DNA from: an uncultured Clostridia bacterium
GTDB taxonomy: Bacteria; Bacillota; Clostridia; TANB77; CAG-508
NCBI GenBank assembly: GCA_949746675.1
Contig: CATKDT010000049.1
Location: 1,214-65,213 of the forward strand
Reading direction: 5' to 3'
Length of the DNA stretch: 64,000 nucleotides
Part shown: in pieces, positions 1 to 64,000 of the stretch
Layout of the letters: every line of letters starts with the position of its first letter
Position numbering within the stretch: position 1 is the stretch's first letter
The notes under the pieces: model-generated
Database searches by the model: none
What the model was told of the DNA's origin: nothing
What the model saw: only the letters and a program-made list of their open reading frames with translations
Position numbers and translations under genes: made by a program

Positions 1-139
1 CTTCTAGTTGTTGCAAGTTTCTTTTCAAAATCTACGATTCTTCCAATATTAGTAAACTCATCTAATATTAATGATGTTTCAACTTTTAACTTGCCATTAG
101 GATTTTCATCTGCTTGTTTTATTAACTTTATGAATAAAA

Positions 140-466
140 ATGAAAAAAATAGTGTTGACAAGAAATCAAATGCACTATTGGTATCATGAGCCCTATCTTT
201 ATTATTATGAAAGAGCAGATGTCCTACTTCTTGTAACTACTGACCCCATCACCAATATGCAATATCTATATACCTTCCCTGATTATAATGTGTCAAGAAT
301 AAAGTTTTTAGGAAAGATTTATGATTTTGTTGTTTGGGGAGCAAGTTACTCTATGGATACTTTCTACTACCTGTCTAATAACCTCGTTCCCTGGAAGTGG
401 ACTGAAGATGGTCCTGTAATTGACAAAGACTGCACCTTATTTAATTATAACTACCTTTCAGATTAA
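140..466 (+). CDS. hypothetical small Tyr/Trp-rich protein
   Basis: 108-aa ORF with unusual Y/W-rich composition and no convincing SD. Followed by a hairpin terminator at 532-560. Competes with a partial minus-strand ORF at 1..178. Confidence 0.35.
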   Translation: MKKIVLTRNQMHYWYHEPYLYYYERADVLLLVTTDPITNMQYLYTFPDYNVSRIKFLGKIYDFVVWGASYSMDTFYYLSNNLVPWKWTEDGPVIDKDCTLFNYNYLSD

Positions 467-531
467 ATTATCAACTTACTGTTTTTAGCTAATCTAGTTC
501 TATATTATATTAGTTAGATTATGCTAACCAA

Positions 532-560
532 AAGAGCACACGTTTTTTCGTGTGCTTTTT
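532..560 (+). terminator. rho-independent terminator
   Basis: gcacacg-tttttt-cgtgtgc stem-loop followed by a T-run. Confidence 0.5.
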
Positions 561-643
561 TGGTTAATATTTTTATTAACATAATATTGACTTTATTGGT
601 ATTTTATGGTAAAATATGTAAAATTAGAAAGGAGGATTATAAA

Positions 644-1063
644 ATGGGAGTGAACAGTTTTGCAAGGTCAACCAATTATGGTACACACTCTACTTCATTA
701 AGTAGCACAAGTGCTGTATGGATGATAGCTTCAATCATTCTAGCTATTGTTGGTGGACTTTTAATTTACTTTTTATTTTTGAATAAAAAGAATGAAAGTA
801 AATTTAATGGATTTCTTGGATGGCTATATCATTTTTTGTCATTTGATAAAATGTTTTTAGAAATATTATTAAAAGTTACATATTTAATATTTGCTTTATA
901 CATAACATTATCATCTTTTTCACTAATTGGTGTAAATTTCTTATTGTTTTTATCTACATTAGTTTTAGGAAATATTCTTCTAAGAGTGTTTTATGAGTTT
1001 TCATTAATAAAACTATTAATTTGCAGAAATACAACTGAGATATCTAAAAATACCAAAAAGTAA
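644..1063 (+). CDS. small multi-TM membrane protein, unknown function
   Basis: AGGAGG SD 8 nt upstream of the ATG at 644. Three to four hydrophobic helices. Confidence 0.55.
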   Translation: MGVNSFARSTNYGTHSTSLSSTSAVWMIASIILAIVGGLLIYFLFLNKKNESKFNGFLGWLYHFLSFDKMFLEILLKVTYLIFALYITLSSFSLIGVNFLLFLSTLVLGNILLRVFYEFSLIKLLICRNTTEISKNTKK

Positions 1064-1180
1064 CTTAATAAGGATTAGTCTATTTATTGTACTTTCCCAA
1101 ACTTTTGGAGTATTTTATTCGTACAAAATAACTAATCCTTATTTTATAATAATTGAGTGAATTGGTACCATTTGTTGTTT

Positions 1181-2053
1181 TTAGTCTATCTTAATCAATT
1201 CATATTCTCTTGTTCCAAAGCCAAGTTCTGCTGATGCTTCTATTGTATGAACTCCATGTTGTCTTTCAACTCTTTCTACGAAATGATCTCTTCCTTTGTC
1301 TTTAGAATTATAAATTAAATCAATACAAGCTTGGTCTATTGCTATTGGATCTAGACTTGCAAGTATTCCTATATCTTCCATGCATGGATCTTCTGCAACA
1401 GCACAACAATCACAGTCTACTGATAAATTACACATTACATTTATATATATAATGTTGTTTTCAAAGTATTTTGCAACTGCTGATGCTGAATCTGCCATTG
1501 CTTCTAAAAACTTGCCTTGGTCTGTTGCGAAATAATCTCCTTCTGCATTTCCTGCACCATGTATATATGCTTTGCCATACGAAGAAGCCATTCCTATTGA
1601 TAATTGTTTTATTGCTCCGCCATATCCACCCATAGGATGTCCTTTAAAATGTGATAGTACTAACATTGAGTCATAATTATTAATATTTTTTCCTACATAA
1701 TCTTTCTTTATTACTTTTCCATTTGGAATTTCTAATATTTTATCTGGTCCTTCTGCATCCATAATATCTACATTAAAGTACTTGGTCCAACCATGCTTGT
1801 CCATTAATTTCTTATGCTTTTCAGTTGTATCTCTTGCCCCCTCATATGCTGTATTACATTCAACTACTGTTCCATTTACTTTTTCTACTATTGCTTTTGC
1901 AAATTCTGGTTTTAAATAGTTTTGATTTCCTTCTTCTCCTGAATGCAATTTTACTGCTACTTTTCCTTGTAATTTTACTCCCAATGCTTCATAAATTTTA
2001 ACTAAACTTTCTGGTGTAATTTCCTTTGTAAAATAAACTTTTGCTTTTTCCAT
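1181..2053 (-). CDS. DUF362 domain protein
   Basis: ~290 aa with SHFKGH-type motifs typical of DUF362. Start placed at MEKAKVYF, which has an AAGGA SD; the ATG at 2071 has no SD. Confidence 0.55.
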   Translation of the reverse strand: MEKAKVYFTKEITPESLVKIYEALGVKLQGKVAVKLHSGEEGNQNYLKPEFAKAIVEKVNGTVVECNTAYEGARDTTEKHKKLMDKHGWTKYFNVDIMDAEGPDKILEIPNGKVIKKDYVGKNINNYDSMLVLSHFKGHPMGGYGGAIKQLSIGMASSYGKAYIHGAGNAEGDYFATDQGKFLEAMADSASAVAKYFENNIIYINVMCNLSVDCDCCAVAEDPCMEDIGILASLDPIAIDQACIDLIYNSKDKGRDHFVERVERQHGVHTIEASAELGFGTREYELIKID

Positions 2054-2159
2054 CTTTTTTATTCCTTTCATTTACTATTATTTTATTTTTAACATTTAAT
2101 TTCATTTTAGTACTACTTTTTTATTTTATATGATTTAATAAAAAAAGTCTATATGTTAT

Positions 2160-2300
2160 TACAATATTTTAAAAGAGCTATGAAAACATAGCCCTTTTAT
2201 TATCAGTTATTTGGTAGGTGTCGCCTTTCCTACATCTCTTTTGACCTCTAGGGTGTGTGGTTGCAACATTTTACCACCTCAAATAACTCATTATATTGTA
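2160..2300 (-). promoter_or_regulatory. structured 5' leader (riboswitch/attenuator-like) upstream of DUF362 gene
   Basis: A local GC-rich island at 2205-2290 in AT-rich DNA. It contains a 9-bp closing helix (AGTTATTTG...CAAATAACT) that encloses internal hairpins. Downstream on the minus strand is the gggctatg-tttt-catagctc hairpin with a T-tract at 2165-2190. A sigma70-like promoter (cagaca-17-tataat) sits at ~2300-2330. Confidence 0.3.
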
Positions 2301-2810
2301 CTTATATTATATAACAATTATTCATTTTTGTCTGTTTTTTTCCATATAATGTCTCCATTTTTCTTATATGTTTTCAATCCGTTTTCGCCAATTGGTATAC
2401 ACGTTATTATGGAATTTTTATTACCTAAATTATCTCCCTCTACTGCTAATCTTATTACTAAGTTAACTGTTCCCCTTGTTTCACTTTTTTCTATAGTTTT
2501 TAATAATAACGCTGTATCGTCTCTAGTTTTATCTTTTAGAATATAATCAGGATATTCAATAATCTCTGTAAAATATTTTTCATATTTTTCTAATACTTCT
2601 GGATACCTCTTTATAATATGTTCCCTCTGTTTATCTGTTAATATGACTTCATGGTATATATATTATCTGAAATCTTTTTAAAATATTCTGTATTAATTTT
2701 TCCAATATATTGCAAAGTATGTACTCCTTTTAAGTGTCTATTCAAATGTTATTGGTATTATATACCATTTTCTCATATTTGTCAATATTTTATACCAAAT
2801 TTTGTAAACT

Positions 2811-3984
2811 TTATTTTATTAACCCCTTATAATATTTCCATGATAATATCTTAAAAGCCATTTTATCAATCACATTTATATCAATTCTTCCTTCATTTAT
2901 CGCATTTTTTACTTCATTTATGCTGTTCTCATAATCAGTTACAATGATTAAATCATTTCCAGCAAGTATTGCCTTTTCAGTAGCATTTGGCATTTTTGTT
3001 GCTTCCATTGCTAAATCATCGGTAATAATAATTCCTGTGAAGCCCAAAGTTTCTTGTAAAATTCTGTGAACTTCTTTAGATAATGTAGCTGGATTTTCAC
3101 TATCAATGCTGGTTACTATATTATGACTAACAAGCACTGCTTCCGCTCCTGCTTCAATTCCAACTTTAAATGGAATACAGTCATTGTTTATTATGCTCTC
3201 ATAACTTCTTAAATCAACTGAACTTGATTTATGTGTATCTTTATTATTTCCATATCCGTGGAAAATGCTTCAAGCAATATGATACTTTTGTTTCTTTACT
3301 TGTTTTTATTACATTTTCAGCATACTCTGACGTAATTTCCTTATTTTCACCTAAACTTCTTTTATACATATAATCATTAGTGCTTGTTGCAATATCAACT
3401 ACTGGTGCCAAATTCAAATTTAATCCTAACTCATATAATACTTTACTTTTTTCAATTATATCTTGTTTTATTAAATCAAGTCCACCTTCCTTATATAATA
3501 GTTGCGGTGCTTTAAATTTACCTGGTGTTAAATTACTATTACTACTTATTCTAACTACGCTTCCTCCCTCTTCGTCAACTGCTGTAATTAGAGGAATTTT
3601 TGATACATTTTGTACATTACTAATCATTGCAATAACTTGTTCTTTTGTCTTATCTTTGAAATCTTTTTCAAAAAATATATATCCCCCAAAATTATAATTA
3701 TGTATGTTTTCTATTGCATTTTCTTCATTATATCTTACTAAAAATATTTGTCCTATCTTTTCTTCTATTGTCAGTGTATTTAACGCATCATAAGCCATAT
3801 TATAGTATTTTGTAAATATTCCATTATCTCTCCACTCTTCTGGAATTTTGTCGTCAGTCCTTGGTATGACTTTTTCTATTTGCATATCTTTTTTAGAAAA
3901 ATTTTTTTCATTAGCACTATATATTAACATTCCACCTATAATTATTATAAATGCTATAATTAAAATAATAATCTTCTTTGCCAT
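2811..3984 (-). pseudogene. GH3 beta-N-acetylhexosaminidase (NagZ-like) lipoprotein, frame interrupted at 3255-3261
   Basis: Two ORFs, 3244..3984 (signal peptide, KHFP motif) and 2811..3137, together form one GH3 N-terminal domain. Deleting the G at 3258 (CCACGG->CCAGG in gene sense) gives KHFPGYG and a continuous frame. Confidence 0.7.
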
Positions 3985-4045
3985 GTTATAGTCCTTTCTA
4001 ATAATTATTGATATATTTTATGGCATATTTATTTATATGTTACTT

Positions 4046-4744
4046 CTACTTAATTCTATATTCTTTTAGCTTTTCTTTGTCATCATTACTAACTCTATAA
4101 CTATCTCTGCATTTTGATATTGATTTATTTATTGTAAATTTATTTAGTTTATGATGTTTCAAGTATTCAAATGCTTGATTTCTATTCTTTATTACTATTT
4201 CGCACATAAGCCATGCTACAGCCATATTAACATAGTATTCCTCTTCACTATATAATGTATCTATTATTTCAAATATTTCTGTTAAATCTGTTAAAGCAGT
4301 ATAATTAAATAATATCCTAACTCCAATTCTGCTAATAAATGAATGATTATTTTTAATATATTCTTTAGCTAATTCCAAATATTGCTTTTCTTTTCCCTTG
4401 ATTTTAAATGTCATTATATCAACTGTTGCCCAGTTATCAATTACTACTTTTGAAATATATTGTTTTTTTGTTTCAATATCATTTATATTGTTTATTAATA
4501 ATGCATTTATTATTGTATTTTCATAGTAGTCATTATTAGCCTTTTCTAAATAGCTTAAATAGTTTCCCTTACTAATTTCTTTTGAAATTTTTCTTAAGTC
4601 TAGTGTTGGTATTCCTAAAAGCTCCATATTTGTATTTATTGTTTTTTTAGCAAATTCTATCTTGTCTTCTCTTTTTATGCTTTTTAAATATTTATTAAAT
4701 TCTTCAATATCATTATTGTTCCAGTTTTCTTTTACAAAATTCAT
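4046..4744 (-). CDS. DNA alkylation repair enzyme (AlkD-like HEAT-repeat protein)
   Basis: 232 aa, alpha-helical. DNWATVD motif and size typical of the DNA_alkylation family. Confidence 0.5.
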   Translation of the reverse strand: MNFVKENWNNNDIEEFNKYLKSIKREDKIEFAKKTINTNMELLGIPTLDLRKISKEISKGNYLSYLEKANNDYYENTIINALLINNINDIETKKQYISKVVIDNWATVDIMTFKIKGKEKQYLELAKEYIKNNHSFISRIGVRILFNYTALTDLTEIFEIIDTLYSEEEYYVNMAVAWLMCEIVIKNRNQAFEYLKHHKLNKFTINKSISKCRDSYRVSNDDKEKLKEYRIK

Positions 4745-4968
4745 TAATCTCTTCCTTTTTCTATATTAACAGCACAGATTTAAAATCAATTTTTATACAT
4801 TCTTTTATGGTTTTATTTAATATACCAAAGCTTATAACTTTATATCTCTTATTTGTTTAAAATCTTCTGTTTTTATGCTATTATAATAAATTTTTTTATT
4901 GATTTCAATAATTTTCTTTAATATTTTCCAGTATTTTATCATTTTTTTAACAATTTTTGGTTTTTCTC

Positions 4969-4998
4969 TTGCAGTTTACATAAATTTTATGATATAAT
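4969..4998 (+). promoter_or_regulatory. sigma70-like promoter (TTGCAG-18-TGaTATAAT)
   Basis: -35 at 4969-4974 and an extended -10 TGaTATAAT at 4990-4998. It drives a ~250-nt leader into the GC-rich gene at 5245. Confidence 0.4.
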
Positions 4999-5244
4999 AG
5001 TGTTATGTAAACAGCATATTTATAAGGGATATGCTTTAATATATATTCTCTGTTGGACATCCTAAAAAAAAAGTCAAACAAGTTACTACAAACCATGAAT
5101 ATAATATAAAAAGGAGGGATCAAGCAAAACAACAAAGTATAATATTATCCAAAATCAGAAGCACAAATGGGAAACACAAAAATAACCATCACTACTTTTA
5201 CCTGAAAATACCTAACAACTTATGATGATTCAATGAGGTGTAAA

Positions 5245-5958
5245 ATGAAAAAGAATACTATGACTAAGAACGAGGCCATCATCCTGGTAAATGTGATTTT
5301 CTTTCTTTTCAACTGCACGTTTATTCTTTCCGTTTTGTTCTTCTCTGCGATGCTCAACGCCAACTACTACATGCTCCACAGTGTTATCGTTTCGCTCACC
5401 GTCGGCGTTTCGCTGCCTACCGCCTTGCTGGTAATCTTTATACGTTTATACTCCCTGGTCGCTATTGCCCCAAAAGTAAAAAATCTTTTCACTAAATACT
5501 CTCTGCCATTAATTGGGCTTGAAAAGTGTAGTCTTGAAATTGTAAGACTGCAAGATAAGTTTTTTACTTTTTTAACGCAAGCATCCATAGTTATGGTTGT
5601 TTTCTACATCCTCTCGATTCTGCCCCTTAGCAAATCGATTGAGTTTGTATACATTATAATCAGGCTGATGCTCCTTTGCTCTATTATACTTATGGTTGGA
5701 GTTATGGCTCTCGATGGTCTTTACATTTATTTTAGATGCTTGTTGGAACTTATCTTTAAGTTCTACAAGGAGAAAAACATCGATGCCTTGCTCAAAACCA
5801 AGTTTGACAATATATTGACTTTGTTTAAAAAAGTCTATGCAAATGTTACTTATAAACCAAAGAGATTGAAGAAGCACCCTTATGTAAGTAATTTAATTTT
5901 TTTGCTTACACCGTCTATTGCTGGAAAGAGAGCATTTTATACAGATAGAAAATTCTAA
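5245..5958 (+). CDS. GC-rich (foreign-looking) polytopic membrane protein, unknown function
   Basis: ~40-45% GC against a ~25% background, using GC-ending codons (ctg, gcc, tcg) atypical for the window. GAGGTG SD precedes the ATG at 5245. 5-6 TM helices. Confidence 0.55.
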   Translation: MKKNTMTKNEAIILVNVIFFLFNCTFILSVLFFSAMLNANYYMLHSVIVSLTVGVSLPTALLVIFIRLYSLVAIAPKVKNLFTKYSLPLIGLEKCSLEIVRLQDKFFTFLTQASIVMVVFYILSILPLSKSIEFVYIIIRLMLLCSIILMVGVMALDGLYIYFRCLLELIFKFYKEKNIDALLKTKFDNILTLFKKVYANVTYKPKRLKKHPYVSNLIFLLTPSIAGKRAFYTDRKF

Positions 5959-5990
5959 CAACAACTTTCCTTTTATTTTGTTATAGCAAT

Positions 5991-6035
5991 ACCCAGAGAC
6001 CCAGCCTTCATGGCTGGGTCTCTGGGTTATTATCT
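5991..6035 (+). terminator. strong GC-rich rho-independent terminator
   Basis: Perfect 16-bp inverted repeat acccagagacccagcc/ggctgggtctctgggt with a 5-nt loop, followed by a T-rich tract. Confidence 0.6.
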
Positions 6036-6292
6036 TTTATATTTTTTAACAACTTAAATTGTAATAAATTTTTATAAATTTATTATTCATCTCTGTTATA
6101 TGTTTCTATTTACTTCTATCTTTTAAAGAATTTACTGGAACAACTTTTATTGTATATCCCATGGGCAATAAATACTTCATTAAAGTGTTTATTGTTGGTG
6201 AATATGTTCCACTTTCTATTCTCGCAATTACGCTTTGTGTTAAAATATTTTTTATTATAATAATAAGGTATTTTAGTTTGGACTATTTAATT

Positions 6293-6502
6293 TTATTCAT
6301 AATTTTCAAAATAATAATACATTTCTAATGCAAATTTACATAGTACTGAACAACATTCACTAACATCTTCATCTGTTATATTAAGACTTGAATCTAATAT
6401 AGTCCCATATCTCTTTATATTGCATTCTTTATTTTCTAATTCAGGATATTCTTGAAATAGTTGTCTTTTAGGATTGCCATGTTTTATGGAATTATTAATC
6501 AT
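6293..6502 (-). CDS. hypothetical small protein
   Basis: 69-aa ORF. Translationally coupled by an ATGA overlap to the upstream small ORF. Confidence 0.35.
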   Translation of the reverse strand: MINNSIKHGNPKRQLFQEYPELENKECNIKRYGTILDSSLNITDEDVSECCSVLCKFALEMYYYFENYE

Positions 6503-6885
6503 TCTATATTTGTTATATATATCATAATAGGTATTATCCTTCTACTATACTTATATTTTTCACATACACTTTCTATTTTTTCCTCTAATGATTTTTTATA
6601 GTCATTAGATGGATTTAATGATACTTTTAAGAACTGTTCTAAAGTGCTGTACATACCAGTAATTGCAGATAGTCTATTCATATACTCAGTGCTTTCTTTT
6701 GCAAAATCATACATTGCTTTATATTCCTGATTGTCGCTACTAAATTTATAAAATTGACAAAAGCTTTTTGATATATATTCTGCTGTTTCTTTTATTACGT
6801 TGCTATTATTATATGACTTACATATTAATAATTCAGTTATTAAGAAAAGTTCTAACTTTTCTTTTGTAAAGTCTAATTTTTTCAT
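6499..6885 (-). CDS. hypothetical small protein
   Basis: Start at MKKLDF with a GGAGAG SD 7 nt upstream. ~128 aa, helical. Confidence 0.4.
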   Translation of the reverse strand: MKKLDFTKEKLELFLITELLICKSYNNSNVIKETAEYISKSFCQFYKFSSDNQEYKAMYDFAKESTEYMNRLSAITGMYSTLEQFLKVSLNPSNDYKKSLEEKIESVCEKYKYSRRIIPIMIYITNIE

Positions 6886-7014
6886 ATTTTCTCTCCAATT
6901 ATTTTTTACATTATACAATCTATTTTTTCTATATATTTGAAAAGAAGTAACCATAATTGATTACTTCTCTTATCTATTACTATATTTGGATTTTAAAATC
7001 GTATTTAGTAATTA

Positions 7015-10000
7015 CTAGTCTCCATATGTTGCAAATCCTGAAAGATCAACTTTTGTATCACCTTTAACTGTTATTGTAACTTCTCCCTTAGCAATATTAG
7101 TAAATGTCATAGTAACATTTTCATTGTTAATTCCAAATGAGTCAATGAATTCTTGCATTAATTTTGTATCTGCTTCACTAAGTTCTTTACCTGATGAAAG
7201 TGTGATTTTTTCATCAACTGCATATTTTTGTAATACAACTGAATCATTATTAGCTACTTTAGTTGTTAATTTGTCTAACATATCTAATTTAGATTTTCCT
7301 AATTTTGCTGTTAATGTATTGTCATCAGCAGGATCCTCTTTTTCTGTTGTTGCAATTGTAACATTAACTTTTGCACCATCAGTAAATCCTGTGATATCAA
7401 CATTAGCATCCTTAACATCAATAGCTAAGTTAAGCTTTGTAACATCTAATGAACCATCATTAGGTGATGTTACTTTAACTTCTCCAGCTTCTGAGTTAAT
7501 TTTAACTGTTCCAGAAATTCTTGATGTTTGGTCATTTGAAGCAAAGTGTATTGTAGCTGGTTTAGTTACATCATATCTACCATTGTTGTTGTTTGTGAAT
7601 GTTAAGTCTGTATTGATATCTCCTTTTGGAGCGTTAACTGTTAATTCCTTATTATCATCAGCTGTAATTGACATATTAGTATTTGTTGTTTTAGCTGTTA
7701 TACCATTTATTGTAGCTGTAGAACCCTTTACTAATGTATATGTATTTTCTCCTGTAACTTCAGCACCATTATTTAAGTAAACTTCTGTATCTGCATCATT
7801 ATTAGTTAATGCTAATATTAATCCATTTCCTCCAACAGAAAGTTTTGATAATTTTGCTCCGCTTTCTACTTCTACAGTTCTGTCACTAGCAATTCCATTT
7901 CCAATAACTTCAACTTCTTTTCCTTCAAATTTAGTTGCTGGTATTGTTACAGTGTCACCACTTGCACTCTTATCTTCTGTTAATGCAAGAGTTATTTTTG
8001 TATCGTTTACTGTTATTTTATCATTTTCAACTAATGTTGAAGCAAATGTTAAAATATCATTAAATTCTGGTGCATAATTGTTGCTTCCTATTGTAATAGG
8101 ATTTTCAATATCTCCATTTATAACTACTTTACCATCTACATTTACAAATAATGTGTTTGCAACTGCTTTTGCTTTATCAGCTTCAACATCTAAATCACCT
8201 TTTACAACTTTTAATCCATTAATTGCTGGTGCTGTTGCATATGTGCTTGGTGCTGTTGCATAGCTTCCTGTAACATATCCAACTAAGCCTGATTCTCCAG
8301 TTACATTTCCAACTGTTGCTATTATTTTAACAACATATCTTTGGTCTTGTGCTAAACCTTCAATTGTTAAATATTTCTTTGTAGCATCATCTTTATCTAC
8401 TGTAACTACAGCATTTTTTGTTTCCTTGTTATTTTCTAATGTATAATCTTGGTTATTTGCATCTTTTAGAACTTTGTTTACTTCTGCTTTATATGTAGCA
8501 TCTGTTCCATTAACTGCTATAGGGTTAGCTAAAACATATGTTAATGATTTATCTGTTCTTGAATCTAAAGCTCCAAGTAATGTAGTTGCATCAATGTAGA
8601 AGAATGGTGTTGAAGTTGCTGGTTTTGTATTTTCAACATATTCTAATTGATTTGCATTTTTGTTTACAACGATTGTTGCTCTATATATTGTATTTGCTGC
8701 TAATCCTGTTATTGTGGCAGTATGTTTTTCAACATCTACTGTAGCAGTAACTGTATTATCTGCTTGATATTCATTGTTAGAATCTAATTTTTCAAATGTA
8801 ACAGTATATGGTGTAGTTGCATCTACATTTTCTTTTTTATTTGAATCAGCAAATGTAATTACCTTGTCTCCATCTTTTGTAACATTGAATTCTACAGCTG
8901 TTACAACATTTAATTCTTTAACTTCTACAACATCAGATACTACTTCTGCTGAATTAGTTGTATCTATTGCATCTCCTGTAACAGTTATACCAACTTTATA
9001 TTTTCCAGCTTTAGCCATATTACTTGTAAAGTCAACTTTATTTGCATTGCTAATAGGTTTTACTGCAACTATTTTTCCGTTTCCATCATATAGAACAGCT
9101 TCTCCTGTTACTGATTTAGCATTTTCATCTTTATCTAAAATTGTAAATTCTGCTACTGTTACTTCTTTTAATACTGGTGCTTTTACTTTAACTACTGCTT
9201 CTTCAGTTGTTGCTCCATATTTTGGTATTCCTACATTAGGTATTGTAGCTTTATTACCAAATTCATCTGTTAAAACTAGGCTCATAGTTTTGTTTCCATC
9301 TGGTAATACATAGTCAAGTGCTTTGTTTGCTAATTTGTTGCTTACATTCTCAAAAGATTTTGTTACTCCATCAATAGTATATTCAACCTTAACTATTTTT
9401 CCTTCTCCATATCCTTCTAAAGATAATGCTGCTGTTGTAGCACTTTGACGTGTTACATTTATTTTTGCAGCTGCTGGAGTAAGAATTTTTACATTTATAT
9501 TAGTTCTTGCTAATATAACCTTCTTTGTTTTTGTAGCATCTACTAGTTCTAATGTATATGTTCCGTTTTTTGTTCCATCTGTAGCAATTCCTAAATCTGA
9601 ACTTAAATCTTTACCTGTTATTTCAGCTTTGTTTGAGTTTGCAGCAAGGCTACCTATTGATACACCTTTTACTACTTCTGCACCATTTGCATCATATACA
9701 TTTAATTCTAATGTCTTTGTTTCATTAGATATTTTAGAATTATCAACATCTACAACAAGTTTTAAATTATCAGCATCTACTGAATTATCAAAGTTTTGAT
9801 TATTAACAACATTGTTTGCACCAACTGTTAGTGTATATCCACCTTCAACTGGTTGAACATTTGTTGGTTTTCTATCTCTTGATGTTGTAACGTTTCCTAC
9901 ATAGAAACCTTTTGTTCTATAAGCATCATCTGAATCTACTACATTTTGTATTGTATCTTCAACATTTGCTGCTTCTAAGTATACTCCACTTAATGTTTTA

Positions 10001-10392
10001 TTTCCTACATAGTGGCTAAGCATATCAAATGCATCATCTGAATCTACTAAACCATCTCCATTTGTATCTCCATAAACTATTACAGTATATGTTGTACTTC
10101 CAGATTTGAATGTATCTCCTGTTCCAACTATTGTATCTTCTGATGCAACAGTATTTCCATTAAAAGCTGTAATGTTAAATTCATTTTTTAAATCTTTTAT
10201 TGTTACGTTGTCTCCCACATTTAATATATATGGTACTACATTTTCAACTCCACCTAAAGTTGCATATTTTCCTAAACTTCTTGTTGATGGGTCAACTTCA
10301 GCTGCAGAAACTTTAGATAAACCAGCTAAACCAGTTGTTGCTAATATACCTGCTAATGCTAAAGATGAAACTACTTTTAAATTTTTATTCAC
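7015..10392 (-). CDS. giant (1125 aa) secreted surface protein with N-terminal dockerin-like Ca-binding module and long Thr/Val-rich beta-repeat region
   Basis: Signal peptide present. Residues ~107-170 (nt ~9885-10075) read GDTNGDGLVDSDDAFDMLSHYVG...NVVDSDDAY, matching the dockerin DxNxDGxxD repeat. There is no C-terminal LPXTG and no SLH domain. Confidence 0.85.
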   Translation of the reverse strand: MNKNLKVVSSLALAGILATTGLAGLSKVSAAEVDPSTRSLGKYATLGGVENVVPYILNVGDNVTIKDLKNEFNITAFNGNTVASEDTIVGTGDTFKSGSTTYTVIVYGDTNGDGLVDSDDAFDMLSHYVGNKTLSGVYLEAANVEDTIQNVVDSDDAYRTKGFYVGNVTTSRDRKPTNVQPVEGGYTLTVGANNVVNNQNFDNSVDADNLKLVVDVDNSKISNETKTLELNVYDANGAEVVKGVSIGSLAANSNKAEITGKDLSSDLGIATDGTKNGTYTLELVDATKTKKVILARTNINVKILTPAAAKINVTRQSATTAALSLEGYGEGKIVKVEYTIDGVTKSFENVSNKLANKALDYVLPDGNKTMSLVLTDEFGNKATIPNVGIPKYGATTEEAVVKVKAPVLKEVTVAEFTILDKDENAKSVTGEAVLYDGNGKIVAVKPISNANKVDFTSNMAKAGKYKVGITVTGDAIDTTNSAEVVSDVVEVKELNVVTAVEFNVTKDGDKVITFADSNKKENVDATTPYTVTFEKLDSNNEYQADNTVTATVDVEKHTATITGLAANTIYRATIVVNKNANQLEYVENTKPATSTPFFYIDATTLLGALDSRTDKSLTYVLANPIAVNGTDATYKAEVNKVLKDANNQDYTLENNKETKNAVVTVDKDDATKKYLTIEGLAQDQRYVVKIIATVGNVTGESGLVGYVTGSYATAPSTYATAPAINGLKVVKGDLDVEADKAKAVANTLFVNVDGKVVINGDIENPITIGSNNYAPEFNDILTFASTLVENDKITVNDTKITLALTEDKSASGDTVTIPATKFEGKEVEVIGNGIASDRTVEVESGAKLSKLSVGGNGLILALTNNDADTEVYLNNGAEVTGENTYTLVKGSTATINGITAKTTNTNMSITADDNKELTVNAPKGDINTDLTFTNNNNGRYDVTKPATIHFASNDQTSRISGTVKINSEAGEVKVTSPNDGSLDVTKLNLAIDVKDANVDITGFTDGAKVNVTIATTEKEDPADDNTLTAKLGKSKLDMLDKLTTKVANNDSVVLQKYAVDEKITLSSGKELSEADTKLMQEFIDSFGINNENVTMTFTNIAKGEVTITVKGDTKVDLSGFATYGD

Positions 10393-10547
10393 TTTGAATT
10401 CCTCCTAAAAATATTATTTAATTTAATATATTTTATTATAATATATTTAATTTAATGAACATTATTTTGTGTATATAGACTATTACTTATTACTTTTGTA
10501 ATAGTCTATACTTATTATAAATTACATAAAAGTAATATATTTTTAAA

Positions 10548-11195
10548 TTATTTGTTTTTTCTTATTGCTAAAACTGCTCCTGCTACTATTACTACTAAAG
10601 CTATTCCTGCAACATATGCATATACTGGTGCACCTGTTTGTGGATATTTAACTTTTCCATCATCTGATGGTTTTGTTGTTCCTGTTGGAGCTGGTGTTTG
10701 TGTTCCTGTTGGAGCTGGTGTATCTGTTACGTCTGGAACTTCTGGTGTTGGTGTTGGTTCTGCTGCTTCAACTACTATTGTTGTTTTAACTGCTGGTAGT
10801 GTTTCTGCTGTTCCATTTGCTTTGAATTCAGTAACTTCAAAATTAGCTTCTTTATTTTCTGTTATATCAGCTTTTGCTTTGAATGTCATTTCAATTTTTC
10901 CTGTATTTACTGTTTGTGAAGTACTAGCAGCTGCTAAACTTAACACACCATTTCTATTTCCTACTTCTGGAGCTAAATCTCCTGATTTTGTTGTTACATA
11001 TTCTAATAAATCTGTATTGTATGCTAATTTTAAGTTGTATCTACTTGTATCTGTTGGTACAGATATTGTAACTGTTACATTTTCTCCTGCTTTTACTTCT
11101 GTTGGTACGCTCATTTCTGCTGCGTTAACATTTGTTCCTAATATAGCAACTAACATTGCTACTATTGTCATAATTCCTATAATTGTTTTTTTCAT
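10548..11195 (-). CDS. sortase-anchored cohesin-like scaffold protein
   Basis: Signal peptide, then a ~130-aa beta-rich domain with a cohesin-like strand pattern. A Pro/Thr linker follows. The C-terminal sorting signal is YPQTG + hydrophobic TM + RKNK. Confidence 0.7.
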   Translation of the reverse strand: MKKTIIGIMTIVAMLVAILGTNVNAAEMSVPTEVKAGENVTVTISVPTDTSRYNLKLAYNTDLLEYVTTKSGDLAPEVGNRNGVLSLAAASTSQTVNTGKIEMTFKAKADITENKEANFEVTEFKANGTAETLPAVKTTIVVEAAEPTPTPEVPDVTDTPAPTGTQTPAPTGTTKPSDDGKVKYPQTGAPVYAYVAGIALVVIVAGAVLAIRKNK

Positions 11196-11254
11196 TTTAA
11201 AATCCTCCTAAATTTTTGATTTTTTTCTTTTTTGTTTTTTGAGGTCCTCGTTTG

Positions 11255-11944
11255 CTATACCTCTCGAGCCTTGAATATACGTCTAGTTAATCCTCCTGGA
11301 TTGCAAGTTACCAAAGTTACTTCTCTCCTACCATTTGTATTTTGGTTAATACCTCTATCGGTATCGTCTGGCATTGACGTGAATATATCATAAATCTTGT
11401 ATGTAACACTTGAACCATCTGCTTTGTTGATTACATAAAATGTATCTCCAATACTTAGTTCTTTCAAGCGTCCAAACTGTGTGCTTATGTTATGTCCCGT
11501 TACTACCATATTCCCTGGCTTGTTTACTTTTGCACCATAGAAATGTGTTACTGAGAGTTTTAGTGCTTTATTAGTAGTTTGATTTAATATGGATTTTTTT
11601 ACACCAATCTTATCAATTACTATTTGCCCTATAACCTGATATCCTCCAATCTGGTCTGGGAAATCGTCTTGCGCTGGGCTTTTAGCTTCTTCCTCTGGAA
11701 CATCGTTTTCTTCCAGCATTTCAATTTCTTCATCTTCATCATCTATGATATTATTGGCTTCATTAACTATGTTCGTTTCGTTTTCGGCTTTATTTCCCAA
11801 GTGTTTATCTTTTATTACAGTGGCATATACTATTACACCCGTAATTAATAAGATTACTACTAATATTAAAGCTATTTTCTTTTTACTATTTTTTTTGCCT
11901 TCACGTTCTTTGGTATGCTTGCCTTTTGAAAAAGCTGTTCCCAC
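11255..11944 (-). CDS. sortase (class B/D-like)
   Basis: N-terminal TM anchor and acidic linker. Catalytic motifs VTGHN and TLVTC and a conserved Arg. Confidence 0.85.
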   Translation of the reverse strand: MGTAFSKGKHTKEREGKKNSKKKIALILVVILLITGVIVYATVIKDKHLGNKAENETNIVNEANNIIDDEDEEIEMLEENDVPEEEAKSPAQDDFPDQIGGYQVIGQIVIDKIGVKKSILNQTTNKALKLSVTHFYGAKVNKPGNMVVTGHNISTQFGRLKELSIGDTFYVINKADGSSVTYKIYDIFTSMPDDTDRGINQNTNGRREVTLVTCNPGGLTRRIFKAREV

Positions 11945-12043
11945 TTTGGCTTACACAATACACCTCCCTTCTTTTCTTTCGTTTGTCTGCTGATATTTTA
12001 TTCTATTGTATTATAAAAGTCAATACTTTTTCTTAATTTTTTT

Positions 12044-12150
12044 TTAACATTTTTTTCTTTTTTTGGCAATTTTGTAATATTTTTGTAACATTGAGTAAAA
12101 CAGTCGTTTTTCATTATTGTTTATTGCTGATTTTTCATTGTTTTTGTAAT
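12044..12150 (-). promoter_or_regulatory. array of phased T-tract repeats (TTTTTGTAA(C)AT / TTTTTCAT) upstream of sortase operon
   Basis: Direct repeats at ~10-11 bp phase. The same motif family appears at 16037-16111 and 28171-28200. Confidence 0.35.
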
Positions 12151-12179
12151 TTGACTAATTTTATGTTTATATTACATTA

Positions 12180-12209
12180 TAAAAAATAGTACCAATTTAA
12201 ATTGATACT
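12180..12209 (-). terminator. terminator of EPS operon
   Basis: agtaccaattt/aaattgatact hairpin followed by a T-run on the minus strand. Confidence 0.4.
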
Positions 12210-12217
12210 ATCTATAT

Positions 12218-12979
12218 TTATTTAAATCCCCAAAGTCTCTTTATATTTTCTGGTTCTTCTATTCTAATAAATTCATTATTTATTACTTTTTTTGGATTTT
12301 CTTCTGTTAATTCTATCATCTTAATTTTTTCAATTATCTTTGATAATTTTTTCATTATATCCTCTATTTGAGTGTATGTTGTCTTTGGTGCATGTGTATC
12401 AGTTCCTAAGAAATGTATTGCATTTGCTTTTAATAGCTTTATTATAGTTTGCTTTGATTTATTTCCATATTTACCTACTATACTTCCATAATTGGATTGT
12501 AACATAGCACCTTTTCTAACCCATTCTACTGCTATATTAGGATTTTCTCTAACTATATCATACCTTTCAGGATGTGCTATTATTGGCTTGTATTTTGAAG
12601 TTATTAATTCTTCTATTGTTCTGTCTAAATATAATACTTCTAAGTGCATTGGTATTTCAAATAGTACATATCTACTATTTGCAAGTGTTGGTATAGTTTG
12701 CTTTCTTATTAGTTCTGTTAAATTTGCACTTATAAATGCTTCTGCTCCATTATGCAATTTAACATTTATATTACTTTCACCTAGCTTCTTTTGTAAGCTT
12801 TCTATCATTTCTTGTCTTCTTATACTATTTACATCATATTCATTCTCAATATAATGTGAAGTTGTAATTATTTCTTTAAATCCTGCTTGTTCTGCTTCCT
12901 TAATCATTTGCATTGTTTGGTCCAAATTTCTTGAACCATCATCAATGCCTGGCAGAATATGCGTATGCATATCTATCAT
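12218..12979 (-). CDS. CpsB/YwqE-type tyrosine-protein phosphatase (PHP family)
   Basis: MIDMHTHILPGIDDGS N-terminus and PHP-domain His residues. Confidence 0.9.
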   Translation of the reverse strand: MIDMHTHILPGIDDGSRNLDQTMQMIKEAEQAGFKEIITTSHYIENEYDVNSIRRQEMIESLQKKLGESNINVKLHNGAEAFISANLTELIRKQTIPTLANSRYVLFEIPMHLEVLYLDRTIEELITSKYKPIIAHPERYDIVRENPNIAVEWVRKGAMLQSNYGSIVGKYGNKSKQTIIKLLKANAIHFLGTDTHAPKTTYTQIEDIMKKLSKIIEKIKMIELTEENPKKVINNEFIRIEEPENIKRLWGFK

Positions 12980-13007
12980 TATTTATTTTCCCTTCATATA
13001 TTATGTA

Positions 13008-14018
13008 CTATTTATCATCCTCTTTTGAGTTAAATATGTCATACATTCCATTTATATTAGTTTCAATGTGTTTTGAATTAGATAAATTATTGTAACTATT
13101 TGGTTCATTGCTTGCATCATATAAATTAGTATAATTATTTTGATTTTTACTTAAGTCATGTTTAGTATAACTTTGCTCAAAATTTGGTTTGTAAGTATTA
13201 TTGTAACTATTATTAAATTTTATATCATCTGCTATTGAACGCATTTCATTTTCATTTTCTTTGTTTAATATTCTCTCTATTTTAAAACTTGGTATATCCT
13301 CTTTTTCTTCTCTATTATGTGTTTCATGTTGTGAATAATAATAATGGTTTTCATATTTTTTCTTAGATAATTTAACTTTATTTAATACTACACCTACTAC
13401 ACGTCCACCAACATTTTCAATTTGCTTTTTTGCTTCTTTTATATCATCAATTTTTGTGCTTTTTTGTGATGCTACTAATATTGTATAGTCAACATGTCTT
13501 GATAAAATTGCTGAGTCAGTAACTATTAGACATGGTGCACTATCTATTATAATTATATCAAATATTTCTTTTAACTGCTTTAGTAAATTTGTAGTTTTTT
13601 CAGAGTTTAAAAGCTCTGCTGGATTTGGTGGAATATTACCTGCTGGTATTACAAATAAATTGTCAACATCTGTTGTCTGTAGACATAATTTTATGTCAAT
13701 ATTTTTTTCTATTCCTCCACTTGTCATTCCTGATAAATAATTTGATAGCCCTGGATACATATCTACACCAAATATATTATTTTGACGTGGTCTTCTCATA
13801 TCTGCGTCTATTAATACTACTTTTTTCCCAGTTTGTGCAAATGTGATTGCAGTATTAGCTGCAATCCATGATTTTCCTTCTCCTTGTACTGTACTTGTGA
13901 ACAATACTGATTCTCCGTTTTCCTTTTTTCCCATATATTGAATATTAGTTCTTAATATTCTAAATGCTTCTGATACTGGTGACTTAGGATCTAGTTTGGT
14001 TATTAATTCCTTTTTCAC
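13008..14018 (-). CDS. BY-kinase (CpsD/CapB-like tyrosine autokinase) with Asn/Tyr-rich C-terminal tail
   Basis: Walker A GEGKSW, DxD, and a C-terminal Tyr cluster. Confidence 0.9.
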   Translation of the reverse strand: MKKELITKLDPKSPVSEAFRILRTNIQYMGKKENGESVLFTSTVQGEGKSWIAANTAITFAQTGKKVVLIDADMRRPRQNNIFGVDMYPGLSNYLSGMTSGGIEKNIDIKLCLQTTDVDNLFVIPAGNIPPNPAELLNSEKTTNLLKQLKEIFDIIIIDSAPCLIVTDSAILSRHVDYTILVASQKSTKIDDIKEAKKQIENVGGRVVGVVLNKVKLSKKKYENHYYYSQHETHNREEKEDIPSFKIERILNKENENEMRSIADDIKFNNSYNNTYKPNFEQSYTKHDLSKNQNNYTNLYDASNEPNSYNNLSNSKHIETNINGMYDIFNSKEDDK

Positions 14019-14172
14019 TTGTTTTTCCTCACATAATATATTTATAAATATATTCTTTCTTTTCTATTTTTTATTATGTTAATCTCATATTGAATTTATA
14101 CTTTTTAAATCACATTTTATTTATATTAAAATTTTACTTTTTATATATTTTCAATATTAATAGCTTGTATTT

Positions 14173-14868
14173 TTAGTTAAATTTTACTAATGGTAATTCT
14201 GATAATACTGGAAGTCCTAGCTCTCTTTCTATATCTTTTGCACTATTAATTGTGTTATCAAGTAGTTTTATTAACGTAAGTATTCCTACTGATAATACAA
14301 GTCCTATTCCTGCTGATATTGCAAATGTTTTCTTAGTATTTATATTACTTGGATATTCTGGTTGTTCTGCTTGATCTACTATATTTATGTTATCCATTTT
14401 ATACCATTCTTTTATTTGTTTTATAAATACATTTGTAAGTTCATTTGCTATTCTAGTTGCTCTATATGGATTTGTATCAGTAACTGACACCTGTATTACT
14501 TGTGTTCCTGTTTTTGATGTTACTTTTATCATAGATTTTAATTGGTTTTCATTTACATCTGTCAAACTCAAATTGTCTAATACTTCCCTTACTACATTTG
14601 AACTTTGTGCTAATACCTGGTATGTTGCTATTAATTGATTATTTATAGTTATATCAGTTGTTGTTATTCCTTGTATGTCAACTGTACCAGAGTTAACTGC
14701 TTCGCTTGATTTTGCAAGTAGCATTGTTGCTGTAGCTGTGTATTTTTGCTCTTTAAACATTTTACTATAAGTAACTCCAATACTTGCACATAATACTACT
14801 GCTATTGCTATTATGTACCATCTTTGCGCATAAGATTTTAAAAATTCTTTAATATCAATTTCTTCCAT
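14173..14868 (-). CDS. Wzz/CpsC chain-length determinant (BY-kinase activator)
   Basis: Two TM helices flanking a periplasmic-type domain. Adjacent to the kinase. Confidence 0.8.
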   Translation of the reverse strand: MEEIDIKEFLKSYAQRWYIIAIAVVLCASIGVTYSKMFKEQKYTATATMLLAKSSEAVNSGTVDIQGITTTDITINNQLIATYQVLAQSSNVVREVLDNLSLTDVNENQLKSMIKVTSKTGTQVIQVSVTDTNPYRATRIANELTNVFIKQIKEWYKMDNINIVDQAEQPEYPSNINTKKTFAISAGIGLVLSVGILTLIKLLDNTINSAKDIERELGLPVLSELPLVKFN

Positions 14869-15176
14869 TTTTCTTTAATTCCTTTCACTCGTTTTTAATA
14901 AAAACGATTAAAGTATTTTTCAAATTAATATCTTTCCTATATTTTGGAATAAATATTAGTTTTTTGTTTTTTATCTTTTTTTCTCTAGTCAAATATTTTT
15001 ATACAATTTACATTTTAACATAGTAAATTTTAGTATGCAAGATTTTAGTAAAAAAAATAGCAAAAATTTTAAAATTCTTGCTATTTTATTTTTTACTTTT
15101 ATTAATTATTTTAGATTATTTTACTTGATAATTATTGATTCATCAGTGTATTATAATCACTATATTTTTTGTTTTA

Positions 15177-15884
15177 TTAGATTGCTCCAGTTCTTTTTAT
15201 TACTGTTGTTATTGTTTTTAATATTATTTTTAAGTCTAGTTTTAGACTTTTATTTTGTATGTAATATTGATCACATTGTAACCTTTTCTCAAAACTTGTA
15301 TTGTTTCTTCCATTTACTTGCCAATAACCAGTTATTCCTGGTTTACATTGGATTATGTATTTATAATATCCACCTATATCTTCTTTTTCTCTTATTAAAT
15401 ATGGTCTAGGTCCTACTAAGTGCATATGTCCCATCAAGACATTTAAAAATTGTGGAAATTCATCTAAACTTGTTTTTCTTAATATCTTTCCTACTTTTGT
15501 AATTCGTGGATCATTTCTTAGTTTTTTGTTTATTTTATATTCTTCTCTTGCTTCTTTATTTGAAGCTAAGTATTCTTCAAGTTTTTTATCAGCTCCTATA
15601 TACATTGTTCTAAATTTATAAAATCTAAATACTTTTCCATCTTTTCCTATTCGTAGCTGTTCATAAAAAATTGGTCCATCATGTTCATTTTTTATAAATC
15701 TTAAAGCTATTACAAATAGTGTAAGTGGTATTAATATTATTGTCCCTATAAGTCCTGCAACAATATCAAATAGTCTTTTTACTATATTATAAACTGTATT
15801 TTGAGATTTGGTTACTATAATATTTCTTTCTACTTCTTTATCTATTGTAGAATTAATTTTTGTAGCAACTTCTATCACAATCAA
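15177..15884 (-). CDS. undecaprenyl-phosphate sugar phosphotransferase (Bac_transf, priming enzyme)
   Basis: PGITGYWQVNGR motif and VGPRP motif. Confidence 0.9.
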   Translation of the reverse strand: MIVIEVATKINSTIDKEVERNIIVTKSQNTVYNIVKRLFDIVAGLIGTIILIPLTLFVIALRFIKNEHDGPIFYEQLRIGKDGKVFRFYKFRTMYIGADKKLEEYLASNKEAREEYKINKKLRNDPRITKVGKILRKTSLDEFPQFLNVLMGHMHLVGPRPYLIREKEDIGGYYKYIIQCKPGITGYWQVNGRNNTSFEKRLQCDQYYIQNKSLKLDLKIILKTITTVIKRTGAI

Positions 15885-16036
15885 TACCTCCCTCTTATTT
15901 TATTTTTACTTTATAAAATGGAACCTTTAGTTCCATATTTTTGTATAGACGTTTAACTTGTCCACTAAATTTATTATACACTATTTTGTCGATTATGTAA
16001 AGACTTTTTGCAAAAAAGATTGTTAATTTATGTTAT

Positions 16037-16111
16037 ATTTTTGTCATCTTTCCGTCATTTTTGTAACATTTTTGTCATTTTCCATTTTTAAGCATTGGTT
16101 TTTGACAATTT
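16037..16111 (-). promoter_or_regulatory. phased TTTTTGTCAT / TTTTTGTAACAT repeat array inside EPS locus
   Basis: 4-5 direct repeats at ~10-11 bp spacing in the 290-bp gap between the VanZ-like gene and the priming transferase. Confidence 0.35.
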
Positions 16112-16176
16112 CATTAATTTGGTATATCTTAGCAATTACCTTTTTGTGTTAATTTTTTATTTTGATTTAATATTTT

Positions 16177-16731
16177 TTATTTTTTTTGATGTATTAAAGT
16201 AATTATTTTATATATTATTTCAACAAATATAAAACTTACTGTTGCACCTAGTGTATCAATTAATACATCTGAAAATAGCCCTGCTCTTCCATCTACAAAT
16301 AGCTGATGGAATTCATCTGTACACGCATATAGAAAGCATACCATAATTGATATCATACAATATGTAAACTTGTATTCTTGTTTTACTTGGTATATCAAGT
16401 TTAATATCAACATGTATAATATAAAGTACACAGATGCATGAGCAAATTTACGTAGTACTTTGTTTAGCTCTAATATTAAGTTTTTGTTTTTAGATATATA
16501 TTGTAATTGTTGCGTTGTAGTATTGTTTTGTATGTTATTCTTTACATTATTTAAATTTGGTGTATTGTCATTGAAACTTGATTTTGCTTCAAATTTCTCT
16601 ATTGCTTTATTTACAATATTTAAACTCTGTTTATTTGATTCATCTGCTGGTACTGCAGAAAAGCAAAATATTACAGCCATCCATATTACTACAAGAATAG
16701 CTGATATAGTTATTTTTGTTTTTTGTTTCAT
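16177..16731 (-). CDS. VanZ-like membrane protein
   Basis: TM helices plus the C-terminal DEFHQLF...GR...D motif of the VanZ family. Confidence 0.55.
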   Translation of the reverse strand: MKQKTKITISAILVVIWMAVIFCFSAVPADESNKQSLNIVNKAIEKFEAKSSFNDNTPNLNNVKNNIQNNTTTQQLQYISKNKNLILELNKVLRKFAHASVYFILYMLILNLIYQVKQEYKFTYCMISIMVCFLYACTDEFHQLFVDGRAGLFSDVLIDTLGATVSFIFVEIIYKIITLIHQKK

Positions 16732-16757
16732 TTTGTCTCCTTAAGACTTTTTATTAA

Positions 16758-17900
16758 TTATTTTCTTTTAATAATCCTTTTTATCTTTCCTAAAGCCCTC
16801 TTTATTATATTATTATGAGATGTATATTTTTTTACCAGTTTATCAAATTTCATATTATCAATATTATCAAAAAACTTATCCCTATTTTTATTCATTCCTA
16901 CTGACTTGGTCATACTTGGATTGCACTTAATTGCTTCTTCAAAATTAACCTCTTGGTATATTATTTTGTTTTTTATCTTTTCAATTAATTCTTTTCCTTT
17001 GTTAGAATTTACAATTACTAATGATGTACCTTTATTATCATCCATTTCAGGTAATACATTTTCTATTCCCCAAAAATCGGCTAAAGTTATATCTGATATT
17101 CTATTTTTCTTTTTGAATAAACAGTTATAACATGAATCTCTTAGTGCTATGTCTTGTAAAAATGCTTTAATATATAAATCTTTATTATGATTATTTATAT
17201 ATTTATTATTATCATATTCAAAATTCACATTATATTCTTTCCAACCATTATCTTTATTTCTAAAGCTAATTTCTTGCAAATTTCCTTTATCTATTTCTTT
17301 TCTATATTCTTTGTATTTTTCCCAAACTTTAGGAGATGGTACACCATGGCAAATTATGTCTTGTGTATATAATTTATCATAATTTTTTCTAAGAAAACTT
17401 TTTAGCCCTTCTACTTGGCAAGGTGTTCCTGTAAATAAAACATATCTATTGTTTTCTAAAAATTCTCTTGCTTTTTTATATGTGTCTCCTATTGAGCTTT
17501 GTACATATTTTGATCCCCTAAATTTTCCTAGTTCTTTTTTGTTTTCAATATATGTGTGATAGACATTAAATTCTTCATCAAAGCTTGCTCCAAATATAAC
17601 TCCATCTCTTTCTAGTATCTCTTCTGCAATTAATGTAAAAATTCCACCTGATGAGCTTTTTTTCCTTACATTTTCATCCTTATTATATGCTGAATATGCT
17701 GTTGGCTTATTTTCGACTTTCTCATTATTTAATACTGGGCACACTTTTCTACAAAGTCCGCATTCTATACATTTTTCTTTATCTATTACTGGATATTTAA
17801 ATCCTTTTTCGTCTTCTTTCATTGTAATCGCATCTTTAGGACATACATTATAACAAGCATGACAACCACAACATGTACTTTTATCTTCTAAAACTTCCAT
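16758..17900 (-). CDS. coenzyme F420 hydrogenase/dehydrogenase beta-subunit-like protein with 2x[4Fe-4S] ferredoxin N-terminus
   Basis: CxxCxxCxxxCP appears twice. Such proteins typically partner with polysaccharide pyruvyl transferases in EPS loci. Confidence 0.65.
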   Translation of the reverse strand: MEVLEDKSTCCGCHACYNVCPKDAITMKEDEKGFKYPVIDKEKCIECGLCRKVCPVLNNEKVENKPTAYSAYNKDENVRKKSSSGGIFTLIAEEILERDGVIFGASFDEEFNVYHTYIENKKELGKFRGSKYVQSSIGDTYKKAREFLENNRYVLFTGTPCQVEGLKSFLRKNYDKLYTQDIICHGVPSPKVWEKYKEYRKEIDKGNLQEISFRNKDNGWKEYNVNFEYDNNKYINNHNKDLYIKAFLQDIALRDSCYNCLFKKKNRISDITLADFWGIENVLPEMDDNKGTSLVIVNSNKGKELIEKIKNKIIYQEVNFEEAIKCNPSMTKSVGMNKNRDKFFDNIDNMKFDKLVKKYTSHNNIIKRALGKIKRIIKRK

Positions 17901-17939
17901 ATTAAATTAGCCCTTTCTCTTAAGTAAATAACACAAATA

Positions 17940-19469
17940 TTATTGTGTTATTTTACTTATTATTTTGTTTATTGGCTTTTTAAATAATTCTTTTTCTTCT
18001 TCATTCGTTCCATATCTTCCCATAATTAGTATATATATTGTGACATATATACATGCATCTATGCACCACATAATTTTATTATTAATTGGCATAATCTTTT
18101 TTAATAACATTCCTAATATAAACGTTATAATTACTGGTATAGTCATTTCAAATATATTTTTCCAAAATTTTGGAATATCTATACGTGTCTTTTTATAATA
18201 GAAGATATTCATAAAGATTATTTGTCCAATTATTATTGATAGTGCTGTTCCTATTGCTGCTCCAACTCCTCCCCATAATTTAGCTAGGAATATTGTAATT
18301 ATTAAGTTAAATATTGCAAAGAACAGTAACACCATTACTCTAAACTTATATTGATTTTTTGCCTGTATTATACTTAAACCTACATTCTGTATCAATGGTA
18401 CAGTTAATGGTAACATTAATATAGCTCCTATAATATATGCTTCACTATACTCTGGTCCTACCCACATAAGGTTAATGAATTCTTGTCCAAATAGCAAATA
18501 TGCTGACATTATTAATGCCATAACTAAGTATTGTATTCTACCAGTTTTTATAAATACTTTTGTAAATTCTTCATCACTTGCCTTATTCTGTTCCATTCGT
18601 GCAACTTTAGGAAGCATTACTCCAGAAATTGCTGTTGAAAATCCTAAATACATTTGATTTAATTGACTTGCAACTGAGTATATTGCAACTACCACAGTAC
18701 CACTTACAACACCTAATATAAATTGATCAACTTGCCAATTTATTTTATCCATAATACTATTTAAGAATATCCATACAGAATATGCCATTATCTCTTTTAA
18801 TAATTTTTTGTCTAACTTTCCAAAACGTAATTTAGTATGTAATTTTTTCTTACAGAAAAATGTATTTAATAAAAGTGTTCCTATATTTAATATAGTTGTT
18901 AAAACAACTAATGCTATTGCTCTATATCCAAATTTTAATAATATTAACATTATGATTGGATTTAATATAATTCTCATTAAATTCAAAGTTTTTGCAAATA
19001 CAAATTTTTCATACGCTGTTATTATTGATGAAAATACACTAAATGGAAATGTTATAGCCAAATTTAATGTTAATATTCCCATTAAAATTTTAGCTTTTTG
19101 TAATTCTTCTACTGTCATTGATTTTCCAAATAGCTTGTCTACATTAGCCCATAAAATTACACCTATAATTCCTGCAATTATACCTATTAAAATATATATT
19201 AAAAAAAACATTCCATGTAACTTTGCTTCTTTTGCTTTATCTTTCTTTTCTCTATATCTTGCAGTGTATATAACTATTGCATTACCAAATCCAAAATCTA
19301 ATATTGTTAAATATGATATTATTGATGTTACTAACGAATATAGACCATATTCTGATTGTCCTAAAGTTTTTGTTAACACTGGTGTATACACTATACCTAT
19401 TAACATATTGGATATTATTGTTATATATGATAATACTGCTCCTACTTTTATCTGGCTATTTTCTTTCAA
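17940..19469 (-). CDS. Wzx-type oligosaccharide flippase (MOP/PST family)
   Basis: 509 aa with ~14 TM helices. Confidence 0.75.
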   Translation of the reverse strand: MKENSQIKVGAVLSYITIISNMLIGIVYTPVLTKTLGQSEYGLYSLVTSIISYLTILDFGFGNAIVIYTARYREKKDKAKEAKLHGMFFLIYILIGIIAGIIGVILWANVDKLFGKSMTVEELQKAKILMGILTLNLAITFPFSVFSSIITAYEKFVFAKTLNLMRIILNPIIMLILLKFGYRAIALVVLTTILNIGTLLLNTFFCKKKLHTKLRFGKLDKKLLKEIMAYSVWIFLNSIMDKINWQVDQFILGVVSGTVVVAIYSVASQLNQMYLGFSTAISGVMLPKVARMEQNKASDEEFTKVFIKTGRIQYLVMALIMSAYLLFGQEFINLMWVGPEYSEAYIIGAILMLPLTVPLIQNVGLSIIQAKNQYKFRVMVLLFFAIFNLIITIFLAKLWGGVGAAIGTALSIIIGQIIFMNIFYYKKTRIDIPKFWKNIFEMTIPVIITFILGMLLKKIMPINNKIMWCIDACIYVTIYILIMGRYGTNEEEKELFKKPINKIISKITQ

Positions 19470-20538
19470 TTTTGTTCTCCTCTACATTTAGTGCTTTATT
19501 TAAAAATTCATTTGTTCTCTTTCTTTCTTCTTCTAGTATTTCATATACATTACTATAATCACATTTTAGTTGTTCTTGTAATATCTTATTATTATATCTC
19601 CTGTCTTGCAAATGAAACTTATTTAATAAAGTATCTATCCTTGAATTCATACTTACATTATTATCTTCCCTTTCAAATACTATGAATGGTCTATTATAAA
19701 GTATTGAAAATACACAAGCATGGAATGAATCTGTACATATTAAAAATGCATTTTTTTCTAAATATAAAAATTCTGCTGGTCCAGTTTTATAAAATGGTGA
19801 ATTGCTATCTAACATATTAATTATCTTACATCCATTTTCTTTTGCAATCCTATCTATTTCATTTTTTCTTTTCTCTGATAATTCACCTAGAAAATAATTT
19901 AATATATATTTATCTGTTTTTAATTGTTCTGGCTTATTAGATACATTGTCCCATTCCTCAGCTGTTAATAACATCGTTGGGTCAACTAATACCTCAACAT
20001 CTTTTCTCCCTGTTAAGTCTTCTACTATTTTCTTTCCTGCTTCTTCTCTGACCGATATTTCTTTAAACTGCATTAATGCATCTTTTGCTTTCTTCTTGTA
20101 TTGTTCTGGTAATTCGCTAATCCCAAAGCTCGCAGAAAATGAAATTTTGTTTGTGCAATCAATATTACTTAATAAATCAAAGTTAGTTAATCGTCCTATT
20201 TTTGGATTCCAAACTTGATCACTTCCAACAATAAGATAATCAAATTCATTTAGATTATTAAAACCATTTAAATAAAATACTTTTTTTGTTTCTTCTATAT
20301 TTTCATTAAATTTAGCAAAGCACATTTTCCTTTCATTTTTTATTATAATTGTTTTAATTCTTGATAATAGATAATGTAATTTGTTTTTTATACTTAAACT
20401 TTTATTTAAATATCCAATATTTTTTATGGTTTTTACATCATAATAGTACTTCATAATATATTGTTGTACAGCATAATTCTGTAATCTATTTCCATAATTA
20501 TTGTAATCGTTTATAGTTATAATTCCTATCTTTTTCAT
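19456..20538 (-). CDS. polysaccharide pyruvyl transferase (CsaB/WcaK-like)
   Basis: MKKIGIITINDYNNYGNRLQNYA N-terminus. ~360 aa. Confidence 0.65.
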   Translation of the reverse strand: MKKIGIITINDYNNYGNRLQNYAVQQYIMKYYYDVKTIKNIGYLNKSLSIKNKLHYLLSRIKTIIIKNERKMCFAKFNENIEETKKVFYLNGFNNLNEFDYLIVGSDQVWNPKIGRLTNFDLLSNIDCTNKISFSASFGISELPEQYKKKAKDALMQFKEISVREEAGKKIVEDLTGRKDVEVLVDPTMLLTAEEWDNVSNKPEQLKTDKYILNYFLGELSEKRKNEIDRIAKENGCKIINMLDSNSPFYKTGPAEFLYLEKNAFLICTDSFHACVFSILYNRPFIVFEREDNNVSMNSRIDTLLNKFHLQDRRYNNKILQEQLKCDYSNVYEILEEERKRTNEFLNKALNVEENKIERK

Positions 20539-20554
20539 ATCTTCTCCTAAATTA

Positions 20555-21580
20555 TCATTGAAATGTTCTAAGTCTTAGTTTTTCTTTTATTTTGTATATT
20601 ATACGTAATAGTCTTTTTGCTTTAAACATTAATAATATATAGTTTATTCTTTCATATAAGTTAAGATTTTTATATATTCCTGATAATCCATTATATTCTT
20701 TATAATTCTTTATAATTTCTTCTATTTCATTTATTTCCTTTTTTTTGTTTTCTTGTCTTACTGCATTTGAAATTAATGTTGTATACATTCTAAATCTATT
20801 TTTTTTGTATCTAATATTTGTTAATTTCTCTAACTTATATTTATTTATTATTTCTATTAACTTATTATGATTATATAAATTTTTTGCCAAAGCATCTTCA
20901 GTATATTTATTCAATGCACTAGTTTGATTTCTATAATATTTGTACAAATTCTTGTCTATAATCGTTATATTGTGGGCATTACAATATAATTCTATCAAAA
21001 ACATGAAATCCTCACTTAATTGAATTTTCTCATCGAATGTTATACCAGTATCTTTTAAAAATGATATCTTTATTAGATTTCGCCAAACAGTTCCCCATAT
21101 AATAATATCATCATTCTTTTCTTTTCCAATCATTCTGGCAACCAGTTCTTTTTTTATTTCATCATTATTTAAATTTGTTTTGTTAATTGGTAAACTAATG
21201 TTTTTTTCTGTATTATTATAAACTTCAACATAATTACATATTGAAATATCCGCATTTTCTTCTACTATATTTTTATGCATCTCCTCTAAATAATTTGGCA
21301 TATATTCATCATCACTATCTATAAAAGTTATGTAGTCTCCTGTAGCCTTATATATTCCTATATTCCTTGCAGTTGATACTCCTTTGTTTTTTTGAGTTAT
21401 AACTATCATTTTATTATTTATATTTTCTTGTATTATTTCTAATGATTTATCTGTAGAACCATCATCTATAAATATTGCTTCATAATTTTCATATGTTTGA
21501 CTTTTTATACTTTTTATACATCTCTTAATATACTTTTCTGCATTATATACTGGTATTATAATACTAATCTTATCATTCAT
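20555..21580 (-). CDS. glycosyltransferase family 2
   Basis: IIIPVYNAEKYI...DDGSTD and a DSDD motif. Confidence 0.85.
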   Translation of the reverse strand: MNDKISIIIPVYNAEKYIKRCIKSIKSQTYENYEAIFIDDGSTDKSLEIIQENINNKMIVITQKNKGVSTARNIGIYKATGDYITFIDSDDEYMPNYLEEMHKNIVEENADISICNYVEVYNNTEKNISLPINKTNLNNDEIKKELVARMIGKEKNDDIIIWGTVWRNLIKISFLKDTGITFDEKIQLSEDFMFLIELYCNAHNITIIDKNLYKYYRNQTSALNKYTEDALAKNLYNHNKLIEIINKYKLEKLTNIRYKKNRFRMYTTLISNAVRQENKKKEINEIEEIIKNYKEYNGLSGIYKNLNLYERINYILLMFKAKRLLRIIYKIKEKLRLRTFQ

Positions 21581-22463
21581 ATTTCATAATCCTCCACAAA
21601 ACTGATGGAATATATAACAATATAGAATAAATTTTAGATGGAGTATTTTTTAATATACTTTTTTTGTTTGATATGCATATACTGTTAACATTAATTATTG
21701 TTTTTATTCTATTTTTTATTTTTATAGAAGTTTTATACTTTTTTAAGAATTCATATCTTAATTTAAATAATAACATACTTGTATTAAAGTTTCTCTTCCA
21801 GTTATTGTATATATTTTTTGTTAACCCATCTTCTTGATATTCAGAATAATATATACTATTATCATTGATATATAATAACTTACCTTTTTTTGATAAGTTT
21901 ATATACAATATCTCTTCACTTGCAAAATTCTCACCTTTTATCTCAGGAAAATAGTTGTTTTTTAGTACTTCTGTTTTTAATAAAATTCCTGTTTCTATAT
22001 TTTTATTTATCATATATTTAAAATCTGGTATATCTAACTTTACATTGTTTAAATTAATATTATTATATTTTTTTTCAATTCCGTTTCTCGGAAAAAAGAC
22101 TCCTAAAGTTTTATCGTCCTGTTCTATGTTGCTACCTTTTATATAATTATATAACTTTTCCACTGCTTGTTTATCTAGTATATCGTCACTGTCAACACAT
22201 ATAAAATATTCCGTTTTGCATTCTCTTACGGCTTTATTATGTGCAATATATTTTCCAGAATTTTCTTGATATATATATTCTATTTCAATTTCATTTTGTT
22301 CTTTTAGTAATCCTATATATTTATCAGTTTCATCATTCGAGCCATCATCTATAATAAGCCATACAAAATTTTTATTTATTTGTTGCCTTAACGAATTATA
22401 TAGTCTTACTAACAGATCTTTTCTGTTAAATGTTGGTGTAAATATCGTTATTTTGTTTTTCAT
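21573..22463 (-). CDS. glycosyltransferase family 2
   Basis: IFTPTFNR...IDDGSND and a DSDD motif. Confidence 0.85.
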   Translation of the reverse strand: MKNKITIFTPTFNRKDLLVRLYNSLRQQINKNFVWLIIDDGSNDETDKYIGLLKEQNEIEIEYIYQENSGKYIAHNKAVRECKTEYFICVDSDDILDKQAVEKLYNYIKGSNIEQDDKTLGVFFPRNGIEKKYNNINLNNVKLDIPDFKYMINKNIETGILLKTEVLKNNYFPEIKGENFASEEILYINLSKKGKLLYINDNSIYYSEYQEDGLTKNIYNNWKRNFNTSMLLFKLRYEFLKKYKTSIKIKNRIKTIINVNSICISNKKSILKNTPSKIYSILLYIPSVLWRIMKYE

Positions 22464-23526
22464 CTTTATTCACCTCAATATTATTAAATAGTGGAATTGC
22501 TAATAAAATTAATGATATATTCATTGATATGCTTGGAAAATAACTTTCTGTTAAACATGTTATATTAAAAAATAATAGTAACATCAGCTCCTTATTCATT
22601 TTTTTCTTGTATAAACTTCTACTCGTTTTTATTTCTAAAATACTTATTATTACAAAAGCAATAATTCCTCCCTCATATAAAAGAGAGATGTATCCATTAT
22701 CAATATTTACATATTTGTTTACTTCTGTAGTTCCAATAATACCTGGTCTCACTTTAGTAAGAATTGTATTATTATATTCTATTCTTCCAGAAAGAATAGA
22801 ATCTATTTTGTTAATAAATTCAATTTTTCCAAACATTAAACTTATAAATATAGTAATTAAAAATAAATATATATATGCATTTTTAGAAAACCATAATATA
22901 ATTTTTTTCATAATTCCTATATGCTTTTCTAAAAACACAATAATTAAGCACATAATTACAACCCAGTATCCTGTTCTTGAATATGTATATGAATACATAA
23001 TATAGTTTAATACTGCTATTGCTCCAATACTAAAAATATTAATCTTTTCATAATATAAATATAAATATAATATAGCTATTATCATAAACATTGCATGTGT
23101 TTCATTTGGATGTGAGTATCCAAATGTTTGTCTATTTAAAAATTGTCCATCTCTATAAAATAAAAATTGTGTATTCTCTATTATTCCAATAGAAGAACCC
23201 AAAATCATCATAACAAAAGTTATAATTTTTGCATAAAATACTACCTTTATTATATGCTTTAAATCTACATTTTTTAATCCACATAAAGTGATAACAGTAA
23301 ATAAAATTGTAGTAGTTTTCCCTATTAAATAGTCTAATATACCTATAGACAATAAACTAACCATTACTGCAATTTCTTTTTTAGAATACTTTTCCTTAAT
23401 TACTTTGTTAAATAAAATTATGCATCCAAATCCAAATGCAACTATATAAAATTTACTGCCTGCATTAAATCCTAATCCTTTTAGAACTGTTATTATTACT
23501 ATATAAATATCTATTATTTTTATCAT
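22426..23526 (-). CDS. Wzy-type repeat-unit polymerase / O-antigen ligase-like membrane protein
   Basis: 366 aa, ~10 TM helices. Sits between the GTs in a Wzx-containing locus. Confidence 0.6.
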   Translation of the reverse strand: MIKIIDIYIVIITVLKGLGFNAGSKFYIVAFGFGCIILFNKVIKEKYSKKEIAVMVSLLSIGILDYLIGKTTTILFTVITLCGLKNVDLKHIIKVVFYAKIITFVMMILGSSIGIIENTQFLFYRDGQFLNRQTFGYSHPNETHAMFMIIAILYLYLYYEKINIFSIGAIAVLNYIMYSYTYSRTGYWVVIMCLIIVFLEKHIGIMKKIILWFSKNAYIYLFLITIFISLMFGKIEFINKIDSILSGRIEYNNTILTKVRPGIIGTTEVNKYVNIDNGYISLLYEGGIIAFVIISILEIKTSRSLYKKKMNKELMLLLFFNITCLTESYFPSISMNISLILLAIPLFNNIEVNKDEKQNNDIYTNI

Positions 23527-24230
23527 TTTATCTTCAGCACCTTTTTAATAAATTGTTTTGTAGGAATTAAATAATATCCTATTTTTCTTATAATTTTATT
23601 GTTTGATTTCCAGCTTGCTGTATAATGATGTATTGAATATGTGTTTTGTGTTATTTTCAACTTGTTTGTCCCCATAACTTTTGGGCAGAAATATTCAATT
23701 GTATATATTATCATTCCATTAATATTTTGGATTTCATTAATTTCTTTCATTCCTTTTTCTTTTAATAATTTACTTGTTACTTCTACACATATTATTTTTC
23801 TAAAGTTTCCATTTTTATCTCTTGGATCATAAGTTTCATAATATTCTTTATTTTCTTTTATAATCGGATTGCCTTTTTTAGCTCCAAATCCTAATCCTGT
23901 CGCAACCTTTCCAACTTGCTCCATTCCCATATATCCATCACAATTTAACAATTCATCTAATGGCTTTAGTAGTTCAACATCTGTATCTAAATATATTCCA
24001 CCTTCATTATATATAACATCTAATCTCACATAATCTGTTAAGAATGCATATTTTTTATTTTCATAAGTATATTTTACATATTGATTTTTATTTATATCAT
24101 AATTATTTTCATTCCATTGTATTATCTCATAATCAGGACAATATTTTTTCCAGCTTTCTATACATTTTTTTGCTTCATTTGGAAGTTCTTTTCCTCCAAA
24201 CCAACAATAATGTATTTTCTTTGGTATCAT
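23523..24230 (-). CDS. glycosyltransferase (GT32-like, DXD sugar-binding region)
   Basis: IPKKIHYCWFGG...WNENNYD, the Gly_transf_sug signature. Confidence 0.7.
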   Translation of the reverse strand: MIPKKIHYCWFGGKELPNEAKKCIESWKKYCPDYEIIQWNENNYDINKNQYVKYTYENKKYAFLTDYVRLDVIYNEGGIYLDTDVELLKPLDELLNCDGYMGMEQVGKVATGLGFGAKKGNPIIKENKEYYETYDPRDKNGNFRKIICVEVTSKLLKEKGMKEINEIQNINGMIIYTIEYFCPKVMGTNKLKITQNTYSIHHYTASWKSNNKIIRKIGYYLIPTKQFIKKVLKIK

Positions 24231-24244
24231 AATTATTCTCCTTT

Positions 24245-24739
24245 TTAAAACAATTCTTCTACTTCCATCTTTAGTTTCTCTATAAATCTCTCATTATTGC
24301 TTTGTAAGTTTTGTGACATAACTTCTATCTTTTTATCATAATTTAAAATACTATCAATAATTTCTTCTTCCGTTTTAGCGACTATTATATTGTTCATTCT
24401 TTCTCTAACAGCTTCTGTAAATTCAACTTGATGGTCATTAACATGTTCGCTATATTCTAATTTACGTGGCACAACAATTGGAATTTTTCCTATTGTTAGT
24501 GGCATAATAAAGCTTGCTGGGCCACCATGTGTAATTATAATTCTGGCTTCCCTAATATATTTTTGCATAGCTTCATATGAAATTAATTTGTAACTTTCAC
24601 AGTTTTTGGGTTCATATTCTGTATATCCCTTTTGAATTATAACTTTTTCATTTATCTTATTTTCTGCAACCATTTTATCAATACATTTTAATAATCTATC
24701 AAATGGTTGCTCGTGAGTACCTACTGTAACAAAAATCAT
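24245..24739 (-). CDS. Alg13-like (Glyco_tran_28_C) glycosyltransferase subunit
   Basis: MIFVTVGT start. 164 aa. Confidence 0.75.
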   Translation of the reverse strand: MIFVTVGTHEQPFDRLLKCIDKMVAENKINEKVIIQKGYTEYEPKNCESYKLISYEAMQKYIREARIIITHGGPASFIMPLTIGKIPIVVPRKLEYSEHVNDHQVEFTEAVRERMNNIIVAKTEEEIIDSILNYDKKIEVMSQNLQSNNERFIEKLKMEVEELF

Positions 24740-24756
24740 AATTGCTCCTTTATTTT

Positions 24757-25230
24757 TTAAAATATACTTCCTAAATTTATTGCTTTTTTATATACTTTCT
24801 TCATCTCTTCCCATTGTACAATAAACTTGTCTGTTACTGGATATACTAACTTACCTGTAAGAGTCGATTTATCTATTCTATCAAATACTTCTATATATAC
24901 TGTTTTTGCTTTCATTAATTTTCCAATATAAAAAAATGGTACTGCAACTGCTGCTCCCGCAGATATTATTAAGTCTGGTTTCTCTTTTTTTAAAACTTTA
25001 ATTGCTAAAAATGTATTTTTAATTAAGTTTTTTATATTTCTATTTGTAGGAAAATAGCACTTGTATACTTTTTCATCTTTTAATAAACTTCTTGCATCTT
25101 CTTTATCAAAAGTAACCCAAAATCTATCGTTTTCTTCCCATAATGGTTTAAGCATATACAAATGAGCTAGATGTCCTCCTGAAGAACCCACTAAACAAAT
25201 TTTAAAATCCTTTATAGGTTTTCTTGACAT
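24757..25230 (-). CDS. Alg14-like glycosyltransferase subunit
   Basis: ICLVGSSGGH motif. 157 aa. Paired with the Alg13-like gene. Confidence 0.75.
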   Translation of the reverse strand: MSRKPIKDFKICLVGSSGGHLAHLYMLKPLWEENDRFWVTFDKEDARSLLKDEKVYKCYFPTNRNIKNLIKNTFLAIKVLKKEKPDLIISAGAAVAVPFFYIGKLMKAKTVYIEVFDRIDKSTLTGKLVYPVTDKFIVQWEEMKKVYKKAINLGSIF

Positions 25231-25268
25231 ATTCTTTCTCCTTATGCATCTATTAATATATTAAATTT

Positions 25269-26393
25269 CTACTCTCCATCTCCCTCATGGTATCCTGTCT
25301 TTGTTTCAATACTATTGCTTATTGTCTTTATCTCATCAGGAACAATATATTCTTGATTATCAAATACCTCTTTATGTAACCTTTCAACATTACTCTCAAG
25401 TGTACAAGGTATACCATACCATGCATCTAAAGTCTTGCCTTTTGTGTCATAAGGGAAACCTATTCCCTCGCCAAAACTTACTTTTATAGCAGTTGGTATT
25501 AGTGATAAAATATCATTTGTTGATATATTAGTTTTTACATAAGGTAATACTGAGTTTGCTAATGTTTTTAATTGTGATAAACTTTGTGTTTTAGCCTTGG
25601 CAACAATAGCCTCAATAACTGCTCTTGTTCTTTCTGCCCTTCTGTAATCTCCAGCGTCTTTTCTGATACGAGCATAAGTTACAGCTTGTACACCATCAAC
25701 AGTTTGCTCTCCAGATCTTGTTATATATTTTGCCTTTTTTCCAGCAACTCTAGCGGTTTCAGCAATGTATTCATTTATGTAATTTATTTCTGATTGTTTT
25801 ATGTTAAGTGTTACTCCTCCTAATTGGTCTACTGCTGTTGCAACTGCTTGAAAATTTACTGCTACATATTCTTTTATGTTTAAATCTAAATTTGTATTAA
25901 GTGCTAATAATGCATTTTGTGGTCCACCATAAGCATAAGCATGTGTTATCTTATCTAATCTATTTTTACCTTTTTCTTTTATTTGTAAATATGTGTCTCT
26001 ATATACAGAAATAAGCTTTACCTCGTTTGTCTTTTCATTTATACTTGCTATTACTATACAATCACTTCTGTTTCCTGATCCATAGTCATTTTCTCTACTA
26101 TCTATTCCAAGTAAAGCTATATTTCTGTAGCCTTTTAAGTTCTTTTCTGATACTGTATCTATCCCTATCTGTGAGGTATCAATCGCTTCATGATTTATCT
26201 TTCCTAGAATTTCTTCAACAAAATTCCATCCACCTGCAATTACACCTGCAACTATTATTAGCAATATAATTAATATCAATAATATAGCTTTTGTGACTCT
26301 ATGTCCTTTGTATCTTTTATTTTTCTTTTTAGATTTTTTACCTTTTTTTGACATATACCTCATCCCTTTCGCTTTGCTCAAGACACACCTCAA
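25269..26393 (-). CDS. LytR-CpsA-Psr (LCP) family glycopolymer ligase
   Basis: Basic N-terminus, single TM, LCP domain. The true start is probably an internal ATG (MSKKGKK, ~26354). Confidence 0.8.
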   Translation of the reverse strand: MRCVLSKAKGMRYMSKKGKKSKKKNKRYKGHRVTKAILLILIILLIIVAGVIAGGWNFVEEILGKINHEAIDTSQIGIDTVSEKNLKGYRNIALLGIDSRENDYGSGNRSDCIVIASINEKTNEVKLISVYRDTYLQIKEKGKNRLDKITHAYAYGGPQNALLALNTNLDLNIKEYVAVNFQAVATAVDQLGGVTLNIKQSEINYINEYIAETARVAGKKAKYITRSGEQTVDGVQAVTYARIRKDAGDYRRAERTRAVIEAIVAKAKTQSLSQLKTLANSVLPYVKTNISTNDILSLIPTAIKVSFGEGIGFPYDTKGKTLDAWYGIPCTLESNVERLHKEVFDNQEYIVPDEIKTISNSIETKTGYHEGDGE

Positions 26394-26441
26394 AATGAAA
26401 TGTGCCTTTTTCGCCCTTAATTTTGTAATTATGTCACCCTT

Positions 26442-27332
26442 TTATTTCTTATCTTCATTAAAAAATTCATTTATTTGTTTTAATACTTTATATGTATCCT
26501 CACTTATTTCTTTTGATGAATTTTTAGTTTTTTTAACACTTATATTTTTGAATAAGTCATCTGATTCTTTATCTAAAAAGGTTGATGGCATTGCTGCTGT
26601 CCTTTTAGGAACATATTTAGTTTTATCTTGTTTGTCCTTTGAGTTATAATAATATGCTTGTTCATATTCTCTAGATTCCATTGGCATCTTATTTAATATA
26701 ACCCCTAATATTTTTCCACCAACATTTTCAATATTAGTAATAATTCTTTTTAATCCTTCTTTTTTAGTTTCTTCATGTGCTGTAACTATAAGTGTAAAAT
26801 CAACTATTCTTGATAATATTAACGAATCTGTTACTAATTGACTTGGTGTTCCATCTATTATAACTATATCACAAACTTCTTTTGCTATATCTAATAACTC
26901 AGTCATTTGTGGTAATATTAACAACTCTGATGGATTTGGTGGTACACTTCCTGATGCTATTAAATACAAGTTTTTTACTGATGTCTTTTGTATATATGAT
27001 GTTATATCTTTATTTATAATTCTATTTCCATCATCATCTACATTTGATAGATAATTAGAAAGTCCTGGCTTTTGTGATACTTTAAATATATTACTTTGCC
27101 TTCCTTTTCTCATATCAGCATCTATAAGTAAAACTCTTTTACCAGCTTGTGCAAATGCAACTGCTAAATTAGATGATATCCAACTTTTTCCTTCTTCTGC
27201 ATATGCTGATGTAATAAGTATTAGTTTTGCTTCTTGCTTTGCATCCATAAATTGTATATTTGTTCTTATTGTTCTAAATATCTCAGAAATTGGTGATTTT
27301 GGATCTTTTAATACTATTAAATCTTGTGTCAT
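26442..27332 (-). CDS. BY-kinase (second copy)
   Basis: Walker A AEEGKSW and a C-terminal Y-rich region. Confidence 0.9.
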   Translation of the reverse strand: MTQDLIVLKDPKSPISEIFRTIRTNIQFMDAKQEAKLILITSAYAEEGKSWISSNLAVAFAQAGKRVLLIDADMRKGRQSNIFKVSQKPGLSNYLSNVDDDGNRIINKDITSYIQKTSVKNLYLIASGSVPPNPSELLILPQMTELLDIAKEVCDIVIIDGTPSQLVTDSLILSRIVDFTLIVTAHEETKKEGLKRIITNIENVGGKILGVILNKMPMESREYEQAYYYNSKDKQDKTKYVPKRTAAMPSTFLDKESDDLFKNISVKKTKNSSKEISEDTYKVLKQINEFFNEDKK

Positions 27333-28052
27333 TTATTTTCTTCCTCTTTTCTTAGATTTTTTTGTATTTCCTTCACAAATTGGTATTGTTGCCAATACAG
27401 GTTTATGATATATTCTTTCTACATCTTCTATTGTTTTTATTGTAGTATCAAACATATTTAAAACTACAACATAACCTATAGAGATAATTATTCCTACTCC
27501 TGTAAATATTAGCATATTTTTCTTTTTATTTACATTTGATGGGGAATTATTAGGCTCAGCTTTATCTACTACTTGCACATTTTCTATTTTATATAATTCT
27601 TCTTGCATTTCTTTTATGAATATACTTGCTATCTCATTTGCTATATCTGCTGCAAGTTTTGGATCAGAATTTGTTACTGTTATTTCTATTAATTCTGTAT
27701 CATTAATTACGTTAACTCGTATATTTCTTTTTAGTACATCTTCATTAATATCAATATGTAAATTAGCTATTGCTGGTCTTAGTATTCTTTTACTTTTTAT
27801 TAATTCTCTATAAGTTGACACCAGTTTTGAATTTACTCTTATTTCCATTTCTGTTGATGATTCAATACTTCCTGACATGTTGTCATTATTTGATGATGCC
27901 AACAACAAACTTGTTGATGCACTATATACTGGCTTTACGAATTTAGTTATATATATTAATCCTATAATCATAAATAATAATATGATTATTGCTATCTGTA
28001 TTTTTTTGCTCCAAAATATTTTGAATAATTCCATTAAATCTATTTCTTCCAT
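27333..28052 (-). CDS. Wzz/CpsC chain-length determinant (second copy)
   Basis: 2 TM helices. Abuts the kinase. Confidence 0.8.
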   Translation of the reverse strand: MEEIDLMELFKIFWSKKIQIAIIILLFMIIGLIYITKFVKPVYSASTSLLLASSNNDNMSGSIESSTEMEIRVNSKLVSTYRELIKSKRILRPAIANLHIDINEDVLKRNIRVNVINDTELIEITVTNSDPKLAADIANEIASIFIKEMQEELYKIENVQVVDKAEPNNSPSNVNKKKNMLIFTGVGIIISIGYVVVLNMFDTTIKTIEDVERIYHKPVLATIPICEGNTKKSKKRGRK

Positions 28053-28170
28053 TGTTCTACCCTTCTATTATTATATTATTGTTTATAAATATTATCATTA
28101 TTCCTTTAAAAATGTCAAATTTTGTATTTATGTAAACTCTTAATTTGTGCTATTTGTTTATATTCTATTA

Positions 28171-28200
28171 TTTTTCAATATTTTTCAACATTTTTCACTA
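28171..28200 (-). promoter_or_regulatory. three exact-phase (10 bp) direct repeats TTTTTCAAYA (minus: TGAAAAA x3) in divergent EPS promoter region
   Basis: tttttcaata tttttcaaca tttttcacta at 28171, 28181 and 28191. Confidence 0.4.
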
Positions 28201-28316
28201 TAAACTTTTTAGATTATATATCTTTTATAATAAAAATTCAATAAATTTACTTCTAGTTCTTGTAAATTTTTTTTATTTATTTTATAATAGAGTATATTAA
28301 TTTAAGGAGGAAACAA

Positions 28317-30458
28317 ATGAATAACGAAAATAATGATGATTTTTTACCAGGTGTTGGTCCTATAGATAATAATATTCCTAGTTCACCTGATAACTTTGAC
28401 CCTAATATGAATGGTGGTTTTGATCCCAATATAAATGTTAATAACTTTGACCTTAATATGAATGCTGGTGTCGACCCTAATATAAATAATAATAACTTTG
28501 ATCCTAATATGAATGCTAATAATTTTGATCCTAATACAAATCTTGGTTTCAATCCTAATGTAAATAATTTCGATCCTAACATGATGCAAAATCAGTTTGA
28601 CCCAAACATGGGACAAGCTCCTTTTGATATGAATCAAAATCCTAGTATGGATCCAAATATGGTACAACCACCTTTTGATATGAACCAAAATTTTAATATG
28701 GATCAAACTCAATTTGACCCTAATATGAATGCTAACAATTTTGATCCTAATGTAAATAATAACTTTGACCCTAATGCAAATAATTTCGATCCTAACATGA
28801 TGCAAAATCAATTTGACCCAAACATGGAACAAGCTCCTTTCGATATGAATCAAACTCCTAACACGGATCCAAATATGATACAATCTCCTTTTGATATGAA
28901 CCAAAACCTTAATATGGATCAAAATCAATTTGACCCTAATATAATTAATAATAACTTTGATCCTAATATGAATCTTGGTTTCGATCCTAATGTAAATAAT
29001 AACTTTGACCCTAATGCAAATAATCTCGATCCTAACATGATGCAAAATCAATTTGACCCAAAGATTGGACAAGCTCCTTTTGATATGAATCAAAATCCTA
29101 ACATGGATCCAAATATGGTACAACCACCTTTTGATATGAGCCAAAACATTAATATGGATCAAAACCAATTTACTCCTAATATGAACAGTGAATTTAATCC
29201 TGATGTGAATAATAATTTTGAACAGGACACTATTTCTTCTAATTATGCTGAGGATTTTGAAAGAAATTGGATGGGATCAATCTATGATAAAGCACATTCT
29301 AAGAAGTTTAACTTCTGTGCCGCATTTTTTGGACCAGCATATCTATTTTATAGAAAAGTATATCTTACAGGTGGTTTAACAGCATTAATACTTATTATTA
29401 TAAACATTATAATTTCATTATTAAAATTAAATAATGTAGGACTTATTCTAGGAATTAATGCCATTATTATGTTAATATATTTCTTTGGCTTAGGATTTGG
29501 ATTTTACCCTATTTATAGAGATTTTGTACACAAACAATTTAATAAATATAAAAAACAAATTCCTGATAATAACCAACTAATTGCACTTGCAAACAAAAAA
29601 GGTGGTACTTCAATTTTAGCTTTAATAGTTTATTACATTGCTAATTCTGTTGTAGTTACCATTATGGTATATGCAATGTTTGCCTCACTGATGTCTGATT
29701 TATTTGGTAAATTACCTCCTCAATCAAACATTACTAGCAATAATAATATTGAAAATAACACTAATGTTATATCTAATGAAACTCAAGATGAAGCAACATT
29801 CTCATTTACAGATGGTTATGAATTAATATATCCAGATAGTACTTGGGTTGTTGGAGCTGATAAAAAATCATTAATTAAGGGTGCCTATACACTAACATAT
29901 ACTGTATCATATAAAGCAAGTGATCTAGGTGTTACTGATATGTCTACTGCTGAGGGACGATCATCTATATTATCAATTATTAATAACTCAGTAACTAGCT
30001 TAGCCACTACTAATAATCTTCAAATGGATCCTAACGATAACTTTGTATCTTCTAATGGAACTTATTATACTTATATTAATTTATCAAGTGATACAGAAAC
30101 TACACGTTATTACTTTGTTCTTCTACCAGCTGAAGAAACATTGTTCCAATTTGAACTAAAAATAAATGATACAACAGTTCAGTCAGATACTCATTTAGAG
30201 ATTACTAAAATTTTAACAAAAATTTCTAATACTTCTTCTGCTAATAACTTACCTAATGGAAATACAGTTACCGATAATACAATTACAAATGATACAGTTA
30301 CTGATAACTCAACTACAAATAACACAGTAACAGGAGACAATAATGCTGTTTCAAATAACATTACATCAAATGAAGTTAATAATATGGTTTCAGAAAATAA
30401 TACTACAACACCAAATAATACTTCTATATCAAATGTTCTTAGAAACACAAGTATATAA
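28317..30458 (+). CDS. Asn/Pro/Met-rich tandem-repeat membrane protein with central 2-TM (DUF2628-like) segment and Thr/Asn-rich C-terminal extracytoplasmic domain
   Basis: AGGAGG SD. ~35 copies of FDPN(M/V)N arranged in three ~72-80-aa super-repeats. The TM segment contains FNFCAAFFGPAYLFYRK. Confidence 0.7.
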   Translation: MNNENNDDFLPGVGPIDNNIPSSPDNFDPNMNGGFDPNINVNNFDLNMNAGVDPNINNNNFDPNMNANNFDPNTNLGFNPNVNNFDPNMMQNQFDPNMGQAPFDMNQNPSMDPNMVQPPFDMNQNFNMDQTQFDPNMNANNFDPNVNNNFDPNANNFDPNMMQNQFDPNMEQAPFDMNQTPNTDPNMIQSPFDMNQNLNMDQNQFDPNIINNNFDPNMNLGFDPNVNNNFDPNANNLDPNMMQNQFDPKIGQAPFDMNQNPNMDPNMVQPPFDMSQNINMDQNQFTPNMNSEFNPDVNNNFEQDTISSNYAEDFERNWMGSIYDKAHSKKFNFCAAFFGPAYLFYRKVYLTGGLTALILIIINIIISLLKLNNVGLILGINAIIMLIYFFGLGFGFYPIYRDFVHKQFNKYKKQIPDNNQLIALANKKGGTSILALIVYYIANSVVVTIMVYAMFASLMSDLFGKLPPQSNITSNNNIENNTNVISNETQDEATFSFTDGYELIYPDSTWVVGADKKSLIKGAYTLTYTVSYKASDLGVTDMSTAEGRSSILSIINNSVTSLATTNNLQMDPNDNFVSSNGTYYTYINLSSDTETTRYYFVLLPAEETLFQFELKINDTTVQSDTHLEITKILTKISNTSSANNLPNGNTVTDNTITNDTVTDNSTTNNTVTGDNNAVSNNITSNEVNNMVSENNTTTPNNTSISNVLRNTSI
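28389..29217 (+). repeat. in-frame tandem DNA repeats (~216-240 bp unit x3, built from an 18-bp FDPNMN sub-repeat)
   Basis: Near-identical blocks begin at 28563, 28779 and 29019. Confidence 0.8.
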
Positions 30459-30463
30459 AATTT

Positions 30464-30489
30464 AAGAGAACTTACTATGAAGTTCTCTT
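30464..30489 (+). terminator. terminator hairpin (aagagaactt/aagttctctt)
   Basis: 10-bp stem followed by a weak T-tract. Confidence 0.4.
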
Positions 30490-30546
30490 TATTTATAAGA
30501 AAGTAACTTTGTTATCATTTAAGTAAACTTTCTCATTATATAAAAA

Positions 30547-30578
30547 AGTGAGCCTAAAATTGGCTCACTATATTTTTT
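30547..30578. terminator. bidirectional terminator (agtgagcc/ggctcact) between convergent genes
   Basis: T-runs on both sides. It terminates asnS on the minus strand. Confidence 0.55.
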
Positions 30579-30580
30579 AA

Positions 30581-31972
30581 TTAAAATTCACAGTTTTTTG
30601 GTGTTCTTGGGAATGGTATCACATCACGAATATTTTGCATTCCTGTAACATACATCATCAATCTTTCAAATCCTAATCCATACCCAGCATGTTCTACACT
30701 TCCATATTTACGTAAGTCCATATACCACCAGTAATCTTCTAAATTTAGTCCTAATTCTTCAATACGTGCTTTTAATTTTTCGTAATCATCCTCTCTTTGA
30801 CTTCCACCAATTAGCTCTCCTATTCCTGGAACTAAAAGGTCTGATGCTGCTACTGTTTTTCCATCAGAATTTTGTTTCATATAAAATGCTTTTATTTCCT
30901 TTGGATAATCTGTTACAAACACAGGTCTTTCAAATATCTTTTCACTTAAATATCTTTCGTGTTCAGTTTGTATATCTACTCCCCATTCAACTTTATATTC
31001 AAATTTATCATTGTTTTTTTCAAGTTCTTTTATTGCATCTGTATATGTTATTCTTCCAAATGGTTTATTTATTGTTGTTTCTAATTTTTCTTTCAAGCCA
31101 TTTGCTATAAATTTATCAAAGAATTCTATTTCTTCTGGTGCATTTTCCAAAACATATTGTACTACATATTTTATCATCTCTTCTGCATTGTCTAAATAAT
31201 CAGTTAATGTTGCAAAGCACATTTCTGGCTCTATCATCCAAAACTCTGCTGCATGTTTTACTGTATTTGAATTCTCGGCTCTAAATGTTGGTCCAAATGT
31301 ATAAATATTTCTAAACGCTTCTGCATATGTTTCACCTTCTAATTGACCACTAACTGTTAAGTGTGAATTTTTTCCAAAGAAATCCTTTGTAAATTCTACC
31401 TCTTTTTTGTCATCAATTGGAATGTTTTTAAAATCAAATGATGATACACTAAACATTTCTCCTGCACCTTCGCAATCAGAACCTGTTATGATTGGAGTAT
31501 GAACATACACAAATCCCTTTTCTTGAAAAAACTTATGAATTGCATATGATAATAAACTACGTACTCTAAATACAGCACTAAATGTGTTTGTTCTTGGACG
31601 AAGATGTGCTTGTGTTCTTAAGAATTCAAAACTTGTATTCTTTTTTTGTATAGGATAATCATTGTCTGATAAGCTATATATTTCAATTTCTTCTGCATGT
31701 ATTTCAAATGCTTGCTTAGCATTTTCTGTTTTTACTAGTTTTCCTTTTACTATTATTGATGAACTTATAGTTAATTTACATATGTCAGCAAAGTTAGATA
31801 ATTTATCTTCAAATACTATTTGTATATTTTTGAAAAATGAACCATCATTTACTTCTATAAATCCAAAAGCTTTTGAATTTCTAACTGTCTTTACCCAACC
31901 TGAAATAGTTATCTCTTTATCGATATATTCATTTGTATTACGATATAATTCTTTTACTAATATTGATTTCAT
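30581..31972 (-). CDS. asnS: asparagine--tRNA ligase
   Basis: 463 aa class II aaRS. Anticodon-binding OB N-terminus. Clear AsnRS similarity. Confidence 0.95.
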
Positions 31973-32010
31973 TTAATTTTCTCCCTTTTTATAATTTGAA
32001 TACTTTATAT

Positions 32011-32355
32011 CTACATTATATCTTTTATAGCATCTCCTATAATTTTATTAACATCATACATTAATTTATTAAATGCTATTTCATTATCAAAATATTCTTT
32101 TATATCTTTATTTTCAATAAGTACATTATATAACCTTGCCAATTTTACTTTTTTATCTTCTTCATCCACTTCTTTATTGTCTTTTCTTTTTAATTCAATT
32201 ACTTGAACTTCTTGCTTTAGTTTTTCAAACTCTTCTATTAATTCTTTTTTTTCTGGAATTGACATTAGTGCTTCTTTAGATTTCTTTAATGCTTTATATT
32301 GCATAGAATTTCTTATTTCTTCTGCTAGTCTGTTAGCTGTATCATAAATTTCCAT
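32011..32355 (-). CDS. small helical protein (YlbF/YmcA-like?)
   Basis: 114 aa, charged coiled-coil. Weak family assignment. Confidence 0.35.
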   Translation of the reverse strand: MEIYDTANRLAEEIRNSMQYKALKKSKEALMSIPEKKELIEEFEKLKQEVQVIELKRKDNKEVDEEDKKVKLARLYNVLIENKDIKEYFDNEIAFNKLMYDVNKIIGDAIKDIM

Positions 32356-32524
32356 TTTTCTCCCGCCTCCTTATGTTATGTCCACTTGTATTATAATAAT
32401 TATACTGATTTTATAATTATGCCTACTTGCATTATGTTAACTTTATAAAATCAGTTTTATGTTTAATCTCAATATTAAATTTTTCTATTAGTTTATTTTC
32501 ATTATAATATAAACTTATTTTCAA

Positions 32525-33817
32525 CTATGCATAAGCATTTCTTTTTCTGAAAGTAAGTAGATTTGATAAATCCTTTGCAGGATTTGAGCTTTGTTCTGCC
32601 TTATTTGCTCTTTCTTGCATAATCTTTTCAGCTTGCTTTTGTGCTTCTGTCTTACAAATAGCTTGTTCATATACATAATGTGTATCTTGTGCAATTTTAT
32701 TCCAGTTATATAAATCTTTAACTTTTTTAACAGCATTTTTTGATATTGTATCACATAATTTTGCGTCAAATAATAGTGCAAGTATCGAATCTGCTATTGA
32801 ATTACTGTTACCAGCATAACTCTTCATTCCATTTACTCCATGGTCAACTATTTCATTTAATCCTCCAACATCTGATACAACTGTTGGTATTCCAGCAAGC
32901 ATTGCTTCAAGTGCTACTATTCCAAATGGCTCATATGTACTTGGAAACACTGCCATATCAGCACATTTATACATTTTTTGTACTTTTGTAGAGTCACAAT
33001 ATCCTGCAAAATATACCTTATTTTCAATTCCTAAATTTTTAACTTCTTGCTTTAATTCATCTATCATTCCACCTTTTCCACATATTACAAGCTTAGAATC
33101 ATGATAGTTCTGAAGAACCTTTGGCATTGCTCCTATTAAATTTTGAATTCCTTTTTCATAAACTAAACGACCAACATATAGTATTATTTTTTCATTATCC
33201 ATTGCAAATTGTCTTCTAAAATCATAGTCTCTCTCAATACCAGAAAAATTATTCAAATTTACCCCATTTGGTATTACATTTATTTTTTCATAAGGTAGTC
33301 CAAATATTCTTTGTAAATCGCCTTTCATAAAGTTGCTATTTACTATTACTTCAGTTGATTCATATGTTAATAGCCATTCTGAATCATTTATGTATCTTTG
33401 TGTTTCATCATGTATTCCAGAATTTCTTCCATTTTCAGTTGCATGTATTGTTGATACTAAAGGGATATCAAATGAATTTTTTAATGCTTTTGCTGAGTAT
33501 GTTACTAACCAATCATGTGCATGTATTACATCAAACTTTCCATTTTTTGTAATTATCTCTGTTGCTTTAGCTACCATATTAAAATTTAGTTGCATTATCC
33601 AATCTATAAAATTATTAGGATGTATCATATAGTTATCTACTCTATAAACATCTACACCTTTGTCATTTTCATAATATGGTGTATTTCCATCTCTATACGT
33701 TATTACAGTTACATCATGTCCATCATTTATCATCCTATGCGATAAATCATGTACAACTCTAGCTATTCCTCCTACAATTCTTGGTGGATACTCCCATGTT
33801 AACATTAAAATTTTCAT
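32525..33817 (-). CDS. GT4 glycosyltransferase, glycogen/alpha-glucan synthase-like
   Basis: MKILMLTWEYPPRIVGGIARVV N-terminus and the EX7E region. Confidence 0.75.
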   Translation of the reverse strand: MKILMLTWEYPPRIVGGIARVVHDLSHRMINDGHDVTVITYRDGNTPYYENDKGVDVYRVDNYMIHPNNFIDWIMQLNFNMVAKATEIITKNGKFDVIHAHDWLVTYSAKALKNSFDIPLVSTIHATENGRNSGIHDETQRYINDSEWLLTYESTEVIVNSNFMKGDLQRIFGLPYEKINVIPNGVNLNNFSGIERDYDFRRQFAMDNEKIILYVGRLVYEKGIQNLIGAMPKVLQNYHDSKLVICGKGGMIDELKQEVKNLGIENKVYFAGYCDSTKVQKMYKCADMAVFPSTYEPFGIVALEAMLAGIPTVVSDVGGLNEIVDHGVNGMKSYAGNSNSIADSILALLFDAKLCDTISKNAVKKVKDLYNWNKIAQDTHYVYEQAICKTEAQKQAEKIMQERANKAEQSSNPAKDLSNLLTFRKRNAYA

Positions 33818-34022
33818 TATTTAATGCCCCTTTCATACTATTCTCTTTCGTTGTTTTTTTCACATACACTTTTTCCTTTTTATATTCTATACATAAATTT
33901 TAGAAATGTAAATATAATTCGACAAATTTTTTTATTTTTTTTCTTTTTTCTATTGCTAAAAAGTTTCTGTTGTTATATTATATAATGAGTTAAAATATGA
34001 TTATTACCAAGGAGGAAAAACG

Positions 34023-35282
34023 TTGCCAAAGTCAAGTATTGAAAAAACAAACGATATTGAAGAAAAGAAAGTAACTCGTACTAAAAAGGCTACTACTTCA
34101 AAAAAATCTGATACAAAGGTTAGTTCTAAAACTGACTCTAAAAAAGTTGAACCTAAGACTACAGTAAAAGCCAAAAAGGATACTACTACTAAAACTAAAA
34201 AATCAACTACTAAAGTAGCTGATAAAGCAGTTGTTAGTGAAGAACCTAAAAAAGCAAAAGCTACAACAAAAAGAAAAACAACTACTAAGGCAACTACAAA
34301 TGCCTCTAAAAAAGTTGATGCAAAGGTTAGTTCTAAAACTGCATCTAAAAAGGTTGCTTCTAAAAAAACTGAGACTAAGGCTACTTCCAAAAAGGCTGAA
34401 AGCAAGACAACAAAAAAGATTGAATCTAAAACTACTTCTACTAAAAAAGTTGAACCTAAGGCTACAGTAAAAGCCAAAAAGGATACTACCACTAAAACTA
34501 AAAAGGCAACTACTAAAACTAAGAAAAAAGTTGAAGACACTCTTCCTAAAGTAAAAAAAGAAGTTAAGAAAACTACAACTAAATCCAAGAAAACAACTAA
34601 AAAAGTTGAACCTAATGTTAAGGATAAAGTAAAAAAGATTGTTACAAAAGCTAAAGAAAAAATTAACAATCTTACATCAACCTTTTTAGATATAGTTGAA
34701 TATTATGACTTACCTTATAGATATAACAAAACAGTTGTTAAAGTTCTAGCTCAAGATCCTAATACTCTATTTGTTTATTGGGATTTGAATGACAATGATT
34801 TACAATACTTTAAAGAAATGTATGGTAATAATTTCCTTTATATAACTAAGCCAGTTCTAGTTGTACATAATATTACTGATGGCTACTCATTTGAAATTGA
34901 TATAAATGATTTTGCAAATAATTGGTACATTCATGTAAATGACACTAAATGTAGATATGTTGTTGAACTAGGTAGACGTCCAAACCAAAGTGATGAAATA
35001 TTTAATATTCAAAATAATGAACCTACCCAATTTGTAAAAATATTATCTTCTAATGAAATTGAAAATCCTAATGACCATGTTTTATATTATGAAAATAAGC
35101 AAAAATTACATTTTAAAAATGTAAAAACTAACGCAATTACAACAAGAATAATTGATAATAAACATAAAAAAGATTTTGCAGAAATTTATAAATACTTTAG
35201 TTTTGATGAAACTTCTGATAATAATAAATTTGATTTTGAAAATCCTAGTTCAAATAATCCAACTTCAAATGTTATGAAATAA
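34023..35282 (+). CDS. DUF4912 protein with Lys/Thr-rich histone-H1-like repetitive N-terminal tail
   Basis: TTG start with an AGGAGG SD. N-terminal ~220 aa are KKxTTK repeats. The C-terminal ~190 aa (YYDLPYRYNKT...YWDL) match DUF4912. Confidence 0.7.
   Translation: MPKSSIEKTNDIEEKKVTRTKKATTSKKSDTKVSSKTDSKKVEPKTTVKAKKDTTTKTKKSTTKVADKAVVSEEPKKAKATTKRKTTTKATTNASKKVDAKVSSKTASKKVASKKTETKATSKKAESKTTKKIESKTTSTKKVEPKATVKAKKDTTTKTKKATTKTKKKVEDTLPKVKKEVKKTTTKSKKTTKKVEPNVKDKVKKIVTKAKEKINNLTSTFLDIVEYYDLPYRYNKTVVKVLAQDPNTLFVYWDLNDNDLQYFKEMYGNNFLYITKPVLVVHNITDGYSFEIDINDFANNWYIHVNDTKCRYVVELGRRPNQSDEIFNIQNNEPTQFVKILSSNEIENPNDHVLYYENKQKLHFKNVKTNAITTRIIDNKHKKDFAEIYKYFSFDETSDNNKFDFENPSSNNPTSNVMK
34100..34520 (+). 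repeat. imperfect in-frame tandem repeats encoding K/T-rich tail
   Basis: Blocks repeat at ~207 and ~303 bp offsets (for example 34144 versus 34447). Confidence 0.6.
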
Positions 35283-35356
35283 TTTGAACTACTTTATAAA
35301 TAAAAGCTTTATTGAATATAATTTTATATTCAATTATATGAAGGGATAAATTAAGT

Positions 35357-36982
35357 ATGAACAAAAATATAAAAGGATATGTAAGTTTTGTACTACATGC
35401 TCATTTGCCATTTATACACCATCCAGAAAGTGAAGATTATCTTGAAGAACAATGGCTTTTTGAAGCTATGTCCGAAACATACATTCCTCTAATTTTAAAT
35501 TTTCAAAAATTAATTGATGAAGGTGTGGATTTTAGGATGACTATGTCACTTACTCCACCTCTTTTAAATATGCTTGATAATAAACTTTTGCAACAACGTT
35601 ACATAAAATACTTAAATACACATATTGAATTAGCCACTAAAGAAATTGAGAGAACTAAAGATAATCCAAGAATTAATAAATTAGCACATTATTATGTTGA
35701 CAGATACTCTAATGATTTACATATTTTTAGAGATGTTTATAATTGTAATATTATTAACGCTTTTAAAAAGTTTAATGATTTAGGTGTACTTGAAATTATA
35801 GGTTGTGGTGCAACTCATGGATATTTCCCTATTTTATATTTAAATGAGAAAACTGTTAGAGCTCAAATTGCTCTAGGTGTTCAAACTTATAATAAATATT
35901 TTAATAAACCTATTAAAGGTTTTTGGCTTCCCGAATGTGGGTATGTTCCTGAAGCTGATCAATACTTAAAAGAGTTTGGCATTGAATATGTTCTTGTTGA
36001 AACACATGGTGTTCTTTATGCTGATCCTACTCCCCTTTATGGAACTTATGCTCCAATTGTATCACCTGGTGGAGTTGTTGCTTTTGGTCGAGATTTGGAA
36101 TCTTCACGTCAAGTATGGAGCTCTATTAATGGTTATCCTGGGGATTTTAATTATAGAGAATTTTATCGTGATATAGGTTATGATGCTCCATATGATTATA
36201 TTAAACCGTATATTGCTTGTAATGGAGTTAGAGTTAATACTGGTATAAAATATCACCGTATAACTGGTAAGTTTGAAGAAAAAGATATCTATGATCTACA
36301 GTGGGCACAAGATTCAGTTAATAAAAATGCTGGACATTTCTTTGATAGTAGATGTTCTCAAATTGATAACTTATGCCTACATACAGAAAATCCTCCAATT
36401 ATATTATGTCCTTATGATGCAGAACTTTATGGTCATTGGTGGTATGAAGGTCCTGACTTTTTATACACTCTTTCTAAAAAGATTTATTATGATAATTGTA
36501 ATTTTGCTTTAATTACTCCACATGAATATATTGATAAATATCCAAATATGCAAATTTCATCTCCTTGTCGTTCTAGTTGGGGTGCTAAAGGCTATAGCTA
36601 TGTATGGTTAAATCCTACTAATGATTATGTCCCTCGTCATTTACATACTGCTGGAGATAGAATGTGTGAACTTGCTTATATGTATCCTAACGAACCTGAA
36701 GATTCTATAAAGCGTAGAATTTTAAATCAATGTGCCCGTGAACTTGTACTTGCTCAAAGTAGTGATTGGCTATTTATTATTACGAATGGAACTATGGTTG
36801 ATTATGCTAAAAAAAGAATTAAAGACCACATTGGCAGATTCACAAAATTGTATCTATGGCTTAAAGAGGATGAAGATTTAAAAAATAATAATGAACTTTC
36901 TGAAAACAAATTAAAAGTTCTTGAAAATATCGAAGAAAAAGATTGTATATTTCCAGAACTTGATTATATGATTTATTATTAG
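35357..36982 (+). CDS. glycoside hydrolase family 57 (alpha-glucan branching/amylase-type)
   Basis: FVLHAHLPF N-terminal GH57 signature. 541 aa. Confidence 0.8.
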   Translation: MNKNIKGYVSFVLHAHLPFIHHPESEDYLEEQWLFEAMSETYIPLILNFQKLIDEGVDFRMTMSLTPPLLNMLDNKLLQQRYIKYLNTHIELATKEIERTKDNPRINKLAHYYVDRYSNDLHIFRDVYNCNIINAFKKFNDLGVLEIIGCGATHGYFPILYLNEKTVRAQIALGVQTYNKYFNKPIKGFWLPECGYVPEADQYLKEFGIEYVLVETHGVLYADPTPLYGTYAPIVSPGGVVAFGRDLESSRQVWSSINGYPGDFNYREFYRDIGYDAPYDYIKPYIACNGVRVNTGIKYHRITGKFEEKDIYDLQWAQDSVNKNAGHFFDSRCSQIDNLCLHTENPPIILCPYDAELYGHWWYEGPDFLYTLSKKIYYDNCNFALITPHEYIDKYPNMQISSPCRSSWGAKGYSYVWLNPTNDYVPRHLHTAGDRMCELAYMYPNEPEDSIKRRILNQCARELVLAQSSDWLFIITNGTMVDYAKKRIKDHIGRFTKLYLWLKEDEDLKNNNELSENKLKVLENIEEKDCIFPELDYMIYY

Positions 36983-36995
36983 GAATTAAAAATAA

Positions 36996-37027
36996 AAACT
37001 CTATCTTTTCTTAAAATAGAGTTTTTA
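36996..37027. terminator. bidirectional terminator between GH57 and clpX
   Basis: aaaactctat / atagagtttt 10-bp stem with a T-run. Confidence 0.5.
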
Positions 37028-37034
37028 TATTGTC

Positions 37035-38363
37035 CTATGCAGTTTCTTGATTAGAAACATTTTTGTTTGTTCGTTTTACTGTTCTTGCTTTTTCTTTTTT
37101 ATTCTCATCAATTACTAATTCAGGCTTTTCCTTATTAACTACTGTATCTTTAGTAATTACACATTTTGCAATTTTGTAGTTTGATGGAACTTCATACATT
37201 ACATCTCTCATCGTTTCTTCCATAATTGAACGAAGTCCTCTAGCTCCTGTTTTTCTTTCCATTGCTTTATCAACTATTGCTTCAAGAGCATCATTGTTGA
37301 ATTCAAGTTCAACGTCATCAATTTTAAGAAGCTTTTTATATTGTTTGACTAATGCATTGCGAGGTTTAGTCATTATGTCAATTAAACCTTCCCTGTCAAG
37401 TTCACGAAGTGTTGCTATTATTGGAAGTCTTCCAACAAACTCTGGTATTAAGCCAAACTTTAATAAATCTTGTGGCAATAATTGTTCATAGATTTTGTAT
37501 TTGTCAACATTCTTTACATCTTGAATGTTTGCACCAAATCCCATTGATTTCTTGCCTGTTCTGTCACCTATAATTTTTTCTATTCCTTCAAATGCTCCAC
37601 CACAAATAAATAAAATATTTGCTGTATTAATTTGAATTAATTCTTGATGAGGGTGTTTACGACCACCTTGTGGTGGAACTGATGCAGTTGTTCCTTCAAC
37701 AATTTTTAATAATGCTTGTTGAACTCCTTCACCACTAACATCTCTAGTTATTGAAACATTTTCTGATTTTCTTGAAATTTTATCAATTTCATCAATGTAT
37801 ACAATTCCCTTTTCAGCTTTTTCTACATCATAATCAGCTGCTTGGATAAGTTTTAATAATATATTTTCTACGTCTTCTCCTACATATCCCGCTTCTGTTA
37901 ATGTTGTTGCATCTGCTATTGCGAATGGTACTTGTAATATTTTTGCTAATGTTTGTGCTAAGAATGTTTTTCCACATCCTGTTGGTCCTAATAATAATAC
38001 ATTACTTTTTTGTATCTCTACTCCATCATTATCTATTTCATCTTCTTTATTATTAATTCTTTTGTAGTGATTGTATACAGCCACAGAAAGTGTTTTCTTT
38101 GCTTCATCTTGTCCTATTACGTATTCATCAAGTACGTTTTTTATTTCTTCTGGTGTTGGTAATTTCCCCTCTTCTGCAATAGTATATTTTTCATCATATT
38201 CATCGCCTCTGCCTAATCCTTCTGTTTCAAGTATATTTTGACAAGTTTGAATACATTCATCACATATATATACCCCTGAAGGTCCTGCTATTATCTTCTT
38301 TACACTTGATTGTAATTTACCACAAAATGAACATCTTATAATTCTTTCATTTCCTCTAGCCAT
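37035..38363 (-). CDS. clpX: ATP-dependent Clp protease ATP-binding subunit ClpX
   Basis: N-terminal C4 zinc finger CSFCGK...CDEC, and AAA+ Walker motifs. Confidence 0.95.
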
Positions 38364-38375
38364 TAATATCTCCTT

Positions 38376-38984
38376 CTATTTTCTTTTATCCATAATACCA
38401 TCAATTAAGCCATATTCAAGTGCTTCCTCAGCTGTTAGGTAATGGTCTCTTTCAGTATCTTTTGCAACTTGTTCAATTGATTTTCCTGTTGTTTCACTTA
38501 ATATCTTATTTATTCTTTCTCTTGTTTTAATCATTTGCTCTGCATGTATTTGAATTTCAGTTGTTTGTCCTGATATTCCTTGACCACCAATTAATGGTTG
38601 ATGTATTAATATTTCAGCATTAGGTGTTGCAAATCTCTTTCCTTTAGTTCCTGATGTTAAAAGCAATGCTCCCATACTTGCGGCCATACCAATACATATA
38701 GTTGTAACTGGACATTTTATATAGTTCATTGTGTCAATAATTCCTAGGCCGTCACTTACTGATCCTCCTGGCGAATTAATGTAAAGTGATATTTCCTTTT
38801 CTGGATCTTCTGACTCTAAGAATAAAAGTTGTGCTATTATAAGACTGGCTGATGTTTGATTAACATCTTCACTTAAAAATATAATTCTGTCTTTTAATAG
38901 TCTTGAGAATATATCATAAGACCTTTCTCCTCTTGATGATTGCTCTATTACATAAGGTACTAGGCTATTTTCAAATTTTTCCAT
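38376..38984 (-). CDS. clpP: ATP-dependent Clp protease proteolytic subunit
   Basis: 202 aa. Ser-His-Asp triad context GMAASMG. Confidence 0.95.
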
Positions 38985-39184
38985 TTAAACCTCCATCTCC
39001 AACGTGATATATTATTCACTTATTGTTTGTCACGTTAGTTTTTATCTTTATTTATTTAATAAACATGTTATTTACAAACAAAGTTAGAGATACATTGATT
39101 ATCTCCAACTTTATTTTATTTTAAACGTTCTTTATTTATTGTTTTGTCTATAATGCAATTAATTACTATTATAAATTTATTAAA

Positions 39185-40474
39185 TTATTTAGTAGTATAT
39201 TTTGCGTTATCTAATATTAGTTTTACAGCTAATTCATTCTTAGAAGATTTTTCTAAATAGTCTTTTATGTCTTCATTCTTTTCTAAGTCTTCAACTTTTC
39301 TACCATATTGTTTTGCTAATTCTTCTAATTTTTCTTTTATGTATTTATCATCAGCTTTTATTTTTTCATCTTTAACTATTTGCTCTAATACTAATCTTGT
39401 TTGGATATTCTTTATTGCATCTTCTTTGAATTCTTCTCTAACTTCTCCTGCTGTTTTTCCACACATTTTTAAGTATTGTTCATAGCTAATTCCTTGATAT
39501 TGTAATCTTTGAGCTATGTTATCTTCCATTGAATCTAATTCAACTTCAATCATTCCATCTGGAATGTCCATTTTTGTGTCTTTGCAAACAGCTTCTATTG
39601 CTGAGTTTTCAGTTTCAACTTTTGCTTTTTCTTCATTGTCTTTTTCCATTTTTTCTTTAATGCTCTTTTTTAATTCTTCAAGAGTATCAAATTCACTTAC
39701 GTCTTTAGCAAATTCATCATCTATTTTTGGCATTTCTTTAACATTAATTGCATGTAATTTGATATGGAAAGTTGCTTCTTTTCCAGCTAATTCCTTTGTG
39801 AAATAATCTTCTGGGAATGTTACTTTTATATCTTTTTCTTCATCTATTTTCATTCCTACTAATTGTTCTTCAAATCCTGGAATAAAAGTTTTACTTCCTA
39901 TTGTTAATTGATGATTTTCAGCTTTTCCACCTTCAAATGGTTTTCCATCTACAAAACCTTCAAAGTCAATTGTTACTATGTCTTGTTCTTTAGTCTTTCT
40001 GTCATCAACTGATACCATTCTTGAATTATGTTCTGCCATGTGTTCTAATTCATGTTCTATGTTTTTTTCTTCAACTTTGTATTTAATTTTTTTAAGTTCT
40101 ATTCCTTTATATTTGCCTAATTTTACTTCTGGTTTTGTTGCTACTATTGCTGTAAATATTAAGTCTTTTCCTTTTTCCATTTGAACTACGTCAATATGAG
40201 GCTTGCTTACTACTTCAAGCTTATTTTCTTTTATTTCCTTATCATATACTTCTGGAACTAATTCGTTAAATGCGTCTTCATAAAAAATTGATGCTCCATA
40301 ATGTCTTTCTACAATATTAAATGGTGCCTTTCCTTTTCTGAATCCTGGTATATTAAAGTACTTTGCACTCTTTTTAAATACACTCATTATTGCTTCATCA
40401 AATTTTGTTGCTTCTATTGTAAATGTTAATTTTAATTCGTTTTTGTTATCTGTTTTTTCTTGTTTTACGCTCAT
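39185..40474 (-). CDS. tig: trigger factor
   Basis: PPIase domain in the middle. Start placed at MSVKQEK. Confidence 0.95.
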   Translation of the reverse strand: MSVKQEKTDNKNELKLTFTIEATKFDEAIMSVFKKSAKYFNIPGFRKGKAPFNIVERHYGASIFYEDAFNELVPEVYDKEIKENKLEVVSKPHIDVVQMEKGKDLIFTAIVATKPEVKLGKYKGIELKKIKYKVEEKNIEHELEHMAEHNSRMVSVDDRKTKEQDIVTIDFEGFVDGKPFEGGKAENHQLTIGSKTFIPGFEEQLVGMKIDEEKDIKVTFPEDYFTKELAGKEATFHIKLHAINVKEMPKIDDEFAKDVSEFDTLEELKKSIKEKMEKDNEEKAKVETENSAIEAVCKDTKMDIPDGMIEVELDSMEDNIAQRLQYQGISYEQYLKMCGKTAGEVREEFKEDAIKNIQTRLVLEQIVKDEKIKADDKYIKEKLEELAKQYGRKVEDLEKNEDIKDYLEKSSKNELAVKLILDNAKYTTK

Positions 40475-40663
40475 TGTTATCATTCCTCTCTTTATTATAT
40501 AAAAATGCTTTTATATTATATCATAATTTTGAGATAAATCAAGGCTTTATGAATAATTTTATTATTATTTTAAATAAACCAGTAGTCCACCTCCTTTTAG
40601 GAAATGTACTGCTGGTTTTGACAGTTTTTAATATACGCCTATTATTTTCTATTTAAAAATTAT

Positions 40664-40746
40664 TGGTACCGATAGTGGGACTCGAACCCACATGGTTTCC
40701 CGCTGGATTTTGAATCCAGTGCGTCTACCAATTCCGCCATATCGGC
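40664..40746 (-). tRNA. tRNA-Leu (anticodon CAA), type II with long variable arm, CCA encoded
   Basis: Cloverleaf derived by hand: GCCGATA acceptor stem, anticodon loop TTCAAAA, GGTTCGAGTCC T-arm. Confidence 0.85.
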
Positions 40747-40798
40747 ATTTTCATTAATATATACTAACATAAATTAATAAAAATGTCTAGACCTATTT

Positions 40799-51349: not shown

Positions 51350-51982
51350 CTATTCCATTAAAATTATTCCATCTATTTCTTTATCTAAAAGATTTACAAA
51401 GTTAATTGCATCTTGTTTTGTTCCAACTATACTTCCATAATGTGTTGGTACTGCTATCTTAGGCTTTATTGTGTTTATAAGTGTTGCCGCTTCTTTATAG
51501 TCCATTGTATATGTTCCACCTACTGGAATAAGTGCAACATCACATTTTATCTTTTTATTTTCTTCTGTTATGTCTGTGTCTCCAGCAATATAATATTTAT
51601 AATTATTTAATTCTATAATATAACCTATCCATTCATTTTCCTTAGGATGAAATTGTTTATTCTTGTTATATGCTGGTATCGTTTCAAATTTAATTTCTTT
51701 TGCTATATATTTTTGATTTGGTTTAACTGTAATTATATTTTCTTTTTTAAATCCTTTTTCTAATAGTTTGCTATATAATTCTTCTGGTATTATAATTAGT
51801 GTATCTTCTTTAATTACCTTATCTATATCTTCTTCTGAGTAGTGATCATAATGACTATGTGTTATAAATATTATATCAGCATCATTATAATTTTTATCTA
51901 TTATAAATGGATCAATATAGATTGTTTCTTCATTACTTATCTTTATACTGTTATGGCATAAGACTTGTACATTTTTTAACAT
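51350..51982 (-). CDS. MBL-fold metallo-hydrolase
   Basis: HSHYDH motif. Confidence 0.7.
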   Translation of the reverse strand: MLKNVQVLCHNSIKISNEETIYIDPFIIDKNYNDADIIFITHSHYDHYSEEDIDKVIKEDTLIIIPEELYSKLLEKGFKKENIITVKPNQKYIAKEIKFETIPAYNKNKQFHPKENEWIGYIIELNNYKYYIAGDTDITEENKKIKCDVALIPVGGTYTMDYKEAATLINTIKPKIAVPTHYGSIVGTKQDAINFVNLLDKEIDGIILME

Positions 51983-52026
51983 ATAATATCCTCCTTTTAT
52001 TATTTTTTTATATGCTTATCTTATAT

Positions 52027-53034
52027 TTATGAAAAATACACTATTTTATTATTAGGAAAATATATCTTCATCATATCTCTAAAAAATATTTCTCCTTCTT
52101 CTCTTACAAACTGATTATAAGTATACTTTCCCTTTCCTCTTACTTTCATAAGTTCTTTGTTATATAAATCTATTGCATTAGGAAAAGCTTCATCATTTAT
52201 CATTTTATGAATATAACTATATGTCATAAATATAAATTCAAAAAATACTTTTTGTCTTGCTTTTTTAGTTAATAGTTCATTTAACTCTTTAAATAATTCT
52301 TCATATAACTCTTTCCAATTATCTAAAAAAATGATTGGTGCAACTAATATTCCTACTTTATAGTCTGCTTCTACTAGTTTATTAATTGCTTCTATTCTTT
52401 GTTTTAATCTTGATGTTCCAAATTCAACTTTATTTATTATTTCTTCGGGATTAACACTCATTCTTATAATAATCTTACCTTGGTGGTCAAGTCCTAAAAT
52501 AGAATCTACCATATCAAATTTTGTGGGAAATGTAAGTTTTCCTTTTGGAGAATTTTTAAAGTTTTCTATTGTCCATACTAAATTATTTGTTATCGTATTT
52601 TCTAATATTAAATCACTATTACTTCCAATTTCAAATACATAGTTTTGTTCATTATCATTTGCTGTTTTTATTATTTTATATAACATCTGCTCTCTATTAA
52701 CAAATAGTCTTAAATATGAACATTTATTATAATTACATACTAAATAACAATACATACACATTGCAATACATCCTGAAGATGTATATGGTACTAAGAAATT
52801 TGAGACTTTAAAATTTGGAGTATACCTATGTGTTTTTCTTGTTGCAATTATTAAATTTCTTTTCATTTTTGGAAATTCTGAATTTTGCTTTTTTCTCATC
52901 TCCTCAATATTATTATGATTATCAATTATAATTTTAGGAACATCTTTATACTTTTTAAATAATTCCTTTCCTAGTTGATAATCTTTAACTTCTTTTTCAT
53001 AATATATTTTTTCTGGAATAAACATTTTAATCAC
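52027..53034 (-). CDS. splB: spore photoproduct lyase (radical SAM)
   Basis: CIAMCMYC (Cx3Cx2C). Overall colinearity with SplB, including the C-terminal FPNNKIVYFS. Confidence 0.85.
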   Translation of the reverse strand: MIKMFIPEKIYYEKEVKDYQLGKELFKKYKDVPKIIIDNHNNIEEMRKKQNSEFPKMKRNLIIATRKTHRYTPNFKVSNFLVPYTSSGCIAMCMYCYLVCNYNKCSYLRLFVNREQMLYKIIKTANDNEQNYVFEIGSNSDLILENTITNNLVWTIENFKNSPKGKLTFPTKFDMVDSILGLDHQGKIIIRMSVNPEEIINKVEFGTSRLKQRIEAINKLVEADYKVGILVAPIIFLDNWKELYEELFKELNELLTKKARQKVFFEFIFMTYSYIHKMINDEAFPNAIDLYNKELMKVRGKGKYTYNQFVREEGEIFFRDMMKIYFPNNKIVYFS

Positions 53035-53107
53035 CTCTACAATTTATATTTTTTGTATAAGTAATTAAGTTTATACTCCATTTTTATTATCTATCTAAAT
53101 ATATTTT

Positions 53108-54067
53108 TTAAACATATATTTCTTTTACAAACTGCACAATGTCACTATTAACCTCTTGAATTCTCTTATCTTGTAATAATTCTTTGTACGAAAACCATTT
53201 ATAATTTACACCATTTATTTTAAACTCATTATTTTCTAATTCTTCTAATAGCTCTACTTTATAAAAATAATGAATATATTCTTTTTCTTTTTTTGCACTT
53301 TGTGAAAACTTTTTATGTTTTCTAGAATCACAATATTTAACTTCTATATTATCTTTTCTTATTCTTAATAAATCTTCAATTCTACTTATTATTGCATTAC
53401 TATCTTTTCCATTTGGCAATTTGCAATTTAAAAACAAATAACTTTGCCATTCTTTATCAAAATATTGTAAATATTCATTCTTTTTATTTTGTATTATTAT
53501 AATTGAATGTCTACTTATATTCATATCTTTATCAATCTTTTTTTGATATCTATCCTCCTCTGAAAATATACACCCACAATATTTTTGCATATATAACTCT
53601 AATTCTTTTGCTTTTTCATGTCCTTTCCAAAAACCTTCTCTAAAATCTCTATATAAAAATGCAATTCCAAATTCTTCACTAAGCTTTTCCATATAAGATT
53701 TAATAAATTCATGATTTTGATAAATACTATAAAGAAGAGTAGTTGATACTGTGTCATATCCATTCTTCTTTGCATATTCAAATGTCTTTCTAAGTCTTAC
53801 TGGATAGCAATAATTTACACATCTTGATTTTAAATTATTACATACATTTTTGCAAAATTCATCTAAGCCATATTCTTCTTCAAATATAGCTTGTACATTT
53901 ATACTTTTTGCATATTCTTTCAGGCAATCACGTCTTGCTTTATATTCTATATATGGATGAATATTTGGATTGTACCAATAAAGCACAGGCTCTATTCCCT
54001 CTTTTCTTAAAGTATCAATGCAATACACACTACAAGGTGCACAGCAAGTATGTAACAATAATTTCAT
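53108..54067 (-). CDS. queH: epoxyqueuosine reductase QueH (DUF208) with ~130-aa C-terminal extension
   Basis: LLHTCCAPCS and C-terminal CGC motifs lie in the first ~185 aa. The remaining residues have unknown function. Confidence 0.75.
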   Translation of the reverse strand: MKLLLHTCCAPCSVYCIDTLRKEGIEPVLYWYNPNIHPYIEYKARRDCLKEYAKSINVQAIFEEEYGLDEFCKNVCNNLKSRCVNYCYPVRLRKTFEYAKKNGYDTVSTTLLYSIYQNHEFIKSYMEKLSEEFGIAFLYRDFREGFWKGHEKAKELELYMQKYCGCIFSEEDRYQKKIDKDMNISRHSIIIIQNKKNEYLQYFDKEWQSYLFLNCKLPNGKDSNAIISRIEDLLRIRKDNIEVKYCDSRKHKKFSQSAKKEKEYIHYFYKVELLEELENNEFKINGVNYKWFSYKELLQDKRIQEVNSDIVQFVKEIYV

Positions 54068-54080
54068 TTTATTTTTCCTC

Positions 54081-55787
54081 TTATTTCTTATAATATAAAT
54101 TATATAAATTTAGTTCTCCGAGTTTTTCTAAATTTTCTTCAACATAATTTATTGCTTGTCTTGGTGATTGCCAGTTTAATTTCTTTTTATCTTTTTTTGT
54201 TAGATATATACACTTAGTTGAATTTTGTATATCTTTTATTATTCCTTCTTCTCCATCTTTTCCAATATTGCCTTTTAGAAACATATCATAATTTTTATGG
54301 TATCTGTCTAATGGTATGTCTATTACTGAAGCTTCTGCATCAAGTATTATTACATCTATTTCTTTTCTTTCTGCACTTTTTATTAACTCTTTAACATCAT
54401 TTATTCTGCTCTCAATATAATCTGTAACTATTATATTTTCATAATGTCTAATATTTTTATTTCTGTTATTGTTTCCAATATAATCATTTAATTCTGTGTA
54501 TGTATAGTTTGCTCCAACTCCTACAATTGCTAAAATAATTGAAGCTCTTATTGTGAAATCTATTATCTTAGAAATTTTATCTCTAATATGTTTTGAATTT
54601 TCTAAGTTCTGTTTTGTATTCTCTTTTAATTTGTATTTTATCTTAAAATATATGCTTTTTATTATTTCTATAATTACATATATACATTCAATAAATAGTG
54701 GAAGCATTGCAATGTAAAAATGTGTTTTATCTGCTATTGGATATAACACTATTAGCATTATAGCTGAATATACTGTCATTATTTCTAATCTTCCTAATAT
54801 ATGTATTGGAATTTTCTTTTTCTTTGAAGTTGAGTTTATAATGAACGCAACTAAAATTAACATTAGAAAAACTGGCAATATTATCGCAAAGATTTTTAAC
54901 ATTTTCTCTTTACTATTGATTAAACTTTTATATGATATTGAATTTGAAAATGTTTTTATTCCTAGTATCGCATAATCTATAAAATATTTTAAACTTCCTG
55001 ATATAATTAAAAAAATTACAAAAGCCATTACTGGTATTAGCATACCTAGTATTCTAATTAAGGCATTTTTTATATATTGTTTTAAATTTTCTTTGTTGTT
55101 TACAAATAACATCGGAGCAATTAATGTCCCTATTGCTACAAAAACTCCTAATGTCTGTTTTGTACATATTGCAATCCCAGAAAGAAGTCCAATTATAAAA
55201 TTATATCTATTGTCTTTAATAACTGCAAAATTTAAGTCTTTTTTGTTGCTAACATCTTTTATTTTTCCATCTTCTATATTATTGATTTTTATATTTTCAA
55301 TTACTTCATTTTTATTATTAACTATTGGTGTTTTTTCTAATTTTTTTAATTCTATATATTCTATTATTAATGCAATTAGAAGTACTACAAAGTTATAATC
55401 TAACATAAAATTTTTATAATATATGTATAAAATAAATCCTGTTAGTATAACACATGTTAATTTGTTTTTTAGTATTTGTTTAAAAATTAAATATGTCATA
55501 AATATTAAGCTTGTTGAAATGACTGCTGTTATAATTCTAAAAACTATAAGCTCATCCGTTGTTAATTTAAGTATGATAGCAATTACTGTTGGAAGTAATG
55601 GTGTTGTTATCATACTTATATCTTTATATGGAATTAATCCATTTGCAATCTGTCTTGCTGTATTATAATTCCATAGTTCATCTAAATTACTTACTGGCTT
55701 TGCTAGTATTCTACTAAATATTAGTGTAAATACACAAGCTAATATTATGGCATATAATAGATATTCAAAAACTTTGTTTTTCTTCAT
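54081..55787 (-). CDS. GT-C-fold membrane glycosyltransferase (ArnT/PMT-like)
   Basis: 568 aa, >10 TM helices. DE-containing first loop (NLDELW). Confidence 0.5.
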   Translation of the reverse strand: MKKNKVFEYLLYAIILACVFTLIFSRILAKPVSNLDELWNYNTARQIANGLIPYKDISMITTPLLPTVIAIILKLTTDELIVFRIITAVISTSLIFMTYLIFKQILKNKLTCVILTGFILYIYYKNFMLDYNFVVLLIALIIEYIELKKLEKTPIVNNKNEVIENIKINNIEDGKIKDVSNKKDLNFAVIKDNRYNFIIGLLSGIAICTKQTLGVFVAIGTLIAPMLFVNNKENLKQYIKNALIRILGMLIPVMAFVIFLIISGSLKYFIDYAILGIKTFSNSISYKSLINSKEKMLKIFAIILPVFLMLILVAFIINSTSKKKKIPIHILGRLEIMTVYSAIMLIVLYPIADKTHFYIAMLPLFIECIYVIIEIIKSIYFKIKYKLKENTKQNLENSKHIRDKISKIIDFTIRASIILAIVGVGANYTYTELNDYIGNNNRNKNIRHYENIIVTDYIESRINDVKELIKSAERKEIDVIILDAEASVIDIPLDRYHKNYDMFLKGNIGKDGEEGIIKDIQNSTKCIYLTKKDKKKLNWQSPRQAINYVEENLEKLGELNLYNLYYKK

Positions 55788-55865
55788 TCATTTATCCTTC
55801 TTTAATGTCATCTTTTTATGTCGCACTCTAAATAATTTCTTATATTCGTTATTGTGTTAATCAAT

Positions 55866-56870
55866 TTATTCTTCGCTGTATGTATATCCCATGTGTTCAT
55901 ATGCTTTAGGAGTTGCAACTCTTCCTCTTGCTGTTCTTGAAACAAAACCTATTTGCATTAAATATGGCTCATATACATCTTCAATAGTTGATACTTCTTC
56001 GCCTAGTGTTATTGCTAAAGTTTCAGCTCCTACAGGTCTTCCACGATATTGTACAATTAGTGCAGTTAATAATCTTTTATCAAGTGCATCTAATCCTAAA
56101 TCATCAATATCAAGTTTATTTAATGCAATTTTTGCTATTTCAATAGTTATATCTCCATCTCCTAAAACAAGTGCATAATCTCTAACTCTTTTTAATAATC
56201 TATTCGCTATTCTTGGAGTTTTTCTTGACCTTTTTGCTATCTCTCTTGATGCATCTTCGTCTATTTTTATATTAAGAATATTTGCAGACCTTTTTATAAT
56301 TGCAGTTAAATCTTCTTCATTATACAGTTCTAATCTTTCAACTATTCCAAATCTGTCACGTAGAGGTGTTGTTAAAGAACCTGCCTTTGTCGTGGCTCCT
56401 ATTAATGTAAATTTTGGTAAATTTACTCTAATTGATTTTGCAGTTGGTCCTTTTCCAATTATTATATCTAATATATAATCTTCTAAAGCTGGATATAATA
56501 TTTCTTCAATATTTTTATTTATTCTATGTATTTCATCTATGAATAAAACATCAAATTCTGAAAGTCCTGTTAATAGTGCAGCTAGATCTCCTGGCTTTTC
56601 AATTGCTGGACCTGAAGTAATCTTTATATTTGACTCCATTTCATTTGCAATTATATTTGCAAGTGTCGTTTTTCCAAGTCCTGGTGGTCCATAAAGTAAT
56701 ACATGGTCTAAAGCTTCTCCTCGTTTTTTAGCAGACTCTATGTATACTTTCATGTTCTCTTTTACTTTATTTTGTCCTATATATTCTTTTAAAAACTGAG
56801 GTCTTAAAATATTTTCCTGCTTTTCTTCATTCTCATTTCTTATTTCTGGACGTGTTAAATCGTTACTCAT
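55866..56870 (-). CDS. ruvB: Holliday junction branch migration helicase RuvB
   Basis: GPPGLGKTT Walker A. Full-length RuvB colinearity. Confidence 0.95.
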
Positions 56871-57979
56871 TATTTTAAATCTTCCTTCTTAACAAGTTTC
56901 AACCTAATATTTTCCCTAATAACAGCTCTCTTGTATTTTTTAATTTCTTTATATCCAAATGCTATTATCGCCAATATAATTAGCATGAATGAAAGTGATT
57001 TCCATATACCTTCATCTATTAATATAATTGCCAAGAGTCCTAAAGTTGTGCTTGCTGCATATAAAATTGCAACAGCTTGTTTTTGTGTATATCCTTTTTT
57101 CATTAATCTGTGATGAAGATGTCCTTTATCAGCACTAAACACAGCCTTTAAGGATTTTCCCTTTACTATTCTTCTAATTATTGCAAATAATGTATCAAAA
57201 ATAGGAAGTCCTAATACAAGTATTGGTGCAATTAATACAAATAAAGTTACTGTTTTTGCAACTCCAAGTATTGATATTACTGAGAGTGCAAATCCTAAAA
57301 ATTGTGCACCAACATCGCCTATAAAAGTCTTTGCGGGATGCATATTATATGGCATAAATCCTACTATTGAACCTGCTAGTGCTGTAACTAATATTATTGA
57401 AATTAGTGGTGAATAATTTGCTGTAAATATTATTAGTAAAAATAGACATGATATTAATGTTATTCCAGAAGACAATCCATCTAATCCATCTATTAAGTTT
57501 ATTGCATTTGTTATTCCAACTATCCATCCAACAGTTAGCATAAAGCTTACTATATCTGGAATCTGAATTCCATTTATTACATCAATTCTAATCCCTGCTA
57601 TATATATAATAATTGCAGATATAACTTGTACACTTAATTTTATATATGGTTTTAGATTTTTCAAATCATCTAAATAGGCAAATATACTAATAAGTATTAT
57701 TCCTAGTAAAAATCCTAGTAATTTTATTTTATAGTTATCTGTATCATTTAAATCTAATTTATTTTCAATACACATTGTTATTGTTAAATATGCTGCTGAT
57801 AAGATAAATCCTACAATTACAGCAATTCCGCCTATTCGTGGAATAGGTTTATTATTAATGTTTCTATTATTTGGAACAGTTAAAGCTCCAACTTTTCTAG
57901 CTAATTTTATTGTATATGGTGTTCCTATAAATGCTGTAACAAATGCTAATAAAAATGCTATTGCAATATCTCCCCACAT
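56870..57979 (-). CDS. UDP-HexNAc:undecaprenyl-phosphate HexNAc-1-P transferase (WecA/TagO/MraY family, GT4-polyprenol)
   Basis: 11 TM helices. DDxxD-like and PNN motifs of the MraY/WecA family. Confidence 0.8.
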
Positions 57980-58088
57980 ATTTCCTCCTAATAATTTTGT
58001 TATATAATATCATAACTATAGCTAAAAATCTAGTGTTAATTGTTAGTCAATTTATTATTCCTATGTTTGTTAACTTTTTTCTTACTTA

Positions 58089-59702
58089 TTAATATAAAAT
58101 GTAATACATATTATTAAATATCTCCATCTCAAATTTATATATTTTCACCATAGCTCTAGCTTTTTCAAGGTTAGTTGTGACATATACATCATTAGTATTG
58201 CAGTCATTTATATCTATTGGTCTTCCATCATAATTATTATACCCTGATACCTTAACTCCTGTTATTACTTTATTTTTATTAAATTCCTCTGGTGGTATTT
58301 TATTTGCATATAAATTATAAATATATAAAATATTGTCAGCATGTATCATTTTACCTTCAAATTTATTTAAATATGTCATTAATTCCACTGCTCCATTGTC
58401 CCAAAATGGCTTATATTCATCTGCATGATCAAAAAAATATGATTTTATAAATAACATAAATGCTGTCAAATATGCTATTAGTAATGCATAAAATACTACT
58501 TTTATATTTTTATAAAAATATCTTAATGTAACTAATTCAAAGTATGTTGCTGATATGTATATTCCATTTAATCTATTTGCATTAAGTTTTGTAAATATTG
58601 CAAGTATCAAATTTGAAGCAAATATTAGTAGCATAATTATATCAAGGTCTATATTAATATTTTCCTTCTTTTTAATTTTCCATTCTTTAGTTTTTATATC
58701 TTCATTTTGATTTTCGTTATTACTTTGTTTTATCATTTTTATAATAGTAATTAGAGTTCCTATAATCATTGCTATTGTTCCAAAATAGTATAGCGTTCCA
58801 TATCCTTCTAGTGAATTGTAGTTTAATGTATCACACCAGAGTACTTCTTTTAGGGATTTTAAATTTGTAAAAATATTTGTAATATCTAAATCGCTACCTC
58901 TATAAAATAACAATTTCGGAATTGTTATAAATGAATTTATCTCATCTATCCATCCATGTTGTACCATGAGCATTAATATTAATGGTAATGCTAAAATAAA
59001 TAATGGAACTATAAAAACTATTATTTGTGATATTTTTATTTGTTTTTTTCTTATTAAATATAATAACATTAATAATAGAAATATTGGTATTATAATATAA
59101 CTAATTGCATATGTGTATAACGTAATTCCAAATATTAGCCCTGATATTGCAAACTTTAACAATTTATGTTTGTTTGCTTTTATCGCATTCACTAATAAAT
59201 ATATTGAAAATAATAACATTGGTGATAAAAGATAAGATTCTAGTGCCCACCTTGATTTCATTATATGCCAGGGTGATATAGTTACTAAGAGCATAAATAG
59301 TAATGCTTCTTTTTTACTTCTAAATTCTTTTACTAATAAATAGCACACAACTACTTCTATAATACTTAGTATTAGTGCTGGAAGTCTCATTGTAAAATAA
59401 TTATTTACTTTAAATAGTTTTAATATAAATGCATTTAAATATGTATATAGTGCGTTTTGTCCATCTCCAAAGTTTATAAAGTATACTGGGTTTTTCTTAC
59501 AAAATCTATCTACCCCATAGTTTGCAATATAATATGCATCCATATTCATACCAGCTTCATCACAGTCAATTCCGCTAGGTACTTCACCTAGTTTATAGGT
59601 GTTTAGTAAAACTGCTAATGCTAATATAATGGCAAAAAATACTTTATAATTTTTTTCAACGAATTCTCCAAAATCACTAATCTTATCTTCTATTTTTTTC
59701 AT
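58089..59702 (-). CDS. GT-C-fold membrane glycosyltransferase (PMT_2/ArnT-like, DCDEAG loop motif)
   Basis: 537 aa polytopic protein. DE motif in the first extracytoplasmic loop. Confidence 0.55.
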   Translation of the reverse strand: MKKIEDKISDFGEFVEKNYKVFFAIILALAVLLNTYKLGEVPSGIDCDEAGMNMDAYYIANYGVDRFCKKNPVYFINFGDGQNALYTYLNAFILKLFKVNNYFTMRLPALILSIIEVVVCYLLVKEFRSKKEALLFMLLVTISPWHIMKSRWALESYLLSPMLLFSIYLLVNAIKANKHKLLKFAISGLIFGITLYTYAISYIIIPIFLLLMLLYLIRKKQIKISQIIVFIVPLFILALPLILMLMVQHGWIDEINSFITIPKLLFYRGSDLDITNIFTNLKSLKEVLWCDTLNYNSLEGYGTLYYFGTIAMIIGTLITIIKMIKQSNNENQNEDIKTKEWKIKKKENINIDLDIIMLLIFASNLILAIFTKLNANRLNGIYISATYFELVTLRYFYKNIKVVFYALLIAYLTAFMLFIKSYFFDHADEYKPFWDNGAVELMTYLNKFEGKMIHADNILYIYNLYANKIPPEEFNKNKVITGVKVSGYNNYDGRPIDINDCNTNDVYVTTNLEKARAMVKIYKFEMEIFNNMYYILY

Positions 59703-59794
59703 TATTAATCCCTTTTTATTATAAATCTCTTACAAGGCATCTTAGATTCTCTCTTGTAATCTTACTAAACTACTAATATTTCTATAGATATTTT

Positions 59795-60730
59795 CTATAA
59801 ATTAATAGTCTTTTTTATGATATATTGTGGTCTATCTTTTGCTTCATCATAAATTCTTGCTATATATTCTCCAATCATCCATAGTGATATTAATATCATA
59901 CCACCTAAAAATGTCATTGTGCACATCATTGATGTCCACCCTGCTGTTAAATTATTCCATTTAAATACATAAGATAGTATTGAATATATTAAAATCAATA
60001 TTGAAACTATTACTGAAAATATACCAAATCCCCCCACTATTTTTAGTGGCTTTGTTGAAAAACTTATAATCCCATCACTTGCAAGTTTTAGCATTTTCTT
60101 TAATGGATATTTAGTCTCTCCTGCAAAACGTTCTTTTCTTTCATACTCATAAGCATATTGATTAAAGCCTACCCAACTAAATAATCCTCTTAAAAATTTA
60201 TTATGCTCTGGTAGTGTATTTACAACATCTACAACTTTTCTATCAACTAATCTAAAGTCTCCTGTGTTTTTTGGAATATCAATGTCTGATAATTTATTTA
60301 TTGTTGAGTAAAATGCTTTTGCAGTAAGTAATTTAAATGCTGATTCTCCATCACGTTTCTTTCTTTTTCCATAAATTACTTCATATCCATTTTCCCATTC
60401 TTTTAGCATATCAGGAATTAACTCTGGTGGATCCTGAAGGTCTGCGTCCATTATTACAATAGCATCACCTGTTACATATTTTAGTCCAGCAGTTACAGCT
60501 GCTTGGTGTCCAAAGTTTCGAGAAAATGATATTACTTTTATATGTTTGTCTTTTTTCGCTTGCTTTTCTAATATCTCTAAAGTTTTATCTTTTGAGCCAT
60601 CATTTACATAAATGATTTCATAATCATATTCATCTTTTATACTTTTTAAAACCTTTGTTACTCTATTTGTACATTCATCTGCAACTTGCTCTTCATAATA
60701 CATTGGTATAACTACTGATATTTTTTTCAT
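59795..60730 (-). CDS. GtrB/ArnC-like GT2 polyprenyl-phosphate sugar synthase (C-terminal 2 TM)
   Basis: VVIPMYYEE...DADLQDPPE. Two C-terminal TM helices. Confidence 0.85.
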   Translation of the reverse strand: MKKISVVIPMYYEEQVADECTNRVTKVLKSIKDEYDYEIIYVNDGSKDKTLEILEKQAKKDKHIKVISFSRNFGHQAAVTAGLKYVTGDAIVIMDADLQDPPELIPDMLKEWENGYEVIYGKRKKRDGESAFKLLTAKAFYSTINKLSDIDIPKNTGDFRLVDRKVVDVVNTLPEHNKFLRGLFSWVGFNQYAYEYERKERFAGETKYPLKKMLKLASDGIISFSTKPLKIVGGFGIFSVIVSILILIYSILSYVFKWNNLTAGWTSMMCTMTFLGGMILISLWMIGEYIARIYDEAKDRPQYIIKKTINL

Positions 60731-60808
60731 TTATAATTCCTTTCTTTTATTGCTTCTACGCATTGAGCAAACATATATATGAATTCTTTCAGCTTAATCT
60801 TCCCTTAA

Positions 60809-61753
60809 TTAATCATTCATTTCTTTTTTTCCATTATATTCATTTACCAAATATAATGGTCTATTTTTAGATTCATTAAATATTCTTCCTAAATATTCTC
60901 CAACAATTCCAAATAATAATATTTGTACTCCTGAGAAAAATAATACTAGTAATATAATAGCTTGGAAGGCTTCTATAGGCACACTAAATCGTATACATTT
61001 TATAATAACATATATGAAATATATGAATAATGCTAAAAATGTTGGTATTGCTAAAAATGTCGATATTCGTAATGGTGATGTTGTAAATGATGTTATACCA
61101 TCTATTGCTAAGTTAATTAATTTTGCATAATTCCATTTTGTTTGTCCTGCAACACGTGGATCTCTATCATACATAATTGCTTTCTTTTTATATCCAATCC
61201 AACTGAACATACTTTTTGAATTACGTCCTGTTTCTCTCATTTTCTTTAAAGCATTTACACATCTTCTATCAAGTAATCTGTAATCTCCTGTATCTTTTTG
61301 AATTTCAACTCTAGTTAGTGCTTGAAGTACTTTGTAATACATTTTAGAAGTGAACTTTTTAAGCCATGTTTCGCCTTTTCTTGAGCGTCTTTGAGCATAC
61401 ACATCATCATAGCCTTCTTCCCAATACTTTATCATTTCAGGAATTAGTTCTGGTGGATCTTGAAGATCTGCATCCATAAATATGGCACAGTCTCCTGTTG
61501 CATAGTCAAGACCAGCTATCATTGCAGTTTCTTTTCCAAAGTTACGTGCAAAATCCACATAATTAATACGTTTGTCCTTTTTTCTGTACTTCTTTATTAA
61601 TTCAATTGTTTTATCTTTTGATCCATCATTTACAAATAAAATTTCAAATTCATAATTATCAATACCATTAATAACTTTTTCAACTCTTTCATATAAAAAT
61701 GGTAAAGATTCTTCTTCATTATATGCGGGTATAATTATTGAAACTTTTTTCAT
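60809..61753 (-). CDS. GtrB/ArnC-like GT2 polyprenyl-phosphate sugar synthase (second copy)
   Basis: IIIPAYNEE...DADLQDPPE. Two C-terminal TM helices. Confidence 0.85.
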   Translation of the reverse strand: MKKVSIIIPAYNEEESLPFLYERVEKVINGIDNYEFEILFVNDGSKDKTIELIKKYRKKDKRINYVDFARNFGKETAMIAGLDYATGDCAIFMDADLQDPPELIPEMIKYWEEGYDDVYAQRRSRKGETWLKKFTSKMYYKVLQALTRVEIQKDTGDYRLLDRRCVNALKKMRETGRNSKSMFSWIGYKKKAIMYDRDPRVAGQTKWNYAKLINLAIDGITSFTTSPLRISTFLAIPTFLALFIYFIYVIIKCIRFSVPIEAFQAIILLVLFFSGVQILLFGIVGEYLGRIFNESKNRPLYLVNEYNGKKEMND

Positions 61754-61825
61754 TTACCTTCCTCCATTCGCTATGCTATGATTCATCCCTTCATAATTTT
61801 TTCTTAAATGTATCGTCTATTATAT

Positions 61826-64000: not shown

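Follow-up and report, generated by a model that had tools for sequence, protein, structure and literature searches.

A putative cohesin-dockerin surface-display cassette outside any cellulosome, exchanged between strains of an uncultured gut Clostridia bacterium

Our results support a model whereby three adjacent genes of an uncultured mouse-gut Clostridia bacterium (GTDB TANB77; CAG-508) probably form a self-contained, non-cellulosomal surface-display cassette built on cohesin-dockerin binding. An earlier sequence-only reading had proposed such a two-component system, in which a sortase-anchored single-cohesin scaffold holds an anchor-less dockerin protein; predicted folds, synteny, co-variation, internal repeat symmetry and a natural gene fusion all support it. 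In this model, the attachment trick of the cellulosome would be reused outside any cellulosome, with a socket and a plug that vary jointly between strains.

Results

Layout of the cassette

The window, i.e. the whole stretch of DNA analysed, comprises 64,000 nt (assembly GCA_949746675.1, contig CATKDT010000049.1, positions 1,214-65,213, forward strand). The three same-direction genes previously read at 7015-11944 all lie on the minus strand with exactly those ORF limits, and each product carries an export or membrane signal. The capsule locus described as their neighbour was recovered upstream and encodes CpsB, a tyrosine kinase, Wzz, Bac_transf, a flippase and glycosyltransferases. A scan of all 64 kb of the window found a single cohesin, a single dockerin and a single sorting signal. 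The features are listed below in the direction of the genes; (-) denotes the minus strand.

~12184-12213: U-tailed hairpin that ends the capsule operon directly upstream (folding energy -12 kcal/mol, z=-4.8)
11995-12023 (-): promoter-like site TTGACT-17-TAAAAT, candidate only (consensus scan, 10/12 matches)
11944-11255 (-): sortase gene, GTG start (ORF, 229 aa)
11303-11317 (-): TLVTC of the sortase, residues 210-214 (motif mapping)
11195-10548 (-): anchor protein gene (ORF, 215 aa)
11118-11195 (-): anchor protein signal peptide, residues 1-26, predicted cleavage between VNA and AE (alignment)
10773-11117 (-): cohesin domain, residues 27-141, proposed dockerin receptor, strain-variable (Pfam, AlphaFold, Foldseek, profile)
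10650-10772 (-): Pro/Thr/Glu-rich linker, residues 142-182 (sequence)
10551-10649 (-): cell-wall sorting signal, comprising YPQTG, a 23-residue hydrophobic helix and RKNK (sequence, alignment)
10632-10646 (-): YPQTG, residues 184-188 (motif mapping)
10473-10511 (-): stable hairpin, 14-bp stem, without U-tract (-16.1 kcal/mol, z=-6.5)
10392-7015 (-): giant gene, GTG start after a TAGGAGG ribosome-binding site (ORF, 1125 aa)
10303-10392 (-): signal peptide of the giant, residues 1-30, VSA/AE, including the GTG start (sequence)
10075-10281 (-): N-terminal alpha/beta domain, residues 38-106, in the position of an X-module (AlphaFold pLDDT ~80)
9898-10074 (-): dockerin, residues 107-165 (family profile against PDB, Pfam matches of orthologues)
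8248-9852 (-): stalk of about five tandem beta-sandwich (FN3/Ig-like) domains, residues 181-715
7018-8247 (-): C-terminal region, residues 716-1125 (secondary structure, pLDDT 80-93)
6940-6971 (-): AT-rich 14-bp hairpin with UUUU, 44 nt past the stop codon of the giant gene, overlapping the ATG of the next ORF

The anchor protein and the sortase

Every element previously read in the small secreted protein (cohesin-like domain, linker, YPQTG, transmembrane segment and RKNK) is present. Both checks proposed for its folded domain came out in favour of a cohesin: Pfam Cohesin PF00963 matches residues 32-145 with 28.9 bits (cut-off 24.1), and the AlphaFold model (pLDDT ~90 over residues 27-141) has solved cohesins as its top Foldseek matches, with Clostridium perfringens GH84C (2jh2, E=2.7e-8) followed by Ruminococcus flavefaciens ScaC, ScaB and ScaE. 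A profile of the anchor-protein alignment also matches PDB cohesins (E=4e-5), including C. perfringens 2w1n (E=6.5e-5). Residues 154-200 have pLDDT <50 and the linker is predicted to be disordered. The signal peptide is almost invariant among alleles, and the sorting signal follows a consensus of xPQTGAP...RKNK in the module family, with position 1 free (Y, F, H, L, N or Q); LPXTG models score the window protein just below threshold (Pfam Gram_pos_anchor 17.8 vs 20; TIGR01167 13.7 vs 15.9). The tripartite sorting signal of this protein, together with the sortase gene that invariably accompanies it, suggests anchoring by sortase.

The call of a sortase with a TLVTC motif holds, with 69.3 bits for Pfam Sortase PF04203 (cut-off 26.6). 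The protein consists of an N-terminal membrane helix (residues 24-44), an acidic linker and a catalytic domain (residues 108-227), with His150, TLVTC (210-214) and Arg221/222 as motif residues. It passes TIGR01076 (45.3 vs a cut-off of 39.35) and reaches no class-specific NCBIfam cut-off (class D 44 vs 165; class C, the best, 64.5 vs 160), and class C sortases head its PDB matches (2xwg, E=1.9e-11; also 4d7w). Of the likeness to the C. perfringens class D sortase suggested earlier, the PQTG letters stand while the class D score does not. Because the sortase falls below every class cut-off, the analogy with SrtD comes down to these letters, and the apparent link to class D is a weak one.

The giant protein

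As previously read, the giant has a signal peptide and lacks an anchor of its own: Pfam and NCBIfam searches found no SLH, CWB, LysM, LPXTG or other anchor. Because it has no other anchor and the window holds a single cohesin, dockerin and sorting signal, cohesin-dockerin binding is the only visible route by which the giant could be held at the surface.

The canonical dockerin repeat claimed to follow the signal peptide is borne out for repeat 1, DTNGDGLVDSDD (residues 109-120, then a helix), but not for repeat 2 (NVEDTIQNVVDSDD), in which the loop is two residues above canonical length; written as EDTIQNVVDSDD plus a helix, repeat 2 has an atypically long loop. The proposed check against Pfam Dockerin_1 PF00404 was similarly divided, as the window copy alone gives 12.8 bits (E=0.14) vs a cut-off of 22.9 whereas 10 of 11 orthologues pass singly. 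Against the PDB, dockerins are the best matches of the window copy alone at merely E=0.09-0.2, and a profile of 11 orthologous N-termini matches solved dockerins at E=1.9e-15. This profile match and the Pfam matches of the orthologues make the dockerin assignment secure. AlphaFold predicts three helices with pLDDT 50-74 (<50 at residues 145-152).

The two repeats of each dockerin resemble one another: the two helices share 64% identity inside one protein vs 28% between lineages (permutation p<5e-5), and recognition positions 10/11, Ser-Asp in both repeats of the window dockerin, agree within each protein (SD/SD, TF/TF, VN/VN, SS/SS, ST/ST). Such internal symmetry is a signature of functional dual-binding dockerins (PMC7456326). 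The N-domain, which has no Pfam match, always precedes the dockerin, and the two constitute the best-conserved part of the family (conservation of 0.46 for the N-domain vs 0.17-0.30 for the body); in the protein library, they are also borne by other bodies of 1100-1900 aa.

The giant contains no Cys and no Trp, has a pI of 4.6 and is rich in Thr, Val, Asn, Ala and Lys. Beyond the stalk, a linker module, a solenoid-like run of short beta-strands (residues 791-1030) and a terminal alpha/beta domain are predicted; searches with the C-terminal 400 residues gave no match in Pfam or NCBIfam, nor did a profile of this region in the PDB. If the dockerin is cell-proximal, the modelled C-terminal region would be the distal tip.

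Signals around and between the genes

The promoter-like site lies between cpsB and the sortase gene, which are 273 bp apart. The hairpin previously placed between the scaffold and cargo genes (10473-10510) is real and lies in the 155-nt anchor-giant spacer, where it might tune the stoichiometry of the two products as proposed. Two related cassettes, L007 and L010, have analogous hairpins of unrelated sequence in the same place, and none was found in the anchor-giant spacers of distant modules, which are 40-47 nt long; the ribosome-binding site of the giant gene is kept in all modules. The terminator claimed at the end of the cassette is weak and not canonical: a scan of the minus strand for terminators made no call, and the AT-rich hairpin with UUUU at 6940-6971, which overlaps the next start codon, is the sole candidate and at best a weak one. 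The 75-nt spacer after the giant gene, which includes this hairpin, folds at -18.6 kcal/mol (z=-5.1).

Recurrence and exchange between strains

The order of sortase, cohesin-anchor and N-terminal-dockerin giant recurs in ~20 distinct modules of uncultured gut Clostridia. These modules sit in at least six genomic settings unrelated to one another, marked by the capsule locus, CbiQ, DnaJ, TGT/fatty-acid synthesis, UvrD and ABC transporter/SAM synthetase. As this comparison of neighbourhoods indicates, adjacency to the capsule locus is not kept across the module family.

Among 16 modules (12 in an earlier version of the analysis), cohesin identity correlates with identity of the N-domain plus dockerin (Mantel r=0.65, p=1e-4) and weakly with identity of the cargo body (r=0.24); the regression coefficients are 0.50 and 0.04, respectively. 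The cohesin gene adjoins the 5' end of the giant gene and, therefore, plain linkage could yield part of this co-variation. Mosaic modules separate the parts: compared with the window, L032 has a body that is 33% identical with a dockerin and a cohesin that are 86% and 71% identical, while L031 (body 70%, dockerin 27%, cohesin 34%) and L033 (body 59%, dockerin 34%, cohesin 30%) display the reverse. In three modules (L043-L045), cohesin, N-domain and dockerin are fused in a single ORF after the sortase gene.

Comparison with strain L007 of the same species locates the exchange. The DNA is 100% identical across the sortase gene and the anchor signal peptide, to ~11120. At the first codons of the mature cohesin, identity falls to ~50% and stays there until the giant gene ends; beyond, it is back at 98%. 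Sequence comparison thus shows that the cohesin and the whole cargo gene have been replaced jointly between strains while the sortase, signal peptide and sorting signal remained constant.

Discussion

We infer the physical binding, the sortase specificity and the surface location from sequence. In our model, the membrane-bound sortase would cut the anchor protein between YPQT and G and join it covalently to peptidoglycan, and the Pro/Thr linker would act as a wall-spanning spacer that lifts the single cohesin above the wall. The X-like domain and dockerin at the N-terminus of the giant would bind this cohesin and presumably use Ca2+ to do so, in repeat 1 at least, as suggested by fold, synteny, co-variation and the natural fusion. 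The cargo would point outward, with its FN3/Ig-like stalk followed by a predicted beta-strand-rich C-terminal head; we can only guess that it functions as a fibrillar adhesin or as a coat or S-layer-like protein. Because cohesin and cargo are exchanged as one, the surface protein could be swapped with lock and key still matching, and immune, phage or competitor pressure presumably selects for such exchange.

The same display might instead hold an abundant S-layer-like or lattice coat, attached by cohesin-dockerin binding rather than by SLH or CWB2; the variable cassette would then serve as a locus for surface serotype next to the capsule genes. We regard this as unlikely, although several observations would fit it. 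The composition of the giant is typical of S-layer proteins, the Bacillus anthracis Sap S-layer assembly domain (6qx4, 9g93) is among its Foldseek matches, its gene is preceded by a strong ribosome-binding site and by a leader with a stable hairpin, and the entire gene is exchanged between strains beside a glycan locus, resembling the C. difficile slpA cassette. However, the Sap matches rank 28th and 40th, under many generic FN3 arrays, a coat would need sortase-anchored sockets in equal number to its subunits, and the capsule genes are no constant neighbour of the module. A sortase-assembled pilus, in which a class C-like sortase polymerises the small protein or attaches the giant covalently, is scarcely credible: class C does provide the best sortase matches (NCBIfam; PDB 2xwg and 4d7w), but the score of 64.5 bits is far under the cut-off of 160, the giant lacks a sorting signal, the window holds one sorting-signal substrate, and the 215-aa protein has a cohesin fold and lacks both the fold and the YPKN motif of pilins.

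Other alternatives concern the pairing itself. That the anchored cohesin docks dockerin proteins encoded elsewhere, or that the dockerin of the giant uses another cohesin, with gene adjacency reflecting merely shared regulation or a shared sortase, would be in line with the R. bromii Sca2 protein, which binds dockerins from several unrelated proteins (PMC4611034), with the occurrence of the N-domain and dockerin on other bodies and with a view of the genome confined to 64 kb. It is made improbable by an adjacency that is invariant in ~20 modules from unrelated contexts, by a cohesin type that tracks the dockerin type of its neighbour even where bodies are swapped, by the cohesin-dockerin fusion and by the presence of one cohesin and one dockerin in the window. 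We consider it highly improbable that the two proteins do not bind at all, in which case the dockerin-like segment would simply stabilise a secreted protein as an EF-hand-type module that binds Ca, and the cohesin-like protein would be a small wall protein with no relation to it. The window dockerin is sub-threshold with a degenerate second loop, and no binding partner is known for many of the cohesin-like and dockerin-like modules outside cellulosomes; nevertheless, the family profile fits bona fide dockerins (E=2e-15), the dockerin co-varies with the cohesin, and concerted evolution of the helices with lineage-specific recognition residues is hard to explain without a partner.

The attachment principle of the proposed display cassette is already known. 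ScaE of R. flavefaciens and R. champanellensis comprises a signal peptide, a single cohesin, a linker and a C-terminal sortase signal, is fixed covalently to the wall, and holds the neighbour-encoded, non-enzymatic dockerin adhesion protein CttA (gene order scaC-scaA-scaB-cttA-scaE) (PMC4081043, PMC7456326). The cohesin model of the window matches ScaE structures (2zf9, 4iu3) at E ~1e-4, and ScaE-CttA (and ScaB) of R. flavefaciens and R. champanellensis likewise have a small extra module directly N-terminal to the dockerin. In contrast to that system, the window cassette lacks a multi-cohesin scaffoldin, glycoside hydrolases and CBMs, has its own sortase gene and an xPQTG sorting motif, carries the dockerin at the N-terminus of the cargo rather than the C-terminus, and exchanges cohesin and cargo jointly as strain-specific cassettes. 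Moreover, its N-domain is alpha/beta with ~70 residues whereas the X-module of the ScaE-CttA system is Ig-like, and by Foldseek its cohesin is nearer in structure to those of C. perfringens than to the type III cohesin of ScaE. Sca2, the amylosome anchor of the gut Firmicute R. bromii, with a cohesin and a C-terminal sortase signal, provides a surface docking site outside cellulose degradation (PMC4611034), and the best PDB matches of our dockerin profile include R. bromii dockerins (Amy16, Amy10). However, Sca2 is a protein of 534 aa to which several enzymes (amylases, peptidases) bind, whereas the window pair appears exclusive, one-to-one and non-enzymatic.

In structure, the window cohesin comes closest to the cohesins of the C. 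perfringens glycoside-hydrolase toxins GH84C/NagJ and GH33 (2jh2; also 2w1n, 2vo8, 2o4e), which similarly belong to cohesin-dockerin pairs outside cellulosomes in a low-GC Clostridium. These modules, reportedly linking secreted enzymes with each other in the NagH/NagJ work, are internal domains of large enzymes without sortase anchoring, unlike those of the window. The type II system of C. thermocellum (SdbA/OlpB/Orf2p and CipA) also combines a wall-bound cohesin with a large non-catalytic protein bearing an X-module and dockerin, and CipA X-Doc chains (2b59_B, 3kcp_A) match our dockerin profile over a stretch that starts at the last N-domain strand and includes the whole dockerin; there, the anchor is non-covalent, by SLH domains rather than sortase (PMC5817068), and the cargo is an enzyme scaffoldin, unlike the giant. 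Finally, the sorting motif joins the non-LPXTG clostridial motifs with a P-x-T-G core of C. difficile SrtB ((S/P)PXTG, including SPQTG; PMC4155245) and C. perfringens SrtD (LPQTGS; PMC4498605), although the window sortase is under all class-specific NCBIfam cut-offs and position 1 is free in its family. Thus, the cassette is a variant of a known principle, distinguished by a dedicated sortase, an N-terminal dockerin, the absence of enzymes and matched cassettes that vary between strains.

Organization of the locus

The cassette comprises three co-directional genes, whose ORF limits coincide exactly with those proposed in the sequence-only reading:

11944..11255, minus strand, sortase gene, 229 aa (ORF reading)
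11195..10548, minus strand, gene for the secreted anchor protein, 215 aa (ORF reading)
10392..7015, minus strand, gene for the secreted giant protein, the cargo, 1125 aa (ORF reading)

The window is chromosomal DNA with a G+C content of ~27% and carries ClpX, trigger factor, aminoacyl-tRNA synthetase and glycogen genes farther along. The MAG 'uncultured Clostridia bacterium MGBC129337' has a contig that matches the locus at 99% identity, and the locus is also present in many further ENA and Logan metagenome assemblies. On the 5' side of the cassette lies a capsule/EPS locus encoding a CpsB phosphatase, a tyrosine kinase, Wzz, an initiating transferase, a flippase, a pyruvyl transferase and GT2 enzymes; the capsule operon terminates with a U-tailed hairpin, which is followed by a promoter-like TTGACT-17-TAAAAT before the sortase gene.

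The hairpin previously placed at 10473-10510 between the anchor and giant genes was recovered at 10473-10511 and is very stable for its composition. L007 and L010, two loci with different cassettes among the related loci from other assemblies (L001-L045), have hairpins of unrelated sequence in the same position, which suggests selection for structure in this spacer. The hairpin has no U-tract after it and is absent from distant modules with 40-47-nt spacers; it may plausibly act by differential stability or by partial termination. On the 3' side of the giant gene, our scan found no canonical terminator, only an AT-rich hairpin with UUUU overlapping the ATG of the next ORF, so that the terminator said to close the three genes is at best weak.

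Immediately after the giant gene, ORFs of 151 and 69 aa (6293-6954, minus strand) are a split form of one gene for a 220-aa cytoplasmic protein without a Pfam match, which is intact in L004 and encodes 196 aa in L007. We asked whether these ORFs are cassette members; they lie mostly beyond the variable cassette, whose boundary (~6908) falls inside the 5' end of the split gene. Further features of the window are:

2206-2287, minus strand, skipping-rope RNA (Rfam RF02924), an sRNA motif, 66.5 bits (gathering 36.7)
about 2800-3984, minus strand, glycoside hydrolase family 3 as two short adjoining ORFs (246 and 108 aa), equivalent to L001:17210-18383, which looks like a fragmented gene
40667-40746, minus strand, single tRNA gene, Rfam 61.7 bits

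The sortase

The sortase passed the Pfam PF04203 check (69.3 bits, cut-off 26.6) and TIGR01076 (45.3 against 39.35), and it has a membrane helix, His150, the TLVTC motif already recognized by eye (residues 210-214) and Arg221/222. None of the class-specific NCBIfam cut-offs was reached, the best of the classes being class C (64.5 against 160), followed by SrtD of the LPxTATN type (53.7 against 140), class D (44.4 against 165), class E (42.6 against 160) and class F (21.1 against 166). The class D score leaves little of the proposed analogy to a class D enzyme, and the nearest solved structures are class C enzymes with modest E-values.

In four or five diverged related lineages, a +1 frameshift splits the sortase gene at the same site (L013:1369-2080, L020:1271-1978, L023:7293-8000, L022:7279-8000, L029:4539-5269 and L030). 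The site reads AAA AAA C|GG AGA, with the variant AAA AAG C|GG in L022; L031 has an in-frame version, AAA AAC GGA GAT, and the window sortase is intact. The downstream frame is open to the usual end and stop-free despite amino-acid divergence, it retains the catalytic half GDTFY...ITIVTC...R...KAREI, and the frameshifted state is repeated across independent assemblies. In these sister lineages, display might be controlled by programmed +1 frameshifting, by slippage during transcription or by a phase switch, all of which are candidate explanations.

The anchor protein carries a cohesin and a sorting signal

The cohesin-like domain proposed from the sequence was borne out both by HMM search and by structure prediction. 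The anchor protein matches Pfam Cohesin PF00963 at residues 32-145 (28.9 bits, gathering 24.1), as do 8 of 12 family members when searched singly. Its AlphaFold model (pLDDT about 90) is all-beta at residues 27-141, in keeping with the nine-stranded beta-sandwich (jelly-roll) expected of a cohesin, followed by a disordered linker and a C-terminal helix, and the top seven Foldseek matches are all cohesins (2jh2, E=2.7e-8, TM 0.66). The best structural matches include C. perfringens GH84C, R. flavefaciens ScaC, ScaB and ScaE, and a non-cellulosomal cohesin of Archaeoglobus.

The C-terminus of the anchor protein has the expected tripartite architecture, YPQTG followed by 23 hydrophobic residues and RKNK, and this is the sole sorting signal within the 64-kb window. 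The family consensus is xPQTGAP...RKNK, and LPXTG-type HMMs score just under cut-off because position 1 of the motif is not Leu. Given this LPXTG-type architecture, the anchor protein is a predicted sortase substrate. With a signal peptide, one cohesin, a linker and a sortase signal, and with a non-enzymatic dockerin protein encoded by the neighbouring gene, it has the architecture by which ScaE-type proteins are defined (PMC4081043).

The giant protein carries a diverged N-terminal dockerin

The AlphaFold model of the giant protein (mean pLDDT 82) divides into the following parts:

residues 38-106, N-domain, small alpha/beta
residues 107-165, dockerin, three helices, modeled with lower confidence
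residues 181-715, stalk of about five FN3/Ig-like beta-sandwiches
C-terminal region, about 400 residues, short beta-strands and an alpha/beta end domain

The full-length giant gives no Pfam Dockerin_1 match. When excised, the window dockerin scores 12.8 bits against PF00404 (E=0.14) and does not reach the gathering score of 22.9, and alone it matches PDB dockerins at E about 0.1 only. Among 11 orthologous N-termini, 10 match Dockerin_1 singly (best E 5.4e-10), the window copy being the sole exception. A profile built from the alignment of these 11 N-termini (A2) and searched against the PDB recovered 8x3a at 1.9e-15, R. bromii Amy16 at 7.5e-10, the ScaB dockerin at 1.6e-9, and the Xyn10B and CelS dockerins at about 3e-9; of the 39 matches, the best 33 are dockerin-bearing chains, and the others are EF-hand or unrelated proteins, all with E>0.03. 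Because the profile of its relatives matches solved dockerins and 10 of 11 pass Pfam, the segment that follows the N-domain is a diverged member of a dockerin family. The sequence-only reading had called it canonical, and this holds only for the first repeat, loop 1 DTNGDGLVDSDD; loop 2, NVEDTIQNVVDSDD, has two extra residues and no D-x-D/N-x-DG pattern, and the PF00404 check failed for the window copy. Three helices are predicted (pLDDT 50-74), and the two recognition helices show both conservation and symmetry.

Cohesin and dockerin vary together

Strain L007 delimits the variable part of the cassette. Its DNA is 100% identical to the window across the sortase gene and the anchor signal peptide, falls to about 50% identity precisely at the start of the mature cohesin, is about 80% identical at the sorting signal and 50% or lower along the entire giant gene, and is 98% identical from 6908 onward. 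Because identity collapses only across these parts, the variable cassette consists of the cohesin domain and the cargo.

Comparisons with other loci separate the attachment region from the remainder of the giant, its body. L032 has a body only 33% identical to that of the window, yet identity is 86% for the dockerin, 83% for the N-domain and 71% for the cohesin; the likeness of the cohesin was predicted from the dockerin of P0023, a protein-library match to the giant family, before the neighbouring gene was retrieved, and was then confirmed. In L031 and L033, the bodies are 70% and 59% identical to that of the window, the dockerins 27% and 34%, and the cohesins 34% and 30%. Across 16 modules, cohesin identity correlated with that of the N-domain plus dockerin (Mantel, r=0.65, p=1e-4), its correlation with that of the body was weak (r=0.24, p=0.02), and in a joint regression on cohesin identity the coefficients were 0.50 for N-domain plus dockerin and 0.04 for the body. 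Linkage could have a share in this pattern, since the cohesin gene lies physically next to where the giant gene begins at its 5' end.

The two recognition helices of a dockerin are 64% identical within a protein compared with 28% between lineages (permutation p<5e-5), and recognition positions 10/11 are alike in both repeats of each dockerin (SD/SD, TF/TF, VN/VN, SS/SS, ST/ST). Dual-binding dockerins show such concerted repeat evolution (PMC7456326), which would be hard to explain without a partner.

Finally, in three independent assemblies (L043-L045) a single ORF after the sortase gene carries both the cohesin and the N-domain plus dockerin, and this ORF is a Rosetta-stone fusion that joins both proteins. 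The order within the ORF (L044:1499-4165, likewise in L043 and L045) is signal peptide, cohesin, degenerate sorting motif, N-domain, dockerin and body; the sorting motif, HDPTGE, lacks a membrane helix, the second dockerin repeat is degenerate, and the body ends in a long Pro/Thr/Ser tail. Synteny, co-variation and fusion thus lend indirect support to the predicted cohesin-dockerin partnership.

Family size and gene order

Word-indexed searches of 5.8 billion proteins returned 11 clusters of anchor protein homologues; for the giant, they returned 48 homologues, each of 1030-1146 aa and none named. An exhaustive profile search retrieved about 181 cluster representatives of the giant family at E<1e-30, >60 of them end-to-end. 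The family comes from uncultured gut Clostridia, in mouse and rabbit MAGs and in unlabelled metagenome assemblies. The gene order sortase, cohesin-anchor, N-terminal-dockerin giant holds in about 20 distinct modules, with no exception where the context is readable. The neighbourhoods of these modules differ:

Genomic neighbourhood of related modules
Capsule locus: window, L007, L010, L032
CbiQ: L013, L020
DnaJ: L019
TGT and fatty-acid synthesis genes: L027
UvrD: L029
ABC transporter and SAM synthetase: L033
Others: L022-L026, L035-L041

Most relatives are thus located away from capsule genes; we rejected a functional link to the capsule locus as a family trait, and the adjacency first remarked upon has little relevance.

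Scanning metagenomes with the anchor/cohesin family profile (A1) gave no matches, and the A2 scan gave 80 loci, in which the family modules are only L035-L039 and L041 and the fusions are L043-L045; the other roughly 70 were discarded as ordinary C-terminal dockerin proteins of human-gut bacteria. The signal peptide, N-domain and dockerin also head proteins of 1100-1900 aa with a non-family remainder, which match profile positions 1 to about 180-300 (P0199, P0204, P0208, P0213-P0216, P0220, P0223, P0225, P0231, P0234, P0248 and P0256). This is what a portable attachment module would predict, and the module appears to have been shuffled onto other cargos.

Some modules have a fourth gene 3' of the giant (L007:14255-14728, L013:6100-6582) that is absent from the window; its product has 157-160 aa and an N-terminal membrane helix, with 33% identity between the L007 and L013 copies (E=1e-21). 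A gene for a small divergent HTH_3 (XRE-type) regulator adjoins the sortase gene upstream in L020:842-1060, L027:4101-4337, L029:4007-4228 and L031:4153-4377; in the window, cpsB occupies this place.

Discussion

Our results support, at the level of sequence and predicted structure, a core interpretation in which a sortase-anchored cohesin would hold the dockerin-bearing giant. In the proposed mechanism, the sortase would join the cohesin peg to peptidoglycan via xPQT|G, the Pro/Thr linker of the anchor protein would cross the wall, the N-terminal module of the giant would dock on the cohesin, and the FN3 stalk would hold the C-terminal head facing outward. The giant has a signal peptide, and Pfam and NCBIfam searches detected no wall-binding module in it, including no SLH or CWB2 repeats in Pfam.

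As for the cargo itself, its fn3 and CBM-like matches in Pfam and NCBIfam were all sub-threshold, fold searches returned generic FN3/Ig arrays and no catalytic domain, and a profile search of the PDB with the C-terminal 410 residues found no match. The label 'adhesin' originally attached to the giant is weak. Among distant relatives, conservation is highest in the N-domain and dockerin, and the first beta-sandwich and the C-terminal domain vary most. That the cargo might instead be a coat protein is retained as an alternative, an improbable one in our judgment, because it is S-layer-like in composition (pI 4.6, rich in Thr/Val/Asn, free of Cys and Trp) and Sap S-layer domains occur among its fold-search matches. 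With class C enzymes as the nearest sortases, we also weighed a sortase-assembled pilus and rejected it: the giant has no sorting signal, the small protein folds as a cohesin and not as a pilin, and the class C score is below cut-off. A cellulosome or amylosome was likewise rejected for the 64 kb covered, the module having no GH or CBM, the 64 kb no second cohesin or dockerin, and the cargo no catalytic domain. One assembly of this species (L003:10295-13673) has the giant gene broken into two predicted ORFs, of 297 and 756 aa, with a gap between them, which could reflect a disrupted allele or an assembly problem.

Returning to the sortase-anchored cohesin and the giant that it would hold, the cassettes hint at a hypervariable major surface structure in gut Clostridia lineages without cultured representatives, and a variable structure of this kind is likely to be a target of phage, IgA or competitors. 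It is tempting to speculate, although we consider the full scenario doubtful, that the cassette represents a third Gram-positive outer-coat tether besides SLH-SCWP and CWB2, in which a coat or fibril would be mounted through a private cohesin-dockerin lock-and-key on a sortase-fixed peg, lock and coat would be recombined as a 'surface serotype' cassette, and the supply of pegs in sister lineages might be switched by the +1-frameshifted sortase gene. The core interpretation itself suggests that the matched cassettes constitute a natural library of apparently orthogonal pairs (SD, TF, VN, SS, ST, VV types), useful for synthetic biology, and a tractable case of binding-specificity co-evolution.

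Cohesin-dockerin pairs have been studied almost solely as the glue of cellulosomes and amylosomes, and our analysis suggests that this glue is a general, self-contained device for displaying a large non-enzymatic surface protein. C. perfringens also has non-cellulosomal cohesin-dockerin pairs, and its cohesins are the nearest structural neighbours of the window cohesin. In LPXTG fibrillar adhesins, the C-terminus is the anchored end; the topology of this cargo would be reversed, with an N-terminal module docked. Only the core of the xPQTG motif resembles the (S/P)PXTG of C. difficile and the LPQTGS of C. perfringens (PMC4155245, PMC4498605). In the literature searched we found no paper on this cassette family, and its proteins are unnamed in the databases searched. 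The principle is established for ScaE with CttA/ScaB in R. flavefaciens and R. champanellensis and for Sca2 in R. bromii, where a sortase-anchored single cohesin likewise holds an X-dockerin protein (PMC4081043, PMC4611034, PMC7456326, PMC11557425). Thus the cassette introduces no new principle and differs from the Ruminococcus systems in being a compact set of three genes with a dedicated sortase, in the N-terminal position of the dockerin, in the absence of enzymes and CBMs, in its xPQTG signal, and in the exchange of cohesin lock and cargo together between strains.

Follow-up and report, generated by a model that had tools for sequence, protein, structure and literature searches.

The X locus and its coding status

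The gene studied here, to which we gave the working name X, lies in a 64,000-nucleotide stretch of DNA from an uncultured Clostridia bacterium (the window) and encodes a 713-aa membrane protein, as proposed in a first-pass annotation of this DNA. A 264-bp divergent intergenic region, previously put at 265 bp, separates X from an operon encoding Wzz, a CpsD-like kinase, an LCP protein and a glycosyltransferase, and X converges with asnS, the identity of which was confirmed by a match to NF003037 (679 bits). The features of X and its flanks are:

28170-28197, minus strand: three copies of TGAAAAAT, 10 bp apart, in the divergent intergenic region
28260-28288, plus strand: promoter-like site TTGTAA-17-TATAAT (consensus match only)
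28304-28310, plus strand: Shine-Dalgarno sequence AAGGAGG, six bases before the ATG at 28317 (consensus match only)
28317..30458, plus strand: X, whole gene
28317..29243, plus strand: acidic tandem-repeat region rich in Asn, Pro, Asp, Met, Phe and Gln, aa 1-309 (composition and unit list)
28563..28778, plus strand: super-repeat 1, 216 bp, 72 aa (Tandem Repeats Finder)
28779..29018, plus strand: super-repeat 2, 240 bp, 80 aa (Tandem Repeats Finder)
29019..29210, plus strand: super-repeat 3, partial
29244..29516, plus strand: DUF2628-type core, aa 310-400 (Pfam PF10947, AlphaFold2, invariant residues in alignment A1)
29517..29606, plus strand: Lys-rich loop with conserved QLxxIAxKKGGTS, aa 401-430, predicted cytoplasmic
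29607..29696, plus strand: membrane helix 3, aa 431-460 (hydropathy; AlphaFold2 helix 124-154 of the trimmed sequence)
29697..29792, plus strand: Asn-rich disordered linker, aa 461-492 (pLDDT below 50)
29793..30230, plus strand: alpha/beta domain of 146 aa with a Mog1p/PsbP-like fold, aa 493-638, predicted extracellular
30231..30455, plus strand: Asn/Thr/Ser-rich tail of 75 aa, aa 639-713 (composition)
30464-30489, no strand assigned: terminator-like hairpin 1, 3' of X
30547-30569, no strand assigned: terminator-like hairpin 2, bidirectional, common to X and the convergent asnS

The strong Shine-Dalgarno sequence and the separate terminator of X had been called correctly at first reading, the latter being represented by the two hairpins listed above (terminator-like hairpins: 4 found versus 0.6 expected). 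The three exactly phased intergenic repeats are likewise present, none being expected from 100 shuffles, and could represent a phased A-tract bend or a regulator site that might serve either promoter.

Between X and its closest relative (L006), dN/dS was 0.14 in the membrane core and 0.13 in the C-terminal domain, indicating a protein-coding gene under purifying selection; corresponding values were 0.21 for the linker, 0.47 for the tail, and 0.03-0.04 for the neighbouring asnS and glycosyltransferase (GT4) genes. Across the repeat region (954 nt, 27% GC) the coding frame contains no stop codon versus 2-78 in the other five frames, and the lengths of all repeat periods and indels are divisible by three. 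We interpreted two antisense ORFs on the minus strand (28383..29168 and 28277..28582) as shadows cast by the repeat.

The N-terminal repeat region

Residues 1-308 of X consist of 29% Asn, 13% Pro, 12% Asp, 9% Met, 9% Phe and 8% Gln, and contain a single Lys or Arg versus 41 Asp and Glu, for a net charge of about -40. The repeats had been described as FDPN(M/V)N hexapeptides, of which the FDPNxN core holds true but the strict hexapeptide period does not, the units being 7-9 residues in length with a Phe or Met recurring every 8-9 residues. These units are organized into three super-repeats of 72-80 aa beginning at 28563, 28779 and 29019, with periods of 216 and 240 bp, precisely as first reported. 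Their DNA is less alike than the "near-identical" originally claimed, since repeats 1 and 2 share 91% identity and repeat 3 is 84-86% identical to both over the shared part, passing into unique sequence after ~190 bp. Among the super-repeats dN/dS was 0.27-0.55. Ahead of them, an FLPG motif is found at aa 9-12, and motifs of this type recur in part of the family.

On a charge-hydropathy plot the region falls on the disordered side (mean hydropathy 0.369 versus a boundary of 0.46), and it is predicted from its composition to be disordered. Asn/Gln-rich prion-like and FG-nucleoporin-like domains, such as the prion domain of Clostridium botulinum Rho and the yeast GLFG nucleoporins, offer one point of reference. 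X resembles them in its Asn and Gln content (37%), in its regularly spaced aromatic or Met residues within polar spacers, and in being an Asn-rich low-complexity sequence from an AT-rich Clostridia genome. However, its membrane tethering sets it apart, and its 13% Pro, 12% Asp (13% Asp and Glu) and net charge would disfavour amyloid or prion behaviour. With regard to the phase separation suggested at first reading, these last properties also appear to argue against simple self-association, which is questionable without cations or a basic partner. A second likeness is to the turn-forming Asn-Pro and Asp-Pro repeats (NANP/NVDP) of the Plasmodium circumsporozoite protein, where DPNANN and DPNVNN units of X may be set beside NVDPNANP. 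This is a compositional analogy only, without homology, as the organism and location are unrelated and the units of X carry a Phe or Met.

A three-helix membrane segment with a DUF2628-type core

The proposal that X has a DUF2628-like segment was upheld, as Pfam DUF2628 (PF10947) matches aa 328-388 (E = 3.2e-7; 31.2 bits, with the cut-off at 23); the relatives P0002, P0007 and P0010 also pass this cut-off, and P0006 falls slightly under it. The core comprises an amphipathic-looking helix with a WMGxxYDKA motif, a short helix hairpin (KFNFCAAFFGPAYLFYRK) and membrane helices 1 and 2, and was modelled by AlphaFold2 with a pLDDT of 74-94. X shares with DUF2628 the KFNW-x-AFFFG-x-x-Y-x-x-YRK motif and the two-helix hairpin that follows it, here spanning aa 349-368 and 374-397 by hydropathy and AlphaFold2. 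In place of the two-helix membrane segment first described, hydropathy and AlphaFold2 place a third hydrophobic helix at about aa 431-460. Many of the distant DUF2628 matches are short proteins of 150-350 aa, to which the X subfamily adds the repeat region (37-430 aa), the KKGGTS loop (its two glycines, G120 and G121 of alignment A1, are invariant), the third helix and an outside domain.

Several lines of evidence make it most likely that the repeats are cytoplasmic, that is, that the N-terminus faces in. X has no signal peptide, 317 polar residues preceding the first helix. Lys and Arg residues number six ahead of helix 1 and seven in the helix 2-3 loop, with one each in the helix 1-2 loop and beyond helix 3, and the number of helices is odd. 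In addition, some variants (P0064-66, P0069, P0156 and P0008) have, instead of the DUF2628 core, a single helix preceded by a Lys cluster, and retain both the type of repeat region and the C-terminal domain. Both this placement and the disorder of the repeats were derived from composition and charge rules.

A predicted extracellular domain with a Mog1p/PsbP-like fold

The remainder of X had been described as a Thr/Asn-rich beta domain of ~330 aa. An Asn/Thr/Ser-rich stretch does exist, although only as the 75-aa tail, and the supposed single domain resolves into five parts: the Lys-rich loop, helix 3, the disordered linker, a 146-aa alpha/beta domain and the tail. The tail ends in ISNVLRNTSI, in which a short conserved motif (L/I-S/N-x-hydrophobic-hydrophobic) recurs in most family members.

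Structure prediction and profile searches, the checks originally suggested for this part of the protein, gave an AlphaFold2 model of aa 493-638 with a pLDDT of 97.2 and a pTM of 0.91, and no Pfam match. The model is an alpha/beta sandwich in which an antiparallel sheet is flanked by helices, and its best Foldseek matches were PsbP, Mog1, LpqN, DcrB, SciW/EagT6 and MTC28 (probability 0.9-1.0). With TM-scores of 0.4-0.55, E-values of about 2e-3 or weaker and identities of 7-15%, so weak a match gives a fold class and no ligand. The order of secondary structure elements is the same as in DcrB/DUF1795 (EagT6/SciW), LpqN, MTC28 and PsbP; the X domain differs in being anchored by a polytopic or single-pass N-terminal segment, not a lipid, and in carrying a long Asn/Thr/Ser tail. 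None of 34 C-terminal-domain sequences from the family matched the DUF1795, DcrB or PsbP profiles (Pfam, E<=1), the only hits being scattered noise, and a PDB sequence search with the domain returned nothing meaningful. Proteins with a Mog1p/PsbP-like fold generally lack enzymatic activity and serve as binding modules associated with membrane complexes (PMC7716261).

Distribution of the family and turnover of its repeats

A word-indexed search with full-length X was swamped by low-complexity words (8 scored matches), and the same type of search with profile A1 returned P0001 only. The family emerged from an exhaustive profile search, in which 57 representatives were found at E<1e-30 (55 when counted by the C-terminal domain, ~50 of full length), and we therefore put its size at ~55 clusters at 50% identity. 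The same search gave 3237 representatives at E<=1e-3, those beyond the first ~57 apparently being DUF2628-only proteins. All 23 full-length loci that could be placed in species-representative genomes are from metagenome-assembled genomes of uncultured Clostridia/Bacillota, and among located loci the family is found only there. Names in the records refer to mouse, rabbit, sheep and rumen samples, the named sources being mostly animal guts.

That no characterised family has the composition of X proved correct, DUF2628 being the only named family recovered. Searches of NCBIfam, PADLOC and PHROGs gave no match to X and no relatives were found on viral contigs, so X shows no sign in these collections of being a phage or defence protein. 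A Pfam match of the variant P0008 to 'suprabasin GxHH' (PF21009) was set aside as a low-complexity artefact. The literature on DUF2628 gave no function, and that on prion-like Asn-rich bacterial membrane proteins yielded nothing relevant.

Every full-length member possesses a repeat region rich in Asn, Gln, Asp, Met, Pro and Gly, of 37-430 aa, with units that are unrelated between members. Even L006, whose asnS is 96% identical to that of the window, amplifies a different unit of 22 aa. Variation in repeat number, which had been anticipated, is borne out by in-frame indels of repeat units inside clusters of >90% identity, and also in L033, another contig from the same strain (99.8% identical). 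These counts rest on short-read metagenome assemblies, and as L033 has a coverage of about 1.9x, collapse during assembly may account for some of the differences. JGI metagenomes scanned with exact 26-mers, to obtain repeat counts in other samples, gave no match.

A proposed role at the cell envelope

We propose that X is a lineage-restricted three-pass membrane protein with its N-terminus in and its C-terminus out. Taken whole, and including the scaffold, landmark or sensor role outlined below, we regard this explanation as probable, if only just. On the inside, the acidic repeat region would act as a turn-rich, multivalent tail, recruiting partners or gathering them into clusters. On the outside, the folded domain would bind a protein or ligand of the envelope, a role like that of other bacterial Mog1p/PsbP-like proteins (DcrB, LpqN and the DUF1795 chaperones). 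X would thus couple an interaction on the envelope side to assembly in the cytoplasm. The repeat units appear to expand, contract and be replaced quickly while composition is kept, which suggests selection on length, valency and composition, not on sequence.

Gram-positive landmark and scaffold proteins such as MapZ and RodZ have a disordered region in the cytoplasm, span the membrane by helices, and carry a domain outside together with a Ser/Thr-rich linker. X shares this logic, with a presumptive partner-binding region inside, an anchor, and an envelope-binding domain on flexible segments outside. Unlike MapZ and RodZ, it has a different repeat composition and no division or elongation gene neighbourhood, and we detected no kinship to them in sequence or fold.

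An alternative, which we consider unlikely, is that X is a variable surface protein whose outside domain and tail are the functional parts (as an adhesin, phage receptor or host-exposed antigen) and change rapidly under pressure from hosts or phages, the repeats being a tolerated by-product of slippage in an AT-rich genome. X does diverge faster than its neighbours, with 79% identity to L006 versus 96-97% for asnS and GT4, and 31-43% versus 60-86% at more distant loci, and the tail has the relatively high dN/dS noted above. The members located so far are all from uncultured, mostly gut-associated bacteria, and the closest viral structural matches are phage lipoproteins, one of them named 'host cell surface-exposed'. 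However, the dN/dS of that domain (0.13) is purifying, not diversifying, and no homologue was found on viral contigs. The repeats, moreover, are kept with the same composition in every full-length member, and the retention of 13% Pro, which requires GC-rich codons, in a genome of 27% GC points to selection on them. We continue to favour X as a scaffold or sensor that faces the envelope and has a multivalent tail in the cytoplasm.

Although speculative, and in our estimate improbable, the scaffold reading could be taken further. Binding of an envelope ligand by the PsbP-like domain would then lead the tail, as a tunable multivalent module, to form a cluster or condensate in the cytoplasm beneath the membrane. 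The number of repeats would determine its valency, and the C-terminal peptide might serve that domain as a tethered ligand. If true, this would give bacteria a parallel to receptor-driven membrane condensates.

Genomic neighbourhood and the remaining alternatives

The first-pass annotation implied a tie to capsule or exopolysaccharide synthesis, in which X would be a capsule accessory protein, co-regulated with the divergent Wzz-CpsD-LCP operon through the 264-bp region and helping to anchor or export the capsule. X does lie next to the Wzz operon and divergent from it, both in the window and in L033, the phased TGAAAAAT repeats sit between both promoter-like sites, and the folded domain is predicted to be extracellular. 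However, L033 comes from the same strain and is not independent evidence, and among the relatives' loci with upstream flank it is the only one in which Wzz, CpsD or LCP genes were detected near X. Synteny is conserved elsewhere, which the annotation itself had said would speak against its reading: at the 17 relatives' loci with a readable upstream gene this gene is recG (8), asd (7) or asnS (2), and the family as a whole follows a housekeeping neighbourhood of asnS, ylbF-like and GT4 genes. We infer that the placement of X next to the capsule operon is particular to this genome, and a capsule role is on this evidence quite improbable. An insertion of the capsule locus between recG or asd and X found no support in the window, from which recG, asd, ychF and hrcA are absent.

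The company of asnS raises the idea that the Asn-rich X (19.6% Asn versus a baseline of 7.6%) stays by this gene because its synthesis depends on, or reports, the charging of tRNA-Asn. asnS is found within ~1.2 kb of X, on either side, in 15 of 21 informative genome loci and at 3.2 kb in a 16th, the pairs occur in three different relative orientations, and asd is the upstream gene in the seven loci mentioned above. Yet the two genes are convergent in the window, and at most co-directional loci a terminator-like hairpin after X and a separate, conserved asnS promoter intervene, for which reason we rejected a shared operon. Rfam searches near asnS in the window and in 8 relatives' loci revealed no T-box or other RNA element, and gene order inherited within one clade would suffice to explain the adjacency. 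Such a link therefore seems very improbable to us.

Equally hard to credit is a topology with the N-terminus out, in which exposed repeats would use the Asp and Asn side chains of their DPNxN units to bind Ca2+ or a polymer of the cell wall, a function also suggested at first reading. The region is strongly acidic and its Asp-x-Asn-x-Asn spacing recalls positions 1, 3 and 5 of an EF-hand loop. Binding of this kind assumes exposure, and the absence of a signal peptide ahead of so long a polar stretch, the Lys/Arg distribution and the single-helix variants all put the repeats in the cytoplasm. Nor does X contain an RTX-type GGxGxDxUx motif or a DxDxDG..E loop, there being 9 Gly in 308 aa and no Glu at residue 12 of the would-be EF-hand loop. 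Finally, that the repeat region is untranslated and the real start lies further downstream can be practically dismissed, as only the general caution that low-complexity ORFs call for speaks in its favour, and the strong Shine-Dalgarno sequence, the uninterrupted reading frame, the in-frame indels and the presence of such a region in all full-length family members speak against it.

Significance

X would define a coherent and so far unannotated family, contribute a new family of predicted extracellular domains of Mog1p/PsbP-like fold, and offer the first structural context for DUF2628. The neighbourhood of its relatives also illustrates how a single genome, with its capsule operon beside X, can mislead. 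For now the practical impact of these findings lies in annotation and in generating hypotheses. The repeats themselves form a natural series in which sequence turns over while composition is kept, and thereby provide a test case for disordered tails at bacterial membranes.

Coding status and selection

The Asn-rich gene and the surrounding features are arranged in the window as follows:

~12000-28052, minus strand: large capsule/EPS-type locus, with further minus-strand ORFs down to ~12 kb
23523-28052, minus strand: Wzz, CpsD-like kinase, LCP, Alg14/Alg13-like and DXD glycosyltransferase genes (confirmed)
28170-28197, minus strand: three copies of TGAAAAAT, midway between the promoter-like sites of Wzz (28118-28091) and of the Asn-rich gene (28260-28288)
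28317-30458, plus strand: Asn-rich gene, 713 aa
30581-31972, minus strand: asnS (NF003037)
32011-33817, minus strand, and 34023-35282, plus strand: ylbF/ymcA-like gene, 430-aa GT4 gene and divergent DUF4912-type gene, kept together as a block

The first-pass annotation was correct in the extent of the 713-aa reading frame and in the start positions of its three super-repeats (28563, 28779 and 29019), and the Shine-Dalgarno site and dedicated terminator it proposed correspond to an SD, a promoter-like site and two terminator-like hairpins. It had described the super-repeats as near-identical; their DNA identity is only 84-91%, and the third departs from the repeat after ~190 bp. Tandem Repeats Finder reports a period of 216 bp at 28497-29000 and of 240 bp at 28739-29182, with nested periods of 51, 27 and 24 bp. 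Across 954 nt of 27% GC the coding frame contains no stop codons against 2-78 in the other five frames, and all repeat periods and indels are multiples of three. Compared with the closest relative (L006, MAG MGBC129337), dN/dS is 0.14 in the membrane core, 0.13 in the C-terminal domain, 0.21 in the linker and 0.47 in the tail, whereas the flanking asnS and GT4 genes give 0.03-0.04. The ordered parts of the protein are therefore under purifying selection, yet evolve several-fold faster than their neighbours.

One antisense frame of the repeat region has only 2 stops, and two antisense ORFs of 261 and 101 aa (28383-29168 and 28277-28582, both minus strand) most probably arise as shadows of repetitive codon usage and are not genes. 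Few genes in the window are on the plus strand, the Asn-rich gene among them; nearly all long ORFs lie on the minus strand, and the GC skew stays negative from end to end. If skew marks the leading strand, replication and transcription of the gene would here run head-on.

Composition of the repeat region

The repeats had been read as some 300 residues made almost wholly of FDPN(M/V)N hexapeptides; the length holds, and the units, ~35 in number, are 7-9 residues long around an FDPNxN core. Residues 1-308 comprise 29% Asn, 13% Pro, 12% Asp, 9% Met, 9% Phe and 8% Gln (the 22 other window ORFs average 7.6% Asn, 2.6% Pro, 2.4% Met and 2.2% Gln), with a single Lys or Arg against 41 Asp and Glu. Mean hydropathy is 0.369 versus a boundary of 0.46, placing the region well within the disordered zone of the charge-hydropathy plot. 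With Phe or Met every 8-9 residues, this Asn/Gln-rich, regularly aromatic repeat resembles prion-like and FG-type low-complexity domains, but amyloid-type behaviour is disfavoured by its abundant Pro and Asp and by a net charge of about -40.

Membrane core, C-terminal domain and topology

A Pfam match above the gathering score bears out the suggested likeness to DUF2628 (PF10947) and by sequence places the protein in that family. Instead of the two membrane helices first proposed, hydropathy and an AlphaFold2 model of residues 310-638 (8-sequence alignment, mean pLDDT 80) agree on three hydrophobic segments. In the model an amphipathic-looking juxtamembrane helix bearing an invariant WMG..Y..A...KFN motif is followed by a short helix-break-helix (CAAFFG / AYLFYR) and membrane helix 1; helix 2 continues into a Lys-rich loop, where the GG of KKGGTS is invariant, and helix 3 leads through a disordered linker (pLDDT <50) to a compact alpha/beta domain. 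The C-terminal ~330 residues had been described as a Thr/Asn-rich beta domain; the folded part is alpha/beta, and Asn, Thr and Ser make up 64% of the last 75 residues. The extreme C-terminus, a short L/I-S/N-x-hydrophobic-hydrophobic motif, is shared by most relatives. Three relatives (P0007, P0031 and P0056) extend ~140-150 aa beyond this tail, ending GFIKTI(I/Y)I, which may represent an additional folded domain.

Modelled alone from 34 sequences, the C-terminal domain (aa 493-638) reached a pLDDT of 97.2 and pTM of 0.91, and its fold is Mog1p/PsbP-like. The best PDB matches all belong to this one fold class: PsbP, yeast and human Mog1, M. tuberculosis LpqN and MTC28, Salmonella DcrB, the DUF1795 chaperones SciW and EagT6, Tsi3 and Jden 3lyd, with Foldseek probabilities of 0.9-1.0, weak E-values (2e-3 or worse) and TM-scores of 0.4-0.55. 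Members of this group have diverse functions, often with membrane-anchored complexes (PMC7716261). The domain shares a fold class with DUF1795, DcrB and PsbP but not membership at the sequence level, and none of the 34 members matched a Pfam family in this domain. Near-invariant residues are mostly aromatic or hydrophobic, the exceptions being D96, R105 and P112.

No signal peptide was found, 317 polar, acidic residues preceding the first helix. Lys and Arg number six just before helix 1, one in the short helix 1-2 loop, seven in the helix 2-3 loop and one past helix 3. In one branch of relatives (P0064-66, P0069, P0156 and P0008) a Lys cluster and single membrane helix replace the three-helix DUF2628 core, while the repeat type, including NPYYNPYF, and the same C-terminal domain are retained. 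The constant pairing is therefore that of repeat tail and outside domain, not DUF2628, and this predicted classic N-in/C-out arrangement lends independent support to the topology. Together these features make it most probable that the repeats are cytoplasmic and that the PsbP-like domain and tail lie outside. Confidence in the domain architecture is high.

Family and repeat turnover

In word-indexed searches low-complexity words overwhelmed the choice of candidates, leaving only ~10 relatives. A profile search with HMMER, run exhaustively over 1.84 billion representatives, recovered 57 at E<1e-30, ~50 of which match over the full profile; past these it listed 3237 matches at E<=1e-3, and those of them that rank in the top 150 align mainly to the DUF2628 part. 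With each species represented by a single genome, there were 23 full-length loci, all in metagenome-assembled genomes of uncultured Clostridia/Bacillota that, to judge by their record names, come from animal guts (mouse, rabbit, sheep, rumen and others). The protein is unnamed in all sources.

All full-length members carry N-terminal repeats spanning 37-430 aa, in which Asn, Gln, Asp, Met, Pro and Gly abound, the units themselves varying (YQDPNQMNPNMG, MGMNDPMNPN, NQMYGQ, QPQEFNNNQFD and others); composition is kept despite rapid unit turnover. Repeats are missing altogether from a few distant members (P0074, P0075). Short motifs are conserved inside the variable repeats (e.g. P0006, P0007, P0010, P0033, P0041, P0050 and P0057), namely NPYYNPYFQN near the N-terminus, INPILSQS(L/I)P in the mid-region, and (F/L)LPG, the only one of the three in the window protein (aa 9-12); each might serve as a short linear motif that binds partners.

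Repeat number had been expected to vary. L006, whose asnS is 96% identical to that of the window, amplifies a different 22-aa sub-unit (PNQFDPNMGQVPFDMNQNPxMD) in at least 5 copies, its contig ending inside the array. A second, 3.3-kb contig of the same strain as the window (L033; 99.8% identity over 1766 bp) lacks exactly 459 bp, or two super-repeats, giving a 560-aa protein. Within two other clusters of >90% identity, 3 or 10 twelve-residue units, or blocks of 23 or 46 residues, have been lost cleanly and in frame, in some cases with point differences inside units. Repeat-number variation is therefore well supported family-wide. These assemblies are all short-read, with L033 at ~1.9x coverage, and single counts could be artefacts. 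The L009 homologue (7136-9260) is broken in its N-terminal repeats into two ORFs, the upstream one (166 aa) containing INPILSQNIP; the break could reflect an assembly-error frameshift or slippage. That this is simply a fast-evolving surface protein with incidental repeats is a minority reading, though the best-placed alternative; the tail's dN/dS of 0.47 would suit it, whereas the purifying selection on the C-terminal domain and the repeat composition kept across members speak against it.

Genomic neighbourhood

The divergent neighbour is an EPS/capsule-type operon, as first described, encoding Wzz, a CpsD-like P-loop kinase, LCP, Alg14/Alg13-like enzymes and other glycosyltransferases. Around 14-24 kb the GC content drops to 22-25%, against 26-29% typical of the window. 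The phased triple repeat in the shared intergenic region was likewise recovered, as three exact TGAAAAAT copies in 10-bp phase where none are expected by chance; a bend from phased A-tracts is one possible role, a binding site for a regulator another. A role as capsule accessory protein, which this adjacency had suggested, is improbable: the gene failed a capsule-locus membership test, and the adjacency is not conserved. In relatives the upstream gene is recG (8 loci, divergent), asd (7, co-directional) or asnS (2, divergent), and no Wzz, CpsD or LCP genes were detected in relatives' loci with upstream flank. The capsule interpretation is not supported.

The most persistent neighbour is asnS, a confirmed asparagine-tRNA ligase (NF003037, 679 bits), within ~1.2 kb in 15 of 21 informative loci (among relatives including L003, L009-L012, L015, L017, L018, L020, L021 and L023-L025) and at 3.2 kb in a sixteenth (L027). 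Mostly it lies downstream in the same direction; in the window and L006 the two genes converge, and in L002 and L019 they diverge. To find so Asn-rich a protein next to asnS invites a tie to asparagine supply, for which we see very little likelihood: 8 of 12 co-directional loci examined have a terminator-like hairpin after the Asn-rich gene, most of the 12 also share a conserved promoter-like motif, TTGTTTATTTAAATAATTTGTTATATAATTGG, ahead of asnS, and no T-box or other RNA element was detected near asnS in the window or in 8 relatives' loci. We take the adjacency to be inherited synteny and see little chance that the link is functional. A few kb past asnS, the block with the ylbF-like gene and the 430-aa GT4 glycosyltransferase, which resembles glycogen synthase and BshA, is kept in most relatives at 63-97% identity (L001, L002, L006, L010, L011, L013 and L023).

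Proposed function

The first-pass suggestion that the repeats bind Ca2+, which presupposes that they are exposed, is not supported and very unlikely; they failed an RTX/EF-hand repeat test. Membership of a phage or defence family was also tested and rejected. We tentatively propose, at low confidence, that the protein is an envelope-facing scaffold or sensor, in which the outside domain would serve as a non-enzymatic binding module and the inside repeats as a turn-rich, polyanionic, multivalent tail that might recruit or cluster partners, repeat number perhaps tuning its valency or reach. The family itself is genuine and unannotated: it forms a new variant of the DUF2628 membrane proteins, adds a new family of outside domains, and is of use in annotation and in studying disordered repeats of bacteria.

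Follow-up and report, generated by a model that had tools for sequence, protein, structure and literature searches.

The window analysed here, a 64-kb stretch of a very A+T-rich genome (27% G+C), carries a gene for a glycogen-synthase-like GT4 glycosyltransferase, divergent from a gene pair encoding a DUF4912 protein and a GH57 protein (Table 1). The three open reading frames sit exactly where the earlier note had placed them, and its reading of the trio as an alpha-glucan module is plausible. The GT4 protein matched Glycos_transf_1 (2.4e-46), Glyco_transf_4 and Glyco_transf_5, all over cut-off, the last of these (the starch synthase catalytic domain) at 75 bits for a cut-off of 22.7. Its top NCBIfam model was glgA_Coryne, at 165 bits under that model's cut-off of 302, a weak match to the SdgA model was also found, and its closest solved structures were remote (sucrose-phosphate synthase, MshA, BshA, Pyrococcus GlgA and GlgM; E 1e-22 to 1e-27). 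Since a spore photoproduct lyase is encoded within the window, the source organism is probably a spore former.

Table 1. Features of the GT4, DUF4912 and GH57 genes and their intergenic regions (window positions).
Feature	Position	Strand	Basis or remark
GT4 glycosyltransferase, glycogen-synthase-like, 430 aa	32525-33817	-	divergent from DUF4912 gene
Putative sigma-A-type promoter of DUF4912-GH57 unit	33953-33981	+	consensus scan
Shine-Dalgarno AAGGAGG	34009-34015	+	7-nt spacer to TTG start; read from sequence
DUF4912 gene, 419 aa, TTG start	34023-35282	+	PF16258
Polycationic disordered tail, aa 1-225	34023-34697	+	composition, predicted disorder
77-nt internal duplication, copy 1	34138-34214	+	95% identity to copy 2
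77-nt internal duplication, copy 2	34441-34517	+	303 nt from copy 1, not tandem
DUF4912 domain region, aa 226-419, FN3/Ig-like beta-sandwich and C-terminal disordered segment	34698-35282	+	PF16258, AlphaFold
C-terminal NPSS motif, aa 407-410	35241-35252	+	low-confidence, predicted disordered segment
DUF4912-GH57 spacer, 74 nt	35283-35356	+	A+T-only hairpin 35311-35334; GAAGGG ribosome-binding site
GH57 alpha-glucan branching-enzyme-like, loop-less AmyC type, 541 aa	35357-36982	+	Pfam Glyco_hydro_57 and BE_C

The TTG start proposed for the DUF4912 gene agrees with homology. This TTG is the sole in-frame start codon 5' of the domain, the next ones being codons 255 and 266, and its use is supported by the MP[RK]K N-terminus kept in most of the 80 species compared and by TTG starts in 6 of 77 orthologues; in 74 of these 77, a GGAGG stands no more than 20 nt from the start. 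Upstream, a -35 element TTGCTA (33953-33958) and a -10 element TATTAT (33976-33981) are separated by 17 nt. The corresponding pattern, TTGNNN-17-TANNNT, precedes DUF4912 in 74 of 77 loci, 28-44 nt before the start codon in 72 of those 74, and was found in about 10 of 77 in a shuffled control. No terminator-like site was detected on the + strand of the spacer between the two genes, whose hairpin has a 10-bp AU stem with no U-tract (MFE -13.2 kcal/mol, z -2.0). With a positionally conserved promoter upstream and a short gap free of terminators, DUF4912 and GH57 look co-transcribed, as had been supposed. The conserved promoter is of the housekeeping type, so that nothing at this locus links expression to sporulation.

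The GH57 gene lies directly 3' of DUF4912, on the same strand, in all 68 related species for which the locus flank was available (median gap about 60 nt). The same order recurs in a Thermotoga-like species, Kosmotoga pacifica and Petrotoga olearia, where the two genes are 4 nt apart or overlap by 8 nt. DUF4912 also precedes the gene of a protein 99% identical to the T. maritima AmyC that was crystallised, and the Halobacteroides halobius pair is part of a GlgA(GT5-like)-DUF4912-GH57-GlgP cluster. The synteny stated in the earlier note extends across phyla. The pair is the invariant unit, whereas GT4, adjacent and divergent in 23 of the 68 related genomes, cannot be kept as a fixed part of it; a GlgP-like phosphorylase occurs next to the pair in 3 loci. 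That these further neighbours are glucan enzymes speaks for a role of DUF4912 in glucan metabolism.

The GH57 protein, which is acidic (pI 5.6, net -16), shows the anticipated HAHLPF motif at residues 13-18 together with the Pfam match of the family. It aligned end to end and gap-free with T. maritima AmyC (PDB 2b5d; E 4e-154), its Glu193 (ECGY) and Asp354 (YDAEL) falling opposite AmyC Glu185 and Asp349, the catalytic residues of that enzyme. Where the P. horikoshii and T. kodakarensis enzymes have their beta5-beta6 strands and flexible loop, the window protein is shorter by about 16 and about 10 residues. By its alignments the enzyme is of the loop-less, beta5-6-less AmyC type, like AmyC and other loop-less GH57s in its Glu/Asp pair and in lacking both elements. 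This type is reported to account for 92% of the GH57 branching-enzyme-like sequences, to show low or nil amylose activity as an isolated enzyme, also in T. maritima and K. pacifica, and to have an in vivo substrate given as unknown (PMC9291813). AmyC differs from the window protein in having been studied as an isolated enzyme, with low branching and high hydrolysis (PMC6616209, PMC9291813); text searches of both papers retrieved no mention of the adjacent DUF4912 gene, nor did a full-text literature search yield a paper linking DUF4912 to glucans. A missing partner would fit the low activity of the lone enzymes, and DUF4912 is probably this partner because it is always encoded just upstream.

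The PF16258 match covers residues 234-324 of the DUF4912 protein (61.4 bits; cut-off 29.4). In AlphaFold predictions, which covered this protein alone, the domain consists mostly of beta strands and has a mean pLDDT of 81.5, rising to block values in the 90s over its residues 11-120. Its top Foldseek PDB matches are FN3 monobodies (E about 1e-3, TM 0.64 normalised to target), a predicted likeness to a generic FN3/Ig fold that carries no specific pointer to carbohydrate or enzyme binding. The motifs LPxxY, PxxxxxYxYW and SNxxxxP are common to DUF4912 domains across phyla. Beyond the sandwich, N407, P408, S409 and S410 are almost invariant among 65 representatives, and the orthologue of Kosmotoga pacifica likewise has NPSS close to its C-terminal end; the motif is a candidate docking peptide. 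The domain evolves faster than its neighbours, with about 57% identity to the window protein versus about 84% for GH57 and GT4 in the same genomes, a rate unusual for an obligate enzyme subunit and counting against the partner role.

The extremely basic Lys/Thr-rich N-terminal tail of some 220 residues noticed earlier was recovered as residues 1-225, with 32% K, 21% T, 9% S and 10% A+P, a net charge of +50 and a pI of 10.3, in contrast to 5.2 for the domain. Residues 1-204 are predicted to lack secondary structure (block-mean pLDDT 35-56), and no comparably long basic segment was found in other open reading frames of the window. No signal peptide or hydrophobic N-terminus was detected, so the protein is likely cytoplasmic. 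The likeness drawn to H1 and AlgP holds for composition only: the tail is K/T/S-rich rather than K/A/P-rich and matched no Pfam family, the H1 and HC2 models included. Its description as the product of tandem DNA repeats was overstated. TRF reported a sole array (a 24-nt unit in 2.2 copies, 34462-34513, score 58), and the clearest repeat is the dispersed 77-nt duplication. The tail is low-complexity sequence, not a clean tandem array, and its protein sequence has a weak period of 9 residues (lags 9, 18 and 27, z about 2.4-2.8).

Nor is the tail a peculiarity of this gene. The proposed survey of DUF4912 homologues found an equivalent in 79 of 80 related species, 75-374 residues long, with a net charge of +18 to +53, 20-37% K, 21-44% S+T and a conserved MPRKTKE N-terminus; the open reading frame is intact in tailed species whose domain has diverged to about 45-60% identity. 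In a comparison with the closest relative, GT4 and GH57 are 97% and the DUF4912 domain 91% identical; the flanks of the tail are 91-96% identical in DNA sequence, but its central part is unalignable at that level, and its length is 225 versus 255 residues. As charge and composition are kept across the clade while the sequence is unalignable even with the closest relative, the tail appears to be under compositional, not sequence, selection.

In Thermotogota orthologues a Rho_N-like motif, of a nucleic-acid-binding type, takes the place of the lysine tail at the same N-terminal position, which lends indirect support to the polycation idea of the earlier note. Precomputed annotation combines Rho_N with DUF4912 in 7 of 22 Kosmotogaceae-type homologues, and Rho_N matches are sub-threshold (Pfam) in two further orthologues, most such matches being below cut-off. 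DUF4912 proteins with such a motif, in Thermotogota and reportedly also in cyanobacteria (PMC13613805), share the C-terminal domain family (LPxxY, YxYW, SNxxxxP) with the window protein and, in Thermotogota, the gene position immediately 5' of an AmyC-type GH57 gene, but have a folded motif of about 45 residues instead of a 225-residue disordered polylysine tail and a total length of about 240-260 instead of 419 residues. Rho_N-like motifs may also mediate protein contacts, which counts against a polyanion-binding role. The N-terminus of the Halobacteroides orthologue is Gln/Ser-rich and non-basic; judged from these N-termini, a polyanion-binding module is therefore not universal, a further point against it.

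Taken jointly, the explanation that fits best, and which we favour with somewhat less than even confidence, is that DUF4912 is a partner of the loop-less GH57 with an N-terminal module that binds a polyanion. It would be a two-part accessory protein of an AmyC-type branching/transferase enzyme, both being transcribed together from their own housekeeping-type promoter. The FN3-like beta-sandwich is the conserved part that defines the family and, perhaps with the NPSS peptide, would dock on GH57, on the alpha-glucan as it grows, or on both. The N-terminal module would be exchangeable, a Rho_N-like helix-extended-helix in Thermotogota and reportedly cyanobacteria, and a disordered polylysine/Thr/Ser tail of 75-374 residues in this gut Clostridia lineage. 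We infer a physical interaction of DUF4912 with GH57 or GT4, an effect on activity and a tail ligand, the last presumably nucleic acid (nucleoid DNA or RNA) bound non-specifically, so that the tail may tie the synthesis of glucan to DNA or RNA and would localise, space or nucleate it by analogy with PhaM, PhaF and AlgP.

The Lys-rich disordered tails of PhaM and PhaF tether storage granules to the nucleoid (PMC9049629, PMC3556143), and AlgP provides a similar precedent (PMC11894788). In Ralstonia eutropha / Cupriavidus necator, PhaM is an associate of the PHB synthase PhaC1; it fixes granules to the nucleoid through a histone-like region and sets their number and size (PMC3556143, PMC9049629). 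Like the DUF4912 protein as read here, it is an accessory of a storage polymer and has a Lys-rich terminal region, but it serves a polyester, its tail is C-terminal and short with PAKKA motifs, and it has neither a DUF4912 domain nor sequence homology, so that a PhaM-type function is proposed here as an analogy. PhaF (Pseudomonas putida) and AlgP (P. aeruginosa) both combine a folded portion that binds granules with a long disordered region of H1-like, Lys-rich repeats. This region binds DNA and serves to space or segregate granules of PHA or polyphosphate (PMC9049629, PMC11894788); its repeat number in AlgP is hypervariable (PMC11894788), reminiscent of the tail-length variation here. These tails are C-terminal and Ala/Pro-rich (KPAA/AAKP), whereas that of DUF4912 is N-terminal, Thr/Ser-rich and weakly periodic, and no homology links the proteins. 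The K/T/S-rich composition, set against the K/A/P-rich validated DNA-binding tails, would count against the nucleic-acid reading. Glycogen is uncharged, and a benefit from tethering it is speculative.

A reading that keeps the GH57 partner role, although unlikely, retains some real chance: the tail would be a charged brush or condensate scaffold rather than a nucleoid binder, either coating glucan particles so that they stay small and separate, phasin-like, or seeding granules by co-condensation with polyphosphate, RNA or an acidic lipid of the membrane. Great length, full predicted disorder, very high charge density and a composition kept while length varies would be expected if bulk physical properties matter; electrostatic contacts within the protein or its complex with the acidic GH57 are possible, and AlgP localises to polyphosphate granules, which have been described as condensates (PMC11894788). 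On the other hand, the small folded Rho_N-like motif in Thermotogota could bind nucleic acid but could not act as a brush or condense multivalently, and the annotated parts of the window showed no polyphosphate genes close to the locus.

It is improbable that the tail is a largely neutral low-complexity expansion, generated by slippage of A-rich Lys/Thr codons at this G+C content and tolerated next to a domain that holds the entire function. Drift would yield frameshifts, losses and mixed charge, whereas 79 of 80 species keep the frame and the N-terminus, with a similar K fraction and a net charge of at least +18, and no other window gene has such a segment. In favour of this reading are the extremely fast turnover of length and sequence between near-identical genomes, the internal duplication and degenerate repeats, the A+T-rich background, and the Halobacteroides and Thermotogota proteins that have no such tail. 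Slightly less probable still, DUF4912 could be a nucleic-acid-binding regulator of glucan genes instead of an enzyme subunit, as its recurrent nucleic-acid-binding-type N-termini, its position at a divergent promoter region in the clade and the description of PhaF and PhaM as regulators too (PMC9049629) might suggest; however, the 4-nt gaps and overlaps with GH57 across phyla point to stoichiometric co-production, typical of complexes, the conserved FN3-like sandwich holds no recognisable DNA-binding fold and the tail has no features of sequence specificity.

It is very improbable that the S/T-rich tail, a property of all tailed species, is a glycogenin-like protein primer O-glucosylated and extended in alpha-1,4 chains by GT4, an enzyme class that includes Ser-rich-repeat protein O-glycosyltransferases (although the SdgA match here is weak) and whose role in glycogen metabolism has been marked unresolved (PMC11046441): GT4 adjoins in a minority of genomes, Thermotogota and Halobacteroides orthologues keep the GH57 pairing with no such tail, Thr and Ser are cheap small replacements for Ala and Pro at 27% G+C, and charge is the dominant conserved property.

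A GT4 alpha-1,4-glucosyltransferase genetically linked to a GH57 is also known from mycobacteria (Rv3032 and Rv3031 of the methylglucose lipopolysaccharide locus), at a locus that is not known to carry a DUF4912 gene. The product of that pair is a small methylated oligosaccharide, and the window GT4 stays under the cut-off of glgA_Coryne, the model related to the mycobacterial GT4. The mycobacterial GH57 is loop-less and branching-enzyme-like and is reported to be inactive on amylose in vitro (PMC9291813).

The unit of interest at this locus is the deeply conserved pair of a DUF4912 gene and a loop-less GH57 gene, not the basic tail of this one DUF4912 protein; the interpretation in the earlier note was reasonable, but it was set at the level of the tail. 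The three reading frames that it described are all present where it had placed them. However, their standing as a trio holds only in part: GH57 lies directly after DUF4912 on the same strand, at a median gap of ~60 nt, in 68/68 related genomes with downstream sequence, whereas in only 23 of these 68 is the upstream neighbour a divergent GT4 gene. A GlgP-type phosphorylase is found among the upstream neighbours in 3 related loci, and in 31/63 GH57 is followed on its own strand by a ytxC-like gene (e.g. positions 3180-4058 of the related locus L024; PF08812, E 6.6e-50), a position that is held in the window by clpX, convergent to GH57. Between GT4 and asnS, just downstream of GT4, the window carries a YlbF/YmcA-family gene (Com_YlbF, 1e-21); such a gene also stands beside GT4 in two related loci, L081 and L082, in which DUF2628 proteins of 619-670 aa are encoded beside asnS a few kb from the trio.

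The pairing extends well beyond this clade of uncultured gut Clostridia. The sequence of AmyC, the Thermotoga maritima enzyme, was rebuilt from the PDB alignment and used as query, and the genomic context of the matches was then examined. DUF4912 was immediately 5' of GH57 in all five distant contexts tabulated: contigs encoding a 99%-identical AmyC (DUF4912 partial at the contig end; 4-nt gap), a Thermotoga-like species (242 aa; 4-nt gap), Kosmotoga pacifica (250 aa; 8-nt overlap), Petrotoga olearia (261 aa; 4-nt gap) and Halobacteroides halobius (222 aa; 42-nt gap). These distant proteins align with the DUF4912 domain of the window and have the motifs LPxxY, PxxxxxYxYW and SNxxxxP in common with it. 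The clearest case of DUF4912 inside a glucan gene cluster is H. halobius (CP003359, locus L085, 3757-10247), where GlgA (GT5-like, 501 aa), DUF4912, GH57 (550 aa) and a GlgP-type protein (849 aa) follow one another on one strand, thus placing DUF4912 in the middle of the cluster. The synteny of DUF4912 with GH57 asserted in the earlier note is therefore borne out both among the close relatives and in Thermotogota and Halobacteroides, and the pairing is an ancient one. Text searches of PMC9291813 and PMC6616209 retrieved no mention of the gene upstream of AmyC, and term searches of the AmyC paper (PMC6616209) no discussion of gene context. The searchable literature yielded nothing that connects DUF4912 with alpha-glucan enzymes; the two papers found to name DUF4912 deal with subjects other than glucan, and no paper was found that links the Rho termination factor with glycogen or family 57.

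The GH57 protein of the window aligns with AmyC (PDB 2b5d) without gaps (4e-154), and its Glu193 and Asp354 fall on the AmyC catalytic pair. The protein shows the features of the GH57-plus-BE_C branching-enzyme-like family, catalytic Glu and Asp included. The 'true' GH57 branching enzymes are described in PMC9291813 as having a flexible loop (17-22 aa) that covers the active site, together with the strands beta5-beta6. Aligned with the Pyrococcus horikoshii and Thermococcus kodakarensis enzymes, the window protein has gaps of ~16 and ~10 residues at these two places, and it does not reach the cut-offs set for branching-enzyme equivalogs in NCBIfam (Thermococcales NF041133, 332 vs 1000 bits; Thermus NF041566, 263 vs 920). 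By this comparison it belongs to the loop-less type, outside the definition of a 'true' branching enzyme. According to PMC9291813, the loop-less type makes up 92% of GH57 branching-enzyme-like sequences, and amylose is acted on weakly or not at all by those that were tested alone, the T. maritima and K. pacifica enzymes among them; its authors describe the substrate in vivo as unknown and raise the question whether loop-less GH57 proteins are glycogen-branching enzymes. AmyC had been characterised as a branching enzyme that is also strongly hydrolytic (PMC6616209). The GT4 protein has the two domains of a GT-B glycosyltransferase (Glyco_transf_4 and Glycos_transf_1) and also a starch-synthase Glyco_transf_5 N-terminal domain. 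The closest curated family, the actinobacterial GT4 'GlgA' (TIGR02149, glgA_Coryne), gives 165 bits, below its cut-off of 302, and the maltose-1-phosphate synthase GlgM (PDB 6tvp) is no more than a remote match (E 3.6e-22); the GT4 protein is likewise remotely related to solved sucrose-phosphate synthase, MshA, BshA and archaeal GlgA. The label 'glycogen-synthase-like' seems reasonable on these matches, and GT4 genes beside GH57 have been treated as uncharacterised candidate synthases (PMC11046441).

Features of the window discussed in the text, with positions and strand
Feature	Position	Strand	Remarks
1125-aa ORF with adjoining genes	7015-11944	-	
Cohesin-domain protein	10548-11195		
Sortase	11255-11944		
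Probable capsule or exopolysaccharide cluster	~12200-28050	-	
CpsB/CapC phosphatase	12218-12979	-	in this cluster
GT28 C-terminal domain protein	24245-24739	-	in this cluster
LytR-CpsA-Psr	25269-26393	-	in this cluster
Tyrosine-kinase-like P-loop protein	26442-27332	-	in this cluster
Wzz chain-length determinant	27333-28052	-	in this cluster
713-aa ORF	28317-30458	+	
YlbF/YmcA-family gene	32011-32355	-	
GT4 gene	32525-33817	-	430 aa, GT-B; Glyco_transf_4 114 bits, Glycos_transf_1 157.8 bits, above cut-off
Sigma-A-type promoter	TTGCTA at 33953, TATTAT at 33976	+	consensus scan
Antisense ORF	34004-34669	-	221 aa
DUF4912 gene	34023-35282	+	419 aa; PF16258 61.4 bits (cut-off 29.4), aa 234-324
Spacer hairpin	35311-35334	+	A+U, perfect 10 bp, UUGAAUAUAA / UUAUAUUCAA; no U-tract after, z -2.0
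GH57 gene	35357-36982	+	541 aa; PF03065 142.9 bits, BE_C PF09210 (DUF1957) 114.3 bits
Asparagine synthase, two overlapping ORFs	42650-44477	-	amidotransferase (glutamine) domain 43842-44477; Asn_synthase domain 42650-43858
Spore photoproduct lyase	52027-53034	-	PF20903, 8e-63

A sigma-A-type promoter (TTGNNN-17-TANNNT) precedes the DUF4912 start in 74/77 loci, as compared with ~10/77 in shuffled sequence, and in 72 of those 74 it lies 28-44 nt upstream of the start. A scan of the + strand revealed no terminator between DUF4912 and GH57. The pairing, the conserved promoter and the uninterrupted junction together indicate that the two genes form an autonomous unit whose transcription is probably constitutive. 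The hairpin in the spacer could modulate translation or processing; Rfam identified no RNA family in the 30-38 kb interval of the window. The spore photoproduct lyase encoded in the window makes the organism a probable endospore former; there is, however, no sign of sporulation-specific control of DUF4912-GH57, the sole conserved promoter element found upstream being sigma-A-like.

The DUF4912 gene stands in a window whose G+C content is 22-32% and whose minus strand carries most genes. Its TTG at 34023, preceded at 7 nt by AAGGAGG, is the sole possible start upstream of the domain, the next in-frame starts being inside it (codons 255 and 266), so that the TTG start and strong Shine-Dalgarno sequence of the earlier note are confirmed. 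The tail (aa 1-225) contains 32% Lys, 21% Thr, 9% Ser, 7.6% Ala and 2.7% Pro, with a net charge of +50 and a pI of 10.3, whereas the remainder, at pI 5.2, is acidic. In an AlphaFold run based on a 65-sequence alignment, no secondary structure was predicted for residues 1-204 (block-mean pLDDT 35-56), the domain being confidently folded. The tail was formerly attributed to tandem DNA repeats, a description that has to be replaced by that of low-complexity sequence: TRF reports only a 24-nt unit in 2.2 copies, the most evident repeat, a duplication of 77 nt, has its copies 303 nt apart and not adjacent, and residue autocorrelation gives a weak 9-aa period (z ~2.5). An antisense ORF with Phe/Leu/Val-rich runs lies opposite the tail; it was rejected as a gene, since it is a mirror image of the Lys/Thr codons and remains open because their reverse complements contain no stops. 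No other ORF of the window has a comparable basic segment, and within the window a genome-wide habit of the organism was thus rejected as the origin of the tail. The DUF4912 protein had no exact match in public assemblies, a 100% identical representative exists among 50%-identity cluster representatives, and tblastn of the domain against plasmids gave no match.

Far from being peculiar to this gene, the tail is a clade-wide trait. The survey of homologues proposed in the earlier note, carried out on one genome per species of uncultured gut Clostridia MAGs, found it in 79/80 related species, with lengths of 75-374 aa (median 122; only 2 of the 79 exceed the tail of the window), 20-37% Lys, 21-44% Ser plus Thr, 2-18% Ala plus Pro and net charges from +18 to +53. 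In a 5.8-billion-protein collection, 116 of the 120 closest proteins have a K/T/S/A-rich N-terminal extension of ~60-156 aa; among the best 150 50%-identity representatives, most carry long extensions N-terminal to the domain, reaching 374 aa, and 33 of the 34 inspected are K/T/S/A-rich N-terminally. One inspected clade member, the 428-aa cluster representative P0138, has a non-basic 223-aa extension (K 9%) that looks different and is possibly folded; a domain swap might account for it, or an artefact of ORF calling. Most species begin with M-P-R-K-T-K-E, the window protein with MPKSSIEK. The closest relative, the mouse-gut MAG locus L001, shows 91-96% identity to the window in the flanking DNA; at the protein level the identity amounts to 97% for GT4 and GH57 and to 91% for the DUF4912 domain, while the central tail is unalignable at the DNA level and its length is 255 aa, as against 225 in the window. 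Charge and composition of the tail have therefore been kept through a rapid turnover of its sequence and length, as is characteristic of a disordered polycation with a function.

The likeness of the tail to H1 or AlgP proposed in the earlier note survives as a matter of composition, and even so imperfectly, the tail having Thr and Ser where H1 and AlgP tails have Ala and Pro; kinship in sequence did not follow. The tail alone matched no Pfam family, and neither H1/H5 nor HC2 (PF07382) models at E up to 10; for HC2, the chlamydial H1-like family, two homologues reach no more than 25-27 bits where the cut-off is 40, and 2 of 65 members match at E<0.01; Ala/Pro/Lys tandem repeats of the KPAA/AAKP type are absent. 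The nearest functional precedents are analogies of mechanism, with no homology: PhaM, which anchors PHB granules to the nucleoid, associates with PHB synthase and has a Lys-rich PAKKA tail, PhaF, with an H1-like disordered tail, DNA binding and a role in granule segregation, and AlgP, with 54 KPAA-type repeats, variable in number, which spaces polyphosphate granules on the nucleoid (PMC3556143, PMC9049629, PMC11894788). This class of granule-to-nucleoid tethers is defined by DNA binding and association with granules, both demonstrated; for the DUF4912 protein of the window, the evidence consists of charge, predicted disorder and gene context.

Outside the clade, the tail gives way to other N-termini. 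Thermotogota DUF4912 proteins start with sequence of the type SIQELRKLAKMLGLKLKRTMKKRDLIKLL, which scores 17-20 bits against Pfam Rho_N, just under the 24.9 threshold, and a precomputed annotation of Rho_N together with DUF4912 exists for 7 of 22 Kosmotogaceae-type homologues. Cyanobacterial DUF4912 proteins have been independently described as 'Rho-like', with the Rho N-terminal domain but without the RNA-binding and ATPase domains of Rho (PMC13613805). Rho_N (PF07498) was absent from the window protein, both in the tail alone (E up to 10) and in full length (E up to 0.01), and the Halobacteroides N-terminus is Gln/Ser-rich, not basic. By lineage, a Rho_N-like motif or a Lys tail is thus found, so that an element of nucleic-acid-binding type recurs in two unrelated forms, though not universally. 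These comparisons suggest that the N-terminus of DUF4912 is an exchangeable module, the window protein being an extreme polylysine version. The domain itself, matched by PF16258 in all 65 aligned relatives too, is modelled (mean pLDDT 81.5, core in the 90s) as a beta-sandwich into which a helix is inserted; after it comes a C-terminal segment of low confidence, in which, despite predicted disorder, an NPSS motif is nearly invariant. Foldseek against the PDB returned only FN3 and Ig-like matches (E ~1e-3), and the family profile, searched against PDB sequences, gave nothing significant, FN3/Ig matches appearing only at E ~0.2-0.4. Such a model would suit a protein- or polysaccharide-binding module, without indicating which.

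The best-supported reading is that DUF4912 would act together with the loop-less GH57 enzyme in alpha-glucan metabolism, for which the invariant tight gene order in at least three distant lineages, the glucan-enzyme neighbours and the signals of co-transcription argue. The sandwich, perhaps with the NPSS peptide, may bind the enzyme and/or the glucan, and the N-terminal module a polyanion. It is tempting to speculate further that DUF4912 is the missing obligate subunit of loop-less GH57, which would activate the enzyme or redirect it towards nascent alpha-glucan while the exchangeable Rho_N-like motif or polylysine tail would tie glycogen or granulose synthesis to the nucleoid. We put this forward as a tentative possibility; if true, it would explain both the weak activity in vitro and the unknown role of the loop-less enzymes. 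Across the same genomes the DUF4912 domain keeps only ~57% identity where its neighbours keep ~84%, and divergence so much faster than theirs is awkward for an obligate subunit. The tail might alternatively be a charged brush or a condensate scaffold, but the occurrence of Rho_N in its place argues against this and makes it rather doubtful. A neutral low-complexity expansion is unlikely given the universal retention of positive charge, and a function of DUF4912 as a regulator we judge quite unlikely. Highly improbable, again for the Rho_N found in the place of the tail, is a glycogenin-like Thr/Ser primer.

The physiological role of loop-less GH57 is an acknowledged open question (PMC9291813), and from Thermotoga to gut Clostridia a DUF4912 gene stands directly before the GH57 gene. 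The alternation of Rho_N-like motif and polylysine tail suggests that a polyanion may organise alpha-glucan synthesis in space, an arrangement established for polyester and polyphosphate granules, not for glycogen; a tie to the nucleoid of the kind proposed above, if real, would give the most widespread storage polymer of bacteria an organiser comparable to PhaM. The proposed partnership would also assign a function to a widespread DUF, a family treated elsewhere as a cyanobacterial 'Rho-like' protein (PMC13613805), and is directly testable with proteins already crystallised or expressed.

Elsewhere in the window, a probable capsule or exopolysaccharide cluster is called from ORFs annotated below 13 kb and above 24 kb. 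A 1125-aa ORF with no Pfam match at E up to 1e-5 adjoins the cohesin-domain protein and the sortase, with which it may form a cell-surface assembly. The first ~300 residues of the 713-aa ORF are degenerate Asn/Asp/Pro/Met-rich repeats (FDPNMN-like units), after which come a membrane segment of DUF2628 and a C-terminus rich in Asn and Thr. Finally, the two overlapping ORFs of the asparagine synthase could reflect a frameshift, a pseudogene or a genuine split gene.
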